A stretch of 64,000 bases of DNA from Promethearchaeota archaeon. Its GTDB lineage: Archaea; Asgardarchaeota; Lokiarchaeia; Sigyniarchaeales; SOKP01. The notes beneath the pieces are model-generated. The model was not told the origin of the DNA and made no database searches. It saw only the letters and a list, made by a program, of their open reading frames with translations. The stretch covers positions 3,076-67,075 of the forward strand of contig JAEOTZ010000001.1 in the NCBI GenBank assembly GCA_016839585.1, read 5' to 3'. The position numbers and the translations under genes are program-made. Shown here piece after piece: positions 1 to 64,000 of this stretch; within the stretch, counting starts at the first letter, position 1, and the number at the start of each line of letters is the position of its first letter.

Positions 1-2994
1 ATTCAATCTTCTATAGATTTAGCAGATTCGGGTTATAAAATTTATCTCGCAGAATCAACAACCAGTATTGGTGGGGTTATGTCTCAATTAGATAAAACAT
101 TTCCAACTAATGACTGTGCAATATGTATTCTTGCCCCGAAATTAGTAGAAACTGGACGACATGAAAATATCGATATTTTAATTAATTCTTCAATAGAAAA
201 AATTGAAGGTGAACCTGGTAATTTTAAGGTTGATTTGATTCAAAGAACTCTTCGTTTAGATCAAAATAAATGTACTGGATGTGGTTTGTGTGCTCAGCAA
301 TGTCCAATAGAGGCTATAGATTTTTTTAATGAGAAACTTTCTAATAAGGCAGCAATATCCGTAAAATTTCCACAGGCAGTTCCATTAGTGTTTTCAATTG
401 ACAAAGACAAATGTATAGGCTGTGGAATTTGTAAGGGAATATGTAAAGCAAAAGCCATAGATTATGAACTTCAAAATAAAGAAATTAACCTTAATGTAGG
501 TGCTGTAGTATTAGCAATAGGGTTTGATGAATACGATCCTACCCCTTTAAAGCAATTCGGCTATGGCAAATATCTAAATGTAATCACTAGTATTGAATTT
601 GAGCGTATTCTAAGTGCTAGTGGACCACACTCAGGTTTAATAATTCGCCCTTCTGATGGAATTATTCCTAAAAAAATTGCCTTTTTAAATTGTATTGGTT
701 CAAGGGACAGAAAGCAGGGTAATAATTATTGCTCTTCAGTATGTTGCATGTATACTACAAAAGAAGCAGTAATAGCGAAAGAGCATATGAATATTATAGA
801 TCCAACCATTTTTACAATGGATATCAGAGCATATGGTAAAGATTTTGATAAATATATTGAACGAGCAAAGGATGAGTATGGAATAAGATATATCAGGCGT
901 AGAATATCTTCTATTAAAGAAATTCCGGACTCTAAAAATTTAAAAGTTTATTATGAAACAGGAAAGGGAAAAATTATTGAAGAAATTTTTAATCTAGTCG
1001 TCCTTTCTGTAGGAATGCAACCTAATCAAAAAGCAAAAGAATTAGCACAGAAATTAAATATCCAATTAAATGAATATGGGTTTTGTAAAACTGATACTTT
1101 TACTCCAGTAGAGACCTCTAGACCCGGTATTTATGTTTGTGGGGCTTTTGCGACTCCTAAAGATATTCCAGAAACTGTTATTGAAGCTAGTGCTGCAGCA
1201 GGATGTGTAAATGTTCTTCTATCAGAAGCAAGAAATAAATTAGTCACAAAGAAAGAACTTCCCGAAGAATTAGACGTAAGTGATCAACCACCGCGAATAG
1301 GGGTATTTATATGTCATTGCGGGATAAATATTGGTGGGGTCGTTGATGTTCCTAATGTAGTTGAATATGTTAAAACTTTACCTGATGTTGTTTATGCTGA
1401 ACATAATTTATATACTTGTTCAGCAGATACTCAAACTAATATTAAAGAAAAAATAGAAAAAAACCAACTTAATAGAGTAATTGTTGCGTCCTGCACTCCA
1501 AGAACTCATGAAGCTTTATTTCAAGCAACAATAAGAGAAGTCGGTTTAAATAAATATCTATTTGAAATGGTAAATATTCGAGATCAATGTTCGTGGGTTC
1601 ATATGCATGAACCTGAAAAAGCAACGGCAAAATCAAAAGACTTATTGCGCATGTCAGTAGCAAAGGCTAGCCAATTAATTCCTTTACAGGAGCAAGAAAT
1701 AGCTGTAATAGATAAAGGTTTGATTATAGGTGGTGGTGTATCTGGAATGTCAGCAGCATTAAATCTAGCTTCTCAAGGTTATGATGTTTACTTAATTGAA
1801 AAGGAAGATTCTCTAGGGGGAATTGCTAGAAATCTTTATCGGACCCTTGAAAATGATAATATTCAAGAATATCTTAAAAATTTAATAAAAAATATTGAAA
1901 ATAATCAACTTATCCAAGTATTTAAAAATGCTCAAATCAATTCAATTTCAGGATATATTGGGAATTTTTCCACAAACGTAAGCTATGGAAATAATAACAA
2001 AAGTGCTGATCTTGATCATGGAATAATAGTTGTAGCAACTGGAGCTAAAGAATATCAACCAAAGGAATATAATTTTGGACAAGATCCAAGAATTATAACC
2101 CAAACTCAATTTGAAAAAGATCTTTTTACTACAGATAAAGTAAAAGGATTGAAATCAATAGTTATGGTTCAATGCGTTGGTTCCAGAAATGAAGATCACC
2201 CATATTGCAGCAGAATATGTTGCTCAGAAGCCATTAAAAATGCGTTAAAAGCAAAAGAAATCAATCCTAACATAGAAATAGTGATTCTATATCGTGATAT
2301 TAGAACATATGGTTTTAAAGAAAAATATTACAACTTAGCACGAGATAAAAAGGTTATCTTCGTTAGATTTGATGAAACTAAACCTCCAGAATTAAAAATT
2401 AAAAATAAACAGGTAAAAATAATAGTAAACAATCCAGATTTAGGAAAAATTGAAATAAACCCTGATTTAATTGTATTAAGTACGGGTCTCGTAGCACCCA
2501 TAAAAGAAAATGAAGAATTAGCAAAAATGTTAAAAGTTCCCCTTAATGAGGACAAATTCTTTTTGGAAGCTCATGTTAAATTGAGACCAATTGATTTTGC
2601 AACAGATGGTATATATTTATGTGGGAGCGCACATTCACCTAAAGATCTTCGAGAATCAATAGCACAATCCAATGGAGCTGCTGCTCAAGCAGTAAAAATT
2701 TTAAGCGCTGAAAAACTTGTAACATCTGGGCTTGTAGCTGTTGTAATAGAAGAAAACTGCATTGGCTGTGGAAGTTGTGTCGAAGTCTGCCAATTTAATG
2801 CCATAGAATTAATAGAGAAAGAAAGAACATTCGAAGATTTTTCAATGCGTACAATGAAATCTCATATTAATCCTGCGCTCTGTAAGGGATGTGGTACGTG
2901 TGGTGCTCAATGTCCTAATTCAACAATAATTATTAAGCACTTTGGTTTTGAGCAAATCAATGCTATGATTTCTGCTCTATTAGTCCAAAGTTAA
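1..2994 (+). CDS. hdrA: Heterodisulfide reductase subunit A-like flavoprotein, tandem HdrA-HdrA fusion, Cys-type; 5' end lies outside the window
   Basis: Frame 1 is open from base 1. IQSSIDLADSGYKIYLAESTTSIGG precedes the ATG at 79 and parallels the FAD-site region of the paralog at 31,430-31,550. Motifs seen: DCAIC, two CxxCxxCxxxCP pairs, CSSVCC and CSRICC, CHCGINIGG, a second GGGVSG FAD site, and a C-terminal 2x[4Fe-4S]. Confidence 0.85.
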   Translation: MQSSIDLADSGYKIYLAESTTSIGGVMSQLDKTFPTNDCAICILAPKLVETGRHENIDILINSSIEKIEGEPGNFKVDLIQRTLRLDQNKCTGCGLCAQQCPIEAIDFFNEKLSNKAAISVKFPQAVPLVFSIDKDKCIGCGICKGICKAKAIDYELQNKEINLNVGAVVLAIGFDEYDPTPLKQFGYGKYLNVITSIEFERILSASGPHSGLIIRPSDGIIPKKIAFLNCIGSRDRKQGNNYCSSVCCMYTTKEAVIAKEHMNIIDPTIFTMDIRAYGKDFDKYIERAKDEYGIRYIRRRISSIKEIPDSKNLKVYYETGKGKIIEEIFNLVVLSVGMQPNQKAKELAQKLNIQLNEYGFCKTDTFTPVETSRPGIYVCGAFATPKDIPETVIEASAAAGCVNVLLSEARNKLVTKKELPEELDVSDQPPRIGVFICHCGINIGGVVDVPNVVEYVKTLPDVVYAEHNLYTCSADTQTNIKEKIEKNQLNRVIVASCTPRTHEALFQATIREVGLNKYLFEMVNIRDQCSWVHMHEPEKATAKSKDLLRMSVAKASQLIPLQEQEIAVIDKGLIIGGGVSGMSAALNLASQGYDVYLIEKEDSLGGIARNLYRTLENDNIQEYLKNLIKNIENNQLIQVFKNAQINSISGYIGNFSTNVSYGNNNKSADLDHGIIVVATGAKEYQPKEYNFGQDPRIITQTQFEKDLFTTDKVKGLKSIVMVQCVGSRNEDHPYCSRICCSEAIKNALKAKEINPNIEIVILYRDIRTYGFKEKYYNLARDKKVIFVRFDETKPPELKIKNKQVKIIVNNPDLGKIEINPDLIVLSTGLVAPIKENEELAKMLKVPLNEDKFFLEAHVKLRPIDFATDGIYLCGSAHSPKDLRESIAQSNGAAAQAVKILSAEKLVTSGLVAVVIEENCIGCGSCVEVCQFNAIELIEKERTFEDFSMRTMKSHINPALCKGCGTCGAQCPNSTIIIKHFGFEQINAMISALLVQS

Positions 2995-3011
2995 ATAATA
3001 AGGTATAAATT

Positions 3012-3443
3012 ATGTCCAAGTCAAAAAAGAAATTAAGTAAAAAGGATTTTCATCCAAATATATTGTGTTTCTGCTGTAATTGGTGTAGTTATGCTGGAGC
3101 AGATTTAGCTGGAGTCTCACGATTTCAATACCCTCCCACTATTAGAATAGTACGTGTAATGTGTTCTGGTAGAGTAGACCCCGCTTTCATTTTAGAGGCA
3201 TTTAAAGATGGTATTGATGGAGTTATTGTGACAGGTTGTCATATTGGTGACTGTCACTACCTAAAGGGAAATGAATTTGCGAGGGATAGATTTGAACGTT
3301 TTCAAGAAGTTTTAAAAATATTTAATCTTGATAAAAGATTTAGACTTGAATGGGTAAGTGCCTCCGAAGGTAAACGATTTGCTGAAGTTATCACTGAATT
3401 TACTAATAAAATTAAAAAATTAGGCCCTTTATTTGCTACTTAA
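3012..3443 (+). CDS. mvhD: MvhD-like (methyl-viologen-reducing hydrogenase delta subunit family) [2Fe-2S] protein, Cys-type
   Basis: CFCCNWCSYAGADLAG and VTGCHIGDCHYLKGN motifs. Starts 18 nt after hdrA, the typical HdrA-MvhD pairing. Confidence 0.85.
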   Translation: MSKSKKKLSKKDFHPNILCFCCNWCSYAGADLAGVSRFQYPPTIRIVRVMCSGRVDPAFILEAFKDGIDGVIVTGCHIGDCHYLKGNEFARDRFERFQEVLKIFNLDKRFRLEWVSASEGKRFAEVITEFTNKIKKLGPLFAT

Positions 3444-3466
3444 AAATTTGAAATTATTGTGATTAT

Positions 3467-4243
3467 ATGTCAACAACACTTTATTATTTTACTGGAACAG
3501 GTAATTCTCTTTGCGTCACAAGAGGTCTTTGTAATTCTCTCGCAGATTGTGAAATACAATCAATATCAAAAATCTGGAATCAAGAAAAACTTGAAGCTTC
3601 AAGCGATAAGGTTGGATTGATCTTTCCACTGTATTATTGGGGGTTACCACTTATTGTAAAAGAATTTATCCAAAAAATGAACTTTATGAAAAGTTCGTAT
3701 ATATTTGCAGTAGTAAATGCTGGTGGGGATGTACCGGGAATCCCTTTTTTGCAATTAGATCAAATTTTAAAAGAAAATTCAAAACGATTAAACGCAAGTT
3801 TTTTCTTATCCATGCCTTCAAACTATATCGTTGGAGGAAGTCAAGCAACTGCAGAGGAACAAAGAGAGAAATTAATAAACGCTAAAGAGATAATATCAAG
3901 GATTGCGGATAAAATTATAATTAAAGAGGACACCCCCGTGATATCCACAATTGAAAGGAAAGCTATAACGATTGAAAAGATGAACGCTAAATTTCATAAA
4001 AAAGTTAATGAATCTGATAAGTTCTTTTATGTAGATGAAAATTGCTCCGGTTGTGGTATATGTGAGACTGTCTGTTCATTAAATAATATTATAATGACAG
4101 ATTCAAAACCAGAATGGCTTCATAAGTGCCAGCAATGCCTTGCTTGTATTAATTATTGCCCAGAAAATTCAATCCAATATGGAGATGTAACTATAGGCAA
4201 AAGAAGATATCATCACCCAAGGATTACTCCGGAGGATTTATAA
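3467..4243 (+). CDS. Flavodoxin-like domain fused to a 2x[4Fe-4S] ferredoxin domain (EFR1-like ferredoxin)
   Basis: N-terminal YYFTGTGNS flavodoxin-like loop; C-terminal CSGCGICETVC and CQQCLACINYCP clusters. Confidence 0.6.
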   Translation: MSTTLYYFTGTGNSLCVTRGLCNSLADCEIQSISKIWNQEKLEASSDKVGLIFPLYYWGLPLIVKEFIQKMNFMKSSYIFAVVNAGGDVPGIPFLQLDQILKENSKRLNASFFLSMPSNYIVGGSQATAEEQREKLINAKEIISRIADKIIIKEDTPVISTIERKAITIEKMNAKFHKKVNESDKFFYVDENCSGCGICETVCSLNNIIMTDSKPEWLHKCQQCLACINYCPENSIQYGDVTIGKRRYHHPRITPEDL

Positions 4244-4302
4244 GCCACGCAGTTAAATATCTCATATTCATAAGATTATTTCTTCAAGAGTGTGAATCAT
4301 AG

Positions 4303-4671
4303 ATGAGATTGGTGTGTAGAGATTGTGGGTCATTTTTAATAGTTCAAAACGAATCATTAACCCAATGTCCCCAATGTGGATCAGAAAATATAGAAACTCG
4401 TTTAATTAATTCTGCAAGACGACAAGAACCAACGATATTTGAGTGTAAAGATTGCGGATTTGGAATCAAAGTTAAAGATAAGCAATTCAAAGTATGCCCT
4501 CAATGTGGTTCAAGCAATATAGGAATTAGTTCGATTAGTTCTACAAGTAGGCAAGAAGGAAAATCAATTAATTCTACATTTGGTTCGGATATTTGGTGTT
4601 GTCTATGTGAAATTCTTGTCCCCCTTATTGGATTTCTTATAATATATTTAGTTTTTATAGGGAGTGTATAG
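4303..4671 (+). CDS. Double zinc-ribbon protein with C-terminal membrane anchor
   Basis: Internally duplicated CxDCG...CPQCGS(E/S)NI modules, followed by a hydrophobic C-terminus (ILVPLIGFLIIYLVFIG). Confidence 0.5.
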   Translation: MRLVCRDCGSFLIVQNESLTQCPQCGSENIETRLINSARRQEPTIFECKDCGFGIKVKDKQFKVCPQCGSSNIGISSISSTSRQEGKSINSTFGSDIWCCLCEILVPLIGFLIIYLVFIGSV

Positions 4672-4839
4672 TGGATCTTTTAATTAATAAACTTTGAATA
4701 TGGTTTAATGACCAAATTTTCAGTATTTATTTCTTTAACATTTTACATGTTTTTTATAAAATTGATTTTGAATAATGATTCCAAGTTTATCAAATCTTTA
4801 ATTTGATAATCTTAAATATTAAAGATTGTTTCGTTACTA

Positions 4840-5307
4840 ATGAAATCTCTATTGGTCTTGTTTTCATATCATCATAAAAACACTGAAAAAATCGCTGATG
4901 TCTTCGTAAAAGTTCTTGATGCACAAATAAAAACCCCACAGCAAATAAACCCTGAGGAGCTTCAAGAGTATAGTCTAATAGGCTTTGGCTCAGGGATCTA
5001 TGGTGGAAAACACTATCAACTTCTTCTTGATCTTGCCGATACACTACCACAAGTCACCAACAGGAAAGCATTCATTTTTTCAACCAGTGCAATGACAGGA
5101 GAAGCCAAAGTCGCCAAAGATCACTCGCTGCTTAGGGAAAAACTGCAATCGAAAGGTTACATGATTGTTGATGAATTTAGTTGTAAAGGTTTTAACACAA
5201 ATAGTTTCCTAAAATATTTTGGGGGAATGAATAAGGGTAGACCGAATGCCGAAGACCTCAAACATGCGGAAGAATTTGCTCAGAACCTGAAGCAGAACCT
5301 GCAATAG
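4840..5307 (+). CDS. Flavodoxin-family protein
   Basis: About 155 aa. N-terminal LLVLFSYHHKNTEKIA and GFGSGIYGG loops resemble short flavodoxin-domain proteins. The antisense ORF 4790..5050 is judged spurious. Confidence 0.5.
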   Translation: MKSLLVLFSYHHKNTEKIADVFVKVLDAQIKTPQQINPEELQEYSLIGFGSGIYGGKHYQLLLDLADTLPQVTNRKAFIFSTSAMTGEAKVAKDHSLLREKLQSKGYMIVDEFSCKGFNTNSFLKYFGGMNKGRPNAEDLKHAEEFAQNLKQNLQ

Positions 5308-5630
5308 AAGTGAAACTTGAACACATGAATTTCCTTTGAAATTGGAATGGAAAGGTAAATTCAGAGTCTGCTTTCAATGAAAAATCCTTTGAAAAAATTA
5401 TAATGCTTAAGACGGGGATGGGGATGATAAAAGAACTAGTGATTTTTTTTATATATGGGGCGTTCTGCTTGGATTTATGTCATTATTAGAAGATAGATAA
5501 TTGAATTAGATATAATTTCTTATTATAATTTTCTGTTTAATTTTTAAGCTCTCTGTACTGTTCTAAATAAACATACCAAATGAAAATTCTGGAGCAGTTT
5601 GAAAGTAAGCTAACCACCGAACTTATAAAT

Positions 5631-6365
5631 TTAATGAGTCACTAGTTCTTTTTTAGCTTTTTTCATTGTTCTTGAGATTTTTTTTATGACTTTTTCATAC
5701 GGTAATATAAAACCATAAATTAATCCAAAAGATTTTAGAATTGATAAATGGATATCTTCGGACCAAGCTGCACAACAATCTTCCACAATAATTGTTTGAA
5801 ATCCATAATCATGTGCTTCTCGAGCAGTTGAATGGACACAAAAATTCGTCACAACTCCAGAAACTAGAATGGTTTCGATTTCCATATTTCTTAAGTAAGT
5901 GTCAAGCCTAGTTGAGATAAACGCTCCACTTGTATTTTTCTGTAATATGAAATCTCGATCTTCAGGCTTTAATTCTTCAATTATATCAGAGCTGGGGTGA
6001 GATATATGAGGAAACGCAACTTCTCCTACGAGATCTTTAGCTGTTTGATTTAAAATTTTTTGATTTTTTGGCAGATCACTCCCGTCAGGCATAAAACTTG
6101 AATATTTTGTGTATATTACTGTGATTTCAACTTCATGACAAAAGTTAATTAATTTTTGAAGATTTGGGATAACCTTTCTTTCTACTTCATTTACAAAATA
6201 ATCTAAGACTCCTGGAGCAACTTTGTTAAATGATTTATACGCAGCATAATCTTTCTTTAGTTGACATTTTTGCATATCAACAATAATCAATGCTGTTTTT
6301 GCAGGGATAATATCACCCATTAGTCCTTGGACAACTTTATATATCGTATTAAGCTTTTCTTCCAT
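5631..6365 (-). CDS. Isochorismatase-family cysteine hydrolase
   Basis: TALIIVDMQ and VSGVVTNFCVHSTAREA motifs (catalytic D, K, C pattern). Confidence 0.75.
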   Translation of the reverse strand: MEEKLNTIYKVVQGLMGDIIPAKTALIIVDMQKCQLKKDYAAYKSFNKVAPGVLDYFVNEVERKVIPNLQKLINFCHEVEITVIYTKYSSFMPDGSDLPKNQKILNQTAKDLVGEVAFPHISHPSSDIIEELKPEDRDFILQKNTSGAFISTRLDTYLRNMEIETILVSGVVTNFCVHSTAREAHDYGFQTIIVEDCCAAWSEDIHLSILKSFGLIYGFILPYEKVIKKISRTMKKAKKELVTH

Positions 6366-6805
6366 AATACCACATTAATTTTTTTTTCCAAATTTGTATA
6401 TATTTGATATATTTTTATTAGTACCTTTTTAATTTATATACCTTGTTAAAAAAATGTATTTAGGAGATTGATTTAATTTAAGTGGACTAGGAAAAGACTG
6501 GAGGTTCTGCTTGCATAGAAAGATTTTTCTCGGGGTTAGAATACTAAAAGACTACCTTTTTTGAATATTTAGATTAATTTAGGTTTTAATTAGATACTTT
6601 ACGTATTCAAAGGCTAAAAAAGTAAATTCAGTGTCTAATTTCAATGGAAATTCAATGGAAAAACGATAGAAACGTGATAAAAATGTATATAAACACCTCA
6701 ATAAAAGAATTAATTTATTATAATAATTATATTTAAATTCAAAAAAAAAAAAACCCACCTTTATGTTAGATGAAGAAATAAGATTAATAAGAGTGAATCA
6801 TTCTC

Positions 6806-8035
6806 ATGAACACAGAATCTAAGAAACCACGGCTCATCTTCCTTGATAATATAAAGGTCTTATTTGCTATTCTCGTGATTTTCACACATGTTAGGGTTAC
6901 CTATGGAGGGGAAGGATGGTGGTATTATATCTCCACACTAAATGAGTCTAATCCAATTGATACTTTCACCCTTATATTCTTTTACATGACAGCTGGATTT
7001 GCAGGTATTTTTCAAGCCTCACTCTTGGGATTATTCTTTTTGATGGGGGCTTATTTTACTCCTAGGAGTTATGATCGAAAGGGAGTCTCTTCTTTCTGGA
7101 AAGAACGATTTCTTCGTCTCGGCATTCCCATCCTTTTATATATTTTGCTAATTAATCCTCTTATTTTTTATCTCCTAGCCACTGGAGGAATTCAACCATG
7201 GGCTGCTAACCCAAGAATGCAAGGATCCTTTTTAGATTATTATTTAAGCAATTTTCAATCCCTAGAAAATTTCGTAGGATTTCTAACAACATTTACTATT
7301 ACGTGGTTTGTCGTGGTTCTATTAATTTTTTCTGCTGTTTATACTATTTGGCGTCAGATAACGAAAATTGACTCGATACAGCAACGAATCCCAAAGGAGT
7401 TGCCCATCCCAAAATACATCTATTTACTCCTTTTAGCTATTGGTTTAGGATTTCTCTCTTTTTTAGTTCGCATAAACTTTTCAATAATCGAAAGCCCGCT
7501 GGGATTACCATTAGCTTATATCATTCAGTATTTTATGATGTTCAGCGTTGGTGTCATCGCTTATAGGTATGGTTGGTTCGAAAAGATGACTAGACGTCAT
7601 GTCAAAGCCTGGGCTATTACAATATTTGCTACAGTTATGTTATTTTTTACATACTTCTTTGTTATTATAGGTGTGGATTCAGATTTTAGTGTTTTTTTTG
7701 GAGGAGGCACTTTACCATCACTTATATTTGCATTGGTAGATAATATCGCTTGTATGGGAATGATTTTTGTGTTACTTAAGTTTTTTTACGCAAAATTCAA
7801 CAAGCAAGGAAAAATACTACAGAATTTAGCCGATAGCTCATTCCATATGTACCTCATTCATCCAGTCGTCGTTATTCCTGTATCCCTTGGAATTGCATTT
7901 ATACCCCTTTCTCCTATTATAAAACTATTCATTGTTTTACCTGTATCAATCATCCTTTGCTATCTATTGAGTCATTTTGTCCTCGAAAAAATACATTTGA
8001 AAAAAGGCAAAAGAGTTCCTCAGAATAGATCATAA
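6806..8035 (+). CDS. Acyltransferase-3 family integral membrane protein
   Basis: RLIFLDNIKVLFAILVIFTHV opening and about 10 hydrophobic segments. Confidence 0.7.
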   Translation: MNTESKKPRLIFLDNIKVLFAILVIFTHVRVTYGGEGWWYYISTLNESNPIDTFTLIFFYMTAGFAGIFQASLLGLFFLMGAYFTPRSYDRKGVSSFWKERFLRLGIPILLYILLINPLIFYLLATGGIQPWAANPRMQGSFLDYYLSNFQSLENFVGFLTTFTITWFVVVLLIFSAVYTIWRQITKIDSIQQRIPKELPIPKYIYLLLLAIGLGFLSFLVRINFSIIESPLGLPLAYIIQYFMMFSVGVIAYRYGWFEKMTRRHVKAWAITIFATVMLFFTYFFVIIGVDSDFSVFFGGGTLPSLIFALVDNIACMGMIFVLLKFFYAKFNKQGKILQNLADSSFHMYLIHPVVVIPVSLGIAFIPLSPIIKLFIVLPVSIILCYLLSHFVLEKIHLKKGKRVPQNRS

Positions 8036-8217
8036 AAAATATAAGATAAAATAAAGATTTAAATTTGAAAGGAACATTTTCTTCGTGAAAGACTTGTTTC
8101 ACGTATATTATTAAATGATTAAAAGAGAATAGGGGGTTTGAAAATATGGAAGAAAAATATTTTCCCCTTTTCTTATTTTCACAATTTTAATATATTTTTT
8201 CACTTTTTATTAAAATT

Positions 8218-9528
8218 ATGAATCAGAATCCTAAGAAGAAATTTATAGGTACATTGTCCCAAAAAGATTTACTTAAACTCTATTCTCGTTATATTAATGC
8301 CCCAAAAGTACGTTTTTTTAAAAGCTTTGGGTTAGGTGTAATACCTGGAGAAAGGAAAGGAGTTATAATGAAGACATTGGAGGGTTTCAAATCAGGAGAG
8401 CCACCGTTAGAATTATACAATTGCCGTTCTTCGGGGGGTGTATTTAATTTGGGACACCGAAATCAAAGAATTATTCAAATTCTTAAAGATGCTTTAAATG
8501 GGGGATTAGATTTAGGCGATCACATTTTATTGTCTGAACAAAGGGCACTTTTAGGAAAAAAGCTAGCTGAATTAATGCCAGGTGATATTAGTAAAACCAC
8601 ATTTGGTGTTAGTGGAGGGGAAGCAATAGATTGTGCTATTAAGTTTTCGAGAGCCGTCACAAAAAGGAAAGGATGTATTTCTGCTGTAGGTGGTTATCAC
8701 GGACATACTGGTTTCGCTTTAGCGACAGGAGATCCAGATTTTAGAGATATATTTTTATGGAATCTTCCAGAATTTAAGCAAATACCTTTTGGTGATATTG
8801 ATGCTATGAAAAAAGCGGTTACAGAGGATATTGCTTGCGTTATACTAGAAACAATTCCAGCTACCGCGGGTATACTGATTGCTCCTGAAGGCTATTTTGC
8901 AGAAGTAAGAGAAATTTGTGATGAAACAGGTACCCTGATGATTATAGATGAAGTTCAAGCGGGACTTGGTAGAACGGGAGAATTGTGGGCAATTTATGGC
9001 GGATTATATCCAAATGAAAAAGTTGTACCTGATTTTATAGTATTAGGAAAAGGAATGAGTTCTGGAATTTATCCTCTGTCTGTTTGTAGTTATAAACCGT
9101 TTATTGAGAAAGCTGTTTACAAAGATGACCCTTTTATACAAATCTCAACTACAGGTGGTTCTGATATCGGTTGTGCAATCGCTTTAGAAATGCTAGAAAT
9201 CCAATCAGATCCAAAATTTTTAACTCATGTAAAAAAGATGGGAGATATTTTCCAAAAAGGTTTGGAAGAAATAAAAAAGGAATTTCCTGATTTAATTAAA
9301 GAAGTGAGAGGCAGGGGTCTAATGTGGGGCGTTGAATTCTATGATGAGACTGATAGCCAATTAGGTATGCTATCTATAATTAAAGAAGGAGTTCTTCTTG
9401 ATTATTGCCATAATAAAAAAGATACAATTAAAATTCTGCCTCCTTTAATTGTTCAAAAACAAGAACTCAATGAAATTCTTGCAAGAATACGCAGTGGAGT
9501 AGTTAAATTAAAGAAAGTAAAAACTTAA
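8218..9528 (+). CDS. Class-III (PLP-dependent) aminotransferase
   Basis: GVSGGEA, GYHGHT, IDEVQAGLGRTG and the VLGKG lysine region are typical of the acetylornithine/GABA aminotransferase family. Confidence 0.8.
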   Translation: MNQNPKKKFIGTLSQKDLLKLYSRYINAPKVRFFKSFGLGVIPGERKGVIMKTLEGFKSGEPPLELYNCRSSGGVFNLGHRNQRIIQILKDALNGGLDLGDHILLSEQRALLGKKLAELMPGDISKTTFGVSGGEAIDCAIKFSRAVTKRKGCISAVGGYHGHTGFALATGDPDFRDIFLWNLPEFKQIPFGDIDAMKKAVTEDIACVILETIPATAGILIAPEGYFAEVREICDETGTLMIIDEVQAGLGRTGELWAIYGGLYPNEKVVPDFIVLGKGMSSGIYPLSVCSYKPFIEKAVYKDDPFIQISTTGGSDIGCAIALEMLEIQSDPKFLTHVKKMGDIFQKGLEEIKKEFPDLIKEVRGRGLMWGVEFYDETDSQLGMLSIIKEGVLLDYCHNKKDTIKILPPLIVQKQELNEILARIRSGVVKLKKVKT

Positions 9529-9553
9529 CAATCATATAAAAAAATAAAAAAAA

Positions 9554-10981
9554 TTAAACTTTTAATTTCTTTTCTTCATGAATTTTTTGAAGATCTTCCT
9601 TTACTTTTATTAATCTTTCACCATCTAAAGGGTATTTATAAATTGACAAGATAGCGATTCCCAATGCGACAGCTGGATAAACAAACATTAAGATTCTAAG
9701 TCCTAACTGAACTTCTACAGATGCAGGAAGAGTAAATACCTCCCAATCGGCAATAATGAAAACAGGGCCAATACTAAGAAAAACAACAATAATTGCTAAT
9801 CTTAAGAAAAAAGCATTTATACCATAATACCCCGCTTCTCTACGTGTTCCTGTATTTACTTCATCCTCATCAACAATATCAGCAATAATCAAATCGATAA
9901 TGTAAAGAGACCCTGATAATCCAAGACCAATAAAAAAGAAAACTATCATTGCAAAAATTTCCATATTTTCTCCAAGAAACATTAATGGCAAAAGCGTTAA
10001 TATCCATATTGACATCGATAGAATCCAAGCTCTTCTATTTCCCATCTTTCTAACAACTGGTTTCCATAAAATGGTGATAAAAATAGCAGATGAGAGAAAT
10101 GTACAACCTAACAGAACTGATATCAAACGGGCATCTACCATACCTAATACTGCCTTTGCATAAAGTGGAACCAACGTAGGTAAAATTCCGTACACAAACC
10201 AATTTGCAACTTCGGCGGGAATATACCACATGAAAGATTTACTTTTCACACACATTTTAATAGAGTTAAAGAATCCCGGTGCGCTTTTGTAATCTTCTTT
10301 GAATTCAGCTTTTTCTCGAGGGGTAAATTTTATGAAAACACCTCCTATTAAAATAACGATTATACCTAATACTATTCCAAAGATTTGATATTCCCCTAAA
10401 GCTTTTGACGAAGGATCTGAATAATCTTCTATAAATAAACTTGGTAAAATAAATGCCACTACTAAACCTAAAATAAGAAAGACCTGTCTTACGTTATTTG
10501 CTTTGGTTCTATCATCCTTGGAAATAAAAGTTTCTGGAAATAAGGATGTAGCGTTAAGGCTAAACATTGTATAAAAGAGTTCAAATAGTATTATTATAAT
10601 CATGAAATAAGTGAAATTCCCTAATTGATTTTCCACACCTATTGGTAATGGTGGTGTAAACAATAAAAATAAAATTACTCCCAGAGGTATAATAGCAATC
10701 ATAATATAAGGTAATCGCCGTCCGAATTTAGTATGTGTTCTATCTGATAAATATCCTAACATAGGGTCGTTAAAACTATTCCAAAGTGCCCATATTATAA
10801 ATCCAACAGTAATTAGAGTAATTTCTAGTTGAACTACAGCAAAATAGAATGTAAACACTAGAAAAGTAAAGGATTGATACGCACCTTGATCCGCTATCTG
10901 TCCAGTAGCATAACTAACGGCTTTTTTAAAAGTATAGCCTTCAGTATTTTCCTTTTTTTTCTTGCTCATATTAAGTTCCAA
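9554..10981 (-). CDS. MFS transporter, glycoside-pentoside-hexuronide (GPH) symporter-like
   Basis: About 12 predicted TM segments. N-terminal YATGQIADQ and LGYLSDRTHTKFGRRLPY loop are typical of GPH/MelB-like carriers. Confidence 0.7.
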   Translation of the reverse strand: MELNMSKKKKENTEGYTFKKAVSYATGQIADQGAYQSFTFLVFTFYFAVVQLEITLITVGFIIWALWNSFNDPMLGYLSDRTHTKFGRRLPYIMIAIIPLGVILFLLFTPPLPIGVENQLGNFTYFMIIIILFELFYTMFSLNATSLFPETFISKDDRTKANNVRQVFLILGLVVAFILPSLFIEDYSDPSSKALGEYQIFGIVLGIIVILIGGVFIKFTPREKAEFKEDYKSAPGFFNSIKMCVKSKSFMWYIPAEVANWFVYGILPTLVPLYAKAVLGMVDARLISVLLGCTFLSSAIFITILWKPVVRKMGNRRAWILSMSIWILTLLPLMFLGENMEIFAMIVFFFIGLGLSGSLYIIDLIIADIVDEDEVNTGTRREAGYYGINAFFLRLAIIVVFLSIGPVFIIADWEVFTLPASVEVQLGLRILMFVYPAVALGIAILSIYKYPLDGERLIKVKEDLQKIHEEKKLKV

Positions 10982-11151
10982 AATAATTTTTTAAATTGAT
11001 AATACTTCTTTTTTGTTCCTAATAAACTTTTAATTTACATCAATCATGAAGAAAACAATTTATTATTTTAAACGATTAGTCTGAATATAAGCAAAAATAA
11101 ATATGATTTAACTCCTTAAATAATATATCTAAATAAAAGCCATTAAAAGAT

Positions 11152-12600
11152 ATGTCTGAAATGGATTTACAAAAGCTATTCAAACCAAAATCAATGGCAA
11201 TAGTAGGGATCTCAAAAAAAAATCCATTGAGTCCCGGTCGAATTGTGTTATTGAAGAATGAATTTGAAATGAACGTTAAAGTTTATGGTATCTATCCTAC
11301 GGGAGGGGAAATCGAAGGGATAAAACTATATGAAAGATTAGACAAACTTCCTGAAATACCTGACCTTTTAGTTATTGCGGTAAATGCAAATGATACAATA
11401 GGATATATACAAGATTGCGCTGATCTAGGAATTCCTTCAAGTGTTATAATAGGAGGGGGATTCGCTGAAGTAGGAGGGGAAGGGTTGGAACGTCAAAAAA
11501 AATTGGAAAAAATAGCATTTGATAATGATATTGCAGTACTTGGACCTAATTGTCTTGGTGTTTATGCTCCTCCTTTGGTAGACACAATATTTCTACCCAC
11601 TGAACGACTTACTAAACCTCCAAAGGGTTCTGTTGCATTAATAAGCCAATCTGGGGGTGTTCTTGTAGATCAATTTTTCAATAAATTCTATGAGAGAAAT
11701 ATAGGAGTATCTACTGCAGTTTCTATAGGAAATCGAGCAGTAGTGGATGAATCTATGTTATTAGAATATTTTTCAAAAGTAGATAAAGATACAACAAATA
11801 TTGCATTTTATTTAGAGGGTTTTAAAGAAGGAAAAGCTAAAAAATTTGCACAATTGGTAAAAGAATCAGAGGATACCGTAATTGTTTTTTATGGAGGGAA
11901 AACAAAAGAAGGTAAAGTGGCAACTAAATCCCATACAGCAAGTCTCGCAGGGAATTATGAAATCATTTATAATGCTTTGAGACAAAATTTTGTTATTCAA
12001 CCTCATTCTGAGAGAGAATTATTAACCTGTCTAAAAGTATATGATGTATTATCAAAGCGTAGAAACCCATTTGGGAAAAGTGTGGTAACTTTTGGTAATG
12101 TAGTAATAGTCTCTGGATCTGGAGGACATGGAGTTATAGCAAGTGACATGTTAAAAAAATATGGGTTGAATGCTGTTCAATTAACAGATGAAGAAAAAGA
12201 ACATCTTAAATCTCTTACAAGTCTAACAGCACGTGAAATTGCTTCATTCAATAATCCAATTGATTTAACAGGTTCAGTATTGGATACCGATATTGAAAAT
12301 GTAGTTAGATATTTATCTGATATAGAAAGGATTGAATGTATTATTTTATTGATACTTCCATATCCACCAAATATTTCTTTTCAAGTAGGAAGACGTATTG
12401 CGAATGTTGTATTATCTAAAAGAAAACCAGTTGTGTGCTTTATACCTTACATCCCAAAATATTCCTTAATAATAGAATCTTTAGAACTAGCAAATATTCC
12501 TGTTTTTCATTCCATTAAAGAGACAGTTCAAGCAGTTTCTGCTCTTAAACAAAGGACAAGGATAAGGAATGTAAAGCAAGGGAATATCTATTGGGAGTGA
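11152..12600 (+). CDS. CoA-binding, ADP-forming acyl-CoA synthetase alpha-like protein
   Basis: LFKPKSMAIVGISKK CoA-binding opening, GPNCLG, SQSGG and a conserved His region (KSHTASLAG). Confidence 0.7.
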   Translation: MSEMDLQKLFKPKSMAIVGISKKNPLSPGRIVLLKNEFEMNVKVYGIYPTGGEIEGIKLYERLDKLPEIPDLLVIAVNANDTIGYIQDCADLGIPSSVIIGGGFAEVGGEGLERQKKLEKIAFDNDIAVLGPNCLGVYAPPLVDTIFLPTERLTKPPKGSVALISQSGGVLVDQFFNKFYERNIGVSTAVSIGNRAVVDESMLLEYFSKVDKDTTNIAFYLEGFKEGKAKKFAQLVKESEDTVIVFYGGKTKEGKVATKSHTASLAGNYEIIYNALRQNFVIQPHSERELLTCLKVYDVLSKRRNPFGKSVVTFGNVVIVSGSGGHGVIASDMLKKYGLNAVQLTDEEKEHLKSLTSLTAREIASFNNPIDLTGSVLDTDIENVVRYLSDIERIECIILLILPYPPNISFQVGRRIANVVLSKRKPVVCFIPYIPKYSLIIESLELANIPVFHSIKETVQAVSALKQRTRIRNVKQGNIYWE

Positions 12601-12621
12601 AATTTAACACCTTAAGCATAT

Positions 12622-13437
12622 TTAAGTAACATCAATCAATTTATCTATCCGTTTTATAACTTTTCTTACGTAGTGCTCATCATCAATAGTTAGCTCAATT
12701 GCATTTTGAGGACAAATACTAACACACCTACCACATCCTTTACACATATCGCTTATAACAGCATGATTATCTACTAACGTTATGGCACCAACGAAACAAA
12801 CTCCTTTTAAACATGTTCCACATCCAATACACTTATCTGTTACTTTTACATTTACTCCAGGGATTTTATTTACCTTAGATCCTATTTTAGGGCTTACAAT
12901 TGGTAATATACGCCATAAACAACAACAAGGACAACAATTACATATACTTAGAAGTTTTTCACCTGGTTTAACACCTAGCCATTGGGCATCTAATTTATTT
13001 CTTCCAACCATATGAACTAATCCCGCTTCCCGACACTTATTTAAATGTTCCAAAGCCTCTTCTTTAGACACCTGTCTTCCAAGTTGTGGATTAATATCAA
13101 GTACAGCATCTCCAAGAAAAAGGCAACCTAAATTATGAGGATAATCCTTACATTCCATACTTGTTCTACAAATACAAAAATCCATTATCCAATGGTGTTT
13201 TGCTTTTTTAATGAAATATTCCAATACTTGTGAAGGTAAGACATATTCAGAATATTCTTCTAACTCTCTATCCACCTTTATAACTTTATCTTGAGGTAGA
13301 TATATTATATCATCACCCTTAAAGAGGAGTAGATCAAATAAAGTACCTAAAATAGGGATATGTGTCAATTTAGCAATTAATTTAATATTTGGAAAGGTTT
13401 TTTTTATCAATTCTACAAACCATAGTGGACGTGCCAT
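12622..13437 (-). CDS. Fe-S protein with C-terminal 2x[4Fe-4S] ferredoxin domain
   Basis: CIGCGTCLKGVC and CKGCGRCVSICP, plus a CNCCPCCC cluster. The N-terminal domain was not recognised. Confidence 0.5.
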   Translation of the reverse strand: MARPLWFVELIKKTFPNIKLIAKLTHIPILGTLFDLLLFKGDDIIYLPQDKVIKVDRELEEYSEYVLPSQVLEYFIKKAKHHWIMDFCICRTSMECKDYPHNLGCLFLGDAVLDINPQLGRQVSKEEALEHLNKCREAGLVHMVGRNKLDAQWLGVKPGEKLLSICNCCPCCCLWRILPIVSPKIGSKVNKIPGVNVKVTDKCIGCGTCLKGVCFVGAITLVDNHAVISDMCKGCGRCVSICPQNAIELTIDDEHYVRKVIKRIDKLIDVT

Positions 13438-13519
13438 TTCAATATCACTTTTTTTGAAGTTCTTCTACTTTAAAAACTGTAATCATTTTAATGGTAAATA
13501 AAATCTCATTTGTTAAATA

Positions 13520-14962
13520 TTATTTTTGATTTTTTATTGAACTTTGTCCATACCAATCTACAGATTCGTTTAATGTCATTGAATAACTCATTAAGAGTTC
13601 TCCTTTAGCATCAATCTCAATTTTTTTAAAAAAATCATTGCATAAATCAGGATTATCTTCAGCAATATTATCATTCCACTCTGGATCCTTAGATAAATCA
13701 AATAATTTCTGTTCACTTCTATTATTTGCTGTAATGAAAGCATAATTGTCGTCTTTATATAGTGTGGATAAATGAAATCCACAGGTTATATAATCACGTC
13801 CTTCTAATAATTGGTCATTTCCAGTGATAAATAGTGAAAGATCTAAACCTTCAAATATATCTGGTTTATTTTTTTCTAAGAATCCAAATATGGTTGGTAA
13901 AATGTCATGGTTATACACATAAGATTTCTTTATTCTTTTCGGACCATTTATACCACCTGGAGGTTTAATCATAAAAGGGATGTCTACCAGTTCAGGATAT
14001 AAATACATAGGAATTTTACCAGTTGCATTATGCTCCCCTATGCTGTGACCATGATCACTAATGAAAATAATTAAAGAGTCATCATATATTTCAAGGTTCT
14101 TTAGTTCTTCAATAAAGTAACCAAACCAATTATCACATAGGGATACTTCTCCAGCATAAGAAGCCCTCATATATTTTAATTCCCCTTCAGTTAGATATTT
14201 CAAATTTATACTATAAAATGGTGTAATGACTTTCTTTCCAGTATAATTCTTATCGACATAAAGATCAAGATATTTCTGAGGAGGGTCCCAGGGTTCATGC
14301 GGATCAAACTCATCAATAACACAAAAAGCATTTTCTAGTGATATTGTATCTTTGACAAATTCAAGCGCCTTTTTAAAAGTCTGACCTGGAAAATATTGAC
14401 TCTCATCTTCTCTATCTTGTATATTACTGAGATAGCTTCTTAACATTAATTTTTGATATCGTTGAGCAATCATCTTTCTTTTAGTTGTAATATGTTCCTC
14501 AATATTCTGTTTACTTTCTGTGGAATCCCCTCTAAACCATACTCTATATTTGTCAAATTCATGTCCCCGAATATAATTAAACTGATCAAAGCCAAGCTGA
14601 AAGTTCATATTTGGTTTGAATTGATGATATGTACTGGTAATAAAGACTGAAATGTATTTGTCATCTTTCAAATATTCAACCATGTGACGCTGGTTAGGTG
14701 GTACAGGCGCCCATCCCGGGTCGTCTACAATATCATCAGTCCGAAGTAAAGGTTTTTTATGATTAAAAGGAAAGGTTCGAATCCCTGTATGAATTGATCT
14801 TCGAACTGGAATTGTAGGTAATGATTCTGGATATGCTTTTTCAAATACCAGTGAATCTCTTGCAAACTTATCAAAATTGGGGGTCTTGATCCAACTATTA
14901 CCATATGTTTTTCCAGTATGGTCCTTCCTTAGGGTATCAAAAATAATAACAAAAATTTTCAT
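13520..14962 (-). CDS. Sulfatase-family (alkaline-phosphatase superfamily) hydrolase with Thr at the nucleophile position
   Basis: IIFDTLRKDH metal site. LPTIPVRRSIHTG aligns to the sulfatase signature (C/S)xPxRxxxxTG with T in place of C/S. FISDHGH is also present. Confidence 0.7.
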   Translation of the reverse strand: MKIFVIIFDTLRKDHTGKTYGNSWIKTPNFDKFARDSLVFEKAYPESLPTIPVRRSIHTGIRTFPFNHKKPLLRTDDIVDDPGWAPVPPNQRHMVEYLKDDKYISVFITSTYHQFKPNMNFQLGFDQFNYIRGHEFDKYRVWFRGDSTESKQNIEEHITTKRKMIAQRYQKLMLRSYLSNIQDREDESQYFPGQTFKKALEFVKDTISLENAFCVIDEFDPHEPWDPPQKYLDLYVDKNYTGKKVITPFYSINLKYLTEGELKYMRASYAGEVSLCDNWFGYFIEELKNLEIYDDSLIIFISDHGHSIGEHNATGKIPMYLYPELVDIPFMIKPPGGINGPKRIKKSYVYNHDILPTIFGFLEKNKPDIFEGLDLSLFITGNDQLLEGRDYITCGFHLSTLYKDDNYAFITANNRSEQKLFDLSKDPEWNDNIAEDNPDLCNDFFKKIEIDAKGELLMSYSMTLNESVDWYGQSSIKNQK

Positions 14963-15051
14963 TAATCTTACTCCATACTTTGTAATTTAAATTTAGGTTT
15001 AATCTTATTTAAGTATATAAAAATAAGCGAATTCCTTTCATTTTTTAAATT

Positions 15052-15948
15052 TTATTCAATTATTTCAATTGCAGCTTGCCTTTTTCCTAATATAAATCCA
15101 CTAATTATAATAAGCACTATACCCCCTAAAATAAAATAAGGAGAGAAGATTTTTGGTGGATCAGTTAAAAAAACACTAAAATAAAGAAAAATTGGTGTAA
15201 TTTGTATTGGAATCTGCTGAATAGGCACAATTTTGCTAGCATCCCCATATTTAAAAGCTTCTTGAACAAAAGCTATACCCGCGAAACTAGTAGGAGCTAC
15301 CAATATGGTTGATATAATAAAAATTATAAAATCTAGTGAATCCCCTTTACCTCCAAAAACATTTATCATAGAAATAGTAAAAGGTTGCATCCAGCTATTT
15401 CCAATTGCAAATGGAAGTCCTGCTGATAATGCTAAAAAAATTGTTTTTCCTCTATAATCTCTCTTTCCAGCCATACGCGATACCATCCATAAAATACATA
15501 AAATGCTTGTAAAAATTGTAATCCTAACATTAAAACTGGTATCAAGAAAGTAATCAATATCACCCTCAATTGATAACTCACTCAATCCAATTAATAAAAT
15601 ACCAATAATTAAGATACCAATACCTATAAATTCCAAATTCTTTAGATCTTCTCCAATTATCTTAATTGATCCAATCACAAGTACAACTAAACCAATAGCG
15701 GCTAACCCAGGGACTAACGCACCTCCAATCATAGCTTGAGCTAAGAGGAAGCAAACCGCACTGAAAACTACTATACAAATCAAACCTAGTATCCAAATAG
15801 GATTTCTTATTAGAGTCCTCATGAATCTCTCTTCTCTTGATTCTTTAGGAATTTCATTTACTACTTTTTTTTGAAGGACCACTCCAAAACTGTTTACTGC
15901 CCCTCCTAGAATTGCTAGAATAACCCCAAATACATAATTTTCAGCCAT
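15052..15948 (-). CDS. Polytopic membrane protein (DMT/NIPA-like transporter?)
   Basis: About 9 hydrophobic helices and Gly-rich TM segments. No firm family signature was read. Confidence 0.35.
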   Translation of the reverse strand: MAENYVFGVILAILGGAVNSFGVVLQKKVVNEIPKESREERFMRTLIRNPIWILGLICIVVFSAVCFLLAQAMIGGALVPGLAAIGLVVLVIGSIKIIGEDLKNLEFIGIGILIIGILLIGLSELSIEGDIDYFLDTSFNVRITIFTSILCILWMVSRMAGKRDYRGKTIFLALSAGLPFAIGNSWMQPFTISMINVFGGKGDSLDFIIFIISTILVAPTSFAGIAFVQEAFKYGDASKIVPIQQIPIQITPIFLYFSVFLTDPPKIFSPYFILGGIVLIIISGFILGKRQAAIEIIE

Positions 15949-15981
15949 AATATCACCCAGAGATTTTAAAATAGCATAAAC

Positions 15982-19233
<3,252 letters not shown>

Positions 19234-19295
19234 TTAAATAAACTTAATGTTAAATTAAGTTTAATAAATATTGTTTAATACTAAATTGATATATT

Positions 19296-20258
19296 ATGAA
19301 TGTTAACATTGAATTACTAAAAGAATTTGAAAAGACAATAGATACTATTCATCCAGAAAAAGGTAAAATACCCATTAAAATATTAGGATTTGGAGAAATC
19401 AGTTTAGTTTTTAAGATTCTCGATGATCCATTGAATTTAGCATATAAGAGAATTCCAATTTTTTATAATGAGAAAGAAGTGAGAAGACATGTCTGGGCTT
19501 ATGATGAATATTGCAGAATTCTTGGAAAAGAAATTGGATTTAATTTACCTAACCATGGTATAGTATGGTTTAAAGATGAAATAGGTGAAATCAAATTTTA
19601 CTGTACACAACAAATAGTTGATCCAGAAGCAGTTGGAAATAAAGTCATTCATAACGTGAGTGATGATAAAATAGAAATCCTAATTCTTCTTGTAATGAGA
19701 GAAATGAAAAAAGTATGGGATTTTAATAGAAACAATGAAAATATAGATCTCGGATTAGATGGACAAATTTCTAATTTTGTGGTCGCTGATTATGATGCTA
19801 CCAGCCCAAATGTAAATGAAAATTCTAAATTATTATATTTAGATACCAGTACTCCATTATTTCGCAAACAAAGCGTGGAGGCTATGGAAGCTGAATTGTT
19901 ACTTAGAAGTGCACCTTCATTTTTAAGATTTATTTTAAAAACTTTGTTTGTACAAGAAGTTCTTGATCGTTATTATGATTGGAGGTTAGTAACAATCGAC
20001 TTAATTGCTAACTTCTTTAAAGAACAAAAACAAGAAATCATTCCAAGGATAATTAAAAGAGTAAACAGATTTTTCAATGAGGAAGCTAAAGAGTTTGAAA
20101 TTGAACCAATTACATTAGAAGAAGTAGAGAAATATTATAAAAATGATAAAATGATATGGACCATATTTCAAAATGCAAGAAGATTTGACAGATTCATTAA
20201 AACAAAATTATTTAGAAAAAAATATGATTTTTATCTCCCAGAGAAAATTAAGCGTTAA
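19296..20258 (+). CDS. Hypothetical protein, possibly protein-kinase-like fold
   Basis: GFGEISLVF (Gly-rich loop-like), AYKRIP (Lys), LDGQISN (D-x4-N) and YLDTS (DFG-like). Pattern match only. Confidence 0.3.
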   Translation: MNVNIELLKEFEKTIDTIHPEKGKIPIKILGFGEISLVFKILDDPLNLAYKRIPIFYNEKEVRRHVWAYDEYCRILGKEIGFNLPNHGIVWFKDEIGEIKFYCTQQIVDPEAVGNKVIHNVSDDKIEILILLVMREMKKVWDFNRNNENIDLGLDGQISNFVVADYDATSPNVNENSKLLYLDTSTPLFRKQSVEAMEAELLLRSAPSFLRFILKTLFVQEVLDRYYDWRLVTIDLIANFFKEQKQEIIPRIIKRVNRFFNEEAKEFEIEPITLEEVEKYYKNDKMIWTIFQNARRFDRFIKTKLFRKKYDFYLPEKIKR

Positions 20259-20290
20259 AAATTGAAATTAAATTATTACCAATAATAAAT

Positions 20291-21424
20291 ATGGCTTATT
20301 TACCTAAGGTCTATTTTACTTCAAAAGTATTTACCGTAGAAAAAATTGGTTCTAATGAAAAAATTAGCAAAAATATTCGTGATGTCATTAAGAATCTATG
20401 GCAAAAATTAAATGAAGTTGCTGAGTTTAAAATTTTCAATGGAAGGAATCCAACAAAAGACCAACTACAAAATGAAATTTCAAATTTCACTCCTCATATT
20501 ATCGGATGTCATTTAGCTCATACAATCACAGCTGAAATGCTTGAAAGTTCACCAGTTTTTGCAATAGCTACCTCAACAGCAGGATACAATCATATTGAAA
20601 GAACAGAAAAGGATGATATCATTATAAATCATACTCCAGGGGTCCTTTATGACACAGTTGCTGATTATACTATAGCTTTAATTATGGCTAATTTACGAAA
20701 TTTAATTGATCTCCATATATCCGTTTGGAATGGAGAGTGGACAGCAAAAAGTAAATGGGATTTAGATCAAACCTTATCATCTGTTATTACAAATAAAATA
20801 TTAGGAATTGTAGGATTAGGTGAGATTGGTAAAGAAGTGGTTAAAAAATTGTATCCTTGGGGAGTAAAAATTATGTATTATGATATTAAGCGAATGAAAG
20901 AATTTGAAAAGGATTTTCCTTTGCTTGAATTTAAAGAGAACCTAGAAGATATCTTTCAGGAAGCAGATATCGTTAGTCTTCACATTCCATTAAATAAACA
21001 TACGGAAAAACTAGTTAATCGAGACTTATTGAAACTAATGAAAAAAAATGCTTTACTAGTAAATACTGCACGAGGTCCCGTAGTAGATTTAGAAATTTTG
21101 CTTGATATGTTAGAAAACAATGAAATTCAAATAAATATAGCTTTTGATGTTTATCCAATAGAACCACTAGATTCTAAGACTTTTAAACGATTGAAAAAGA
21201 TCAAAAAAAATCAGCCTGAAATTAGAATGATATTAATGCCTCATAATGCTTCGGCTGATGCAGATACAAGAGGTAAAATGAATATAATGTTCCTACAAGA
21301 TATAATAAAAATTATAAAGTCATCTTCTTTAGAAGACCTAGATGAAATTCATATTATTCCCGAACATAGAAAACAGATAACTGATAAACAATGGAGAATT
21401 TTTAAATATTGGGAGAAAAAATGA
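20291..21424 (+). CDS. D-isomer-specific 2-hydroxyacid dehydrogenase family protein
   Basis: GIVGLGEIGKEV NAD site, NTARGPVVD, DVYPIEP and MPHNASA. Confidence 0.8.
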   Translation: MAYLPKVYFTSKVFTVEKIGSNEKISKNIRDVIKNLWQKLNEVAEFKIFNGRNPTKDQLQNEISNFTPHIIGCHLAHTITAEMLESSPVFAIATSTAGYNHIERTEKDDIIINHTPGVLYDTVADYTIALIMANLRNLIDLHISVWNGEWTAKSKWDLDQTLSSVITNKILGIVGLGEIGKEVVKKLYPWGVKIMYYDIKRMKEFEKDFPLLEFKENLEDIFQEADIVSLHIPLNKHTEKLVNRDLLKLMKKNALLVNTARGPVVDLEILLDMLENNEIQINIAFDVYPIEPLDSKTFKRLKKIKKNQPEIRMILMPHNASADADTRGKMNIMFLQDIIKIIKSSSLEDLDEIHIIPEHRKQITDKQWRIFKYWEKK

Positions 21425-21993
21425 TAAGATCATTTATCGCAATTGAATTAAGTGATAAAGAGACTATTGAGAATATTACTACTTTTGCTTCTCGTTTAAG
21501 GCAGAATCAACCAAAACTCAAAATAGTCGAACCTAAAAATTTACATATGACCGTAAAATTCTTAGGAAATATCCCTGAAACTGTGGCACCAAAAGTCTAC
21601 AATATCTTACAAAAAGAAGTTAATGAGACACATTTTCAAAGCAAATCCTTTAAATACTATTTAAGAGGAGTAGGACAATTCAATAAATTTTCAGTTTTAT
21701 GGGTAAAACTTGTAGGTGATATTCAATTCTTACAAAATATTAAGGATTCTGTTGAAAATTTATTATTTGAAAGATTAAAAATTGATCGGGATAAAAGAGC
21801 ACAATTCAAACCTCATTTAACTGTTGGAAGATTAAGGAGAGATAAGATCAATTACAAAGCATTTGACACTCTTAAGAAATTAATAAATGAGAATAAAACT
21901 AAGGAATTTGGAGAATTTAATATTGACCAAATCAAACTTAAAAAGTCAGAACTGACCCAGAAAGGTCCTATTTACACAGACTTAATTTTTTAA
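21421..21993 (+). CDS. thpR: RNA 2',3'-cyclic phosphodiesterase (2H phosphoesterase, ThpR/LigT family)
   Basis: Two HxT motifs (HMTVKF, HLTVGR). I prefer the ATG at 21421 (GGGAG 6-10 nt upstream, ATGA overlap with the upstream stop) over the TTG at 21409 in the track. Confidence 0.8.
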   Translation: MIRSFIAIELSDKETIENITTFASRLRQNQPKLKIVEPKNLHMTVKFLGNIPETVAPKVYNILQKEVNETHFQSKSFKYYLRGVGQFNKFSVLWVKLVGDIQFLQNIKDSVENLLFERLKIDRDKRAQFKPHLTVGRLRRDKINYKAFDTLKKLINENKTKEFGEFNIDQIKLKKSELTQKGPIYTDLIF

Positions 21994-21999
21994 CTGAAA

Positions 22000-22686
22000 A
22001 TGACGATTAAGGCAATTGTTTGGGATTTGGATGGAACTCTTATCCATTTTAAAATTGATTATTTAAAAGCACGTCAAGTAGCTATTAAAATTTTAAAAAA
22101 GTATGGTGTCCCTAAAAATCTTCTTACTGTGGAATATTCCATTTTAGAGAATGTTTCAAGTGCAAGAGATTTTTTTCAAAAAAAGGGATTTTCTAGTGAA
22201 AAAGTAAATGCTATAATAGCGGAAGTAGATAAAGAGATAACAGAAATCGAATATGAAGCTGCTGTGAATGCATCAATGATTAATGGGATTGATCAGGTAC
22301 TAAAATTTACTAAATCTAAAAATCTAAAACAAGCTATTTTTACATTTAATACAAAAAAAAATGCAAAAATATCACTTGAAAAAGTCATGTTATTAGGATT
22401 TTTTGTATTAATAGTAGGACGAGATAATATTTCAAATCTAAAACCACATCCCGATCATCTAAGATTCATATGTAATAAACTAAACGTTGAACCAGATGAA
22501 ATTGTGGTTATTGGAGATTCTGATCGTGATATAGAAGCAGCTATCAATGTTGGAGCTCACTCCATTGCTTTAAATACTAAAAGATCTAATTTCCATAAGC
22601 AAGAAACTTTTGAAAAAGCAGATAAAATTATTGAACTTAATGAAATTCCTTCAAAATTAATAAACGCTATTGAAGAACTTTTATAA
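22000..22686 (+). CDS. HAD-superfamily hydrolase
   Basis: VWDLDGTL motif I, FTFNTK motif II-like, GDSDRD motif IV. Confidence 0.75.
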   Translation: MTIKAIVWDLDGTLIHFKIDYLKARQVAIKILKKYGVPKNLLTVEYSILENVSSARDFFQKKGFSSEKVNAIIAEVDKEITEIEYEAAVNASMINGIDQVLKFTKSKNLKQAIFTFNTKKNAKISLEKVMLLGFFVLIVGRDNISNLKPHPDHLRFICNKLNVEPDEIVVIGDSDRDIEAAINVGAHSIALNTKRSNFHKQETFEKADKIIELNEIPSKLINAIEELL

Positions 22687-22782
22687 ATAAACAAAAAATT
22701 ATAAGTATTTACTAAATTAATATTGATAAAGTTTAAAAATATCAAATTAGATTAATAAAACTAAAAGGTTTAAAATAAAATA

Positions 22783-23037
22783 ATGAAAGTTGCCTACTAT
22801 TTAGATATTTTAAAGCCCCATATGCCTTCTCTTGATTTAGTTGCTCGGAAATTAATGGAAATTGAAGGCATGAAAAATGTGCGAATCAAAGTTGATGAAT
22901 TAGATCAAAAAACAGCTTCTTTACATATTAGTGTTGAGGGAAATGATATTTCATTAGAAACGGTAACTGAAGTTTTAAGTAGTATGAATTGCGCATTGCA
23001 TTCAGTTGACGAGGTTATATATGAACATAAGGAATAA
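22783..23037 (+). CDS. DUF211-like small archaeal protein
   Basis: 84 aa. LDILKPH...L...GV..V.I pattern typical of the DUF211 family. Confidence 0.45.
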   Translation: MKVAYYLDILKPHMPSLDLVARKLMEIEGMKNVRIKVDELDQKTASLHISVEGNDISLETVTEVLSSMNCALHSVDEVIYEHKE

Positions 23038-23144
23038 ATGAAATATTTTTTTATCATTATTTTTTACCAATAACACCTCAACCAAAATATTATTAATCAC
23101 TTACACTAATTTTAATCTAAATAAGAAAAATATTATTAATTAAA

Positions 23145-23498
23145 ATGTCAGCTCCAAATGTAGTTAAGGTCCTTCAAGAACACGGAGAAATTAACGATGA
23201 GTTAGATTATGCAATTATGACTTACTTACTAAGAAATAGAGGAACAGGCTATACTGCTTGTCAACCCCAATTAGTTGAATTAGAAGGAAATAAACAAGCA
23301 ATTAAAATGGATATTGACCAAACTTTTATTGATAAAGAAAATCAACTGATGGGTTTAGGTATAGTAGGTAATATATTTATCGACGTAGGATCTTTGCAAG
23401 TAATATATTGTACTCCAAATGAAGAATTGGAAAATAATATTGAAAAATTGAAGAATGCTGGCATTCAACCTCAACCTAGACCACGAGGAAAGTATTGA
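23145..23498 (+). CDS. Hypothetical protein
   Basis: Clean 117-aa ORF with no recognised motif. Confidence 0.35.
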   Translation: MSAPNVVKVLQEHGEINDELDYAIMTYLLRNRGTGYTACQPQLVELEGNKQAIKMDIDQTFIDKENQLMGLGIVGNIFIDVGSLQVIYCTPNEELENNIEKLKNAGIQPQPRPRGKY

Positions 23499-23560
23499 AA
23501 AAACGAATTTTCGTGAAAAAATTAAATTAATCAATTAATTTTTTAATTTATTGATAAAAA

Positions 23561-24097
23561 ATGTCTATTAAAGAAAGTAAAATTAAACATCTTATTAGAG
23601 AATATCTTTTAGATGAGGGACTTTTAAGGAAAAAAATACCCAATACTGAAAATAAACTTGAATTTGGATTTCAGTTTTCTTTTCCTCCTGGTCCAATAAG
23701 GCATATGATGGTAGTCATTAAACCAAAGAATAAAGAATTGATTATTATAAGTTTAGGCACTCAGATTTCTCCACCTCATGTAAATGCATTAAACTCTTTG
23801 AAAGAAAATAAGAAGATGGAATATTTTATGGAATTAAGAAAATTATTTCTCTTAAGAGATATGTTTTATAGAATCGATATTCAAAATCATAGATATGAAA
23901 TTAGTGATCAAATATTTCTAAATGAAGATGGACTAGTTTCAAAAAAGAGATTTTATACTAGTGTACGTAGAGTCTTCAATTGTGCTGCTTTGAGTAATAT
24001 TATTTTAAGTGAGTATTGTGTGGGGAAAATAAAACCAGAAGATTTTACTAAAACTAAAGAATTTACATCAGGACCCGATTTTTCTCTATACTCATAA
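23561..24097 (+). CDS. Hypothetical protein (possibly YbjN/DUF2299-like)
   Basis: 178-aa ORF; weak resemblance only. Confidence 0.3.
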   Translation: MSIKESKIKHLIREYLLDEGLLRKKIPNTENKLEFGFQFSFPPGPIRHMMVVIKPKNKELIIISLGTQISPPHVNALNSLKENKKMEYFMELRKLFLLRDMFYRIDIQNHRYEISDQIFLNEDGLVSKKRFYTSVRRVFNCAALSNIILSEYCVGKIKPEDFTKTKEFTSGPDFSLYS

Positions 24098-24115
24098 TAT
24101 TAATTTTAATGGTGA

Positions 24116-24640
24116 ATGATAATTTTTGATAAATGGTTGCAAGCACTAGGAAAACTAGAATATGTCCAAGGAAAAGCAAGACCAAATGTGGATTGCATCC
24201 TATGTGCTGTACGAAATAATGATGAAAGAGTTACATCCCTTAAAATCTATGAAGATGATTTATGTTTTATTGTTTTAAATTTATACCCCTATAATCCTGC
24301 TCATTTAATGATTGTAACCCAAAGACATATAACTAAGTTCCTTGAACTTACTAAAGAAGAATTGCTTCATATCACAAGGGCAATTCAAGGGATACAATTG
24401 TTATTGGACGATTTATATAGCCCTAAGGGGTATAATATTGGTATAAACCAAGGGAGAGATGCAGGAGGTAGTATTGATCATTTGCATTTTCATTTAATTC
24501 CCCGATATGGCTCTGAACTCGGTTTCATAGATATAGTGGGTAAAACGAGAGTATTACCTGAGGGATTAGATGATGTTAAAAAGAAGTTAGAGAGTAATAT
24601 CAATAAATACCTAACTAAAAAGTTTTTTGAAAGTTTTTAA
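24116..24640 (+). CDS. HIT (histidine triad) family nucleotide hydrolase/transferase
   Basis: HLHFHLIPR histidine triad. Confidence 0.85.
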   Translation: MIIFDKWLQALGKLEYVQGKARPNVDCILCAVRNNDERVTSLKIYEDDLCFIVLNLYPYNPAHLMIVTQRHITKFLELTKEELLHITRAIQGIQLLLDDLYSPKGYNIGINQGRDAGGSIDHLHFHLIPRYGSELGFIDIVGKTRVLPEGLDDVKKKLESNINKYLTKKFFESF

Positions 24641-24697
24641 TTGTTTATACAATAAAAAAAGAAAAAAAAATCTAAAATTATTATAAATTTAAATTAC

Positions 24698-24943
24698 TTA
24701 TCTTGTTGCATTCCTCACATCAGCAGCCGTTATCCTTTTGCGCTTGTCGGTCTTACAGACTTTGAGTGCTTCTTTTGTAGCAGTCGCTGCACTTTTCTCT
24801 AAAAAGTCTATTAATTTATCTAAAGCTTCAGCAGCAACTAGATCAGCACCTTCTTTCTTCATTAATCTTCGGATAGGTGCTTTAGCAATATATCCTTCAG
24901 TCTTCTTTTTCGCTTTGACTGGTGCGGGTTTCTTTTTTGCCAT
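24698..24943 (-). CDS. Archaeal histone-fold protein with Lys-rich N-terminal tail
   Basis: The core IAKAPIRRLMKKEGADLVAAEALDKLIDFLE...RKRITAADV parallels HMf-type histones. It is preceded by a 17-aa MAKKKPAPVKAKKKTEG tail. GGAGG lies 8 nt upstream of the ATG. Confidence 0.85.
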   Translation of the reverse strand: MAKKKPAPVKAKKKTEGYIAKAPIRRLMKKEGADLVAAEALDKLIDFLEKSAATATKEALKVCKTDKRKRITAADVRNATR

Positions 24944-25509
24944 TTTTTTATTCCTCCACTAATTTTAAATAAGATTACTTTTATTTTATTAGATTAATAA
25001 TTAATTATAACTACACATTTCTATTATATAAATGTTATGATTCGAATCAATATTTTGAGAGCGCGATAAAGAGAGATCAATGGTATTCGAATATCAGATC
25101 GTTATATTAATTTTGGAAAAATTTTTCCGACTAAAATCAAATTTTAGTTTTTATTAAATGAAGGCTTTATTTCTTAATTTTTTGAATTTTCACTTTTATT
25201 AATATCTCAATATTCTCTTCGAAAATTAGTCAATTTATTATTAAGCATTATGAAATTTTTAAGGAATAGATAATTGTTGAAATTTTAACTTCTATTAAAT
25301 AAAATCTTGATTTCTTAATTTTTCAATATTATATACTTATTAACGTTTCAATAACAAAGATTCACTATTTATAAGAAAAATTCTATTATTTCTATTATTT
25401 CATTTATTATTGATAATTATAAATTTAATTAAAAAAATAAATTAAAATATAAAATCTAAGAATAGATTATTATAATATAGATACAAAATAAAATTGACAA
25501 TTCTGGAAA

Positions 25510-26352
25510 TTGCTAGGAAACAATATTGATGAAACTGAAATTGAGGTTGCGCTTCAATCATTAGGTTTCACGAAGAATGATTCCAAAGTCTTACTTACTT
25601 TATGTAAATATAAAATATTGAGTCCAGCAGATATTGCAAAACACTCAAGAGTAGATCGCGCGAGAGTTTATGACTCGTTAAATAGATTAATCGAAAAAGG
25701 TTTTATTCAAAAAGAACCAATAAAGAGAGGAGCAAATTATCAAGTAATACCGATAGAAAGTATATTCAAGGTTATTCGTGAGGAATACAAGCAAAAAATA
25801 GAAGACACATTAAAATTAGAGAAAGCAATAAGCGAATTGGAAATTAATAAAGAAGAATCTGAACCCAGAGTATGGTCTATTAACTCAAGAGAGAAAATTA
25901 GAAAAAAGATTAAAGAACTAATCAGTTCAGCAAAGAAGCGAATCTTTTTCATAATTACTCCTGATCTATTAATGACAGAATTAGGAGGTTATGATTGGAT
26001 TTTAAAAGATCTTTGGAATAAGAAATTTTCATCTGAGATTCAAGTTGTTATTGCTCTAAAATACATTGATACCTTAAAAGAAGAGATGAAAAAATTATTG
26101 AAAATTTCAGTAGTAATTCATTCTATAGAGGGCGATAGCGTGATTCCTTTTGGATTATTGATTACTGACAACGACTTTTTACTTACTACCTTAGATCAAG
26201 TAAAAGAAGCCCCTGAATATACCTCAGGATTATGGTTGGAAAATGGTATACCAAAACAAATTATTGGGTATGAACATTTATTTAGACATTTCATTTCTTC
26301 AGAATGCAAAAAAATTCAATTAACACCAAAAAAAATACCTTATCCAAGTTAA
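25510..26352 (+). CDS. TrmB-family transcriptional regulator
   Basis: N-terminal wHTH (LGFTKNDSKVLLTL...SPADIAKHSRVDRARVYDSLNRLIEKGFI) followed by a coiled region and a C-terminal domain. The start (TTG at 25510) is uncertain. Confidence 0.7.
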   Translation: MLGNNIDETEIEVALQSLGFTKNDSKVLLTLCKYKILSPADIAKHSRVDRARVYDSLNRLIEKGFIQKEPIKRGANYQVIPIESIFKVIREEYKQKIEDTLKLEKAISELEINKEESEPRVWSINSREKIRKKIKELISSAKKRIFFIITPDLLMTELGGYDWILKDLWNKKFSSEIQVVIALKYIDTLKEEMKKLLKISVVIHSIEGDSVIPFGLLITDNDFLLTTLDQVKEAPEYTSGLWLENGIPKQIIGYEHLFRHFISSECKKIQLTPKKIPYPS

Positions 26353-26464
26353 ATCTTTAAATTTTACTTAAATATGAACTTTGATAAATTAAAAAAATCG
26401 AATAAAATTTTAAAAAAAATTAATTAATAAAGTATAGGATAAAAAAATAGGGGGAATTTATTAT

Positions 26465-27022
26465 ATGTCGTATCGAGGGAAAGTGATTTTGTGTGGAGAG
26501 CCTGGAGTTGGCAAAACATCTTTATTAGTACGATATGTAGATGACAAGTTTAACGAAGGATATCATCAAACAATAGGAGCTAATTTTTTAATAAAAGAGA
26601 TTGATTTAATAAATATTCTTGATAAATTAGACTTTAAAAATCCTGAATTGAAGAAAGATGTGAAAGAAAAAGGCTTTAAATTGTACTTCTGGGACATCGG
26701 AGGGCAGCAAGATAAACTTTTTAGTAATGAGTATTATTTTGTACAAGCAGTTGGAGCTATGGTAGTTTTTAATTTAAATGATCTATCTTCCTTTAAAAAT
26801 TTAGATTTTTGGATTTCAAAATTAGAAGAAGTAAGTGGAGATATTCCATTTATTATTGTTGGAAATAAAACTGATTTAAAAAGAAATATTAATAAACTAA
26901 TTATAGATAAAAAAGTAAATAGTTTAGGAGTAAAGTATTTTGAGACTTCAGCCAAGTTAAATGAAAATGTCGATAAGGCGTTTGAAACTTTATCAGTTCA
27001 AATTTTGAATAAATTAAAATAA
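26465..27022 (+). CDS. Ras-superfamily small GTPase (Rab-like)
   Basis: G1 GEPGVGKTS, G2 Thr in HQTIGANF, G3 WDIGGQ, G4 GNKTD, G5 ETSAK. Confidence 0.85.
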   Translation: MSYRGKVILCGEPGVGKTSLLVRYVDDKFNEGYHQTIGANFLIKEIDLINILDKLDFKNPELKKDVKEKGFKLYFWDIGGQQDKLFSNEYYFVQAVGAMVVFNLNDLSSFKNLDFWISKLEEVSGDIPFIIVGNKTDLKRNINKLIIDKKVNSLGVKYFETSAKLNENVDKAFETLSVQILNKLK

Positions 27023-27096
27023 GTTTTGAACCATCTAAATTTAAAACATCCTCCATTATTATTTTCATCTTGTATTAAATTTATTAGATTATTATT

Positions 27097-27846
27097 ATGA
27101 GTATTTTATTAATTCCTGTGGCACCATTATCAAGAACAAAATCTCGACTTAGAGATTGTTTTTCAAATAATCAACTTAGAGACTTAACTCTAGCTATGTT
27201 TAAAGATCTTATAAGGACTTTAACTAAGGTCAAATGTTTTGATAAACAAATAGTATACTGTAATACTGATGAGATATTGGATTTTGCTGAAGATTATGGA
27301 TTGATTGGAATTAGAGAGAATTTAACTAATCCCCCTAAATCGTTTGATGAAGTTATTAAAAACCTTAATGATATAGCAATTAATAAATTTAATGCTGAAA
27401 GTACTATATTAACATTTATTGATATAATTTTAATCAAAGCTCGAAACTTTAATGAAATTAATAAAATGTTAAAAATTAATCAATTATTAGTTTGTCCTGC
27501 TATTCAATCTGCTGGAATATCTATACTTGGAAGAAATCCTCCTGATATAATTCCTACCTTTTTTTCAGATCCAACTATACCCTCTATAGTAGCCTTAATA
27601 CAGAAAGCAAAGGATATGGGGATAAACAAGATATCGATTTATGATTCCTTTAGAGCAGGGTTTGATGTGGATGTTAAGCAAGATATAGTATTAGCATACA
27701 ATTATTTAAAAATTTTTAATTTAACGCATACCGAAACTTTCCAATTTTTAAAAAACAATTTAAATCTAACCTTAAAAAAAGTTAATGCTGATAATAATCG
27801 GGCGTTCAGGATAATAAAAAAAAGTAAAGACAAATTGAAAAACTAA
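27097..27846 (+). CDS. CofC/FbiD-like nucleotidyltransferase (2-phospho-L-lactate guanylyltransferase family?)
   Basis: The N-terminus LLIPVAPLSRTKSRL...LTLAMFKDL resembles the CofC opening (IP....KSRL....L..AM..D). The rest was not verified. Confidence 0.4.
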   Translation: MSILLIPVAPLSRTKSRLRDCFSNNQLRDLTLAMFKDLIRTLTKVKCFDKQIVYCNTDEILDFAEDYGLIGIRENLTNPPKSFDEVIKNLNDIAINKFNAESTILTFIDIILIKARNFNEINKMLKINQLLVCPAIQSAGISILGRNPPDIIPTFFSDPTIPSIVALIQKAKDMGINKISIYDSFRAGFDVDVKQDIVLAYNYLKIFNLTHTETFQFLKNNLNLTLKKVNADNNRAFRIIKKSKDKLKN

Positions 27847-29075
27847 AATGAAAATGTGATATCAATTTTTACAGGCTCATTTAATACATGTTCAGCCATA
27901 TTTTGAAAAGTTTCGCGTTCAACCTTTAAATTACTAAGATATCTAGTATAATCCTTATTTTTTCGGTTCTTATCATTCTCGATACGCTCTAATTTACTGC
28001 TGATTATTGATATTTGATTTTTTAAGTTATCTAATTTTTGAGCTAGACCTGCTTCTTCAATTTTATTTTCAATCTCTTTTATTTTTTCTTTCACTTGTAA
28101 ATAATTCTCAATATTTACTTGTAACTCTTTTTCATTAAAAATAGCATTTATTTGCTCTATTGTCTTTTCTTTTGTTTCTGATTTGAGGATTAGTTTGTTC
28201 TCCTCCAAGGAATGGCGTAATTGTACCATGAGAGTTGTAAATTTTGGTAAGTCTTTTCGTTCATTACTCAACATTCTAATGGGATTTTTAAGAAATTCTT
28301 TGAGATAATTCAGATCGATATTAGGAATGTGACTTGTCCCCTTTTCTAATTCAAATTTTAATTTCTTTAGAGCTTTCTTGAATCCTATTTCATCATTAAT
28401 CTTTAACTGTAGCTTGAATAAATTGTCCTCTTCATCTTCTAGGTTTTTAAATAATTGATTTTTCTCAAGTTCAATTAATTCCGAATTTAATTTCTTTTGA
28501 ACCTCTTTTTTTTCTTCATGCTCATTTTCAAATTCATCCAATTCAATTCTATTTTTTTCAATATGATCTCTCAGAGAAAACAATTTTGGTAATTTTTTTA
28601 GTAATTCTTCTGCTTCCCTTACTTCAGTATATTTCTTTCGTAAGAATTCATCAAGAATGCCTTGTTTTTTTCCCAATTTTCGAGTAATATAATCGAGCTC
28701 TTTGATTTCAGCTTGAACTTCCTTCTGAAATTTTGGAAATGCCTTTCTTGCGATTTCATTTATAGTGGGGAATAGCTTTTTTATAGAATTAAGTAAATCA
28801 TTTACATTATCATAGTAAATATCTTCGTCAGGAATTTCAATTTCATCAATCTCTTTTCTCATTCTGTCAGAAAAAAAGTGTAACGATTTTTGAGCTTTTC
28901 CATCGACTTTACTTTCTCCAGATTTTATAAAGTGATCCATACAGACTTTAATTTCGATTAAATTTTCTCGAATGTTAATTATTAATTTTTGGGTTGCTCT
29001 CTTTATTTTTGAAAATTGAGAATTAATCTTTTTTTTATAAAAATCTTCAAATTCTTCCAAAGATATTTCAATCAT
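27843..29075 (-). CDS. Coiled-coil protein of unknown function
   Basis: 410 aa, E/K/L-rich heptad-like sequence throughout. Confidence 0.4.
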   Translation of the reverse strand: MIEISLEEFEDFYKKKINSQFSKIKRATQKLIINIRENLIEIKVCMDHFIKSGESKVDGKAQKSLHFFSDRMRKEIDEIEIPDEDIYYDNVNDLLNSIKKLFPTINEIARKAFPKFQKEVQAEIKELDYITRKLGKKQGILDEFLRKKYTEVREAEELLKKLPKLFSLRDHIEKNRIELDEFENEHEEKKEVQKKLNSELIELEKNQLFKNLEDEEDNLFKLQLKINDEIGFKKALKKLKFELEKGTSHIPNIDLNYLKEFLKNPIRMLSNERKDLPKFTTLMVQLRHSLEENKLILKSETKEKTIEQINAIFNEKELQVNIENYLQVKEKIKEIENKIEEAGLAQKLDNLKNQISIISSKLERIENDKNRKNKDYTRYLSNLKVERETFQNMAEHVLNEPVKIDITFSF

Positions 29076-29089
29076 TATTATTTCTACTT

Positions 29090-30379
29090 TTATTTTATTG
29101 CTTTAATAATTTTTTTACCATTCATATATTTCTGAAGGGCTTCTGGAATTGACACTGAATGATCCTTATTTTGAAAATTTTCTAATATACAACAAATAGT
29201 TCGCGTTGTTGCTATTGCAGTTGAATTTAAGGTATGCAAAATCTCTTTAGCTTGCTGTGAACCAACTTTTCCCATCCTTATCTTCAATTTCCTTGCCTGA
29301 TAATCTGTACAATTGCTACATGAGACGAGTTCACGATATGTTTCTGAAGCGGGAAACCAAGCTTCAAGGTCATATTTTTTGGCAGCATTATCATTTAATT
29401 CTCCTGACGCAATATTTACGATTCTATAGGGTATTTTTAAATTCTGAAAAATTTCTTTTACATTCTCTATCAGCTCTTCATATAGCTTCCATGAATGTTC
29501 TGGTTTACAAAAAATAAATTGTTCAACCTTTTCAAATTGGTGTACTCTAAATATTCCTAATGTGTCTTTTCCATGAGATCCTGCTTCTCGTCTGAAGCAA
29601 GATGATACTCCTGCATATTTCAAAGGTAATCTTTCGGGGTCTATAATTTCATCATAATGATAAGCAGCTAATGTTTGTTCTGCGGTGGCAATCATAAAAA
29701 GATCTTCATCTTGAATTTTGTATAGTTGTTCTTCAAAATCTACTAATTCTGCCGCTGCTTTTATAACATCGTATTTAATAAAGAAGGGTGGCCACATTGG
29801 AATATAATCCTTATTTATTAATTTATCTAAAGCAAATTTTATCAGAGCTAAATTAAGTAAAACTAAATCTCCCTTTAAAAAGTAAAATCTCGAACCCGCT
29901 ATTTCAGATGCCTTTTTTGTATCTGCTCCATCAATCTTAGTGATTAAATTGACATGAGATAAAGGTTTAAAATCAAATTTTGGTAATTTTCCAACAGTTA
30001 TTACAATTTCATTATCTTCTTCAGTTTCACCAATAGGTACAGAATCATGTAAAATATTACCAACTATGTATCGATAATTTTCTCTTTGATCAAACAATTC
30101 AACCTTTTTTTTCTCTAACTTATCAATTCGGTCTTTAATTTCTTTCGATTTGAATCTAGCTTCTTCAGCTTTTTTGTTATCACCTGATTTTTTAAAAGTT
30201 CCAATTTGAATTGATAAATCATTCCTCTGTTTCCTTAAATCTTGTAAAGTTTGTAAAACTTCTCTCCATTTTTCGTCATATTCTAATACTTTTCTTGCAT
30301 TAGATGGATCTTTAAATCTTTTTACTTCGGATTCAATAATATTTTCTAAATCATTTCTATATAATTCGATGTCAAGCAA
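29090..30379 (-). CDS. serS: Seryl-tRNA synthetase
   Basis: N-terminal coiled-coil arm followed by a class-II core (FRREAGSHGKDTLGIFRVHQFEKVEQF, TAIATTR). Confidence 0.9.
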   Translation of the reverse strand: MLDIELYRNDLENIIESEVKRFKDPSNARKVLEYDEKWREVLQTLQDLRKQRNDLSIQIGTFKKSGDNKKAEEARFKSKEIKDRIDKLEKKKVELFDQRENYRYIVGNILHDSVPIGETEEDNEIVITVGKLPKFDFKPLSHVNLITKIDGADTKKASEIAGSRFYFLKGDLVLLNLALIKFALDKLINKDYIPMWPPFFIKYDVIKAAAELVDFEEQLYKIQDEDLFMIATAEQTLAAYHYDEIIDPERLPLKYAGVSSCFRREAGSHGKDTLGIFRVHQFEKVEQFIFCKPEHSWKLYEELIENVKEIFQNLKIPYRIVNIASGELNDNAAKKYDLEAWFPASETYRELVSCSNCTDYQARKLKIRMGKVGSQQAKEILHTLNSTAIATTRTICCILENFQNKDHSVSIPEALQKYMNGKKIIKAIK

Positions 30380-30484
30380 ATTATAGTCCCTTTAAATTTT
30401 CAATGAAATTATCTTGAATAACTTATCTATTTTATCATTAAAATTTTATGAAATTTCTATAATAATACTAAAATAAAAAAATTT

Positions 30485-30670
30485 TTAATCATGCTGAATT
30501 CTTTCAGCTATTGTTGAGCGAAGGAGAGCCGTCTTTATCTTTTTTTTATCATAACCTACATTATCTATAATTTTCATGATTTTTATTCTTCTAGCTTTAC
30601 CCTTTAAGCCTTCTTCAAGCATAAATTGCTTAGCAAATTCCTCTCTCTTATTCTCTTCTGACTCTGACAT
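30485..30670 (-). CDS. Small hypothetical protein
   Basis: 61-aa ORF only. Confidence 0.25.
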   Translation of the reverse strand: MSESEENKREEFAKQFMLEEGLKGKARRIKIMKIIDNVGYDKKKIKTALLRSTIAERIQHD

Positions 30671-30951
30671 GATTAAAAAAAATTACTATTTAATAAAAAA
30701 ATTTATTTAGAAATCTTTCGTTTTTTCTGATTACTATTTCTATCAAAAATAATCATACAAATATTATTAAGAATTTAAAAATTAGTAGAAAAAATTACAA
30801 ATCTATGACTATCTTTTATTTAACATTGGTCTTATTTAATCTAATCAGAAAGAATAAATTATTTCTTTTTTTTTACTTAATCAGTATATTTTATTATTTG
30901 TTAAATTAAATATCAAATAAATAATGGTGATAGATTACAAGGGTGAGTTAA

Positions 30952-32949
30952 ATGTCTGATAATCAGACCACTATTAGAATAGGTGTGTATGTATGCAGGT
31001 GAGGAGTAAATATTGGAGCTACTGTAGATTGCAATGTTGTAAGAGATGCTGTTGAACACCTCTCAAATGTAGTAGTTGCTAAAGTAAATGATTTTACTTG
31101 TAGTGATCCTGGGCAACAAATTATTAAAAATGATATTCTGGAATTAGGTTTAAATAGAGTTGTTGTCGCTGCTTGTACTCCGAAAATTCATGAACCTACA
31201 TATCGAGCAGTTTTAGTTGAAGCAGGATTAAGTCCTTATTATTTTCAGATGGTCAATTTGCGTGAACATTGTTCATTTGTACATGCAAATGATAAGAAAA
31301 ATGCCACTAAAAAGGCTATAAGATTAGTACAAGCAGGAGTAAACCGTGCACGTGAACTAGAAAGTGTTCCTCGTAAAGAGATTCCAGTAAAAAGAGCAGC
31401 TTTAGTAATCGGAGCTGGAATTGCAGGAATGAATGCTGCCTTAGATTTAGCAAACCAAGGAATAAATGTGTATCTAATTGAAAAAGAGCCTACTATTGGT
31501 GGAAAAATGGCACAACTAGATAGAATTTATCCTACAGATGATTGTGGAATATGAGTTCTTGCTCCAATAATGGTAAATACTTACAAACATCCAAATATAA
31601 ATTTATATACATATAGCGATATTATCGAATTTAACGGTATTCCTGGTAATTATAAGTGTATAATAAGAAAAAATCCTCGTTATGTTGATGAAAGTAAATG
31701 TACTGGTTGTGGATTATGTACAACCAAATGCCCTATAACAATTCCTAATGACTTTGATAGAGGAATAGGCGATAGAGGTGCCATTTATATCCCTTTCCCA
31801 CAAGCTGTACCAAATTATGCAGTTATTGATAAAACTGTTTGTACTAATTGCAAAAATTGCCAAAGAATTTGCCCAGCTGAAGCGGTTGATTTTGATCAAG
31901 AACCAGAATATATAGACATAAATGTCGGAGCTGTAATTATTGCTACTGGGTATGATGAATATCCAATTATGGAAACTAATGATTATAATTATGGGATATC
32001 TCCTGATGTAATCACTCAAATAGAATTAGAACGGATTTTAAGTCCTATTGGTCCAACTGACGGGCATGTATATAGAATTTCTGATGGACAGATTCCAAAT
32101 ACAATTGTAATGATTCAATGTGTTGGTTCAAGATCTGTAAAAGAACTCCCTTATTGCTCAGCAGTATGTTGCAATGTGGCTCTTAAAAATGCACAGTTAT
32201 TAAAACAAGAATACCCTGAAATGGATGTTATTTTATTTTACATTGATATTAGGACATCAGATAAAGGAAATGAAGAATATTATAGAAGAATAAGAGATTT
32301 AGGGATTAGAATGATTAGAGGTAAAGTAGGAGAAATAGTAGATGACCCTGATACAAAAAAATTAATAATTCGGGCATTTTCATCATTAACCGGTGAAATT
32401 ATTAAAGTCAATGCTGATCTAGTTGTATTATCTACAGGTATGATCCCTTCAAAAGGAACTGCTGAAATAATAAATATTATAGGTTTAGGAACAGGTCCAA
32501 ATGGATTCTTAACTGAAATTCATGGATGTTTAAGTCCTCAAGAGACGACTAATATGGGAATTTACATTTGTGGATGTGCTACAGGACCAAAAAATATTCC
32601 CTATTCAGTATCGACAGCTTTAGCTGCAGCGAGTAAAGTTGCCACTCTGCTTTCTCATGATACAATAAATCAAGAATTAATTATTGCAGAAGTAGAGAAA
32701 AACCTCTGCATGGGATGCCACAGATGTGAAAAGGTTTGTTACTATGAAGCCATAAAAGTAGGGGAAGATAATATCGCTATTGTTGATGATTTGAAATGTA
32801 AAGGTTGTGGTGTGTGTATTACATCTTGTCCCGCTAGAGCAATTGATTTAAAATATTATAGAGATAAACAATTCATAGAAGAAATTAAAGGAATCGGTAG
32901 TAGTGAGATTAATTCAATTCAAAAAGCACAAAAAATTGAGGAAAATTAA
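30952..32949 (+). CDS. hdrA: HdrA-like flavoprotein, selenocysteine-containing (two in-frame UGA)
   Basis: One frame is open from the ATG at 30952 to the TAA at 32949 except for TGA at 31000-31002 and 31552-31554. RIGVYVCR-U-GVNIGA aligns to RIGVFICH-C-GINIGG, and YPTDDCGI-U-VLAP aligns to FPTNDCAI-C-ILAP, both in the CDS at 1..2994. Track ORFs 31249..31554 and 31570..32949 are fragments of this gene. Confidence 0.85.
31000..31002 (+). other. In-frame UGA, predicted Sec codon 1 of hdrA
   Basis: Aligns to the second Cys of the CHCG motif of the Cys paralog. Confidence 0.8.
31552..31554 (+). other. In-frame UGA, predicted Sec codon 2 of hdrA
   Basis: Aligns to the second Cys of the DCAIC motif of the Cys paralog. 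Confidence 0.8.
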
Positions 32950-32970
32950 ACAATTTAGAGGTTAATTCTT

Positions 32971-33408
32971 ATGATTCAAACAGAAAACAAAAATTTTAAA
33001 AAAGTAATTGCTTTTGGATGTGAAAAATGAGGTTATTCTGTTGCGGATTTAACTGGAACTACGAGAAAATCATATTCATCTGAATTTCACTTGATTAGAG
33101 TTAGATGTACGGGAAGAGTAGGTATTCATTTAATAATGAAGAGTTTCCTGAACGGAGCAGATGGGGTAGCAATAATTTCGTGAAAAGAAGGAGAATGTGA
33201 GTTTGGGAAAGGAAATATGAATACATATGAGCATGTGCTTTTTTTAAAAAAGTTATTCAAACATATTGGTATTTCTGAAGATCGCATTCAGCAATATTTC
33301 GTCTCTGCAGCGGATGTAGAAAAATTCATTCATTCTGTTGAGGATATTACAAAAAAAATTGAAGCTTTACCTCCTCTACCTAAAAAAATTTTACCCGAAA
33401 AAGAATGA
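32971..33408 (+). CDS. mvhD: MvhD/VhuD-like protein, selenocysteine-containing (two in-frame UGA)
   Basis: One frame is open from the ATG at 32971 to the TGA at 33406-33408, with in-frame TGA at 33028-33030 and 33181-33183. FGCEK-U-GYSVADL aligns to CCNW-C-SYAGADL, and IIS-U-KEGECEFGKGN aligns to VTG-C-HIGDCHYLKGN, both in the CDS at 3012..3443. Track ORF 33217..33408 is the C-terminal fragment. Confidence 0.85.
33028..33030 (+). other. In-frame UGA, predicted Sec codon 1 of mvhD
   Basis: Cys-aligned position (CNWC versus CEKU). Confidence 0.8.
33181..33183 (+). other. In-frame UGA, predicted Sec codon 2 of mvhD
   Basis: Cys-aligned position (GCHIGDC versus SUKEGEC). Confidence 0.8.
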
Positions 33409-33418
33409 TCCTTTCAAA

Positions 33419-33468
33419 AAAATCATAGTTGAGAGGAAACTATCCCATAGCAAGGGTTTTCGGATTTT
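33419..33468 (+). promoter_or_regulatory. Structured 3'UTR element, candidate SECIS (unverified)
   Basis: A 6-bp closing stem (AAAATC 33419-33424 / GATTTT 33463-33468) encloses two hairpins. One is ATAGTT/AACTAT (33425-33443). The other is a 3x G-C helix, CCC/GGG (33444-33456), with a 7-nt loop. It starts 11 nt after the mvhD stop. Confidence 0.3.
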
Positions 33469-33505
33469 ATATAATTAAATATTTATTTATAAAAAAATAA
33501 CAATT

Positions 33506-34996
33506 ATGAGTTCTGAAGGAAAATTTTCATGGGATTTTTTAAAAACAGTAGCAGATAGTTTAGATTCATATAGGGTTAGAGCTCTTATAGACGCAAAAGA
33601 AGATATAATAAATGCAGGAGTTTATGATGAAACTCAATACTACAATATCTTATTTAAGATGTTCAATGTGGAACAATCAAAATTTACATTATTCCATTTT
33701 TTAAATTCTAATCAGAATTTAAACTTAACTTCAATTAAAAATTTTTCTGAACAGAACTCAATTGAACTTAGAAAGGCTTTAAGTTTATTAGAATTATTAA
33801 AAAATGAAAAAAGAGTAATAGTAGAAGAAATATATGAAAAAATTAAGGGAGATGAAAATTCTCCAGATAAATTAATTTTTAAAGATTTATCGATAAAGAT
33901 TGATGGATATAATGTTTCAAAAATCCAGTCTATTTATGAACCTGTAAAAGTAATATTTGATTCAAACATTTGCTCTGGTTGTAGTTTATGTGCAGGAATC
34001 TGCCCTGTAAATTGCCTTAACATTTATAATGGGTTCGGTAAAATCGAAGAAGATAAATGCATTCGATGTGGATTATGTTATTCTGTTTGCCCAAGATCTT
34101 TTTTACCTATGAATGTTCTAAATATGTATCAAGATAACTGCTCTGAATTTAAAGTTTATACCAACATTGGTCCGTATAAAGAAATCTATTCTGCTAGGAC
34201 AAAACTTACAGAAATTGCCAAAGTATGTCAAGATGGAGGAATTACTAGTACAGCTCTGTATTATCTATTTGATAAAAAAATGATTGATCTCGCTTTAGGA
34301 GCAAAAATAAGTCAAACAATATGGCGCCCTGAGCCGATATTACTAAAAAACAAAGAAGACATCCTATTAACTACAGGAACGAAATATGTAAATAATCCTA
34401 CATTAAAAGTGCTAAGCCAATTAAATAAGGATAATAAATCATTAGCAATTGTAGGAGTACCATGCATGATGCAAGCATTATTAAAATCAGAAATTTTTAA
34501 CATAAATATACCTTCTTTAAGTAATGTTAAATATAGGATTGGTATTTTTTGCATGGAATCCTTTTCTTATGAATCAATCTTAAAGATCTGTGAATTATTA
34601 AAAGTAAATATTAAAGATATTAGAAAAATGGATATTAACAAGGGTAAATTTTTTATTTACACAGTAAATGATGAATATAATATACCCATTAAAGAAATTT
34701 CTCATTTAGCCCGTCCAGATTGTGAAGTTTGTTATGACTTAACCTCTGAATCTGCTGATATTTCTATAGGATCTATAGGTTCTCCTTCTGGCTGGAATAC
34801 TGTAATAATTAGAACAGATAAAGGGAAAGAATTATATGATAGCTTAATTGCCAATAGTTTGATTGAATCAAAACCAATTGAAGATGTAAAACCTGGTTTG
34901 TCACTACTTCAAAAAGTAGCGGGGTCAAAAAAAAATAACTGCAAAAAACATGTTACTTCAAGATTAAACGAGAGCTTACGAATTCCTAATTACTAG
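33506..34996 (+). CDS. FrhB/FdhB-family (F420-hydrogenase/dehydrogenase beta-like) flavo-Fe-S protein with N-terminal extension and 2x[4Fe-4S]
   Basis: CSGCSLCAGICP and CIRCGLCYSVCP, then QDGGITSTALYYL, VGVPCMMQAL, IGIFCMESF and CEVCYDLT, which are typical of FrhB_N/FrhB_C. Confidence 0.75.
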   Translation: MSSEGKFSWDFLKTVADSLDSYRVRALIDAKEDIINAGVYDETQYYNILFKMFNVEQSKFTLFHFLNSNQNLNLTSIKNFSEQNSIELRKALSLLELLKNEKRVIVEEIYEKIKGDENSPDKLIFKDLSIKIDGYNVSKIQSIYEPVKVIFDSNICSGCSLCAGICPVNCLNIYNGFGKIEEDKCIRCGLCYSVCPRSFLPMNVLNMYQDNCSEFKVYTNIGPYKEIYSARTKLTEIAKVCQDGGITSTALYYLFDKKMIDLALGAKISQTIWRPEPILLKNKEDILLTTGTKYVNNPTLKVLSQLNKDNKSLAIVGVPCMMQALLKSEIFNINIPSLSNVKYRIGIFCMESFSYESILKICELLKVNIKDIRKMDINKGKFFIYTVNDEYNIPIKEISHLARPDCEVCYDLTSESADISIGSIGSPSGWNTVIIRTDKGKELYDSLIANSLIESKPIEDVKPGLSLLQKVAGSKKNNCKKHVTSRLNESLRIPNY

Positions 34997-35111
34997 ATTT
35001 TTTGCATAGGATAAATCCCGCTAATTTCTATGTTCTTCATGGCTGCAACCATAAAATTAATATTAAATTTGACATTTAAAATTATATTATTCAAAAATTT
35101 ATCGATTTGAA

Positions 35112-35606
35112 ATGAGTTCATTATCACCGATAAGACCAAAAAACTTTAGAGAAAAAGTATTCTTTCGTAAACTTCGATCTCAAGTGGATGGTAACGCAAA
35201 AGTAGAATATGGGTTAACTCAGATTAAAGGAATTGGAAGAAGACTTGCTCAAGCATTAATTAGAGTAACAGATATTAACCCTAATATGAGAATTGGAGCT
35301 CTTCCTGAAAAGGAGCTTAACAGAATTGAAGAAATAATATTAAACCCTGTCGAAAATGGAATCCCAAATTGGATGGTAAATCGAATGAAAGATTTAAGAG
35401 ATGGAACAGACAAACATGTAATCGGAAGTCAATTAGAAATCAGCGTTAAAAGAGACATAGACAGAATGAAAAGGATGAAAAGCTATAAAGGAGTAAGACA
35501 TCACTTAAAATTAAAAGTAAGAGGACAAAAAACTAAAAGCACTGGAAGACATGGTTTAGTAGTCGGAGTTCTAAGAAGGAAAAAGAGATTTCAACAAAAA
35601 GATTAG
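35112..35606 (+). CDS. rps13: 30S ribosomal protein uS13
   Basis: LTQIKGIGRRLAQALI and the KSYKGVRH...RGQKTKSTGR motifs. Confidence 0.9.
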   Translation: MSSLSPIRPKNFREKVFFRKLRSQVDGNAKVEYGLTQIKGIGRRLAQALIRVTDINPNMRIGALPEKELNRIEEIILNPVENGIPNWMVNRMKDLRDGTDKHVIGSQLEISVKRDIDRMKRMKSYKGVRHHLKLKVRGQKTKSTGRHGLVVGVLRRKKRFQQKD

Positions 35607-35616
35607 GGGAAAAGTA

Positions 35617-36144
35617 ATGGGAGATCCAAGACGTCTGAAAAAAAAATATAAAAAGCCTAAACACCCATTTCAAAAAGATAGAATGATGGAAGAACTGGAA
35701 TTTCTGGGAAAATACGGACTTAGAAATAAAAGAGAATATTGGAAATCACGAACTATCCTTGGAAATTGGCGAAATATTGCTCGACAATCTCGAACCTTAT
35801 CAAAAGAAAGAGCTTTAGAAGCACAACAAACTCTAATTCGTAAACTAGATCGATTAGGTGTTATTGGATCAGAAGCAGAATTTGAAGATATCCTCCTCCT
35901 TACAGTAGAAGATGTTCTTAAAAGAAGGTTACAAACATTAACCTATGAAAAAGGACTTGCAAGTACAATCTATCAAGCACGACAATTTATTACTCATGGA
36001 CACATCCAAGTCGCTGGCAAAAAAATAAACGCACCTTCTTATCTCGTAAAAAGAGCCGAAGAAGATTTAATCGGATTCGCTCCAAATAGCCCCCTTTCAG
36101 AAGTAAAAACAAATACAAAACCAAAAGCAAAAGAAAAAAGTTAA
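35617..36144 (+). CDS. rps4: 30S ribosomal protein uS4
   Basis: MGDPRRLKKKY opening, YGLRNKREYW, and the S4 RNA-binding domain (RRLQTLTYEKGLASTIYQARQFITHGHI). Confidence 0.9.
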   Translation: MGDPRRLKKKYKKPKHPFQKDRMMEELEFLGKYGLRNKREYWKSRTILGNWRNIARQSRTLSKERALEAQQTLIRKLDRLGVIGSEAEFEDILLLTVEDVLKRRLQTLTYEKGLASTIYQARQFITHGHIQVAGKKINAPSYLVKRAEEDLIGFAPNSPLSEVKTNTKPKAKEKS

Positions 36145-36174
36145 GTAAGTAGAAAAAAGATAAGTAGTAAAAAC

Positions 36175-36258
36175 ATGAAAAGAGTAATCGTTCACTTTTA
36201 CTCCTAATAGCCCCCTCTCAAAACAAAAAGAAACTACAACTAAATATAAGGAATACTA
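36175..36258 (+). pseudogene. Duplicated, diverged rps4 3'-end fragment
   Basis: The 27-codon ORF MKRVIVHFTPNSPLSKQKETTTKYKEY parallels the S4 C-terminus KRAEEDLIGFAPNSPLSEVKTNTKPKAKEKS. The nucleotide core at 36201-36220 matches 36080-36099 at 18/20. Confidence 0.6.
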
Positions 36259-36446
36259 GACCTTACTTAGTATAGATCTTGCTTTTCTAAATTCTGATCT
36301 TCTTAAATTGAAGTAAGAAAACAACAATAAAAAACCAAACAATTAATCTTTGTTCCGTTTCTAAAAAAATCCCAAATTCCATTAATCCTTTTTTTAAAAA
36401 TTGGATCAATAAAAAAAAAAAATTATTTTAATTTGATACTTTTGAA

Positions 36447-38714
36447 TTAGGTACTCCCACTTATACGTTTCCTTCTAAGCAACAGACCTATTATAACTCC
36501 AGCTACTCCTATTCCAGCTGCGATTGATGTGCCTGTTATAATGACCATTGTATTATCTCCATTACCGCCATTCCTGCTTACATCCATAGTAATAACCGTT
36601 AAATCAGCCTGCATTGAATTATCATTTTCCGAATTTGGCCTTAATGAGCCATCTTTTGAACTATAAGTTTCATCTATGCTATTATAAGGATCAACAGTTA
36701 AACTTAAGGTAAATGTTCCCGTTTGTCCAATTGGGGGACAGCTAACAGCAATATACTCTGTTTCATCAACATCAAGAGTTAGTGTTGAAAAGGTATTATC
36801 ATATAAGGTTAAATCAAGTTCTTCACATCTTACGATGATAATAACTCCATGCGCTTTCCAAATACCATTATTCGTTATCGAAAAATCAATAATAAAAGAT
36901 GTTTTGTTATATGCAATTACTGAGGACAAATGCGAAACTTTCAAATTTGGCATAGGGTACCATGAAGCGTCAAGAGCATTTGTACCATAACTAGCCTCAT
37001 CAGAATCACTGAAAGTATCACCATCAGTATCCCATCCCAGATACATAAGGGGCTTTGTATCATATTTATCAACTGGAAAGGAATGAGGAGTATCCCCTAT
37101 ACCATCCATTGGGAGAAGATCGTATCCAGAATAATTATCCCAATAATTCCCAAATATTCCATTGTCCCATTGATTATTTCCCTCATCTCTAACATGATAA
37201 ACATTTCCAATAAAACTATTTAAGTAAAAGAGATTTCCATCATGAGTACTACCTGAAAGGACTCCATATTGATTGTTGTAATATATGGCATTTCCTATGA
37301 TTATATTCTTATCGCAATTCTCTCTTAACCTTAATCCGGCTTCACCGTTATTATATAGAATGTTCCCCGAGACTGTGTTCTCATGGCATATATCCCGTAA
37401 AAGTATCCCGTCCTCACCATTGTCGTTTGCGGTGTTTCCCGAGATGATGTTATAGTTGCAATTATCACGTAGTCGTATTCCATGAACTCTACTATTGGTT
37501 ACGGTATTGCCCGATATAGTGTTGTTATTGCAATTAGTATAAAAAAGTATCCCGTGATCATTACTATTGGTTACAGCGTTTCCCGAGATGGTGTTGTTAA
37601 CGCAAGAATTTACTAAATCTATCCCATTATCTAAATTGTTGTCTACGACGTTTCCCGAGATGGTGTTATTAACACAATTATTTTCTAAATATATCCCGTT
37701 CCCATGATTGCTGTCTACGCTGTTTCCCGAGATGGTGTTGTCGTCACAATAATACCATACATATATCCCATGAATAATATTGTTGTTTGCGGTGTTTCCC
37801 GAAACGATGTTGTTATGAGTATTATCTTGCAGGAATATCCCACACCCATTGTTATTTGCGGTGTTTCCCGAGATGGTGTTGCCACCGCATTGATTAGCTA
37901 GATATATCCCATTTGCATTGTTATTTACAGTGTTTCCTGAGATCGTATTTTTATCACAATTAGTGAAAAATATTATCCCGTTGCTCTCACTGTCTACGAT
38001 GTTTCCCGAGATGGTGTTATTATCAGAATTATCATATATACTCATCCCATATAAATTATCATTTACGGTGTTTCCTGAAATGATGTTATTGTCACATCCG
38101 TACCTAAATCTTATCCCAGCTTCTGTATTATCGTTTATGGTGTTTTCTAAGATAGAGTTATAGATGCAGCTAATATAAAGACGTATCCCATGATTTGCAT
38201 TATTGTTTGCGGTGTTTCCCGAGAGAGTGTTATTTTCGCAATTTGAATGTAAACTAATCCCCATACCATTGTTATTTGAACAATTATTATTTGTTAAGGT
38301 TCCATTATTTGTGTTTTCCAATTTGATTCCTGCGTCTGAGCTCCCAGTACCCGCATTGTAAGCCGTGCAATTTGTGATGATAAAATACTCATTTTTGGAA
38401 TTATTTATGAAAATTCCACTTCCCGTAGGCGAAGTACTTGCGTCAATAATAACGTCCTCAATTGTGTAGGGATTACCCCACGAACCATCACCGCTACACC
38501 AAGCATAGGTAGTTGCTGTATCTGACCAATTACCATCAATATGTATAAAATTCGTTGTCCAGTAACCTGAGCTTTTTGGACTTTTTAAATTCGTCTCGTC
38601 TCGAATCTCTATAGTATAATTAAAGCTGCTAACGGCTGTAATCGCAAAAAAAATTCCTAAAATTATTAATACATTTATTTTTTTCCTATTAGATTTCATT
38701 CTTTTTTCTACCAA
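36447..38714 (-). CDS. Right-handed parallel beta-helix repeat (PbH1/NosD-like) surface protein with N-terminal signal/TM and C-terminal TM anchor
   Basis: About 15 tandem units of roughly 23 aa (NNTISGNT.NNN..GI.L). N-terminal INVLIILGIFFAITAVSS; C-terminal IAAGIGVAGVIIGLLLRRKR. Confidence 0.75.
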   Translation of the reverse strand: MVEKRMKSNRKKINVLIILGIFFAITAVSSFNYTIEIRDETNLKSPKSSGYWTTNFIHIDGNWSDTATTYAWCSGDGSWGNPYTIEDVIIDASTSPTGSGIFINNSKNEYFIITNCTAYNAGTGSSDAGIKLENTNNGTLTNNNCSNNNGMGISLHSNCENNTLSGNTANNNANHGIRLYISCIYNSILENTINDNTEAGIRFRYGCDNNIISGNTVNDNLYGMSIYDNSDNNTISGNIVDSESNGIIFFTNCDKNTISGNTVNNNANGIYLANQCGGNTISGNTANNNGCGIFLQDNTHNNIVSGNTANNNIIHGIYVWYYCDDNTISGNSVDSNHGNGIYLENNCVNNTISGNVVDNNLDNGIDLVNSCVNNTISGNAVTNSNDHGILFYTNCNNNTISGNTVTNSRVHGIRLRDNCNYNIISGNTANDNGEDGILLRDICHENTVSGNILYNNGEAGLRLRENCDKNIIIGNAIYYNNQYGVLSGSTHDGNLFYLNSFIGNVYHVRDEGNNQWDNGIFGNYWDNYSGYDLLPMDGIGDTPHSFPVDKYDTKPLMYLGWDTDGDTFSDSDEASYGTNALDASWYPMPNLKVSHLSSVIAYNKTSFIIDFSITNNGIWKAHGVIIIVRCEELDLTLYDNTFSTLTLDVDETEYIAVSCPPIGQTGTFTLSLTVDPYNSIDETYSSKDGSLRPNSENDNSMQADLTVITMDVSRNGGNGDNTMVIITGTSIAAGIGVAGVIIGLLLRRKRISGST
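37280..38290 (-). repeat. Coding tandem repeat, about 69-bp period (beta-helix coils)
   Basis: The recurrent plus-strand motif GTTTCCCGAGATGGTGTT occurs near 37433, 37575, 37645, 37724, 37795, 37864, 37934, 38002, 38068 and 38214. Coordinates are approximate. Confidence 0.7.
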
Positions 38715-39011
38715 AAACTAATTTTGGCTTATAATTAAAATTAACATTATTGTATTTAATATCTTTGTATATAATTCTTTCAAATTTCTAAGATGAAAAT
38801 AACCTACCTTTTGATTTTGGAAGTGAATAGTATGGAAACGAATGGATAGACCGTTTAATTCTCTAAATTAAAAACTTAAATAAGCTAAATATCTCAATAC
38901 TTAGAAATAAGAACTTAAGAGTAAATAATCAAAAAATTAATATTCTCTGAATTATTTATAAATCCATTATAAAAAATCATCGATAAATAACTCTCTAAGT
39001 GAGTACAAAAG

Positions 39012-39407
39012 ATGAGTAGCAAAGATATGAAATGGGCAATTATTCACATCTTTTCGAGTTATAATAATACCATCGTGACTGCTACAGACCTTAGCGGAGC
39101 AGAAACCTTCGCAAAATGCTCTGGTGGCATGGTAGTAAAAGCTGACCGTGATGAAAGCAATCCCTACGCCGCAATGCAGTGCGGTTTCCGGGTCGCTAAT
39201 GAGCTCAAAGATAAAGGTGTTAGAGGGATACATATCAAAGTAAGAGCCCCCGGTGGTAATAAATCGCAAACTCCCGGTCCAGGTGCTCAAGCATGCATCC
39301 GTGCCCTCGCACGCTCCGGTCTACAAGTTGGAAGGATTGAAGAAGTTACACCTAAGTCGCATGACCACTGTAGAAGGAAGGGGGGCCATCGTGGTCGCCG
39401 TGTATAA
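39012..39407 (+). CDS. rps11: 30S ribosomal protein uS11
   Basis: [45 protein letters not shown] and the ...[11 protein letters not shown] tail. The antisense ORF 38967..39290 is spurious. Confidence 0.9.
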
Positions 39408-39448
39408 AAATCTCTGAGGAGATTATCTCTTTTAAAGATCTAGCGAAT

Positions 39449-39952
39449 CTATTCATTTGAATTTGATCTTTCTTTATTAGAGAACCTTTTAGTAAATTTT
39501 TCTTTCTGTTCATAATACCAATTTATATAATCATGCTGTCTTCTGTCTTCTTCACTTCCATGGGAAGGATACCAGATAAGATCTTTTTCTTGACACTCAA
39601 TACAATACCACGTCTCATGGAGGGGGATATATACCATATCTCTATCACTATGCGTGCATAGAGGGCACACACAAATAGATTTACTTAATGCACTGCGGAG
39701 CGAATGTTTTGTTCCTTCTAAATAGAACACTTCTTTCCGTTCTTCTGGAGTTAAATCTAGAATTGCACCGTATAGGCTAGAAAAAGTACTTAAAATATTA
39801 ATCTCATCATAAACAGCTCTTATTATAATTTCTCTAAGGTTATTTCTTATCTTTTTAAGTTGTTCATTGCGTATAATGACTCTTCGCTCATCTTTCATAA
39901 TTATAGTAAACCTATAGAAAAAAAAATATTTAAATAATGGGTCTTTGCTCAT
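39449..39952 (-). CDS. Hypothetical Cys-rich (zinc-finger-like) protein
   Basis: CVCPLC...H and WYCIEC motifs. The true start may be the internal MKDERR. Confidence 0.35.
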   Translation of the reverse strand: MSKDPLFKYFFFYRFTIIMKDERRVIIRNEQLKKIRNNLREIIIRAVYDEINILSTFSSLYGAILDLTPEERKEVFYLEGTKHSLRSALSKSICVCPLCTHSDRDMVYIPLHETWYCIECQEKDLIWYPSHGSEEDRRQHDYINWYYEQKEKFTKRFSNKERSNSNE

Positions 39953-39991
39953 CCTTTAAAATTAGAGAAAAGGTATGAAAAAAAAAAAAAT

Positions 39992-41593
39992 TTAAATAAT
40001 GGATAAATAACCACTATTTAATAGTTGATGCGTTCCCAAAAAGAGTCTATTTAAGATGTAAGAGTTTAAAATTGGTGCTGGTCTTCCTTTATTAATCCAT
40101 TCTTGGATTATATTTCTTATTTCTTGTTCTATATGACTCTCGGGAACATTTTTGAAGAACCTATCGATTACATAGTTGTTTCCGTCTTCATCAGTGAAAT
40201 ATTTGTTAATGAAATTAGCTATCCCATATTCAATCAAGAAATTCCGTCGTTTAAGATACTCCTGCCAATTATCTTCCCAATCTTTTACGTTGCATTTATA
40301 GTATTGAGGACATTCTAGACCAAAATTTAATCTATGTTGAATTAAATCTAAAATTAAATCTGTTTTTCCTTCAAGTTTACTATGATTCATATGCATAACA
40401 AGGGCTAATCTATTTACATCGATTGTGAGTTTATCATTAATAAAAATGTGATGTCTTTCAAAAGTAAAGGATTCCATAATGCTTGTTTTTTTGAAAGCTT
40501 CGGGTTCAATGGGATCAAGGTTTAGAACATTAAGACCTAAATCACGGATGATAAGCATTACTACATGAAACTTTATAGTATTAAAAACATACCAACTCGG
40601 ATGATAAACTCTAGGTAAAGTTGGATATAGATTTCGTTGTTCTATATACTTCCATACTTGCTCAAAAGTTTCTATATATTCTTCACTAGGTAATAGTGAA
40701 ATCAATTCTTTTAATAGATGCATCATACCATCCCATGAATATTCCCAACCTTTATTCAGTCTTCCAAATGTGTCATATTTTAACATTTTTTGAGCATGTT
40801 TTAAGAGGACTGGACCTTTCTTAGCTTTGGATAAGGCGAACCATATGTATAAGGTTAAATCATATTCAGGTTTAAAATAAGTAGTTCCTATATCATGTTT
40901 ATCACTGATGTATTTCTCATCAAAGGGGTTGCTAAATATAAAGTCTTCTATTAATTTTTTCACTTTACTTTTTATATTATCTAATGATTGTTGATCGACT
41001 TTCTTGATATCTCTAACTTTTTGAATAAAATCCTGGATAGTTAAAAAATGAATTTTGTACATAAAGCTGAAGAGTGTAGATTTAGTAAATCTACGGAATT
41101 CGAAATCACCTTTAATATGAGAATCTTTCAATGTTCTAGCTCTTTTAAAAAGAATCCTTGATAGATCAGTGTCGAAAACTCTAATATTGGGGAAATATCC
41201 TTTAATAATATCTTTTATATCATCAAAGAATTTTCTTTTAATGCTTTTTTCGACTGTAGATGAGTGAGAAGGCAAGTTTGTTTCGGTAGGAAAAGCGATG
41301 TTATAAAGATTTTGAAATTTGTTTTCAATTGTATTCCAAGAATCGATTAATAGATCTTTGTATCTCTCTGACAATCTAATATATAAATCATCAAAAGTTT
41401 TTTTCACTGGATAATGCGTTTTTAGTGAATTCTTTTTATCCTTTATCCAATTATAAGTGAAGCCAAGTTTGTTTGACAGTTCCATGTATGAGGGTCTTTC
41501 GAGAATGCGTTTTTGGAACATGATTTCTTTTAGATGGTCAACGAGTTCTATGTAAGCGTTTCTAATTTCGGGCAAATTTACTTGTTTGCTCAT
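39992..41593 (-). CDS. Hypothetical 533-aa protein
   Basis: Long clean ORF. Only a weak His-rich stretch (FERHHIF...HMNHSKLEG) was noted, and no family is assigned. Confidence 0.4.
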   Translation of the reverse strand: MSKQVNLPEIRNAYIELVDHLKEIMFQKRILERPSYMELSNKLGFTYNWIKDKKNSLKTHYPVKKTFDDLYIRLSERYKDLLIDSWNTIENKFQNLYNIAFPTETNLPSHSSTVEKSIKRKFFDDIKDIIKGYFPNIRVFDTDLSRILFKRARTLKDSHIKGDFEFRRFTKSTLFSFMYKIHFLTIQDFIQKVRDIKKVDQQSLDNIKSKVKKLIEDFIFSNPFDEKYISDKHDIGTTYFKPEYDLTLYIWFALSKAKKGPVLLKHAQKMLKYDTFGRLNKGWEYSWDGMMHLLKELISLLPSEEYIETFEQVWKYIEQRNLYPTLPRVYHPSWYVFNTIKFHVVMLIIRDLGLNVLNLDPIEPEAFKKTSIMESFTFERHHIFINDKLTIDVNRLALVMHMNHSKLEGKTDLILDLIQHRLNFGLECPQYYKCNVKDWEDNWQEYLKRRNFLIEYGIANFINKYFTDEDGNNYVIDRFFKNVPESHIEQEIRNIIQEWINKGRPAPILNSYILNRLFLGTHQLLNSGYLSII

Positions 41594-41898
41594 TTTATTA
41601 TCAACGTTTTTATTTTTTTTTCCATCCTTTGGGTTTTATCAGTCGCTATAATCGCGCAGACTGATGGGTAAGATTACAATAACGCGCAATCTTATAAAAT
41701 TAATATCAAAGTTTAATATATATATGTATTCCTCGAATAGACTGCTCTGTGAAGTTTAAATACTATTAAACTAGTTCATATTTAATTAAACCTCACTTTT
41801 CGTGTACACTTTTTAAATTTAGAAATCTTAGGTTTCGCTCGTTTTTATTACAAACAAGAAAAAGTGTAGTTTAAAAACTTTTAAACTGAAAAGTTATT

Positions 41899-42288
41899 GT
41901 GCTGTCAAAAAAGGAAATGAAGCAATTCTATCCTCATCTTATCTCGCGGATACTGTTATTTCTACGGCAACAGCGACATGTTAAAGGGGAGGTGCTTACA
42001 GAAGATCTTATTAAGAAGTTTAATAAATCGAAGAGTAGAATTTCTCAAGCTCTTTCTTTTTTAGCAAGTAAAGAATATATTGAGAGAAATTATGTTAATA
42101 ATTTTAATAATCAAGGATCCCGTCATAAGATTTCCCTTACTCCCAAGGGTTTAGAGATTACTGAAGCTATTCTAATGGAGGGATTAGATCCACTCGAGAA
42201 AAAGGTCATTGAAGCATTAAAAAACCGTTCTAATTATTTATGTAAAAATAAGGTGACTCCTACCGGGAACTCCCTACCTACGAGTTAA
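41899..42288 (+). CDS. Winged-helix (MarR/PadR-like) DNA-binding protein
   Basis: FNKSKSRISQALSFLASKEYIER looks like an HTH recognition helix followed by a wing. GTG start. Confidence 0.45.
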   Translation: MLSKKEMKQFYPHLISRILLFLRQQRHVKGEVLTEDLIKKFNKSKSRISQALSFLASKEYIERNYVNNFNNQGSRHKISLTPKGLEITEAILMEGLDPLEKKVIEALKNRSNYLCKNKVTPTGNSLPTS

Positions 42289-42389
42289 AATTATTATTAT
42301 TAATATTCATTTTTAAATTGGAATATTTCTTTTCAAGAATTTCTATAGTAGTGCCTTGGTTTTGTATTAGCTAATAGAAATTATTTATA

Positions 42390-43586
42390 TTATGACTCTA
42401 GATAATTAATTATCGAAGATATTATCTCAATTAAATCTAAATCAGAGGTAGAACTAAGTTGTTCTATTTTTAATCTTAATTTTCTAATAATAGGCAATTT
42501 ATCTTCTTCAATTTTAGTCGAATATAATAAATTCCTAAACATTTTTAGTGAATTTATATCTTTTTTATCTATTGCTTCACAAATCTCCGTAGAAATGCTC
42601 TCAAACTTTCCACATTTATATAAAATTAAAGCTATATCGTTTTTTTTATATCCCCTTTCATATAGCTTTTCGAAATTACTATAATTGATTTTTCTTATTA
42701 AACTTACAAGTTTAGGATTTAATACAATCATCCTGATAGTTCCTACAATTATTCTTATTATCTCATTATCTTTTCCTAAAATGTATTTATTTATAGTTTT
42801 AGCATAATCAGTTATTATATCAAGTTCATCTTCAAACATATCTTCTTTATATGAAATTTTCGCAAATTCATTGTGAATCTTATTTAACATTGGTATTAAA
42901 TTCATAGGAGATAATTGTGAATTCCTAATCATATCTAAATAATTAAAAATTAGTTCAAAATCGATTTTTTTCCTTTTTTGGGATCTTTCTTTCTCATTAA
43001 TATATAAATCTTCCTCTTCCTCTTCATCAATCATTCTAATGTAGTCACGTTCAATTATATTATTTGCACCTAATTTTTCATATCTTAGAGTGGCTTTTAA
43101 TTGAGCATAAATATTTCCTATTATACTTTCAACAGTTTTTTGTTCAGTTTCATCTAAATAACTATTATGAGCAATTTTATTTCTTAAATCATACAAATCT
43201 TCTAATTTTGATGTAATCCAAACTTCTTTAGGAAAATATTCTTTAAAGATTTCCCAATTGCTACTTATTATAGTTTTTAGATCTATTAAATCCGCGTAAA
43301 ATAGATCAGAATCCCCCCTTATAGATAACCATCTCTTAATTCTCTCTTCTTCTTTTCTATCATTAATTTTATCTTGAATTTTTTTATTCATATTTAGTTT
43401 TTTCCAATAATTTAAACCAAATTTAACCTTAGCTACATTTTCTATAAATAATCTGAAGAAATTCTCAAAAATGAAAAGATTATAATACGCCTCTACCATT
43501 TCTTTTCCTTTAAGGAAAATTTCAGTTGGTATTTCAATTTGAAACTTTTGTTTTAAATTCTTTTTTTTTATTAATTTTGGATTCAT
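42390..43586 (-). CDS. HEPN-domain protein (Swt1-like HEPN N-terminal domain plus unknown C-terminal half)
   Basis: FENFFRLFIENV helix and LRNKIAHN (R-x4-H) at about residue 155. Confidence 0.55.
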   Translation of the reverse strand: MNPKLIKKKNLKQKFQIEIPTEIFLKGKEMVEAYYNLFIFENFFRLFIENVAKVKFGLNYWKKLNMNKKIQDKINDRKEEERIKRWLSIRGDSDLFYADLIDLKTIISSNWEIFKEYFPKEVWITSKLEDLYDLRNKIAHNSYLDETEQKTVESIIGNIYAQLKATLRYEKLGANNIIERDYIRMIDEEEEEDLYINEKERSQKRKKIDFELIFNYLDMIRNSQLSPMNLIPMLNKIHNEFAKISYKEDMFEDELDIITDYAKTINKYILGKDNEIIRIIVGTIRMIVLNPKLVSLIRKINYSNFEKLYERGYKKNDIALILYKCGKFESISTEICEAIDKKDINSLKMFRNLLYSTKIEEDKLPIIRKLRLKIEQLSSTSDLDLIEIISSIINYLES

Positions 43587-43841
43587 AATTAGTTAATTCA
43601 AATTATAATTTTAAACAAATTGCTTTAAACAAATTGTAATGATTTATTAATGATTCATCAAAACTCAGTAACTTAATGCTTAATCCCATAATAATGTAAG
43701 TGTTTTATTAAGAGTAGTTTTTCCACACTTTGGACAATTTACATTATTAAATTTTTTTGTAAGATCCCAATCCATCATGCTAATATTTCTACTTCTACAA
43801 TCTGGACATGCATATTTTACTTATAAGAGGTTTCTTTTTTA

Positions 43842-44261
43842 TTAAAGATAATTAGTTATTTTATTATTAGTTTCTATGTCCTCTACATAGCGAAATGATT
43901 GTGGAGCATTAAAGTTGAGAAATATAGATTTAGGATCTATTGGGTTCTTGAAAAATTTTAGGTTAGAAATTTCTATAGCAAGTCCTTTTTCTTTTTGATT
44001 AAAATATTTGAAAAATTCAGCTTCACCAATCCCAGAAACATCCTTATATTTTTCCCATAATACCGTGGGGTGATCTTCGATAATGATATTTAATAAGAAT
44101 TTAGCTACGATTTTTTTCACTGGTGAGCTTGAATATATGTAAATCTTTTCAATTTTATCAAAATTCTTCTTATTACAAAATGATTTGCGAAACTCATATT
44201 TTTTTCTCCCTTTCTTTATTTCTTCTACATATTTCGGTTTAATTGAAAGTAAAACGTTCAT
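43842..44261 (-). CDS. ASCH (PUA-like) domain protein
   Basis: LSIKPKYVEEIKKGRKKYEFRK is the typical ASCH opening. Its own GGAGG SD lies 6 nt upstream, inside the preceding gene. The start overlaps the upstream stop by 23 nt. Confidence 0.6.
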   Translation of the reverse strand: MNVLLSIKPKYVEEIKKGRKKYEFRKSFCNKKNFDKIEKIYIYSSSPVKKIVAKFLLNIIIEDHPTVLWEKYKDVSGIGEAEFFKYFNQKEKGLAIEISNLKFFKNPIDPKSIFLNFNAPQSFRYVEDIETNNKITNYL

Positions 44262-45762
44262 TAATTCCTCCCTTTTCTTTAATAGATAAATACTTTTGAT
44301 GTTCTATCTCAGTAATCGATTGTGGACGTCCTTGAAGAATATTACTTTTTATCAATTCTTTATACGATATAGGATTTTTAAGATAGAAATGGTGGTTAAA
44401 TAATATTACTGTAATTGGCTTTTTTACTAATTTTTCTATTTCTGAAAGGGAATAAACTGTTCGCTTGCCAACTAAATTGAAAACATACTCTTTATTTGTT
44501 AGATCATATTCAACTTTCTCAACAACACCTAAAGAAACAAGTTCTTTCATATCTTTAGATCGATAGAAAAATACAATATCACCTGGAGCAATTTTTTTTG
44601 TTGAAGAATGAGTTAGATATGTTTTTCTTATCGTATTTCCTTCTATTAAAAATTCATTTAAAACTTCATTTATAGTTAGTTGTCCTCTTCTTGGAAAATC
44701 AGTAAACAAACGATTATGATATTTTGGTCTGATTGGAATTATGTGTTTTTTCACATTTTTCCCATCATAAAAATTAGGAAAATATATTTTTGAAATTTGA
44801 ACTGGTTCTATTGATTGGATCTCATCGTGGGAAATAAATAACTTTTTTACAAATACATCTTCAGGAATCTCAGACCATTCATGTTTAATGATTGCTTCTT
44901 TTTTAAAACCAAAATCTTCAATAAGAGCCACTAAAGGATCATTATCTTTGATAAAATGAGTTAGATATATCTCAGATCTATTATTTTTAAGGGCAAGGTT
45001 AATTGATAATTTAATGAATAACTCGCCAATTTTTTGACCAGTGTAAGAAACAACAATAGTAGCAATTTTTACTCTCTTCTTTTTTGGAAGTTTAGGTATA
45101 GATGCTATTTCCTCATTTTCAAATTTATAGATTAATACGGCTCCAAGCTTATTACCATTTCTATAATAAACCCAACAATTCCTACCATCTCTTGCTTTTT
45201 CATTAAACCAATCGTTAAATCTAGGATATTCTTCTCTCAAAATGTTAAAAATTGGGTCTAATACATTCAGACGAGACATTGATGTTGCTTTTAAAGCGTA
45301 TGGTCGTTTTATTTTTTCTTTAGGGATTTCTTTTTTAAAGAGACTAACCGCATCTAATATTGAGATAATTCTTTCAGAAAGGTCTAATTTTTTCGCTTTC
45401 TTATGTATTCCTATATCTTCTGTTACTAAGAAATTTACTGCATTATGATAAACAGCATATAAGAGATAATTATCTATTACATCATTAACATTTTTTGGCT
45501 TTCCTACAAGAGAAAGAAATTTTGAATTATCAGAAGGGTCGGGAAAATCTTCTAAAAGATTATAAGTCTTAAATTTCGAAAGCGTTATTTGTTTTCTCTT
45601 TTTATCTCGATCTCTATCAATATCTTCAATGGATTTTTGATGGAGGATGATTTTAATGTCTAATTGATTAAAAATTCTCATTAATATCTGTAGATCTTCA
45701 TCTATAATCTTGTTATCTTCTCTCCCAATAATGATATTTGTATCTAATAAAACTCTCATCAA
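44239..45762 (-). CDS. PIN - GNAT acetyltransferase - PUA-like (EVE/ASCH-like) three-domain fusion protein
   Basis: PIN: VLLDTNIII, DVIDNYLL, LVTEDIG. GNAT: IATIVVSYTGQKIGELFIKLSINLAL ... LIEDFGF. C-terminus: GDIVFFYRSKDMKELVSLGVVEKV, a PUA-like pattern. Confidence 0.6.
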   Translation of the reverse strand: MMRVLLDTNIIIGREDNKIIDEDLQILMRIFNQLDIKIILHQKSIEDIDRDRDKKRKQITLSKFKTYNLLEDFPDPSDNSKFLSLVGKPKNVNDVIDNYLLYAVYHNAVNFLVTEDIGIHKKAKKLDLSERIISILDAVSLFKKEIPKEKIKRPYALKATSMSRLNVLDPIFNILREEYPRFNDWFNEKARDGRNCWVYYRNGNKLGAVLIYKFENEEIASIPKLPKKKRVKIATIVVSYTGQKIGELFIKLSINLALKNNRSEIYLTHFIKDNDPLVALIEDFGFKKEAIIKHEWSEIPEDVFVKKLFISHDEIQSIEPVQISKIYFPNFYDGKNVKKHIIPIRPKYHNRLFTDFPRRGQLTINEVLNEFLIEGNTIRKTYLTHSSTKKIAPGDIVFFYRSKDMKELVSLGVVEKVEYDLTNKEYVFNLVGKRTVYSLSEIEKLVKKPITVILFNHHFYLKNPISYKELIKSNILQGRPQSITEIEHQKYLSIKEKGGINERFTFN

Positions 45763-46073
45763 ATACCCTTTTGACGTTTAAGATTTTTTCTTTTTAAATC
45801 AATTACTGAGCTTTTTTATTATATATTTAAATATGCGTTAAATTAATATTTAAATATTATGAGAATTTAATCAATTTTTTGAATTATTTAACGCAACTTG
45901 CCCAATGCTTACGACAAAAAAAGGATTTAACAAAATTAAGAAATAGTGGAGTATCATTTACAGAGGGATAATAAAGAAATCTCTATTTGTTAAAAAATAA
46001 GCCTATTAATTATTCCACTAGATTTAATTAAATTAAATGAAATTGAAAAAAAAAAAGGAATTAATTATTAATG

Positions 46074-46820
46074 TTAAAATTCTTTTCTTGGCTCATAATA
46101 TGTTTTCTCATAATCATAGTATTCAGAAATTTTATCCTTAAATCTAGGATATATTTCTATTAAATATTGGGTAAATTTTTGAAGATCTTCAGTAGAGGGG
46201 ACTTCTTCACGATTTATTATGTCATCTGCAAAGCGTTCTATTTTTTGAAGTAATCTTACATCATTATATTCAATAATTTTACAATAGTTTGTAAGCTCAA
46301 GGCTTTCTTTAAATTCATCAACAGAAGGATCAAGTATATCAGTTACATCAAAATAAAAACGTACTAATCTTTCATATACTTTATCCCAATATTCATAAAA
46401 TTGTTCAATCAACTGGGCATTTTTACCTAAATTCGTGAGAAATGGTTTTACAGGACGTTCGAATAATTTAGACAATAAGATTCTTGCTATAGAAGTATAG
46501 GCAAAAATTATGTCATACATAATTGGTTTCTTTTTTATTGAGTGATATACACCATTCCTTTTCGTATGAAATCTAGCAATATTATCAGTCATTTCTTTTG
46601 TTATATGTTGAGGTGCCTTCTCTCTAAAAATTTCAATTAATTTAGGGAATTTTATGAAATAATCAATATTGAGATATGTTCTTATGCAAAGTTCGACAGC
46701 ATTATCAATGTTAATCATAGCGATATGCAGATCAAATGGAGTCCCTTTTTCCATGTGGATTGTTCCATGTTTGATAAGTTTAATGATGTAATCAACGGGC
46801 TCGAAATCTGAATTACTCAT
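46074..46820 (-). CDS. HEPN-motif protein
   Basis: INIDNAVELCIRTYL helix and KRNGVYHS (R-x4-H). Confidence 0.45.
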   Translation of the reverse strand: MSNSDFEPVDYIIKLIKHGTIHMEKGTPFDLHIAMINIDNAVELCIRTYLNIDYFIKFPKLIEIFREKAPQHITKEMTDNIARFHTKRNGVYHSIKKKPIMYDIIFAYTSIARILLSKLFERPVKPFLTNLGKNAQLIEQFYEYWDKVYERLVRFYFDVTDILDPSVDEFKESLELTNYCKIIEYNDVRLLQKIERFADDIINREEVPSTEDLQKFTQYLIEIYPRFKDKISEYYDYEKTYYEPRKEF

Positions 46821-47101
46821 AATGAAAAAAATATCAAGTTTACTTCTTTCTTTACTTTATCTTTAAAAGGATTATTTATTTAAATTTTAACAATTTTTTT
46901 CATGTTATGCTGATGAGTCTTAGTTGAAGTAAAGTTAAATAAAAGCATATAAATTACATTTATTACATAATAATCAAAAAGAATTAAATAAATGAATGAT
47001 TTAAGGTCAAATACAGGGAAATATGGAAGATCTTAAATATATGGATTATTTATTTAAAGATAAGGTAAAATACAATTTATTAAAATCAAAAAGAGAAAAA
47101 A

Positions 47102-47662
47102 ATGGATAAAATATGGCAATTGCGATGGATGATTTCAATTATCTTGGTAATTATATCAATAATTATAGTTATATTCTCTGTATTTAATCTTTTCTTACTA
47201 TTGATAGTCCCTGTAATCTGGGCGCCTTCATTTTTTATTCTTGAGATGATGGTTATACCAAGATTCAAGGAGATTGAAGAGGAAGAGAAAAAAGGAGCTA
47301 TTGAACTTAAAAGATATGACCCTATAAAAAAAATCATAGAATTACTTGAAGAATATGAAGATCTAAAAGATGATGAAGTAAATGAAATTAAAACTACGCA
47401 AGAATTAGGCCAATTATTCCCTGAATTAATGTTAATAGGATTTGGGATGATTCGAGATACAATTAAAGATAATAATTATGAAATACATCTTACAAAAATT
47501 CCTTTTACAAAGCAATTTCTAATAAGACGTCTAAAATTAGGTAAGGAATTAGGACCTAAAGAAGTATATTATTCAAAAGGCTATTCCAGATTAGATTCAA
47601 ATGTTCAAGTATTAAACAATTTTATTGATTATCTTAAGGAAAGATTAGAGAAATTTCAGTAA
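47102..47662 (+). CDS. Membrane protein (two N-terminal TM helices) of unknown function
   Basis: ISIILVIISIIIVIFSVFNLFLLLIVPVIWAPSFFIL followed by a charged soluble domain. Confidence 0.4.
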   Translation: MDKIWQLRWMISIILVIISIIIVIFSVFNLFLLLIVPVIWAPSFFILEMMVIPRFKEIEEEEKKGAIELKRYDPIKKIIELLEEYEDLKDDEVNEIKTTQELGQLFPELMLIGFGMIRDTIKDNNYEIHLTKIPFTKQFLIRRLKLGKELGPKEVYYSKGYSRLDSNVQVLNNFIDYLKERLEKFQ

Positions 47663-48153
47663 ATTCAATGAAGCATAGGATATTGATATTATGCATTGCT
47701 TGATGATATAGCGGTTCTGCTTTGAATTGATTAAATCTTGCATCTATAAGTGTTATTTATCTTTAGAATTGTCAAATTAAATGTTAACTATTTTCCAAGA
47801 AGTTCTATTTTAACTATCTTATAAACATATGAGTTAAAATCTCTTTTCTTTTAAAATATTTTACAAAAATGTTCTTTTTACGACCATGGTTAATACCACA
47901 TTATTCAGTGCCATTATATTTGATACCCCATAAAAAATATTACTAAGATAAAAAAAAAATAAGGATTTATTTTTTAGTTAGAAAGTAAAGGATTTCATAC
48001 TATTCAAACTGAAAAGGGTACTTATATTACCTGACCAGATGACTAAATTTATTTAAAATCAAAAAAGTTACAATGAAACAAATAATAGGTAAAATACTTT
48101 AGAAAAATAATATTTATAGATTCTTTATAACATTCAATTGATATATAAAAAAT

Positions 48154-48624
48154 ATGAAAGAATGTTTTAGTATTTACATAGGTAACGATATGGATTGCTT
48201 TTGGGACGAAAGATATGGATGGTCTGTCGTGCATGCCTGCAAACACCCATGCCACTGTTACGCTGTAGGGTATAAGGGGAACCTACCCTCCACTCACCCG
48301 TCTTACTTAATATTTCGTCGAGAGTCCCATTTAGTTTTAAATTTAGTAGATATGGATCAACTGGATGACCGCTTTATGCGCCCTATCATAATGGCATTCT
48401 ATAGTTTCATGGATGAGATGGAAGGGCAAAAAATCCTAATACATTGTAATAGAGGTGAATCACGTGCACCGAGCCTAGCTATCCTCTATTTAGCAAAACG
48501 CAGAAAAAAGATCCCAGATGATTCTTTTGATGCTGCAAAACAATCTCTTAAAAAGATTTATCCTTTATATAATCCTGGACGAGGTTTTAATAAATATTTA
48601 CAGCAATATTGGGATTCTTTATAA
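48154..48624 (+). CDS. Cys-based protein phosphatase (dual-specificity/PTP-like, CX5R)
   Basis: HCNRGESRAPS is the HCX5R(S/T) P-loop. The gene is visibly GC-richer than its flanks. Confidence 0.65.
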   Translation: MKECFSIYIGNDMDCFWDERYGWSVVHACKHPCHCYAVGYKGNLPSTHPSYLIFRRESHLVLNLVDMDQLDDRFMRPIIMAFYSFMDEMEGQKILIHCNRGESRAPSLAILYLAKRRKKIPDDSFDAAKQSLKKIYPLYNPGRGFNKYLQQYWDSL

Positions 48625-48650
48625 AGTAAATACAATATAAATGATACTAT

Positions 48651-48674
48651 TTCCCTCCCCCGTGGTGCCCCCTC
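48651..48674. repeat. GC-rich 24-nt direct repeat, copy 1 (TTCCCTCCCCCGTGGTGCCCCCTC)
   Basis: Identical 24-mer at 49855-49878. Lies 45 nt 3' of the minus-strand gene 48719..49687 and 27 nt 3' of the plus-strand phosphatase gene. Confidence 0.9.
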
Positions 48675-48718
48675 ATGAAAAAGTAGTTTAAAAAATTTTA
48701 TATAATTTATATCATAAT

Positions 48719-49687
48719 TCACACCAATAGAGATTTGTAAATATAGCTCAGACTTTCTCGTATGATGGCATAGATTTTTTCTATATACTCAGTATTTATA
48801 TCTATACATTCTCCAATTCGAGATGGATCATATTCCAATTTCTTACATGATTTTTCGTTAATTATACCAGAATTATGAACAATAATATTTCGAATGTAAT
48901 TTGCTTCCCTTAACTCTCTCCAACTCTTAAAATCTCTTTTTAAATTAATATTAAATCTTGATATAATTCTTTTAGCGATTTTATCAATACTTTGATATCC
49001 CCACCAATCCACTTCATTATCGATCATTTTAATTAATAACTCTTCTCTTGTTTGAGAATCAATTATCTCCTTATTAGTAAGATTTTTTGAATTAGACCTT
49101 AGAAGTTCTGGTTTGTATTCATATATTTTCCTAAATAAATCTTTCAGACATGCTTCAAATAAGGAAAATTGATATACTAAAGTCATTTTAGCCAAATGAG
49201 TGATTCTTTTATGCAATTTATCCAAAAAATCGTTACAATTCCAATATATATATTCCCTTTGAGGTAATTTGAGAGTAGTTCTTCTACGTTCTTCATTCGA
49301 CTCAATGCCTTTTAATGATACTGAATAATCTCCTGCAATGATGAACTGATTAAATCCTTGAGATTTTGAATCTTCAATAAAATCCTCTACTTTTTTAAGA
49401 GTTTCTTCGTAACTTAGACAATCTTTGTCATTTTCTAAAATCTCAACAGGAATATATGAATCCCGTTGTCTTTTTTCATTACTTTGCATTGAAGTGAAAA
49501 ATTCCATTAATTCATTTAAATTAGAAGTTTTAGCTTTTTCTAACAATATTTTGTATTTTTCCTTATCTTTTTCTAATGAAATCCAAGCATTCCTTGAAGA
49601 TCTGAATGCATTCATCATATCGGTAAGATAATGGTTAATGATTATATTTAAATCATCCTTCAGAGAATCTCGCATAATCATAATCAC
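48719..49687 (-). CDS. HEPN-motif protein
   Basis: C-terminal domain with FSLFEACLKDLFRKI helix and IRNIIVHNSG (R-x4-H). Confidence 0.5.
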   Translation of the reverse strand: MIMIMRDSLKDDLNIIINHYLTDMMNAFRSSRNAWISLEKDKEKYKILLEKAKTSNLNELMEFFTSMQSNEKRQRDSYIPVEILENDKDCLSYEETLKKVEDFIEDSKSQGFNQFIIAGDYSVSLKGIESNEERRRTTLKLPQREYIYWNCNDFLDKLHKRITHLAKMTLVYQFSLFEACLKDLFRKIYEYKPELLRSNSKNLTNKEIIDSQTREELLIKMIDNEVDWWGYQSIDKIAKRIISRFNINLKRDFKSWRELREANYIRNIIVHNSGIINEKSCKKLEYDPSRIGECIDINTEYIEKIYAIIRESLSYIYKSLLV

Positions 49688-49854
49688 TTTTGGTATTGAT
49701 ATACAAGAGAGTTCCCATTCTATAAAAAGCTTTTGTCTTTTTATTTCACATCGAGATCCTATTCAAACTCATCTCGGAGTATTTTCTGTTACTGAGGATC
49801 TCTTTCCTTAAATGGTAGTTTTTCATTACCATTGTAGATGTAAAAAGTTTTACA

Positions 49855-49878
49855 TTCCCTCCCCCGTGGTGCCCCCTC
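49855..49878. repeat. GC-rich 24-nt direct repeat, copy 2
   Basis: Perfect match to 48651-48674. Lies 100 nt 3' of the minus-strand PIN gene and is preceded by an ATGTAAAA/TTTTACAT hairpin. Confidence 0.9.
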
Positions 49879-49977
49879 CTAAGTGCGAGGTGAACAATTA
49901 TTTTATTTCATAGTCTCTGGACTACTGGTTAAGATACTTCACAGCTTAACCTTCCTAATCAACGGCCTGGTAATAAC

Positions 49978-51276
49978 TTATTGAGAAATATTTATTATAA
50001 GCTTCTGATCTTTATTTACTCCCTCTTCATCGTGCTTAAATGAGCAGAAAAATTGTATTTTTTTCATTTTAAATTCTTCTGGAAACTTTATCATAATAGG
50101 ATATAAACCTAATGTAACATTATGTTGGATTTTTTTAATACTATATCCAAATACCCATATATCATTTTTCTCTTTTTCTATTTTTTCGGGAGAACTGTAT
50201 TTTACATTGTATTCTTTATGAGTAAATTGTGGTATAGTTAATGATGTGTATGGAAAAAAATCTCTCTCTATTTTTGGTTTTTCTGGTTTTTCAAGCTCTT
50301 CCTTGGATTTTAACTTAAAACCTTTTTCCAATATAGTAAATATTTCAATATTAACATTATTATATGGTTTATTGCCTTTATTTGTTAAAAATAATTCAAT
50401 TTCAATGTATTTCCTATGTTCATTCAATTCTTCATAATATTTTAAAACCTCTTCTTTAAAGTGTTTACGGCTTTTTAGATTAAATGATAATGGTGAAAGA
50501 AGTTTTGATGCGTTTGGTCCTAAACTATTAATCAAATCAGCAACAGTTAACCCTTTTTCTTCTGCTTCTTTAATTGTCATATTTTCAGATATTCCTGATT
50601 TTTCATTATCTTTTAAAGCTATTATCTCTTTTTCTTCCTCTTTCATTAAGTCTGGGAACGCTGGAAATTCCTCAGCAATGAATTCATCCAGGCTAAGCTC
50701 ATTCTCAGTAGATAATTCATACTTGTTATCTTTATTTTTAAAAAGTAGTTTTAAATCAGTTAATTTGCTTTTTCTTGCTGGTTGTGTTTCACTTGGTTTG
50801 AAAATTGTTTTATATTCCTCATCTAACCAAAAAATAGTATTAATTCCTAAAGCATCAGCTTGAAAGTAAGGCGTGTTATCTCCTGTTACAAAATATACTT
50901 CATCATCAGGATTGTTTTCTTTAAAGACGAGGATTTCAGCTATAATCTTGCAGTCAGATTCATTTTCATCTAATATTTCTACCCATTCAGGTTTTAAAGA
51001 ACTCCATTTTGTTGGAAAAAATGAAATATTTAAAGTAATACCTTCTTTAAATTCGACATCCTTTAATTCTCTTAATTTATTCTGTATGTTTCTGGCTTTT
51101 TTTTCGTATCTTTTTAAATTGTCCAACTCCTTATTAACCATATATGATACTACAATTACAATTTTATTATCATCCTGAGTTTCCTCAAATAAATTTCTCC
51201 AATCTATTTCTGTAAAGGTTTTACAGTGCAAAAAAACATTTGTATCAAGAAAAATATATTTAGTCATAATCATCAC
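49978..51276 (-). CDS. PIN-domain protein with long unknown C-terminal region
   Basis: YIFLDTNVFLH, NKELDN, DCKIIAEIL and YFVTGDN (the four acidic positions of PIN), followed by about 270 aa that were not recognised. Confidence 0.55.
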   Translation of the reverse strand: MMIMTKYIFLDTNVFLHCKTFTEIDWRNLFEETQDDNKIVIVVSYMVNKELDNLKRYEKKARNIQNKLRELKDVEFKEGITLNISFFPTKWSSLKPEWVEILDENESDCKIIAEILVFKENNPDDEVYFVTGDNTPYFQADALGINTIFWLDEEYKTIFKPSETQPARKSKLTDLKLLFKNKDNKYELSTENELSLDEFIAEEFPAFPDLMKEEEKEIIALKDNEKSGISENMTIKEAEEKGLTVADLINSLGPNASKLLSPLSFNLKSRKHFKEEVLKYYEELNEHRKYIEIELFLTNKGNKPYNNVNIEIFTILEKGFKLKSKEELEKPEKPKIERDFFPYTSLTIPQFTHKEYNVKYSSPEKIEKEKNDIWVFGYSIKKIQHNVTLGLYPIMIKFPEEFKMKKIQFFCSFKHDEEGVNKDQKLIINISQ

Positions 51277-51279
51277 TCT

Positions 51280-51432
51280 TTACTTAATTGTATATAGTCT
51301 CGATAGTCTTAAAACTTTTAATACAATAACAGAAAGATTTAATCCTGACAACTCAATATTTTTTATAATTTCTTCAAACAAATGTAAGGCTTCTTCTAAA
51401 TTTTTTTTACTCGGAGGTATATATCTATACAT
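51280..51432 (-). CDS. Small 50-aa ORF immediately upstream of the PIN gene (antitoxin-position candidate)
   Basis: Hand translation: MYRYIPPSKKNLEEALHLFEEIIKNIELSGLNLSVIVLKVLRLSRLYTIK. The stop lies 3 nt before the PIN GTG/ATG start. It is below the track's length cut-off. Confidence 0.3.
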   Translation of the reverse strand: MYRYIPPSKKNLEEALHLFEEIIKNIELSGLNLSVIVLKVLRLSRLYTIK

Positions 51433-51571
51433 TTTTATAATCCTAACTACTAATCTTCTTATTTTGTTTTTGCTTTACCCTGTAATAAACAAAACAGAAA
51501 TATATGCTTTTCCCCATTCTCTCTAAAAATTTGTGTCTCCTTCTTATGATCTTTGCTGTAAATGGGAATTT

Positions 51572-52342
51572 TTAACCTCCTAAAATAGTCTGGTCAGGAA
51601 AATCTTCTATTAGTTTTTTGTCAATACTATAAATGAATTCTGCAATATCTCTATAACAAGACTCTACTATTGATAAATCTATCTCTGGACCACTTAGAGA
51701 ACCTTTTGCACCACTGTGAATTATCTTATTTCTCAGTTTTCTATAGCTTGAGGGTTCATCTGAAAAAATTCTTTGCCATAAAGTGGGAAAAATAGTGGAT
51801 AAATCTATATTTAATAATTGAAACGCACATCTTACAATATCTTTTTCTTGAAAAGATAATTGAATATTTGGGGGCAACAGAGCGTATAATTTTACATTTC
51901 TCAGAAGATCAATATTGTCATAGTTTAATCTTATATTGACTCGTAGTTTTCCTATCCGTTTATTAAACCTTTCTACCACTCCTAACTCATTAAACCCGTT
52001 CTCTCCATAGCGAAGAAATAAATCTTCTAGAGTATTTATATAGGCTATTATCATAAATGCACTTCTTAGATAATCCTCAATTGCAGTTATTAAATTCACA
52101 ATGACATTTTCACATAAAAATGTGAATTTTATTGGATTACTTTCAGAATTTTGAATAATATCTGAATAGATCGAAAATACTCTATTAAAGTTTAAGACAA
52201 AATTAGGAAAAGCTAAAGTGTGTCTATCTTCAATTTTTTCATAGGTATAGAATAAAGATCCTTGTTTATGTTTTAATTCTGTTATTTTTACTATATTATA
52301 GTTTCTAAGAATATCTCGGAATCTATTTTCATCATTAATCAT
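51572..52342 (-). CDS. HEPN-motif protein
   Basis: LITAIEDYLRSAF helix and LRNKIIHSG (R-x4-H). Confidence 0.5.
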   Translation of the reverse strand: MINDENRFRDILRNYNIVKITELKHKQGSLFYTYEKIEDRHTLAFPNFVLNFNRVFSIYSDIIQNSESNPIKFTFLCENVIVNLITAIEDYLRSAFMIIAYINTLEDLFLRYGENGFNELGVVERFNKRIGKLRVNIRLNYDNIDLLRNVKLYALLPPNIQLSFQEKDIVRCAFQLLNIDLSTIFPTLWQRIFSDEPSSYRKLRNKIIHSGAKGSLSGPEIDLSIVESCYRDIAEFIYSIDKKLIEDFPDQTILGG

Positions 52343-52968
52343 AGAAGATCACTTCAATTTACAAATATATTTATTAGAATTACTTAATTGTTTGTTTATA
52401 TTTAAATTTATATTTAATTTCTGTCTTAACCAATAATAAACGCAACAGCAATATATTTTTATCCCTCTACTTACAACTTATGGAAAAACCATTCTAATGA
52501 TTTTTGCTCCTAATTAGGGGACAAATAGTTGTCCTCACAACAGCTGATGAAAATCTACTAATTAATTTGATGTTCATGTTCTTTTTGAAGATAATATCTG
52601 TTGCAAGTGTAGCATCATCGAGGATTTCCAGATTTTAATAATAATTGAAGTAGGATGGTATTTCAGCTGAAAAAATAATAATGCGTTATTAAATCAGCTT
52701 ATAGATATTATGAATAGCTTAAAAATTAATGCTAACCTAAAAAGGACATAAGAAAGACATAACAAATATAAGAATTAGAAATTGTACGTTAATTGGATTA
52801 CTTTTGGCAATAACTTTCAAATATTATTGATTAAGTAAAGAATAAGTTTTTTTAAATTTTACGGTTATTTCACGAAAAATATTGATAATAATATATAGAT
52901 AGACTGCAATTATATTAAAAAGGATATAAAAATGATGTTTAGTTGTTATTTCAATTCATAATTGAATT

Positions 52969-54435
52969 TTATTTTTCCCCATCTAAATCTTCATATAAAT
53001 CACTAAATTGTTCTAATGCTGTTTCTAAATCTTCTATTATATCTCTCGCAAGAACAACTGGATTTGGTAGATTCTCAAAATCTTCAAGACTCTCATCCTT
53101 AAGCCAAAAAATATCCAAATTTGTACTTTCCCTCTGTATTAATTCATCATAAGTAAAAACTTTAAACCTTTCAGTTTCTTTCCTCTCCCTTCGATTTTTA
53201 GGATAATAACATTTAATAAAATCTTTAAGATCTTCATAATTCATAGGATTTTGTTTTAAAGTAAAGTGCTTATTAGTTCTTAGGTCGTAAATCCAAAGAT
53301 TCTCGCTCCATGGTTCTTCACTTGCAGGTTTTCGATCAAAAAATAAAACATTAGCCTTAACTCCTGATGCATAAAATATGCCTGTAGGAAGTCTTAAGAG
53401 AGTGTGAACATCACATTCGTGAAGTAATTTTCTTCTAACAGTTTCCCCTGCTCCACCTTCAAATAATACATTATCTGGTAATACAATGGCAGCTTTTCCG
53501 TTTATTGCTAAAGTTGTTTTTACATGTTGAAGAAAATTCAGTTGTTTATTCGAGGTTGTTGCCCAGAAGTCAGGTCGTTCATAAACCAGAGATTGTTTAT
53601 CCGCTTTTCCCTCACTATTCATTATAGTAATACTACTTTTTTTACCAAATGGAGGATTAGTTAATACCATTTCAAAACGGTCTCCAGGATCAGCGCTAAG
53701 AGAATCACCTACTTCTATAGGGCTTTCTTCACCCCCGATTCCATGTAGATAAAGATTCATGACACACAGTCTAGCAACACCGTCAACAATATCTTTTCCG
53801 AAAAGAGTGTTAAATTTAAGATTTTTTTTCTGTTCTTTATCTAAATTATAAATTTTAGAAATATAATCATGAGCAGCTAAAAGAAACCCTCCAGTTCCAC
53901 AAGCAGGATCATATATTTTCATTTCGAGTTCAGGTTGCATTACTTCAACAATCGTTTTTATGAGGGATCGTGGTGTAAAGTATTGTCCTGCTCCACTTTT
54001 ACTATCCTCGGCATTTTTTTGTAATAGTCCCTCATAAATATCACCTTTCACATCAATATCCAATCCAACCCATGTTTCTTCATTTATAAGCATAATTAGA
54101 CGTTTGAGCTTAGCCGGATCTTGAATTTTATTCTGTGCTTTGCGAAAAATTATTCCAAGCATCCCCTTTTGCTTGCCAAGTTCTATAAGAATATGACGAT
54201 AATGAACTTCTAATGCATCACCATCCCTTTCGAGCAAGCTTTGCCAATCCAACCCAGGAATTATTATTGAAGATTTGTTAAAAGGAGGTTTTGTTTGTTC
54301 ATCAGCCATTTTTAAGAATATTAGATATGTCAGTTGCTCAACATAATCTCCGTAGCTTACTCCATCATCTCTTAAAACATTGCAATAGTTCCATACTTTA
54401 TCTACTATTATAGAACTTTTATTCAACATACTCAC
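52969..54435 (-). CDS. hsdM: Type I restriction-modification system, N6-adenine DNA methyltransferase subunit
   Basis: HsdM N-terminal domain, DPACGTGGFL (motif I), NPPFGKK (motif IV). Confidence 0.9.
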   Translation of the reverse strand: MSMLNKSSIIVDKVWNYCNVLRDDGVSYGDYVEQLTYLIFLKMADEQTKPPFNKSSIIIPGLDWQSLLERDGDALEVHYRHILIELGKQKGMLGIIFRKAQNKIQDPAKLKRLIMLINEETWVGLDIDVKGDIYEGLLQKNAEDSKSGAGQYFTPRSLIKTIVEVMQPELEMKIYDPACGTGGFLLAAHDYISKIYNLDKEQKKNLKFNTLFGKDIVDGVARLCVMNLYLHGIGGEESPIEVGDSLSADPGDRFEMVLTNPPFGKKSSITIMNSEGKADKQSLVYERPDFWATTSNKQLNFLQHVKTTLAINGKAAIVLPDNVLFEGGAGETVRRKLLHECDVHTLLRLPTGIFYASGVKANVLFFDRKPASEEPWSENLWIYDLRTNKHFTLKQNPMNYEDLKDFIKCYYPKNRRERKETERFKVFTYDELIQRESTNLDIFWLKDESLEDFENLPNPVVLARDIIEDLETALEQFSDLYEDLDGEK

Positions 54436-55141
54436 CTAAATTCTTTTGTTTTGATTCTCGATTTTGGTTTTTTTTTTGAGAAGCCTTTTTATTTAAATTA
54501 TTATTTACAGGATTTTCATTATCCTGTAATTGGGAAATTAAATTTCCTTCAAATGCGGATTTTAAAATGCTTTGGCGTAACTTATCTGATTTTTTAATTA
54601 TTGATTTAAACAAATTCACCCCATAATCTAATTTAGTGAACACTTCTTCAATTTTTTCTACTATAATGCGTTGTTCATTAATAGAAGGTATAGGAATTGG
54701 AATTAGTTTCATTCTAGTCTGATTTAATTTATATCTAGTAGTGCCTGTAATATAATCTCTGTAGTTAAATACATTTAGATAATGAAGTAAAAAGGAATTT
54801 AATAAAACACCTTTTATTGCTTTTAATACATGAGCATGGTTATTTACCCAAGTCTTTCCTCTAATCATATATGCTTTGGGTTTAGATGGATCTAAAAAAG
54901 GAGCTCCATCTTCGCCTAATAATATTAGTTCTTCATCAAATATAAAATCATCAATCCATCCTATTTGTCCAGTCGCACCATAATATGGATAAAGTTCAGT
55001 AATATCTTTTCCAGCGATTCTGTCATTTCTATCAGAGGAATTAATGGGAACTCGTTGACTATCTAGAATCTCAACACAATCTTTTAATTTCATCCATTCC
55101 CAATGAGATGGTAAGTCTGCCAAAGATGTCAATTCAGTCAA
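54419..55141 (-). CDS. hsdS: Type I R-M specificity subunit, half-size (single target-recognition domain)
   Basis: 240 aa. One TRD (WEWMKLKDC...YPYYGATG...) plus one conserved helical region (INEQRIIVEKIEE). Overlaps hsdR by 4 nt and hsdM by 17 nt. Confidence 0.8.
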   Translation of the reverse strand: MTELTSLADLPSHWEWMKLKDCVEILDSQRVPINSSDRNDRIAGKDITELYPYYGATGQIGWIDDFIFDEELILLGEDGAPFLDPSKPKAYMIRGKTWVNNHAHVLKAIKGVLLNSFLLHYLNVFNYRDYITGTTRYKLNQTRMKLIPIPIPSINEQRIIVEKIEEVFTKLDYGVNLFKSIIKKSDKLRQSILKSAFEGNLISQLQDNENPVNNNLNKKASQKKNQNRESKQKNLGEYVE

Positions 55142-57891
55142 ACAGAAAGTACCTCATTTAATTCGTCTAAAATATAAATAAGTTCTTGCTTAAAAAGTTG
55201 ATAAGCTCTAAATGGTCCACCCTTCTCATAGAACGGAGCTAATTCAAAATCATCCATTTCAATTTTTAGACTACTAGTAATATGATCTTTTATCATATTT
55301 AGCCATTCTAATTGTTCAGATGTGAAATTTTTACCCATACTTAGTTGAATATCCAACCATTCATTAAAGTTCCTATTAATCGTTTCATAATAAGGTTCAA
55401 GAATTTCACTTTCACCTAAAGTAAATCGAATGATTGATATTATATTTGTTAACAATTTTTGCGGTCCGGCATTTCTTACTTTTGATTTTTCCAATTGTTC
55501 ATAAGCTTGCCATAACTGTTCAGTTGTAAAATTGTAAGGGGGTTTTTCGATTGATTCACTTAATTCCTTAATTTGTTCATAAGTAAGATGTCTTTTACCA
55601 TATGGTTGATTAAAAATGATTTGTAGAGCAGTAATCTCATCCTTATTCTCTTCAATAAATTTTTTAAATGTATCTATAAAGGTTTGAGCTTTCTCTTTAG
55701 CTTGAGGGTCCCAGCTAGCAAAAATTGTTTTATCTATACTTATTTTATCCAGCACTTGTTCATTTTTCTTCTTTATTTCAATTAAGAAATTTCTTAAATT
55801 AGGATTATCAAAAGGTTTACATGCGGATTCTTTCAATTCATTCGAAACTTCTTCTTTTTGTTCTTCTGAAGGAGTTTCAGTTTGAAATTTTTCCTTTGCC
55901 CTTTCATTTATGATATCAGGATCGAGAGCATCAAATATATTATTAGTCATTTCCTGTAATGTAATTCCTCCTGAAATTTCCTCAATTTTTTCTCGGTCAT
56001 TTGATTCTAGTGTGCGATCTAGCCTTGCGAGACGATTTGAAAGAGTCAAAATTGTATCTTCGTCTCGTACACCAACAGCTACTTGTTGTAGTAATTTATC
56101 AAAAGGAACACTTGGTTTTCGTTCTAGAGGTCTTGAGTCAGTTTTATCGCCTTCACACACTCCAACAGCATCTACAATTACAAAATGGGTTTTATTTTTT
56201 ACGTTAGGAGTAACAGCTTGTAAATCTGTAGAGGATATAACCCGAGTTCCTCTACCTTTCATTTGTTCGAAATATACTCTTGATTTAACATTTCTCATAA
56301 ATAAAAGGCATTCTACGGGTTTAATATCTGTACCAGTAGAAATCATATCTACAGTTACAACAATTCGAGGGTTATAAGAGTTTCGGAATAATGCAATTAA
56401 ATTTTCAGGTTTTTCACCAGTGGTTTTATAAGTAATTTTTTCGCAAAATTTGTTTCCTTTTCCAAAGATTTCTCGTGTAATTCTTACAATGTCTTCTGCA
56501 TGTGAATCATCTTTTGCAAAAATAATTGTTTTAGGAACAGTATTTCTTCCCGGAAAAATTTGCGTAAACAAATTATCTTTAAATGTTCTTATGACTGTCC
56601 TTATTTGGTCAACTGCCACAACATCTCTATCTAATTGTTTTGCTTCATATTCATAGTCATCATCTAATTGTTCCCATCTAACGCTTCGTGTTAATTTGTC
56701 TCTTTTATCAATGTAATATCCTGCTTCGATTCTACTACCTTTTTCTGTGATTTCCGTTTGTATTCTGAACACGTCATAACCCACATTAATTCCATCTGCT
56801 ACAGCTCTTTCATGGCTATATTCCATTACTAAATTTTGATTAAAGAATCCAAGAGTCTGTTTTGAGGGGGTGGCGGTTAATCCAATAATAAAAGCATCAA
56901 AATATTCCAGAACTTGACGCCATAAGTTATATATCGAACGATGACACTCATCAGTAATTATAAAATCAAATGTTTCAATAGGTATATTAGGATTATAGCT
57001 TATTTCTTTAGGCTTATCATCCTTAGGAGCTATTTCATACAACGACTTTTCTTCAAGTTCTTCATCAATCTCAGGTTCATTTTTTAACATGGAATAAAGT
57101 CGTTGAATTGTAGTAATACAGACTCGACTTACGGGATCAAACACGTTTGAGGTTAGATGCTGGATATTGTAAAGTTCTGTAAATTTTCTTCCATCATCAG
57201 GTGTAATATACTGTTCGAATTCTCTTTTTGTTTGTCTTGCTAAATTATTCCTATCTACAAGAAATAGAACTCGTTTCGCATTAGCAAACTTAATTAGTCT
57301 ATATACAAAACTCACTGATGTAAAAGTTTTTCCACTTCCGGTTGCCATTTGGATTAATGATTTTGGTTCATTTTGAGCTAGAGATTTTTCAAGATTCTTT
57401 ATAGCTTTAATCTGAGGATCCCATAATCTTTCTTCAATAAGAGTGGGCAATTCTCTAAGTCTAGCTCTTAAAGTTTCATATTTTTTAGCCCATTTATATA
57501 AAGTTTCAGGGGTGTGAAATGAAAATACCCTTCTACTTCGATGATCTGGGTCCCTCATATCTCTGAAAAAAGTCTCAGTTCCCGTACTTTCATAACCAAA
57601 AGGGAGTGGTACTCCAATTTTAGCATAATTTTCGGGAACTCCATGCAGATATTTATCAGTTTGTATTTCCACACCACTTAATGTAGTTCCTTCTGGTTTT
57701 GCTTCAACAGCACCCGCAAGCTTTCGGTCAATAAAAAGTAAATAATCAGCAAATCCAGTCTCCAGTGGGAATTCTCTTACAGCGATTCCTAAAGAAGCTC
57801 CTAAATTAATTTGATTATAATCCTGAACAACCCAATCCGCTTGTTCTAATAAATGATCAATTTTTTTCCGCGCGCTTTCTTCAGGTCTCAT
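55138..57891 (-). CDS. hsdR: Type I restriction enzyme R subunit (EcoEI-like C-terminal domain)
   Basis: N-terminal PD-(D/E)xK-like ADYLLFIDRKLAGAVEAK, Walker A MATGSGKTFT, DEAH-type ITDECHRS, helicase C-terminal motifs. Confidence 0.9.
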   Translation of the reverse strand: MRPEESARKKIDHLLEQADWVVQDYNQINLGASLGIAVREFPLETGFADYLLFIDRKLAGAVEAKPEGTTLSGVEIQTDKYLHGVPENYAKIGVPLPFGYESTGTETFFRDMRDPDHRSRRVFSFHTPETLYKWAKKYETLRARLRELPTLIEERLWDPQIKAIKNLEKSLAQNEPKSLIQMATGSGKTFTSVSFVYRLIKFANAKRVLFLVDRNNLARQTKREFEQYITPDDGRKFTELYNIQHLTSNVFDPVSRVCITTIQRLYSMLKNEPEIDEELEEKSLYEIAPKDDKPKEISYNPNIPIETFDFIITDECHRSIYNLWRQVLEYFDAFIIGLTATPSKQTLGFFNQNLVMEYSHERAVADGINVGYDVFRIQTEITEKGSRIEAGYYIDKRDKLTRSVRWEQLDDDYEYEAKQLDRDVVAVDQIRTVIRTFKDNLFTQIFPGRNTVPKTIIFAKDDSHAEDIVRITREIFGKGNKFCEKITYKTTGEKPENLIALFRNSYNPRIVVTVDMISTGTDIKPVECLLFMRNVKSRVYFEQMKGRGTRVISSTDLQAVTPNVKNKTHFVIVDAVGVCEGDKTDSRPLERKPSVPFDKLLQQVAVGVRDEDTILTLSNRLARLDRTLESNDREKIEEISGGITLQEMTNNIFDALDPDIINERAKEKFQTETPSEEQKEEVSNELKESACKPFDNPNLRNFLIEIKKKNEQVLDKISIDKTIFASWDPQAKEKAQTFIDTFKKFIEENKDEITALQIIFNQPYGKRHLTYEQIKELSESIEKPPYNFTTEQLWQAYEQLEKSKVRNAGPQKLLTNIISIIRFTLGESEILEPYYETINRNFNEWLDIQLSMGKNFTSEQLEWLNMIKDHITSSLKIEMDDFELAPFYEKGGPFRAYQLFKQELIYILDELNEVLSV

Positions 57892-58055
57892 AATTCCCGA
57901 TTTAAAAAGGAATAATTAAAAAATTAGTTTTATTCTAACTGAAGTTTTCAGTCTTTAGTTAAAATATAAAAGCAACTTAATTTAAATTTTTATTATGTTT
58001 TTATTGAATTTTCTTAGTAAATTAATATTCTTTGATAAAAATAGAATATATCTAT

Positions 58056-59078
58056 TTACTGGGAGTTATTTTGCTCAAGTTCTAAATATTCACCTAATGT
58101 GATATCTGGATTATTTTTATTCTTCCAAACCCTTGGTCCGCTATAATGTCCCCCAGAAACGAAAGCTGCGGCTCCTGAAGATGACCTAAATTCTTGATCT
58201 TCAGTTAGAAGATAGTTTCGTCCCTCTGTTTGCCTTAGGAGTATTCTTTCTTCAATTAATTTGGCTCTTCTTTCAAAAATTTTTTTTTTTTGCTTAGGAA
58301 AAGTATCCAGGTAATCTTCTACTATGATCGAGTCTTTAAGTACAACAAAACCCGTATCAGCACGGTACATAATGGCATTAGCTCCCCTTTCTGAACAAAT
58401 AAAGTAGTTTTTTTCATCCCCTTCATCAACTTTTATTTTTTCTTTTAATATAGAAATTCCAAGTTGTTCCAGAATGATTTTAATTTTAATAAAAAAATCA
58501 TATAAAATGTCTTTATCAATTAAATTTAATTTACCTGAATAGTTTTCAGTCTTGTTTAGAATCCGAAAATTATCCGATTTTCTTGCCTCTTGAATAATTT
58601 TTGCTTCAATTGCTTTTCTTAATGAATCTCCTATTCCCGCACCGCCTAGCTTTAGTGATTTTGAGAAGAAGAAGATTTCCGAAAGAAATTCCCATTCTTC
58701 ATTTAGAATTGTTTCTTCATCTATTTCCTTATAACTTCCAAAATGTTGTTTTATCCTTCCTTTAAAATTCCCTGTCTCACCAATATAGGCAATACCCTCT
58801 TTCACTCCTTCTATATCTTCTCCGAATAATATATAAACTCCATCGATATTTTCTGTTCTATTAACTATTTCGCCAACTATATCTTTCTTTTTCTCTTCTT
58901 CTATCTCAAAATCTAATTTCATATTATTTCTTAATAAATCTATGTAAAATTGACGATTTATTTTTATAACTTGTCCATCCCATCCATCAATGTCTAAAAA
59001 TTGAAGGCGATCATCTGAGAATGGTAAGTATGAACTAATTCTTGTGGAAATATTAATATCTGGAAACATAATTTTCAC
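58056..59078 (-). CDS. GIY-YIG nuclease domain protein with DUF4357-like C-terminal domain
   Basis: GVYILFG...IAYIGETGNFKGRIKQH (GIY-YIG); C-terminal FRSSSGAAAFVSGGHYSGPRVWKN (DUF4357-type). Confidence 0.6.
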   Translation of the reverse strand: MKIMFPDINISTRISSYLPFSDDRLQFLDIDGWDGQVIKINRQFYIDLLRNNMKLDFEIEEEKKKDIVGEIVNRTENIDGVYILFGEDIEGVKEGIAYIGETGNFKGRIKQHFGSYKEIDEETILNEEWEFLSEIFFFSKSLKLGGAGIGDSLRKAIEAKIIQEARKSDNFRILNKTENYSGKLNLIDKDILYDFFIKIKIILEQLGISILKEKIKVDEGDEKNYFICSERGANAIMYRADTGFVVLKDSIIVEDYLDTFPKQKKKIFERRAKLIEERILLRQTEGRNYLLTEDQEFRSSSGAAAFVSGGHYSGPRVWKNKNNPDITLGEYLELEQNNSQ

Positions 59079-59258
59079 AATTTATGTTATTTTGCCATAG
59101 TTTTGGTTAATAAAATAAATTCTAAATTAAAATTTTTAAATAGAATTGATTTCACACTAGTTATATAACTCATTATATTTATATTCAATTTTCTCCATTT
59201 TCAATAGATCTCCTAAATCAATTAATATCGAAAGACTAGAAGTATAATCTATTCATAA

Positions 59259-59798
59259 TTATGGATTTTTATCTTTATCATAAGCCCATATAGCTAGATC
59301 AACTTCTTGTGGATGCCATCCTAACTTATTAGCTAATTCTTTAATCTTTTTTAGATATTCTAAATATTGATTTATTGTATATGAGTCTCTTTCTTCAGAA
59401 AAAAGTTGCCTCCAAACCCTAAAGTCAATAACAGCATATTTTTCAGGAAAGCAAAGTGCAAGAATTGCTGATGCAATTCTAACATTAATTCCCCGAGGAA
59501 CCATAAGTGTTTTAATTTTAAGATAAGTTTCATAATCTCTATTGGTATGGGTGATCTTAAAAGCTAGTTTTGTAAAATTTTGAGCAATTTCATTAGTAAT
59601 TTCGATAAATCTCTTTTCTTTTTGCCTACCATATTGAGTTAATAATTTCCATTGTAGTATTTTATCAAGTTCTTTTAATTTCAAATAAAAAGGATCCCTT
59701 TCTTTCATAAGGCTTTTCAAAAATATCTTAATTCTTTGAGTTTTCTCATAATCCTCGGCCTTATGGCGATACTCCTTAATATCTTTTATTTCAATCAT
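59259..59798 (-). CDS. Hypothetical protein, possibly HhH / OGG-fold-like
   Basis: GINVRIASAILALCFPEKYAVIDFRVW resembles the helix-hairpin-helix segment of small OGG-fold proteins. Pattern match only. Confidence 0.3.
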   Translation of the reverse strand: MIEIKDIKEYRHKAEDYEKTQRIKIFLKSLMKERDPFYLKLKELDKILQWKLLTQYGRQKEKRFIEITNEIAQNFTKLAFKITHTNRDYETYLKIKTLMVPRGINVRIASAILALCFPEKYAVIDFRVWRQLFSEERDSYTINQYLEYLKKIKELANKLGWHPQEVDLAIWAYDKDKNP

Positions 59799-60021
59799 GA
59801 ATTACACATTTTAAATTTTTTATCACACTATTCTTTTTAAAAATTAAATTATATAACGAAAACCCGAATTATATTGTCAATCATCCATTTTTTCATGTGA
59901 ATTACAAGGTGTTTCAAAATTTTCAATTTCGCAAATACTTTAAATTTTTCTTATAGAGCAGTAATTATAGTCTTGGTTCAAATTTTGTGAAGTTTTAATT
60001 TCATCAAAAATTTTGAATTAT

Positions 60022-61119
60022 TTATAGGTTATTTTTAATGTAATAGTGAATACAAATAACTTTATGTTCTTTTTTTTCAATTCTAGGTTTCAGCAAAATT
60101 TTATGATTCCTAATTTTACTAGTATAAACTGAACTGTTCACCATTTCAAATCTATCAGGCATCTGATCTAAAATTGCAGCTATATTTTGAGCGGCTAATA
60201 TTGTCCTATCTCTGGCTAAAATATAAATAGAACTTATACCTTCCTCTTCACACTTGAAAACCCATTGAATATAAGGATCAAGATTTAGATCTCCAGTTTT
60301 AGTAAATACTTTACTATACCTACCAATCATAACAATGCTTATTTTGATGTTAGTACCACGAAAAGTTGGATTTATATCTTCTCCTGCTTTTCTATATGCA
60401 AATTCCTTAATTTTTTCAAAAAAAGATGTTGGTTCTTTAAAATATTCAATATTTGGAGGTTCTGGATAATATTTTAATCCATAATCCTTTATTTCCTTTA
60501 ATAAAATTCTTGTAAATACACCTCTCTCAGTTAATACTTCCAAAATATTGATATTTTCCTTTAATTTCTCATCTTCATCCAATTTAGGTGATAAATGATA
60601 ATCAATGAAATAATTTAATTTAGATTTGTTCTGATTAAAAATTAAATTCTTAACAAACTGCCAATCAATTGAATTCATTAGGTGAGGTTCAATGTAACGT
60701 CGGGAATTAGGTATTAATATATCTTTTATGCTAAACATTGATGCTCGTACAAAGTTTTCATCCTGATTTTTTTTATCTTTTAATACTACTATTACTTTAT
60801 CTTCTTTATGTTCAACTCTTTCCTTCTCAAAACTGAAAGGATTGATAAATTTTATAGAGGTTTTAAAAGGTATTAAACCTTCACATTCCTTATTTATTTC
60901 CTTTCTGTAAGTATTCATCTTAGATTGAATATCTTTAGAGATATGTATTTTTTTAAATTTTTTACCTGTAAAAGAAAACCACCTTGCTAAGATTGATTCC
61001 CATTTTTCTACTTTTTCTGGGTGTGTCAGGAAATAAATTAGTAAAATTGCTAAAACACCTGTAATTGACCAGGAAGCTATTAAAAGATTTATTAAATCTA
61101 TGAATTCATTAAATATCAT
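60022..61119 (-). CDS. N-terminally membrane-anchored hypothetical protein
   Basis: One TM (LLIASWSITGVLAILLIYFL) plus a 330-aa unrecognised domain. Overlaps the upstream small ORF by 11 nt. Confidence 0.4.
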   Translation of the reverse strand: MIFNEFIDLINLLIASWSITGVLAILLIYFLTHPEKVEKWESILARWFSFTGKKFKKIHISKDIQSKMNTYRKEINKECEGLIPFKTSIKFINPFSFEKERVEHKEDKVIVVLKDKKNQDENFVRASMFSIKDILIPNSRRYIEPHLMNSIDWQFVKNLIFNQNKSKLNYFIDYHLSPKLDEDEKLKENINILEVLTERGVFTRILLKEIKDYGLKYYPEPPNIEYFKEPTSFFEKIKEFAYRKAGEDINPTFRGTNIKISIVMIGRYSKVFTKTGDLNLDPYIQWVFKCEEEGISSIYILARDRTILAAQNIAAILDQMPDRFEMVNSSVYTSKIRNHKILLKPRIEKKEHKVICIHYYIKNNL

Positions 61120-61360
61120 CCTTTTTTACTTCCTCATTAAGTTTTAAATAATTTTCATAACAGGATTCCTTATTACATAGAAAAATAAATTTGTTCTTCT
61201 TGATCATTAAAGCACAAATATTATCAATTTTTATAGTCTCATTACAACAATAACATTTGATATTACCTTCTTTGAAATCATCAGAAAGTCCAATTTTTAT
61301 TAAGAATTGCTCTAAGTCATCTAGATATAAAACATCTAAAGTTTTTTTCTTAATGCTCAT
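61109..61360 (-). CDS. Small Cys-rich protein
   Basis: 83 aa with CYCC...C...C-x4-C. Translationally coupled to 60022..61119. Confidence 0.35.
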   Translation of the reverse strand: MSIKKKTLDVLYLDDLEQFLIKIGLSDDFKEGNIKCYCCNETIKIDNICALMIKKNKFIFLCNKESCYENYLKLNEEVKKDDI

Positions 61361-61613
61361 ATTTTATACACTAAAATAAATTCTTCAGAAAGGATTACAA
61401 TATTATATATTTTTGTCAATTATATTATTATTTAATACTTCTTAGTATTTTAATTAAATGATATTGAAAGATGAAAAAATCGAACAGGACATTATCATTT
61501 TAATTCTTTCATCTTTGAACTATTCTTGGAGTAGTAGAATCAATATCTCCCATATCTTTTAGAAATTGGCAGTACTTAACTTATATCTCCTATCCTTTCA
61601 TTAGGTTATTTCT

Positions 61614-63374
61614 TTAAAATCTCTTGTGGTTACAAGAACCACAATAAGGGCAAATTTTATGTTTAGTCTCAATTATTGAAAAGCATTCAGGGCATTTTCT
61701 ATAATTTTCTGGATTAAAGCCGTCTTTGGCATTCTCATTACCCTCCAATAAGTTGTCAATAAAAAATTTGATCTCTGCCGCATCTCTTATATCTTCGTCT
61801 TCATTTTCGGTGAACTGGGTTTTTTGGGAACCTTTCTCAGATTTATCAATTTTTTTAATCGACTTTTCTTTATTTTTCATCATTTCAGAATCTTTTTCTT
61901 TAAATTTTTTCAGAATTAATTTATTCTTTCTATTCACATCTCCTCTTTTTAACCAGTATCTTTCGACAAGGGGGACCCAAAGCAGAAATGGTCTTTTAAT
62001 AGAATTAGTACGGACGATGCATTCCCCTTCTTCTAATATAGAGAGATAGTCTTCTTTTTCTTCATCCATATTTAATAGTTCACAAATGAAACTCCTCTGC
62101 ATATGATTTTTGAAAGTGATCAGAACACCACAGTTAGCTAATATTTCTTCACTGACATTAGGTCGAGTGGCAATTGAAATTAAACATTCTCCAGTGCCTC
62201 TTTGTAAAAGTGCTATATCTTCCAGGTATGAAGTCAACTTTGTTTGGAGAGACAGATCTTTTGGGGCAAAGTATTGAGTATCTTCGATTATTGTAAGATG
62301 CTTTATACCCTTAAAATTATAGGCTCCGTATGTTAAATTTTTATCCCATAAATATTTTAGAACCATATTGAGAAAGAACAAGGCATCTTCCTTTTCTCCA
62401 CCTAAACGGATAATTGAACTTAAATCAAAAAGAATGTTCTTGTCAAATAAATCTTTTATTTTCAGTTTATATCGTGTGGCAAAGATTGACTTTAATGGTC
62501 CTAGTGAAAATCTCCTTATTCTATTTTGAATGCTAACAAGACTCTGATGCAGCATAGGAATTTGATTTTTCTGGTTTTTCAAGTATTCTTTGCATTGATC
62601 AAAGAAGCCTTTCCAGCTCTGATGTTGTGAATTTCTACACACATTTGTTAAAATATCTACTAGCACTTTTTCCATTTGTGGTGAAAATTCTGCGTTTGCA
62701 TCCAAAAATTGCCCACTTTGTAAAATATCAAATACTCTTTCAGCATGAATTTCAGGATTAGCCCCTTCAGGATTAAATATATTGATTGAAAAGTTTTCCC
62801 CTGGTCTTATTATTAACAAGTCCTCGATAATGTCTTGTAAGAAAATATATTCTCCTTTAAATTCTGCTAATAAAAAAGGTATATCATAACGTTTTTTGAA
62901 ATCAATTAAAAAATTTTGTACAAAATTGCTTTTACCCGAACCTGTAATCCCACATACGAACATGTGCCTTTCTAAATCTTTTAGTGAAAGGAAATATTTA
63001 TGACTCTTTCTTTTCTTCTTCATAACCTTTCCTATTTCAATATTTCCTTTTCTTGATTTATATCTTGAAGGAATTTCTAAGTTAATAACATCTTGATCGA
63101 AAATATAGAAGGATTTAATAAAAAACATTAATGAAGAAAGTAAAAATAATAGAGAAAGACCAATTAACATCGAGTTTTTGTCAGATTCTGAATTTTGAGA
63201 AGGATAGAATAAAGCTAAGTTAAAAAGAAAGATTGAACCCATAATAATCAAATAAATAAAGATAATGTATTTAGATTTCTGTAATTCATATTCCTTTTTC
63301 CGTGAAATGTAAAAAATGATGGTGTATATTAACAGAATTAGGAATAATGTAAGGGAAATTTCGAAAGGGATCAT
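61614..63374 (-). CDS. Membrane-anchored HerA/FtsK-superfamily P-loop ATPase with C-terminal zinc ribbon
   Basis: Three N-terminal TM helices. Walker A VCGITGSGKS, Walker B-like HLTIIEDTQ, ATRPN sensor-like motif. An acidic linker is followed by CPEC...CPYCGS. Confidence 0.6.
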   Translation of the reverse strand: MIPFEISLTLFLILLIYTIIFYISRKKEYELQKSKYIIFIYLIIMGSIFLFNLALFYPSQNSESDKNSMLIGLSLLFLLSSLMFFIKSFYIFDQDVINLEIPSRYKSRKGNIEIGKVMKKKRKSHKYFLSLKDLERHMFVCGITGSGKSNFVQNFLIDFKKRYDIPFLLAEFKGEYIFLQDIIEDLLIIRPGENFSINIFNPEGANPEIHAERVFDILQSGQFLDANAEFSPQMEKVLVDILTNVCRNSQHQSWKGFFDQCKEYLKNQKNQIPMLHQSLVSIQNRIRRFSLGPLKSIFATRYKLKIKDLFDKNILFDLSSIIRLGGEKEDALFFLNMVLKYLWDKNLTYGAYNFKGIKHLTIIEDTQYFAPKDLSLQTKLTSYLEDIALLQRGTGECLISIATRPNVSEEILANCGVLITFKNHMQRSFICELLNMDEEKEDYLSILEEGECIVRTNSIKRPFLLWVPLVERYWLKRGDVNRKNKLILKKFKEKDSEMMKNKEKSIKKIDKSEKGSQKTQFTENEDEDIRDAAEIKFFIDNLLEGNENAKDGFNPENYRKCPECFSIIETKHKICPYCGSCNHKRF

Positions 63375-63488
63375 TAATCTTATTTATTAAGAGATTTTTA
63401 AAAACTACACTAAATACAATATGCTCATTTTAGTAATTGAAAAGAGTGTAATTCTATCAATGGAGAATAAAACCAAAAAAAAAAAGGT

Positions 63489-63740
63489 TTATTGATTGGT
63501 TGTTTTCGCCAGTCTTGTTTCCAAGAGGCATGGACGTTCATCGAAGAAGGTCCAATACTTATGGAGACTGGCAAAGCGGTGTCCGCAGTGGCAGGAGAGT
63601 CTGCTTTCTTCGGGCGTTATCGGGGTCTCGATAAGACGCTCCAGAGATCGCACTTTTCTACACTTAGGACAGTAAATCCAATATTGCGCTTTTTTTATTA
63701 CTTCTCGGATTTTGATTTTGATCACATCCATTGATATCAT
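63489..63740 (-). CDS. Small zinc-ribbon protein, GC-rich
   Basis: CPKC...CHCGH. It is much GC-richer than its surroundings, which is why a mirror ORF appears on the plus strand. Confidence 0.4.
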   Translation of the reverse strand: MISMDVIKIKIREVIKKAQYWIYCPKCRKVRSLERLIETPITPEESRLSCHCGHRFASLHKYWTFFDERPCLLETRLAKTTNQ

Positions 63741-63880
63741 TACAAAAATAATTCTGAATTTAATAATTTAAATTGCCACATTTAAGATTTTGAAAGGGAA
63801 ATCCTAATCGACTTTTTATATTTTTCTTTAAATTGATCTATTTTAATAGGATATAAAAGGACTAAAAAGAGGTTATATAA

Positions 63881-64000
63881 GTGCGAGTTATTAAGGAAGG
63901 ACGTCTAAAGTCTACAAGAGAGTCTCTAATGTTTTTTAAGGACCATTTTCGAGAATTAGGAAAAGTAAAGTACATAATTCTTTATTACGCAGAACGGGAA
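63881..64000 (+). CDS. Partial ORF running off the window (unknown; weak resemblance to a recombinase N-terminus)
   Basis: GTG start with AGAGGT 7-12 nt upstream; 40 codons open to the window end (VRVIKEGRLKSTRESLMFFKDHFRELGKV...). Confidence 0.25.
   Translation, partial: MRVIKEGRLKSTRESLMFFKDHFRELGKVKYIILYYAERE

Follow-up and report, generated by a model that had tools for sequence, protein, structure and literature searches.

[quoted passage not shown] Bell et al. credit these (PIN)-GNAT-EVE + ASCH operons to Iyer et al. 2013 (NAR 41:7635, as cited in PMC7641849) and report that an additional gene, for an AAA_17 ATPase, is often present. The module is also held in PADLOC-DB as PDC-M11, a candidate system nominated by genomic association. 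In the literature searched, no published test of PDC-M11 was found, the name occurring only in a list of the defence systems of an E. coli O157:H7 strain, and no experimental paper on the biochemistry or phenotype of a member was found under PDC-M11, GNAT-EVE or GevT/GevA, where the returns were Bell et al. 2020, its preprint and that strain survey. The last of these names belongs to a PIN-less pair of Escherichia phage PhiR47_2, deposited in GenBank (PV340567.1) as GevT toxin and GevA antitoxin; these labels are taken from the GenBank annotation.

The 64-kb stretch of DNA analysed here (the window) encodes such a pair on its (-) strand. Gene A, coding for a PIN-GNAT-PUA-like (EVE/ASCH-type) fusion, and gene B, coding for a stand-alone ASCH protein, are adjacent and match PDC-M11A and PDC-M11B, respectively, over their full length. 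The three-domain protein, its ASCH partner and the association with type I R-M and defence genes are as in the operons of Bell et al.; nothing essential differs, the AAA_17 ATPase being missing from the window. The pair is almost certainly an ordinary member of the already described '(PIN)-GNAT-EVE + ASCH' module (PDC-M11). A preliminary description of this locus had held that no system with this architecture was described, which was wrong (Bell, Wolf, Koonin 2020; PADLOC-DB; PV340567.1); its broad suggestion that the two genes could form a toxin-antidote or defence pair stood, the window being a defence island and both proteins matching the PADLOC candidate. On balance, we lean slightly towards a reading of this known module as an RNA-directed toxin-antidote or abortive-infection defence that accompanies R-M and in which B restrains A.

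In GevT/GevA, too, a GNAT-PUA-like protein is encoded ahead of an ASCH protein, and the two genes share a 23-nt overlap of nearly the same sequence, ATGAAAGTTTTATTATCCATTAA. Unlike A, GevT is without a PIN domain and aligns to residues 155-503 of A with 27% identity. The phage pair is also prophage-borne, located between cI and kil of a lambdoid phage, rather than chromosomal beside R-M genes. The PIN-less version is present in 275 of 5426 complete E. coli genomes (5%).

Gene A is located at 44239..45759 (-) and encodes a protein of 506 aa. As first listed, its ORF spanned 44239..45762 (-) and gave 507 aa from a TTG, one codon upstream of the ATG at 45759. This ATG is the real start because all homologues begin with MR[IV]L; the ORF of the preliminary description is thus real, with its length corrected from 507 to 506 aa. 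The protein matches PDC-M11A (PDLC04422) with an E-value of 8.4e-145, its residues 2-506 aligning to profile positions 1-500 of 501. Homologues that cover the full length number at least 796, and the family comprises 957 clusters (50% identity) at E<=1e-30, with a patchy spread over unrelated phyla of archaea and bacteria as well as plasmids and prophages. The size of the family and the recurrent arrangement of A with B are far beyond chance. Homologues of gene A carry the JGI annotation 'rRNA-processing protein FCF1'.

The N-terminal region of A (approximately aa 1-145; 45325..45759 (-)) was assigned as a putative PIN-type nuclease domain on the basis of PIN_3 matches among homologues, invariant acidic residues and the fold of the AlphaFold2 (AF2) model. 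On A itself, PIN_3 scores 16.9 bits against a cut-off of 27 (E 0.011, below threshold; Pfam), and the profile is matched by 16 of 32 gene A homologues, with a best E-value of 8.7e-7. Alignment of the homologues showed D6, N8, R13, E14, D96, T113 and D115 to be invariant, among them the three Asp and one Glu sought in a PIN nuclease, and the AF2 model folds this region as an alpha/beta/alpha domain. No PIN structure occurred among the best 50 Foldseek PDB matches of A. A sub-profile of the region compared with PDB sequences returned no PIN protein and only chance-level matches to USP8 and PRKRIP1; a search of BFVD gave mainly GNATs plus one poor PIN match. Comparison by hhalign with the PIN_4 protein encoded in the same window was not significant. 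The sub-threshold PIN_3 score and the absent PIN structural matches count against the favoured reading.

The middle domain (approximately aa 155-310; 44830..45297 (-)) is a GNAT acetyltransferase, with Pfam Acetyltransf_1 matching residues 169-286 at 26 bits against a cut-off of 20.7. GNAT motif A is found as V237..G241-x-K243-I-G245-E246-L247; it closes with Leu and not Gly/Ala, which also counts against the favoured reading. Foldseek matches of this domain include Naa30, Naa40, PaiA and Ard1, and the family profile matches Naa50 (E 5.9e-4), while TmcA/NAT10 were absent among the top matches listed. GNAT toxins acetylate alpha-amino groups on aminoacyl-tRNA. The closest solved relatives of A's GNAT likewise acetylate alpha-amino groups, and this makes us lean towards an RNA target.

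Type II GNAT toxins are single-domain proteins of approximately 160-180 aa, preceded by an upstream RHH/DUF1778 antitoxin. Like such systems (TacAT, AtaRT, ItaRT, KacAT), the pair described here combines a GNAT enzyme with a small, putatively neutralising partner in a two-gene operon, and acetylation is presumed to be the toxic activity. It differs in that its GNAT occupies the centre of a three-domain protein of 506 aa, and the partner, encoded after it, is an ASCH barrel in which Pfam and Foldseek gave no RHH/DUF1778 match. None of the TacAT, AtaRT, ItaRT or KacAT toxins was among the best 50 structural matches of A. The position of B downstream of the presumed toxin, and its fusion to it in one case, are atypical of a labile type II antitoxin and argue against the favoured reading.

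The C-terminal region of A (approximately aa 326-506; 44242..44784 (-)) is a PUA-like barrel, identified by Foldseek and by Pfam EVE in homologues. EVE on A itself is weak and below cut-off (E 0.11), with 14 of 32 homologues matching (best E 1e-5). In the AF2 model of A (pLDDT 83), the best solved match of this domain is the ASCH structure 5guq of Zymomonas, which heads the Foldseek hits together with 5y6b and 5y6c (TM 0.74-0.79). With E-values of 2e-7 for this protein (ZmASCH) versus 2e-4 for the EVE structures 2gbs/1zce, the modelled domain appears structurally nearer to ZmASCH than to the canonical EVE proteins. It has the motifs [FY]xYxS..K and PQS in common with B and carries T376/K379/Y381 where B has a K-E-R triad, the secondary-structure register being taken from the AF2 models of the two proteins. 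Comparison of the two by hhalign gave a weak match (P 0.025) in which the motifs were nevertheless aligned. Because this probability is low, the two PUA-like domains are not claimed as recent duplicates; they have only the fold and the two motifs in common. Gene A encodes, in one polypeptide, a probable PIN-type nuclease with intact acidic residues, a GNAT and a triad-less ZmASCH/EVE-like barrel.

Gene B (43842..44261 (-)) encodes a protein of 139 aa, which matches PDC-M11B (PDLC04424) over its full length (E 4.7e-48) and for which 876 homologues were identified. Pfam ASCH on B is weak and below cut-off (E 0.11). The AF2 model (pLDDT 94) superimposes on ZmASCH with TM 0.82-0.85 (Foldseek), and a profile search (hmmsearch) confirmed the homology at E 1.2e-17, with 24-26% identity. 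Residues S6, K20, E23, R25, Y43, Q121 and F123 are invariant in B, while K49 and S122 are nearly so. The GxKxxExR motif is present as G18-R-K20-K-Y-E23-F-R25, in which K20/E23/R25 are invariant and G18 nearly so. B is an ASCH protein (PUA-like superfamily) of the TRIP4/ZmASCH-like clade. Other structural matches include the N-terminal domain of McrB (6n0s) and the ASCH domain of TRIP4 with dsDNA (8yfi, 9kyl), and more distant ones EOLA1 (5y7d, rank 23) and YqfB (9kyh, rank 25, TM 0.52-0.67). The preliminary description had recognised PIN, GNAT and C-terminal PUA-like regions in the large protein and an ASCH identity for the small one; Pfam on A and its 32 homologues, AF2 and Foldseek supported the former, and AF2, Foldseek and the ZmASCH profile match confirmed the latter.

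ZmASCH, both a sequence homologue of B and the best solved match of A's C-terminal domain, is the ASCH domain of an HTH-ASCH protein of Zymomonas mobilis (5guq/5gus), and in isolation this domain binds ssDNA and ssRNA in vitro and cleaves ssRNA in a Mg-dependent manner (Kim et al. 2017, PMC5615036). Its residues Y47, K53 and S128, found to be important by mutagenesis (PMC5615036), correspond to Y43, K49 and S122 of B. Unlike B, it belongs to a larger HTH-containing protein; the PDB chain itself is named 'helix-turn-helix domain-containing'. Among solved structures it is the closest to both PUA-like domains, and its single-stranded nucleic acid binding and ssRNA cleavage (PMC5615036) again make us lean towards RNA.

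The K-E-R triad and S6 of B bring in a different explanation, in which the pair would control a reversible acetyl mark: the GNAT would write it (an N-acetyl group on a nucleobase, for instance ac4C of RNA or DNA, or else on an aminoacyl-tRNA), the PUA-like domain of A would read it, B would erase it as an amidohydrolase, and the A:B ratio would set its accumulation. EOLA1, an ac4C deacetylase with the same fold as B, has S7/K21/E24/R26 at spacing identical to that of the invariant S6/K20/E23/R25 of B, a correspondence that could point to a shared activity, and the ac4C amidohydrolase YqfB uses K21/T24/R26 (bioRxiv 10.64898/2026.08.01.741249). B thus carries the residue set of these enzymes, a catalytic triad of Lys, Thr/Glu and Arg with an N-terminal Ser/Thr that faces the pocket. 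Prokaryotic ASCH genes of the TRIP4 clade are described in R-M operons and beside acetyltransferases in the same preprint, and T376/K379/Y381 in place of the triad would fit a reader in A and an eraser in B. YqfB is among the structural matches of B, but the likeness of both YqfB and EOLA1 to B is distant, and the residues shared are those of a whole clade. Because K-E-R is the signature of the entire TRIP4-like clade, which takes in both TRIP4, whose crystal structures contain dsDNA, and ZmASCH, described as an RNase that binds RNA, the triad is not diagnostic of deacetylase activity in B. The preprint also relates that a separate study saw no deacetylation of ac4C by murine EOLA1 (bioRxiv 10.64898/2026.08.01.741249). 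Furthermore, the nearest relatives of A's GNAT are protein N-terminal acetyltransferases and nothing links it to cytidine acetylation, and the PIN domain is left without a role. We consider this explanation decidedly unlikely. Even less probable is its fullest form, a self-contained acetylation switch in which the GNAT writes, the triad-less PUA-like domain reads and directs the PIN, B deacetylates and the gene overlap fixes the ratio of writer to eraser. If true, this would mark the first case of enzymatically reversible base acetylation in an immune or toxin-antidote system, one embedded in type I R-M operons and extending from Asgard archaea to E. coli phages.

Genes A and B overlap by 23 nt (44239..44261 (-); ATGAACGTTTTACTTTCAATTAA), a dual-coding stretch holding the last seven codons and TAA stop of A and, in the +1 frame, the first seven codons of B. 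A Shine-Dalgarno-like GGAGG motif (44267..44271 (-)) is located 5 nt upstream of the ATG of B and is coded by a conserved Gly-Gly in the C-terminal tail of A. An overlap of precisely this length recurs in 70 of 78 A-B pairs, in sources as distant as Asgard archaea and E. coli phage; its consensus is ATGAACGTTTTACTNTCNATTAA, in which only two positions are freely variable. GG[ATG]GG occurs at the Shine-Dalgarno position in 55 of these 70 pairs and a looser motif of this kind in 61. B is immediately downstream of A in 73 of 80 related loci; of the remaining seven, five are contigs ending in or at A and two carry a divergent ASCH gene on the opposite strand. The ASCH partner is thus never missing from a related locus that has space for it. 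The overlap and the GGAGG of B pointed out in the preliminary description are confirmed, and the pair recurs in other genomes, which that description had proposed to survey.

Apart from A and B themselves, no gene is conserved as a neighbour across the 80 loci. No recurrent neighbour cluster corresponding to an AAA_17 ATPase as a third component was recovered there, nor was such a gene found in the window, and the failure to recover this reported frequent neighbour among the recurrent clusters counts against the favoured reading. A single natural A-B fusion of 653 aa (P0306) was found. A programmed +1 frameshift giving such a fusion was rejected because inspection of the overlap revealed no recognisable +1 slippery site; the fusion is better explained by an indel or assembly error. 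In the favoured reading, the fixed overlap would couple the translation of B to that of A, and the two proteins would therefore be made together and may act as a complex.

As noted, the window is a defence island: in addition to the pair, it encodes two Pfam-supported HEPN proteins, a PIN_4 protein, PDC-M34B, PDC-S14 and a HerA-like ATPase. A type I R-M operon (52969..57891 (-)) is located on the same strand 7.2 kb upstream of the pair, and is listed here as genomic context only. It consists of hsdR (55138-57891 (-); Pfam EcoEI_R_C/ResIII), hsdS (54419-55141 (-); Methylase_S) and hsdM (52969-54435 (-); N6_Mtase/HsdM_N). No tRNA gene marking an island boundary was found in the 64-kb window, and its GC content falls only slightly between 40 and 52 kb. 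Among the 80 related loci, hsd genes were found within 10 kb of the pair in 26, in 24 of them co-directional. In eight loci the pair lies within the hsd operon itself, and four show an overlap of A with the end of hsdM or hsdS.

This linkage also suits a DNA-directed accessory of R-M, in which the PUA-like domains would read m6A made by HsdM or hypermodified phage bases and A would cut or acetylate DNA as a type IV-like add-on rather than a translation poison, B either binding modified DNA or regulating expression. According to Bell et al., cutting or acetylation of DNA by PIN-GNAT-EVE proteins was proposed by Iyer et al. 2013 (PMC7641849). The co-directional insertions and hsdM/hsdS overlaps noted above, as well as the hsdRSM genes on the same strand in the window, are in keeping with this, as are the fusions of ASCH to HsdS and to XRE-type HTH domains and the conclusion that the ASCH protein of the operon probably binds modified DNA (Bell et al., PMC7641849). 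Partners of plasmid homologues are annotated 'helix-turn-helix domain-containing', the name also given to the ZmASCH chain, and the structural matches of B include the McrB N-terminal domain and dsDNA-bound TRIP4 ASCH. The R-M linkage, these fusions and the TRIP4-dsDNA structures fit a DNA target at least as well as RNA, and to that extent count against the favoured reading. However, single-stranded nucleic acid is the preferred ligand of ZmASCH, which also cleaves ssRNA (PMC5615036), and two thirds of the 80 loci have no hsd gene within 10 kb while the prophage version stands alone beside cI; therefore, R-M is not required. The DNA-directed explanation is considered rather unlikely; against it also stands that PIN domains of the VapC/PIN_3 type are mostly RNases.

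The pair is probably a defence or toxin-antidote module. PUA-like domains are common in RNA-modifying enzymes, and with the FCF1 label on homologues this could suggest a housekeeping enzyme of RNA modification or processing, such as a tRNA or rRNA acetyltransferase with a helper subunit and no role in conflict. Such a role is extremely improbable given the patchy spread of the pair over unrelated archaeal and bacterial phyla, its presence on plasmids and prophages and in defence islands and R-M operons, and its restriction to 5% of E. coli genomes.

PrrC is a latent translation-targeting effector encoded inside the type Ic hsd operon of EcoprrI, where it serves as back-up defence. Like PrrC, the A-B pair is inserted co-directionally within the hsd operon in eight loci. 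There is no kinship in sequence or fold: PrrC is an ABC-ATPase/HEPN-type nuclease held in check by the R-M complex and not by a small partner. By analogy with PrrC in EcoprrI, the module may be a toxin-antidote or abortive-infection back-up defence riding with R-M. PIN toxins are usually RNases. In the favoured reading, the PUA-like reader of A would dock the protein on modified nucleic acid, tRNA or another RNA being preferred, where the PIN would cut and/or the GNAT would acetylate, so that translation stops. B would restrain A until infection or a lost R-M function tips the balance; to do so, it could bind A, compete with A for a shared ligand or take off an acyl mark. This specific RNA-directed mechanism is possible, and is put forward only tentatively.

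The literature and PADLOC already cover the domain architecture, the ASCH partner and the R-M linkage of the pair, and as a discovery the locus adds little. New in this analysis are the conservation of A and B only, the near-fixed overlap, the hsd counts, the A-B fusion, and the homology to ZmASCH together with the contrast in the triad. The value of the locus is as a pointer to a widespread candidate module of approximately 1,000 clusters at 50% identity in archaea, bacteria, plasmids and prophages. The 23-nt overlap, the A-B fusion, the insertion into hsd operons, the crystallised ZmASCH and the triad present in B but not in A offer handles for experiments. As the prophage version occurs in 5% of complete E. 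coli genomes, the mechanism is directly testable in a tractable host.

Both genes of the pair, the large gene A (a putative PIN-GNAT-PUA-like protein) and the small gene B (a stand-alone ASCH protein), match the candidate defence system PDC-M11 of PADLOC-DB over their full lengths (A at 8.4e-145, B at 4.7e-48). It has been described that (PIN)-GNAT-EVE and ASCH genes form operons beside type I restriction-modification (R-M) genes, with PIN-less forms in prophages, and that none of these modules has been characterised experimentally (Bell et al. 2020, PMC7641849); the paper names Iyer et al. 2013, with their proposal of DNA base acetylation, as the first to describe them. The PIN-less pair is furthermore labelled 'GevT toxin' and 'GevA antitoxin' in the GenBank record of Escherichia phage PhiR47_2 (PV340567.1). 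Literature searches found no paper for the names GevT/GevA, and in the literature searched PDC-M11 was mentioned solely in the defence-system list of one E. coli O157:H7 strain. The view of the preliminary description, that no described system of this architecture was known, is refuted by these records. The locus is another member of a computationally described, experimentally uncharacterised module, recognisable at once to a specialist, and a claim of novelty is unsupported.

Both genes lie on the minus strand, and ORF analysis of the window confirmed their coordinates, overlap and GGAGG motif as first reported. A (44239..45762) would encode 507 aa from a TTG start; as MR[IV]L forms the N-terminus of 31 out of 31 aligned homologues, the functional start is placed at the ATG at 45759 (506 aa). 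B (43842..44261, 139 aa) overlaps A by 23 nt (44239..44261), these being the final seven codons and TAA of A and, in the +1 frame, the first seven codons of B. A GGAGG (44267..44271) is located 5 nt upstream of the B ATG, its bases doubling as codons for a conserved Gly-Gly in A. Of the 78 pairs in which the overlap could be measured, 70 have exactly 23 nt, among them those of the window, the E. coli phage and the Methanothermobacter prophage psiM100; this geometry is conserved between archaea and bacteria. The consensus across pairs is ATGAACGTTTTACTNTCNATTAA, in which positions 15 and 18, third-codon in the B frame and first-codon in the A frame, are the only ones to vary freely, and GG[ATG]GG precedes the B ATG in 55/70 pairs. 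In three loci (L003, L015 and L039) ATA was observed in place of ATG at the conserved B start, and the nearest upstream GTG runs into an in-frame stop; translation of B may there begin at ATA or depend wholly on reinitiation after A.

Profile matches support the three domains called in A, for PIN and EVE in part of the family. GNAT (residues 169-286) scores 26 bits against the curated Pfam cut-off of 20.7, with motif A at V237..G241-x-K243-I-G245-E246-L247 in the alignment. PIN_3 (residues 3-117, E 0.011) and EVE (E 0.11) fall under the Pfam cut-off for the window protein, and match 16 and 14 of 32 full-length homologues, respectively (best E 8.7e-7 and 1e-5). D6, N8, R13, E14, D96, T113 and D115 are invariant in the N-terminal domain. 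Foldseek searches of the PDB with an AlphaFold2 model built on the homologue alignment (mean pLDDT 83) matched the middle domain to the N-terminal acetyltransferases Naa30, Naa40 and Ard1 as well as PaiA. For the C-terminal ~180 aa the best matches were structures of the Zymomonas mobilis ASCH protein, ZmASCH (5guq, 5y6b and 5y6c; TM 0.74-0.79 on target), the EVE structures 2gbs and 1zce ranking below. Strong conservation was also observed at residues 352-377 (window about 44629-44706), the alpha1-beta2 loop of the PUA-like domain (F352, T353, D354, R358, Q360, E365, F370, E373, G374, N375); model confidence is low here (pLDDT 56-71), and the loop could form an interface or bind substrate.

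The Pfam ASCH model matches B at E 0.11. ZmASCH is the top PDB match of its AlphaFold2 model (pLDDT 94; TM 0.82-0.85, 24-26% identity) and is found at E 1.2e-17 by a profile of 27 B homologues, which makes B a sequence homologue of the crystallised protein. The ASCH domain of TRIP4 on dsDNA (8yfi, 9kyl) and McrB-N are among its other structural matches. ZmASCH was reported to bind single-stranded DNA and RNA and to cut ssRNA at pyrimidine-A steps in a Mg-dependent manner, with contributions from Y47, K53 and S128 (Kim et al. 2017, PMC5615036); these align with Y43 (invariant), K49 and S122 (both nearly invariant) of B. Its PDB chain name, 'helix-turn-helix domain-containing protein', matches the HTH-ASCH partners described in alphaproteobacterial operons (Bell et al., PMC7641849).

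Judged from alignments and models, the PUA-like domains of A and B are not equivalent. B carries the signature G18-R-K20-K-Y-E23-F-R25, with S6, K20, E23 and R25 invariant. These are the same residues at the same spacing as in human EOLA1, a stand-alone ASCH protein of the 'TRIP4-like clade' reported to deacetylate free N4-acetylcytidine using K21, E24 and R26, with S7 facing the pocket, where YqfB uses K21, T24 and R26 (2026 preprint, 10.64898/2026.08.01.741249). The same preprint states that in prokaryotes ASCH genes of this clade are found within R-M operons, next to endoRNases, and also next to acetyltransferases. When A is put in the register of B, as set by the beta1-alpha1-beta2 pattern of both models and a conserved Gly, P342 replaces the Ser and T376, K379 and Y381 occupy the triad positions. 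The domain retains the [FY]-x-Y-x-S...K strand and the P-Q-S motif, which correspond to nucleic-acid-binding cleft residues of ZmASCH. Lacking the triad and keeping the cleft motifs, the barrel of A looks like a reader, and the pocket of B, with the triad, holds hydrolase-type residues. This split is the best argument for B as an eraser of an acetyl mark, albeit a weak one: the triad is conserved clade-wide, including TRIP4 and ZmASCH, and the preprint mentions work by another group in which murine EOLA1 showed no ac4C deacetylation.

At least 796 A homologues were found in a 90%-clustered database, and the family comprises 957 clusters at 50% identity (E<=1e-30). The closest relatives (77-98% identity) are Promethearchaeota (Asgard) MAG proteins wherever named, and B has a 100% identical copy in NCBI. 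Eighty loci, one genome per species, were compared, from archaea (Asgard archaea, methanogens, ANME, Thermoplasmatota, Altiarchaeota and the DPANN lineages Woesearchaeota and Micrarchaeota) and bacteria (Chloroflexi, Syntrophia-type Deltaproteobacteria, Omnitrophota and Fibrobacterota). The pairing recurs in both domains and is obligate: B lies directly downstream of A in 73/80 loci, five more have a contig that stops within or at A, and in L052 (11582-11950) and L064 (11587-11955), exceptions to the otherwise fixed overlap, a divergent ASCH gene with 34-36% identity to B lies just downstream on the opposite strand. One database protein of 653 aa in the representative library (P0306) joins A (residues 1-484) to a B-like ASCH domain (residues 519-639; 38% identity, E 2e-22), whether as a natural fusion or through a frameshift in the assembly. 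In three Methanothrix/Methanotrichaceae loci (L077, L078 and L080) the A match begins only at residue 106; these copies seem to be missing most of the PIN domain and may be intermediates between PIN-containing and PIN-less forms.

Mobile carriers were also identified. Of 5426 complete E. coli genomes, 275 carry a copy of the PIN-less pair that is at least 99% identical, and many of these are O157:H7; RefSeq labels its products only as hypothetical protein and ASCH domain-containing protein. In phage PhiR47_2 (L081) the pair lies between cI and kil, the place that rexAB takes in lambda. In psiM100 (L082, NC_002628.3 8233-10078), a full-length PIN-GNAT-EVE protein (39% identity) is encoded by ORFD, which shares 23 nt with the ASCH gene ORF5. 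The greater part of ORFD falls in the annotated 'inserted fragment IFa', which phage psiM2 presumably lacks, and the annotation of ORF5 notes similarity to ORF5 of psiM2, so the ASCH gene may have been in place before the effector was inserted. Homologues were present on 33 plasmids, and on a haloarchaeal megaplasmid the pair adjoins type I-B CRISPR-Cas. On Halalkaliarchaeum plasmid pAArc-CO (L083, NZ_CP087722.1 115692-117638), the annotation splits A into two ORFs (PIN domain protein and hypothetical protein), pointing to a disrupted effector; ASCH is intact there, and the locus adjoins type I-B CRISPR-Cas genes. The search patterns used recovered only four contigs from IMG/VR.

The neighbourhood in the window is a defence island, as expected from the literature and in keeping with the defence role first proposed. 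A complete type I R-M operon (52969-57891, minus strand) shares the strand of the pair and begins 7.2 kb upstream of it: hsdR (55138-57891, 917 aa), hsdS (54419-55141, 240 aa, a single Methylase_S match and apparently a half-size S subunit) and hsdM (52969-54435, 488 aa). In the direction of transcription there follow a RiboL-PSP-type HEPN protein (51572-52342), a PIN_4 protein (49978-51276, 432 aa), three ORFs without family match, A, B and, directly downstream, a protein with an N-terminal Swt1-like HEPN domain (42390-43586, 398 aa; PDC-M34B, E 6e-30). R-x4-H-like motifs were seen by eye in ORFs 46074-46820 and 48719-49687, neither with a family match. On the opposite (plus) strand within the island lies a dual-specificity-phosphatase-like ORF (48154-48624; DSPc, E 4e-7, below cut-off). 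Just upstream of hsdR is a GIY-YIG nuclease/DUF4357 protein (58056-59078, minus; PDC-S14, E 2e-45). Further upstream, ORF 61614-63374 (minus) encodes a HerA/FtsK-like ATPase that carries a zinc ribbon at its C-terminus and is weakly matched by PADLOC HerA models; neighboured by ORFs 60022-61119 and 59259-59798 without family match, it could mark a further defence module.

All-against-all clustering of flanking ORFs from the 80 loci found nothing conserved beyond A and B, the next commonest real gene clusters being HsdM, HsdS and HsdR. Iterated profile searches placed hsd genes within 10 kb of the pair in 26/80 loci, and in 13 of the 31 loci having at least 5 kb on both sides; they are co-directional with it in 24 of the 26. 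The pair lies within the hsd operon in eight loci, most commonly in the order M-A-B-S-R, and A overlaps the end of hsdM in three (L014, L035, L048) and of hsdS in one (L038).

The initial interpretation holds in part: its toxin-antidote or defence idea fits the defence island and the PDC-M11 matches. Beside the domain composition, obligate pairing, fixed overlap, fusion, defence-island/hsd context and prophage/plasmid presence observed here, the following scheme may be proposed. The overlap would couple translation, so that B is made only together with A, and the two would act as a complex, as the P0306 fusion supports. A would be the effector, its reader barrel bringing the PIN nuclease and GNAT acetyltransferase to modified nucleic acid, and B would restrain it. 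By analogy with PrrC, which backs up R-M in the EcoprrI operon, the module would provide toxin-antidote or abortive-infection type defence, often backing up type I R-M. We lean towards RNA as the target, since toxins with PIN domains are RNases as a rule, ZmASCH favours single-stranded nucleic acid and cleaves ssRNA, and the nearest solved GNAT relatives acetylate alpha-amino groups, the chemistry by which GNAT toxins acetylate aminoacyl-tRNA. DNA-directed action is a serious rival, favoured by the embedding of the pair in hsd operons, by reported ASCH fusions to HsdS and HTH domains (PMC7641849) and by TRIP4 and McrB-N among the structural matches of B. Writer/eraser action is a narrower, specific hypothesis, compatible with the residue data but not established by them. 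The invariant 23-nt overlap, the triad asymmetry, the crystallised B homologue, the insertion into hsd operons and the tractable E. coli prophage version offer experimental handles on the family.

Follow-up and report, generated by a model that had tools for sequence, protein, structure and literature searches.

A G/C-rich mirror-repeat element that may join small gene modules in Lokiarchaeia-type Asgard archaea

In integrons, cassette ORFs are mostly promoterless and co-oriented, and the tyrosine recombinase IntI is found beside attI and Pc at an array end. Among known organisms, Asgard archaea stand nearest to the host lineage of eukaryotes, and to our knowledge little is known of how their large sets of accessory genes are acquired and reshuffled. 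According to one report, attC arrays are enriched in Asgard MAGs, mostly without an integrase (Ghaly et al. 2022, PMC9668308). Here we describe a short element, present twice in the window (the whole 64,000-nt stretch of Promethearchaeota DNA analysed here), for which a literature search found no paper on either its core sequence or such a Lokiarchaeia repeat. On balance we favour the view that it is a junction between small gene modules, at which recombination in the core joins modules or exchanges them between positions and strains. In these respects it behaves like a cassette site, without resembling any known one.

The first-pass annotation had pointed to a perfectly duplicated 24-nt sequence in DNA of about 70% A+T. 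An exact search recovers both copies of TTCCCTCCCCCGTGGTGCCCCCTC, at 48651-48674 and 49855-49878, identical, on the + strand and spaced by 1204 nt, and the computed G+C content of the window (29.8%) agrees with the description of its surroundings. No other site in the window matches, even with up to three mismatches allowed, and the 24-mer did not occur in 100 dinucleotide-preserving shuffles, so that no chance copies are expected. A profile of the repeat family described below aligns to the + strand at 48643-48696 (E = 5.8e-15; 21-nt core at 48653-48673) and at 49848-49899 (E = 2e-11; core at 49857-49877), indicating that the conserved element is longer than 24 nt. The profile detects no third copy in the window, even a diverged one, and the element occupies 2 of its ~60 intergenic gaps. 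The copies do lie 3’ of two genes as had been proposed, but at 44 nt from the stop of the ORF at 48719..49687 (minus strand) and 99 nt from that of the ORF at 49978..51276 (minus strand), not at 45 and 100 nt. The ORF list places one gene between them, in agreement with the earlier description of a bracketed 1.2-kb single-gene unit (48675..49854, minus strand). The inverted repeats noted near copy 2 (ATGTAAAA/TTTTACAT and GAGATCC/GGATCTC) are likewise present in the sequence, and they are specific to this locus, since the left flanks of other family members are unrelated. A structured RNA next to copy 2 was rejected, with fold z-scores of -0.22 and -0.63 that are not significant.

The gene within the unit (48719-49687) encodes 322 residues that include an RNIIVHN motif, and the 167-nt region upstream of it contains a TATA-like TTTTTATA. 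It had been labelled a HEPN gene. The ORF matches nothing in Pfam, PADLOC, NCBIfam or PDB, and the label therefore finds no confirmation in these databases; however, the alignment of its family contains an invariant W...RN...H motif of the HEPN Rx4-6H type, and a HEPN identity predicted from this motif is plausible but not proven. Copy 1 lies between this gene and a convergent dual-specificity-phosphatase-like gene on its outer side (48154..48624, + strand; DSPc, E = 4e-7, below the Pfam cut-off). Copy 2 lies between the promoter region of the HEPN-like gene and the 3’ end of a PIN gene, a label that holds up in Pfam (PIN_4 in the ORF at 49978..51276, E = 2.2e-12). The module beyond copy 2 (49978..51432, minus strand) consists of a 50-aa ORF (51280-51432) followed by the PIN_4 protein (49978-51276), an arrangement that resembles an antitoxin/toxin pair; both gene calls recur identically in Logan contigs. 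Upstream of this operon is a promoter-like module of ~60-70 nt (51464..51524, + strand; nhmmer E = 1.2e-14) that directly adjoins the core at other loci, whereas here it stands without an intact core. A second copy of the promoter-like module (52416..52473, + strand; nhmmer E = 1.7e-12) lies upstream of a RiboL-PSP-HEPN gene identified by Pfam (51572-52342). Logan contigs of the same strain that carry the window’s genes are 100% identical to it, with no polymorphism at the locus.

Beyond the window, the 21-nt core CCCTCCCCCGTGGTGCCCCCT is present in at least 120 stretches of marine-sediment metagenome, plus Promethearchaeota MAGs; as these loci were collected by exact match to the core, its apparent conservation is inflated and they do not provide a fair search for empty sites. 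The full 24-mer occurs in two Promethearchaeota MAGs, each of which has a second near-copy. Conservation is confined to ~45 nt with the consensus (T-rich)TTATCTCCCTCCCCCGTGGTGCCCCCTCCTAAAAAAGTAGG, in which a T-rich stretch is followed by TTATCT, by a 22-nt perfect mirror repeat (CCTCCCCC-GTGGTG-CCCCCTCC) and then by TAAAAAAGTAGG. The symmetry of the core is that of a mirror repeat; it is neither a palindrome nor dyad-symmetric. Nearly all copies are intergenic (160/165), and spurious ORFs carry the core in every reading frame, which indicates that it is non-coding and rules out a coding sequence. The four configurations of flanking genes around the motif (M) occur at similar frequencies (+M+ 29, +M- 28, -M- 22 and -M+ 21), without a preference for gene strand. 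The element lies closer to the 3’ ends of genes (medians of 54 and 93 nt) than to their 5’ ends (~166 nt), and its distances to gene starts are too long and too variable for a promoter or Shine-Dalgarno sequence of the downstream gene. The repeat is therefore widespread, as an alternative raised in the first-pass annotation supposed, but it is not without relation to gene ends: copies are intergenic, lie nearer 3’ ends and bound units.

The copies form short arrays of 1-4. Adjacent copies are ~1.1 kb apart, with spacings of 337-5785 nt and genes in the intervals, and 47 of the 49 such pairs point the same way (p = 4e-12). Copies cluster locally, with a copy in 20%, 15% and 11% of gaps at offsets of one to three positions and in 0 of 88 at offsets of six or more. 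We distinguished 41 units, most with a single ORF and with a median length of ~1.1 kb, and the unit in the window agrees with the others in both size and one-gene content. The cargo of a unit is one or two genes of accessory, defence or toxin-antitoxin type, unrelated and in either orientation, 35 ORFs running with the motif and 22 against it; the families include GNAT, PIN, DUF433/DUF5615, AbiEii-like, Schlafen, hydrolases, Ras and CSD. Four Pfam batches, covering recurrent neighbours, genes at array ends and the window island on contigs that are short, revealed no recombinase, integrase or transposase beside the arrays, among the recurrent neighbour families or at 36-64 kb of the window. The sole exception was a single LAGLIDADG ORF at one locus (L070).

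Comparison of related contigs suggests what happens at the element. Pairs of copies share the abutting flank on both sides in only 3 cases, but on the left alone in 16 and on the right alone in 23, so that 39 pairs share one flank. In alignments, homology ends or starts at the core, and variants in the left part of the element go with the left flank and those in the right part with the right flank. Synteny breaks in this way at copy 1 of the window: by blastn, the phosphatase side is 92% identical in nucleotide sequence to another locus (L111) up to and through the core, beyond which L111 has an unrelated gene in the opposite orientation. The same unit can also be found with different neighbours on both sides (L054/L070, 91.8% identity over 1055 nt; L028/L046, 93%), a module with a 69-aa ORF follows the core in at least nine loci, each with a different left flank, and an X-M-Y arrangement at L116 has as its counterpart at L068 X-M-(1589 nt)-M-Y’, where the Y module is multi-copy. 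Overall, 25% of internal ends of homology blocks fall within 30 nt of a core, compared with 2.2% of positions, and 10 of 34 ends do so within 10 nt for blocks of at least 92% identity; about two-thirds of block ends are away from cores, so that the core is a hotspot and not the sole junction. At a further locus (L110), a homolog of the window’s HEPN-like gene is bracketed by a different direct repeat, of 117 nt, with a spacing of 1213 nt compared with 1204 nt in the window, as expected of Campbell-type insertion of a circular unit.

We hypothesize that a module consists of its own promoter and one or two genes, mostly of accessory, defence or toxin-antitoxin type, and that recombination inside the 21-24-bp core would join, remove or swap modules among genome positions and strains. 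Modules might travel as circles, each with a single core copy, and insert at another such copy; direct repeats like those in the window would then arise automatically. The reaction could be catalysed by host homologous recombination acting on the identical core or by an unlinked site-specific recombinase, and transcriptional insulation of modules may be a further effect of the GC-rich, G4-prone core and the oligo-T that flanks it on both strands. On this reading, which we hold with modest confidence as a whole, the element would be a dispersed, non-coding one specific to Lokiarchaeia-type Asgard archaea (Promethearchaeota), and the bracketed 1.2-kb HEPN-like gene would be one such module, in a defence island between the PIN module and the phosphatase gene. 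The suggestion of a cassette-type site or insertion scar is thus partly upheld, by the ~1-kb units in the same orientation and the synteny breakpoints, one of them at copy 1; the qualifier ‘attC-like’ is not. It is possible, though we consider it unlikely, that the arrays represent an undescribed integron-like cassette system of Lokiarchaeia-type Asgards, in which modules of one or two genes with promoters of their own would leave and enter at a non-hairpin, sequence-conserved G/C mirror-repeat site, served by an unlinked recombinase or by bimolecular-quadruplex synapsis of G5-N6-G5 cores.

Alternatively, the element could primarily be a bidirectional terminator or insulator, or a boundary or regulatory protein site, between accessory genes that are transcribed independently, with the synteny breaks a by-product of occasional homologous recombination at identical sequences of 21-45 bp. 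The bias towards 3’ ends and the 28 convergent-gene cases fit such a function, and oligo-T runs of at least five precede the core within 40 nt in 48% of approaches along the C-rich strand and 68% along the G-rich one, compared with 27% for intergenic control DNA. Whatever the orientation of the neighbouring gene, the element includes the A6 run and the T-rich flank, and in one subfamily the core is 8-24 nt from the conserved promoter-like module. However, despite the enrichment of oligo-T before the core on both strands, the element is absent at most gene ends, as its presence in 2 of ~60 gaps of the window and in none of the 88 gaps six or more positions away illustrates, and 21 copies sit between divergent gene starts. 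Archaeal oligo-T terminators need no conserved 21-nt core, and a function blind to orientation does not predict the co-orientation of 47 of 49 neighbours. We regard this explanation as doubtful. The co-orientation could instead mirror polarity on the scale of the chromosome, since all seven copies on one 51-kb contig point the same way. A one-strand G4-prone motif, or an analogue of KOPS, Chi or Ter, would take its orientation from the replichore, and stalled forks could make it a fragile recombination hotspot. In keeping with this, co-orientation extends to pairs 3-6 kb apart (5/5) and to a 19-kb contig (4/4), is independent of gene orientation, and accompanies a G4Hunter score of 1.78 on the G-rich strand. 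Against it, the motif keeps strictly to intergenic DNA and clusters locally, unlike polarity signals, which usually spread through genes too, and its orientation does not follow local skew in GC (38 vs 41 loci) or in AT (40 vs 39), nor the coding strand (37 vs 42), which rules out a polarity of strand composition; the minimum-energy fold in ViennaRNA also lacks a G4. A replication signal is accordingly improbable.

The same G4Hunter score could be invoked for an RNA G-quadruplex or similar 3’UTR element common to the transcripts of the two toxin-like genes, as had been suggested, and both copies in the window do lie downstream of minus-strand genes, so that the G-rich strand would be transcribed. 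Across the family, however, genes flank the motif on either strand at similar frequency, so that the C-rich strand would be transcribed about half the time. With flanks (29/28/22/21) and unit ORFs (35 vs 22) so balanced and no G4 in the ViennaRNA minimum-energy fold, a shared RNA quadruplex is not supported as the general function, and the lack of a significant fold or of any Rfam match, at gathering or permissive thresholds, makes the 3’UTR explanation highly improbable. The motif, written for the quadruplex question as the DNA strand d(AGGAGGGGGCACCACGGGGGAGGGAGA), has only three runs of three or more Gs and would need a bulge, a two-tetrad or a bimolecular form; G4Hunter and the ViennaRNA G4 model disagree on it. 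A selfish miniature element of MITE or REP type, copying itself into intergenic DNA with no role in moving genes, would explain the high copy number, the small size and the near-identical intergenic copies in unrelated contexts. Such self-insertion should leave both flanks homologous to an empty site, whereas the homology observed is one-sided. Furthermore, the consensus lacks both terminal inverted repeats and hairpin potential (fold z ~0.15), its core being a mirror repeat and not a palindrome; no transposase lies nearby; and 0 empty compared with 18 occupied homologous sites were found in what is a low-power comparison. We rejected a MITE on these grounds, and a selfish element in general seems very improbable, although less so than the shared 3’UTR. 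Least probable of all is a classical cassette array (CALIN) of the type reported in Asgards, with the repeat as part of attC. The organisation of the arrays and the cassette-type gene content are similar, but RYYYAAC...GTTRRRY boxes (R''/R') occur in 0 of 160 copies, and these have no excess hairpin stability (mean DNA fold z-score 0.15), which excludes an attC site. The site does not differ in sequence between units, unlike attCs, in which it is the structure that is conserved; ORFs lie in both orientations with their own promoters, the window unit having its own upstream region with a TATA-like box; and no IntI was found among neighbours, array-end genes or at 36-64 kb of the window.

Other classes of site were set aside on simpler grounds. 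The minus-strand GAGGGGGCACCA prompted a search for a tRNA 3’ end or att site, but ARAGORN found no tRNA in the window or in two further loci (L001 and L002), Rfam gave no hit, and the bracketed DNA holds the HEPN-like gene alone, without an integrase. A viral att site was rejected with 0 matches to the 21-nt core in viral contigs. CRISPR repeats, which are regularly arrayed with spacers of about 30-40 nt, do not fit spacings of 337-5785 nt with genes between, and Rfam CRISPR models miss the motif. No IS200/IS605-like gene was present among the neighbours examined.

If the junction reading is correct, the motif would be a directly searchable mark of where Lokiarchaeial gene modules join and exchange. 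Among the genes in these modules are toxin-antitoxin, HEPN/PIN and further defence genes and members of the expanded GTPase families. Should a dedicated enzyme act on it, the motif, being a mirror repeat that is neither dyad-symmetric nor hairpin-forming, would represent a novel class of recombination site; should the core be used by ordinary homologous recombination, the motif would be an archaeal counterpart of the repeat-mediated ‘minimal mobile elements’. An undescribed cassette system, if real, would provide the archaea most closely related to eukaryotes with a dedicated means of reshuffling their defence and accessory genes. In practice, the motif could help to mark out variable modules in fragmented MAGs, and outward-facing PCR or read searches for circular intermediates could be designed from it.

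Several known systems share features with these junctions. Like the G4 recombination initiators of Neisseria pilE and the immunoglobulin switch regions, the element is a G-rich, G4-prone sequence where gene segments exchange; those, in contrast, act at a single locus, where they drive gene conversion or class switching, and not at dispersed junctions, and the G4 here is predicted by G4Hunter and not by ViennaRNA. The Xer-dependent pdif modules of Acinetobacter plasmids are likewise small, often with toxin-antitoxin or accessory genes; copies of a short conserved site delimit them, and they turn up in varied contexts with no recombinase linked to them. However, pdif sites are 28-bp XerC/XerD sites with inverted 11-bp arms and a 6-bp spacer that alternate in orientation around modules, whereas our core is not dyad-symmetric and its copies are direct. 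REP/BIME, ERIC and BOX repeats, and Neisseria DUS and Correia elements, are short, high-copy and intergenic, as is this one (at least 120 loci, 160/165 intergenic), share its bias towards gene 3’ ends, are kept across related species, and are known recombination hotspots and landmarks of variable regions. They differ in being palindromic, forming stem-loops and occurring in both orientations, whereas this element is a non-palindromic mirror repeat without a stem-loop, with co-oriented neighbours and no RAYT-like gene seen. Integron arrays and CALINs differ in their sites and layout, as here a sequence-identical G/C-rich mirror repeat stands in place of a hairpin with R''/L''/L'/R' boxes and GTTRRRY, ORFs of either orientation have their own promoters, arrays comprise 1-4 copies and neither IntI nor attI was seen. 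Yet they too consist of ~0.5-2-kb, mostly one-ORF units separated by a repeated site in one orientation, mostly in arrays without a linked integrase, with one unit recurring in different contexts and a heterogeneous cargo rich in toxin-antitoxin genes, GNATs, hydrolases and unknowns.

The perfect 24-nt direct repeat described in the first-pass annotation is borne out by our searches, with TTCCCTCCCCCGTGGTGCCCCCTC lying on the plus strand at 48651-48674 and 49855-49878. These were its only matches in the whole window (29.8% G+C) even with up to three mismatches, none occurred in 100 dinucleotide-preserving shuffles, and a profile of the repeat family found no third window copy. Copy 1 lies 44 nt past the stop of a minus-strand ORF (48719..49687) encoding a 322-aa HEPN-like protein, and copy 2 lies 99 nt past the stop of a minus-strand ORF (49978..51276) encoding a 432-aa PIN_4-domain protein. 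The 322-aa protein had no match in the domain, defence and structure libraries searched; a HEPN-type W...RN...H motif is invariant across its family. The small inverted repeats previously noted beside copy 2 are present in the sequence but absent from other members of the repeat family.

The surrounding 24 kb form a defence island that begins right after ribosomal protein S11 and contains HEPN_Swt1, PDC-M11A/B, phosphatase-like, the bracketed HEPN-like, a 50-aa/PIN pair and RiboL-PSP-HEPN genes, followed farther along by type I RM hsdM/S/R, a GIY-YIG/DUF4357 gene and a HerA-like ATPase. The PDC-M11A (507 aa, E=8e-145) and PDC-M11B (139 aa, E=5e-48) ORFs at 43842-45762 match a PADLOC candidate defence system, here in an Asgard archaeal genome. 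The 50-aa ORF (51280-51432) ends 3 nt ahead of the PIN_4 gene start, a layout like that of an antitoxin/toxin pair; PADLOC and NCBIfam models gave no hit for either protein. Further short GC-rich or G4Hunter-high islands lie in the AT-rich window at 14696-14729, 63576-63599, ~11455 and ~16116, and another, at 39291-39404, sits within the S11 gene.

The 24-mer was found in two Promethearchaeota (Asgard) MAG contigs, each with a second near-copy. Its 21-nt core, CCCTCCCCCGTGGTGCCCCCT, occurs in at least 120 marine and deep-sediment metagenome contig stretches among the matches listed, and had no matches in viral contigs. All related loci were collected through an exact core match, and their contigs are short. 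Alignment of ~155 distinct copies revealed a conserved element of ~45 nt, (T-rich)TTATCTCCCTCCCCCGTGGTGCCCCCTCCTAAAAAAGTAGG, beyond which the flanks are unrelated between copies; CCTCCCCCGTGGTGCCCCCTCC forms a perfect mirror repeat of 22 nt without being palindromic. We found no tRNA around the repeat and no matching Rfam family at any threshold; its RNA fold is not significant and it is non-coding. None of the papers searched contains the core sequence or describes such a repeat.

The element is intergenic in 160 of 165 copies, with the four flanking-gene layouts (M, motif) about equally frequent (+M+ 29, +M- 28, -M- 22, -M+ 21) and a median distance of 54 and 93 nt from gene 3' ends versus ~166 nt from 5' ends. 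Copies cluster: intergenic gaps one, two and three away from a motif-bearing gap carry the motif in 20%, 15% and 11% of cases, and those at least six away in none of 88. Neighbouring copies are spaced 337-5785 nt apart, and 47 of the 49 pairs share one orientation (p=4e-12). Most of the 41 distinct units that lie between adjacent copies contain a single ORF, at times a toxin-antitoxin-like pair; their ORFs run with the motif in 35 cases and against it in 22. The median length of units up to 3 kb is ~1.1 kb. In both size and content, the 1.2-kb one-gene unit in the window is thus typical of the family. Unit products are mixed, including GNATs, PIN, DUF433/DUF5615, AbiEii-like ATPases, Schlafen/AlbA_2, hydrolases, metallo-beta-lactamase fold, Tpt1, RidA and cold-shock proteins and a Ras-family GTPase.

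Comparison of loci suggests that the element marks recombination junctions. Homology abutting the motif covers both flanks in only 3 copy pairs, the left flank alone in 16 and the right alone in 23; near-identity either reaches through the core and ends within ~0-12 nt, or begins at the core edge. Left-part variants (ATTATCT, TTAGTCT, TTACCT) go with the left flank and right-part variants (CCTAAAAAAGTAGG, CCTAAATTGAATGG, CCTAAAAATGATGTG) with the right, which places the crossovers in the core. For example, L111, a related locus, matches window copy 1 at 92% on the phosphatase side and carries the core, past which it runs into a different HEPN-type gene in opposite orientation. The pairs L054/L070 (91.8% over 1055 nt) and L028/L046 (93%) each share an entire unit whose neighbours differ on either side, and an arrangement X-core-Y in L116 corresponds to X-core-[1589 nt]-core-Y' in L068, X and Y being flanking segments. 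This Y is a module present in multiple copies that encodes a 69-aa ORF (VIGLKLKEEESFHGEIIETPEEF…; L116 129-450, also L068, L070, L023, L098, L102, L091 and L067); in at least 9 loci it comes directly after a core, and the left flanks of these loci differ. As a control, the internal ends of all homology blocks were compared with the cores: 25% of these ends fell no more than 30 nt from one, versus 2.2% of positions, and among blocks with an identity of 92% or higher the distance was at most 10 nt for 10 of 34 ends. The core is thus a strong hotspot and not the sole junction.

Other modules recur near cores. Some copies of the 69-aa-ORF module follow decayed cores (L116 ~3985, L070 2022). A right-flank module, CCTAAATTGAATGGTAAATTCAGAGTCTGATTTCAATGAAAA (L014 7779-, L028, L046, L056, L122, L063), holds a short inverted repeat ATTGAA…TTCAAT and usually follows a core, once occurring without one (L063). 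An intergenic module of ~60-70 nt (…TTGTCTTAMYCYATAATAAACRCAACAGAAATATAT.YTTTTCCCCATTCTCTC…), which on the minus strand looks like a BRE/TATA promoter, lies 8-24 nt left of the core in 12 of 24 occurrences and always has the same orientation as the cores at its locus. Its two window copies, at 51464-51524 and 52416-52473, precede the 50-aa/PIN operon and the RiboL-PSP-HEPN gene and have no intact core beside them; the stretch beyond 51520 might be a core decayed by C-to-T changes (11/22 matches, not significant). Small GTPases of the Ras/Roc type (10 loci) and LRR proteins (9 loci) are the families that most often adjoin the element, as in L077 (814-3003) and L117 (629-2500). Lokiarchaeia carry both as expanded 'eukaryote-like' paralog families, a hint that their proliferation may involve the element.

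Mechanistically, a circle integrating at a shared sequence would leave direct repeats around the unit, and excision between two direct copies would regenerate it. Such exchange could be catalysed by an unlinked site-specific enzyme, or by the host's homologous recombination working on the identical stretch of 21-45 bp. Searches around the arrays and in the window's island turned up no recombinase. The sole nuclease-type gene seen by an array is a free-standing 437-aa LAGLIDADG ORF (L070 2682-3992), at a distance of ~640 nt from the final core in an array of three copies. Homologous recombination gains some support from L110, where a 70%-identical homolog of the window HEPN-like gene is bracketed by 117-nt direct repeats unrelated to the core (4479-4595 and 5692-5808, 91% identity), spaced 1213 nt apart versus 1204 nt in the window. 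This repeat is the 3' end of an 89-aa gene in duplicate, and that gene end recurs as a third, incomplete copy 3.3 kb off in the same orientation (1199-1310). The pattern fits Campbell-type insertion at any shared sequence and suggests that small units would have inserted repeatedly, duplicating their target.

Several other explanations bear on these data. A terminator or insulator with recombination incidental would account for the 3'-end bias and for the oligo-T runs, which on either strand are commoner ahead of the core than in control DNA, yet it leaves the rarity, clustering and co-orientation of copies unexplained; as an added role of the element, in view of the oligo-T, it is possible. 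A replichore-polarity signal would explain why copies share an orientation (7 of 7 on one 51-kb contig, for instance), but not their strict intergenic clustering; orientation showed no relation to the coding strand or to local skew, whether GC or AT. The proposed 3'UTR RNA G-quadruplex is not supported: flanking genes lie on either strand relative to the motif, and ViennaRNA predicts no G4 in the core, whose G-rich strand has a G4Hunter score of 1.78. A MITE fails a defining test, with no MITE-type termini and, in a comparison of low power, no empty sites found.

Classical attC arrays have been reported from Asgard MAGs (PMC9668308). An attC array fails here, as R''/R' boxes were present in 0 of 160 copies and the mean DNA fold z-score was 0.15. 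The earlier idea of a cassette-type site is supported for behaviour, in units and junctions, but not for the attC-like label, and the repeat does not belong to any family tested, though it acts like a cassette-system joint. A new recombination system dedicated to such sites may exist in Asgard archaea, though we consider this unlikely. Hairpin structure defines the integron attC site; the Asgard repeat, which has no such hairpin, appears to function as a cassette joint, a variation on the known theme of repeat-bounded gene modules.
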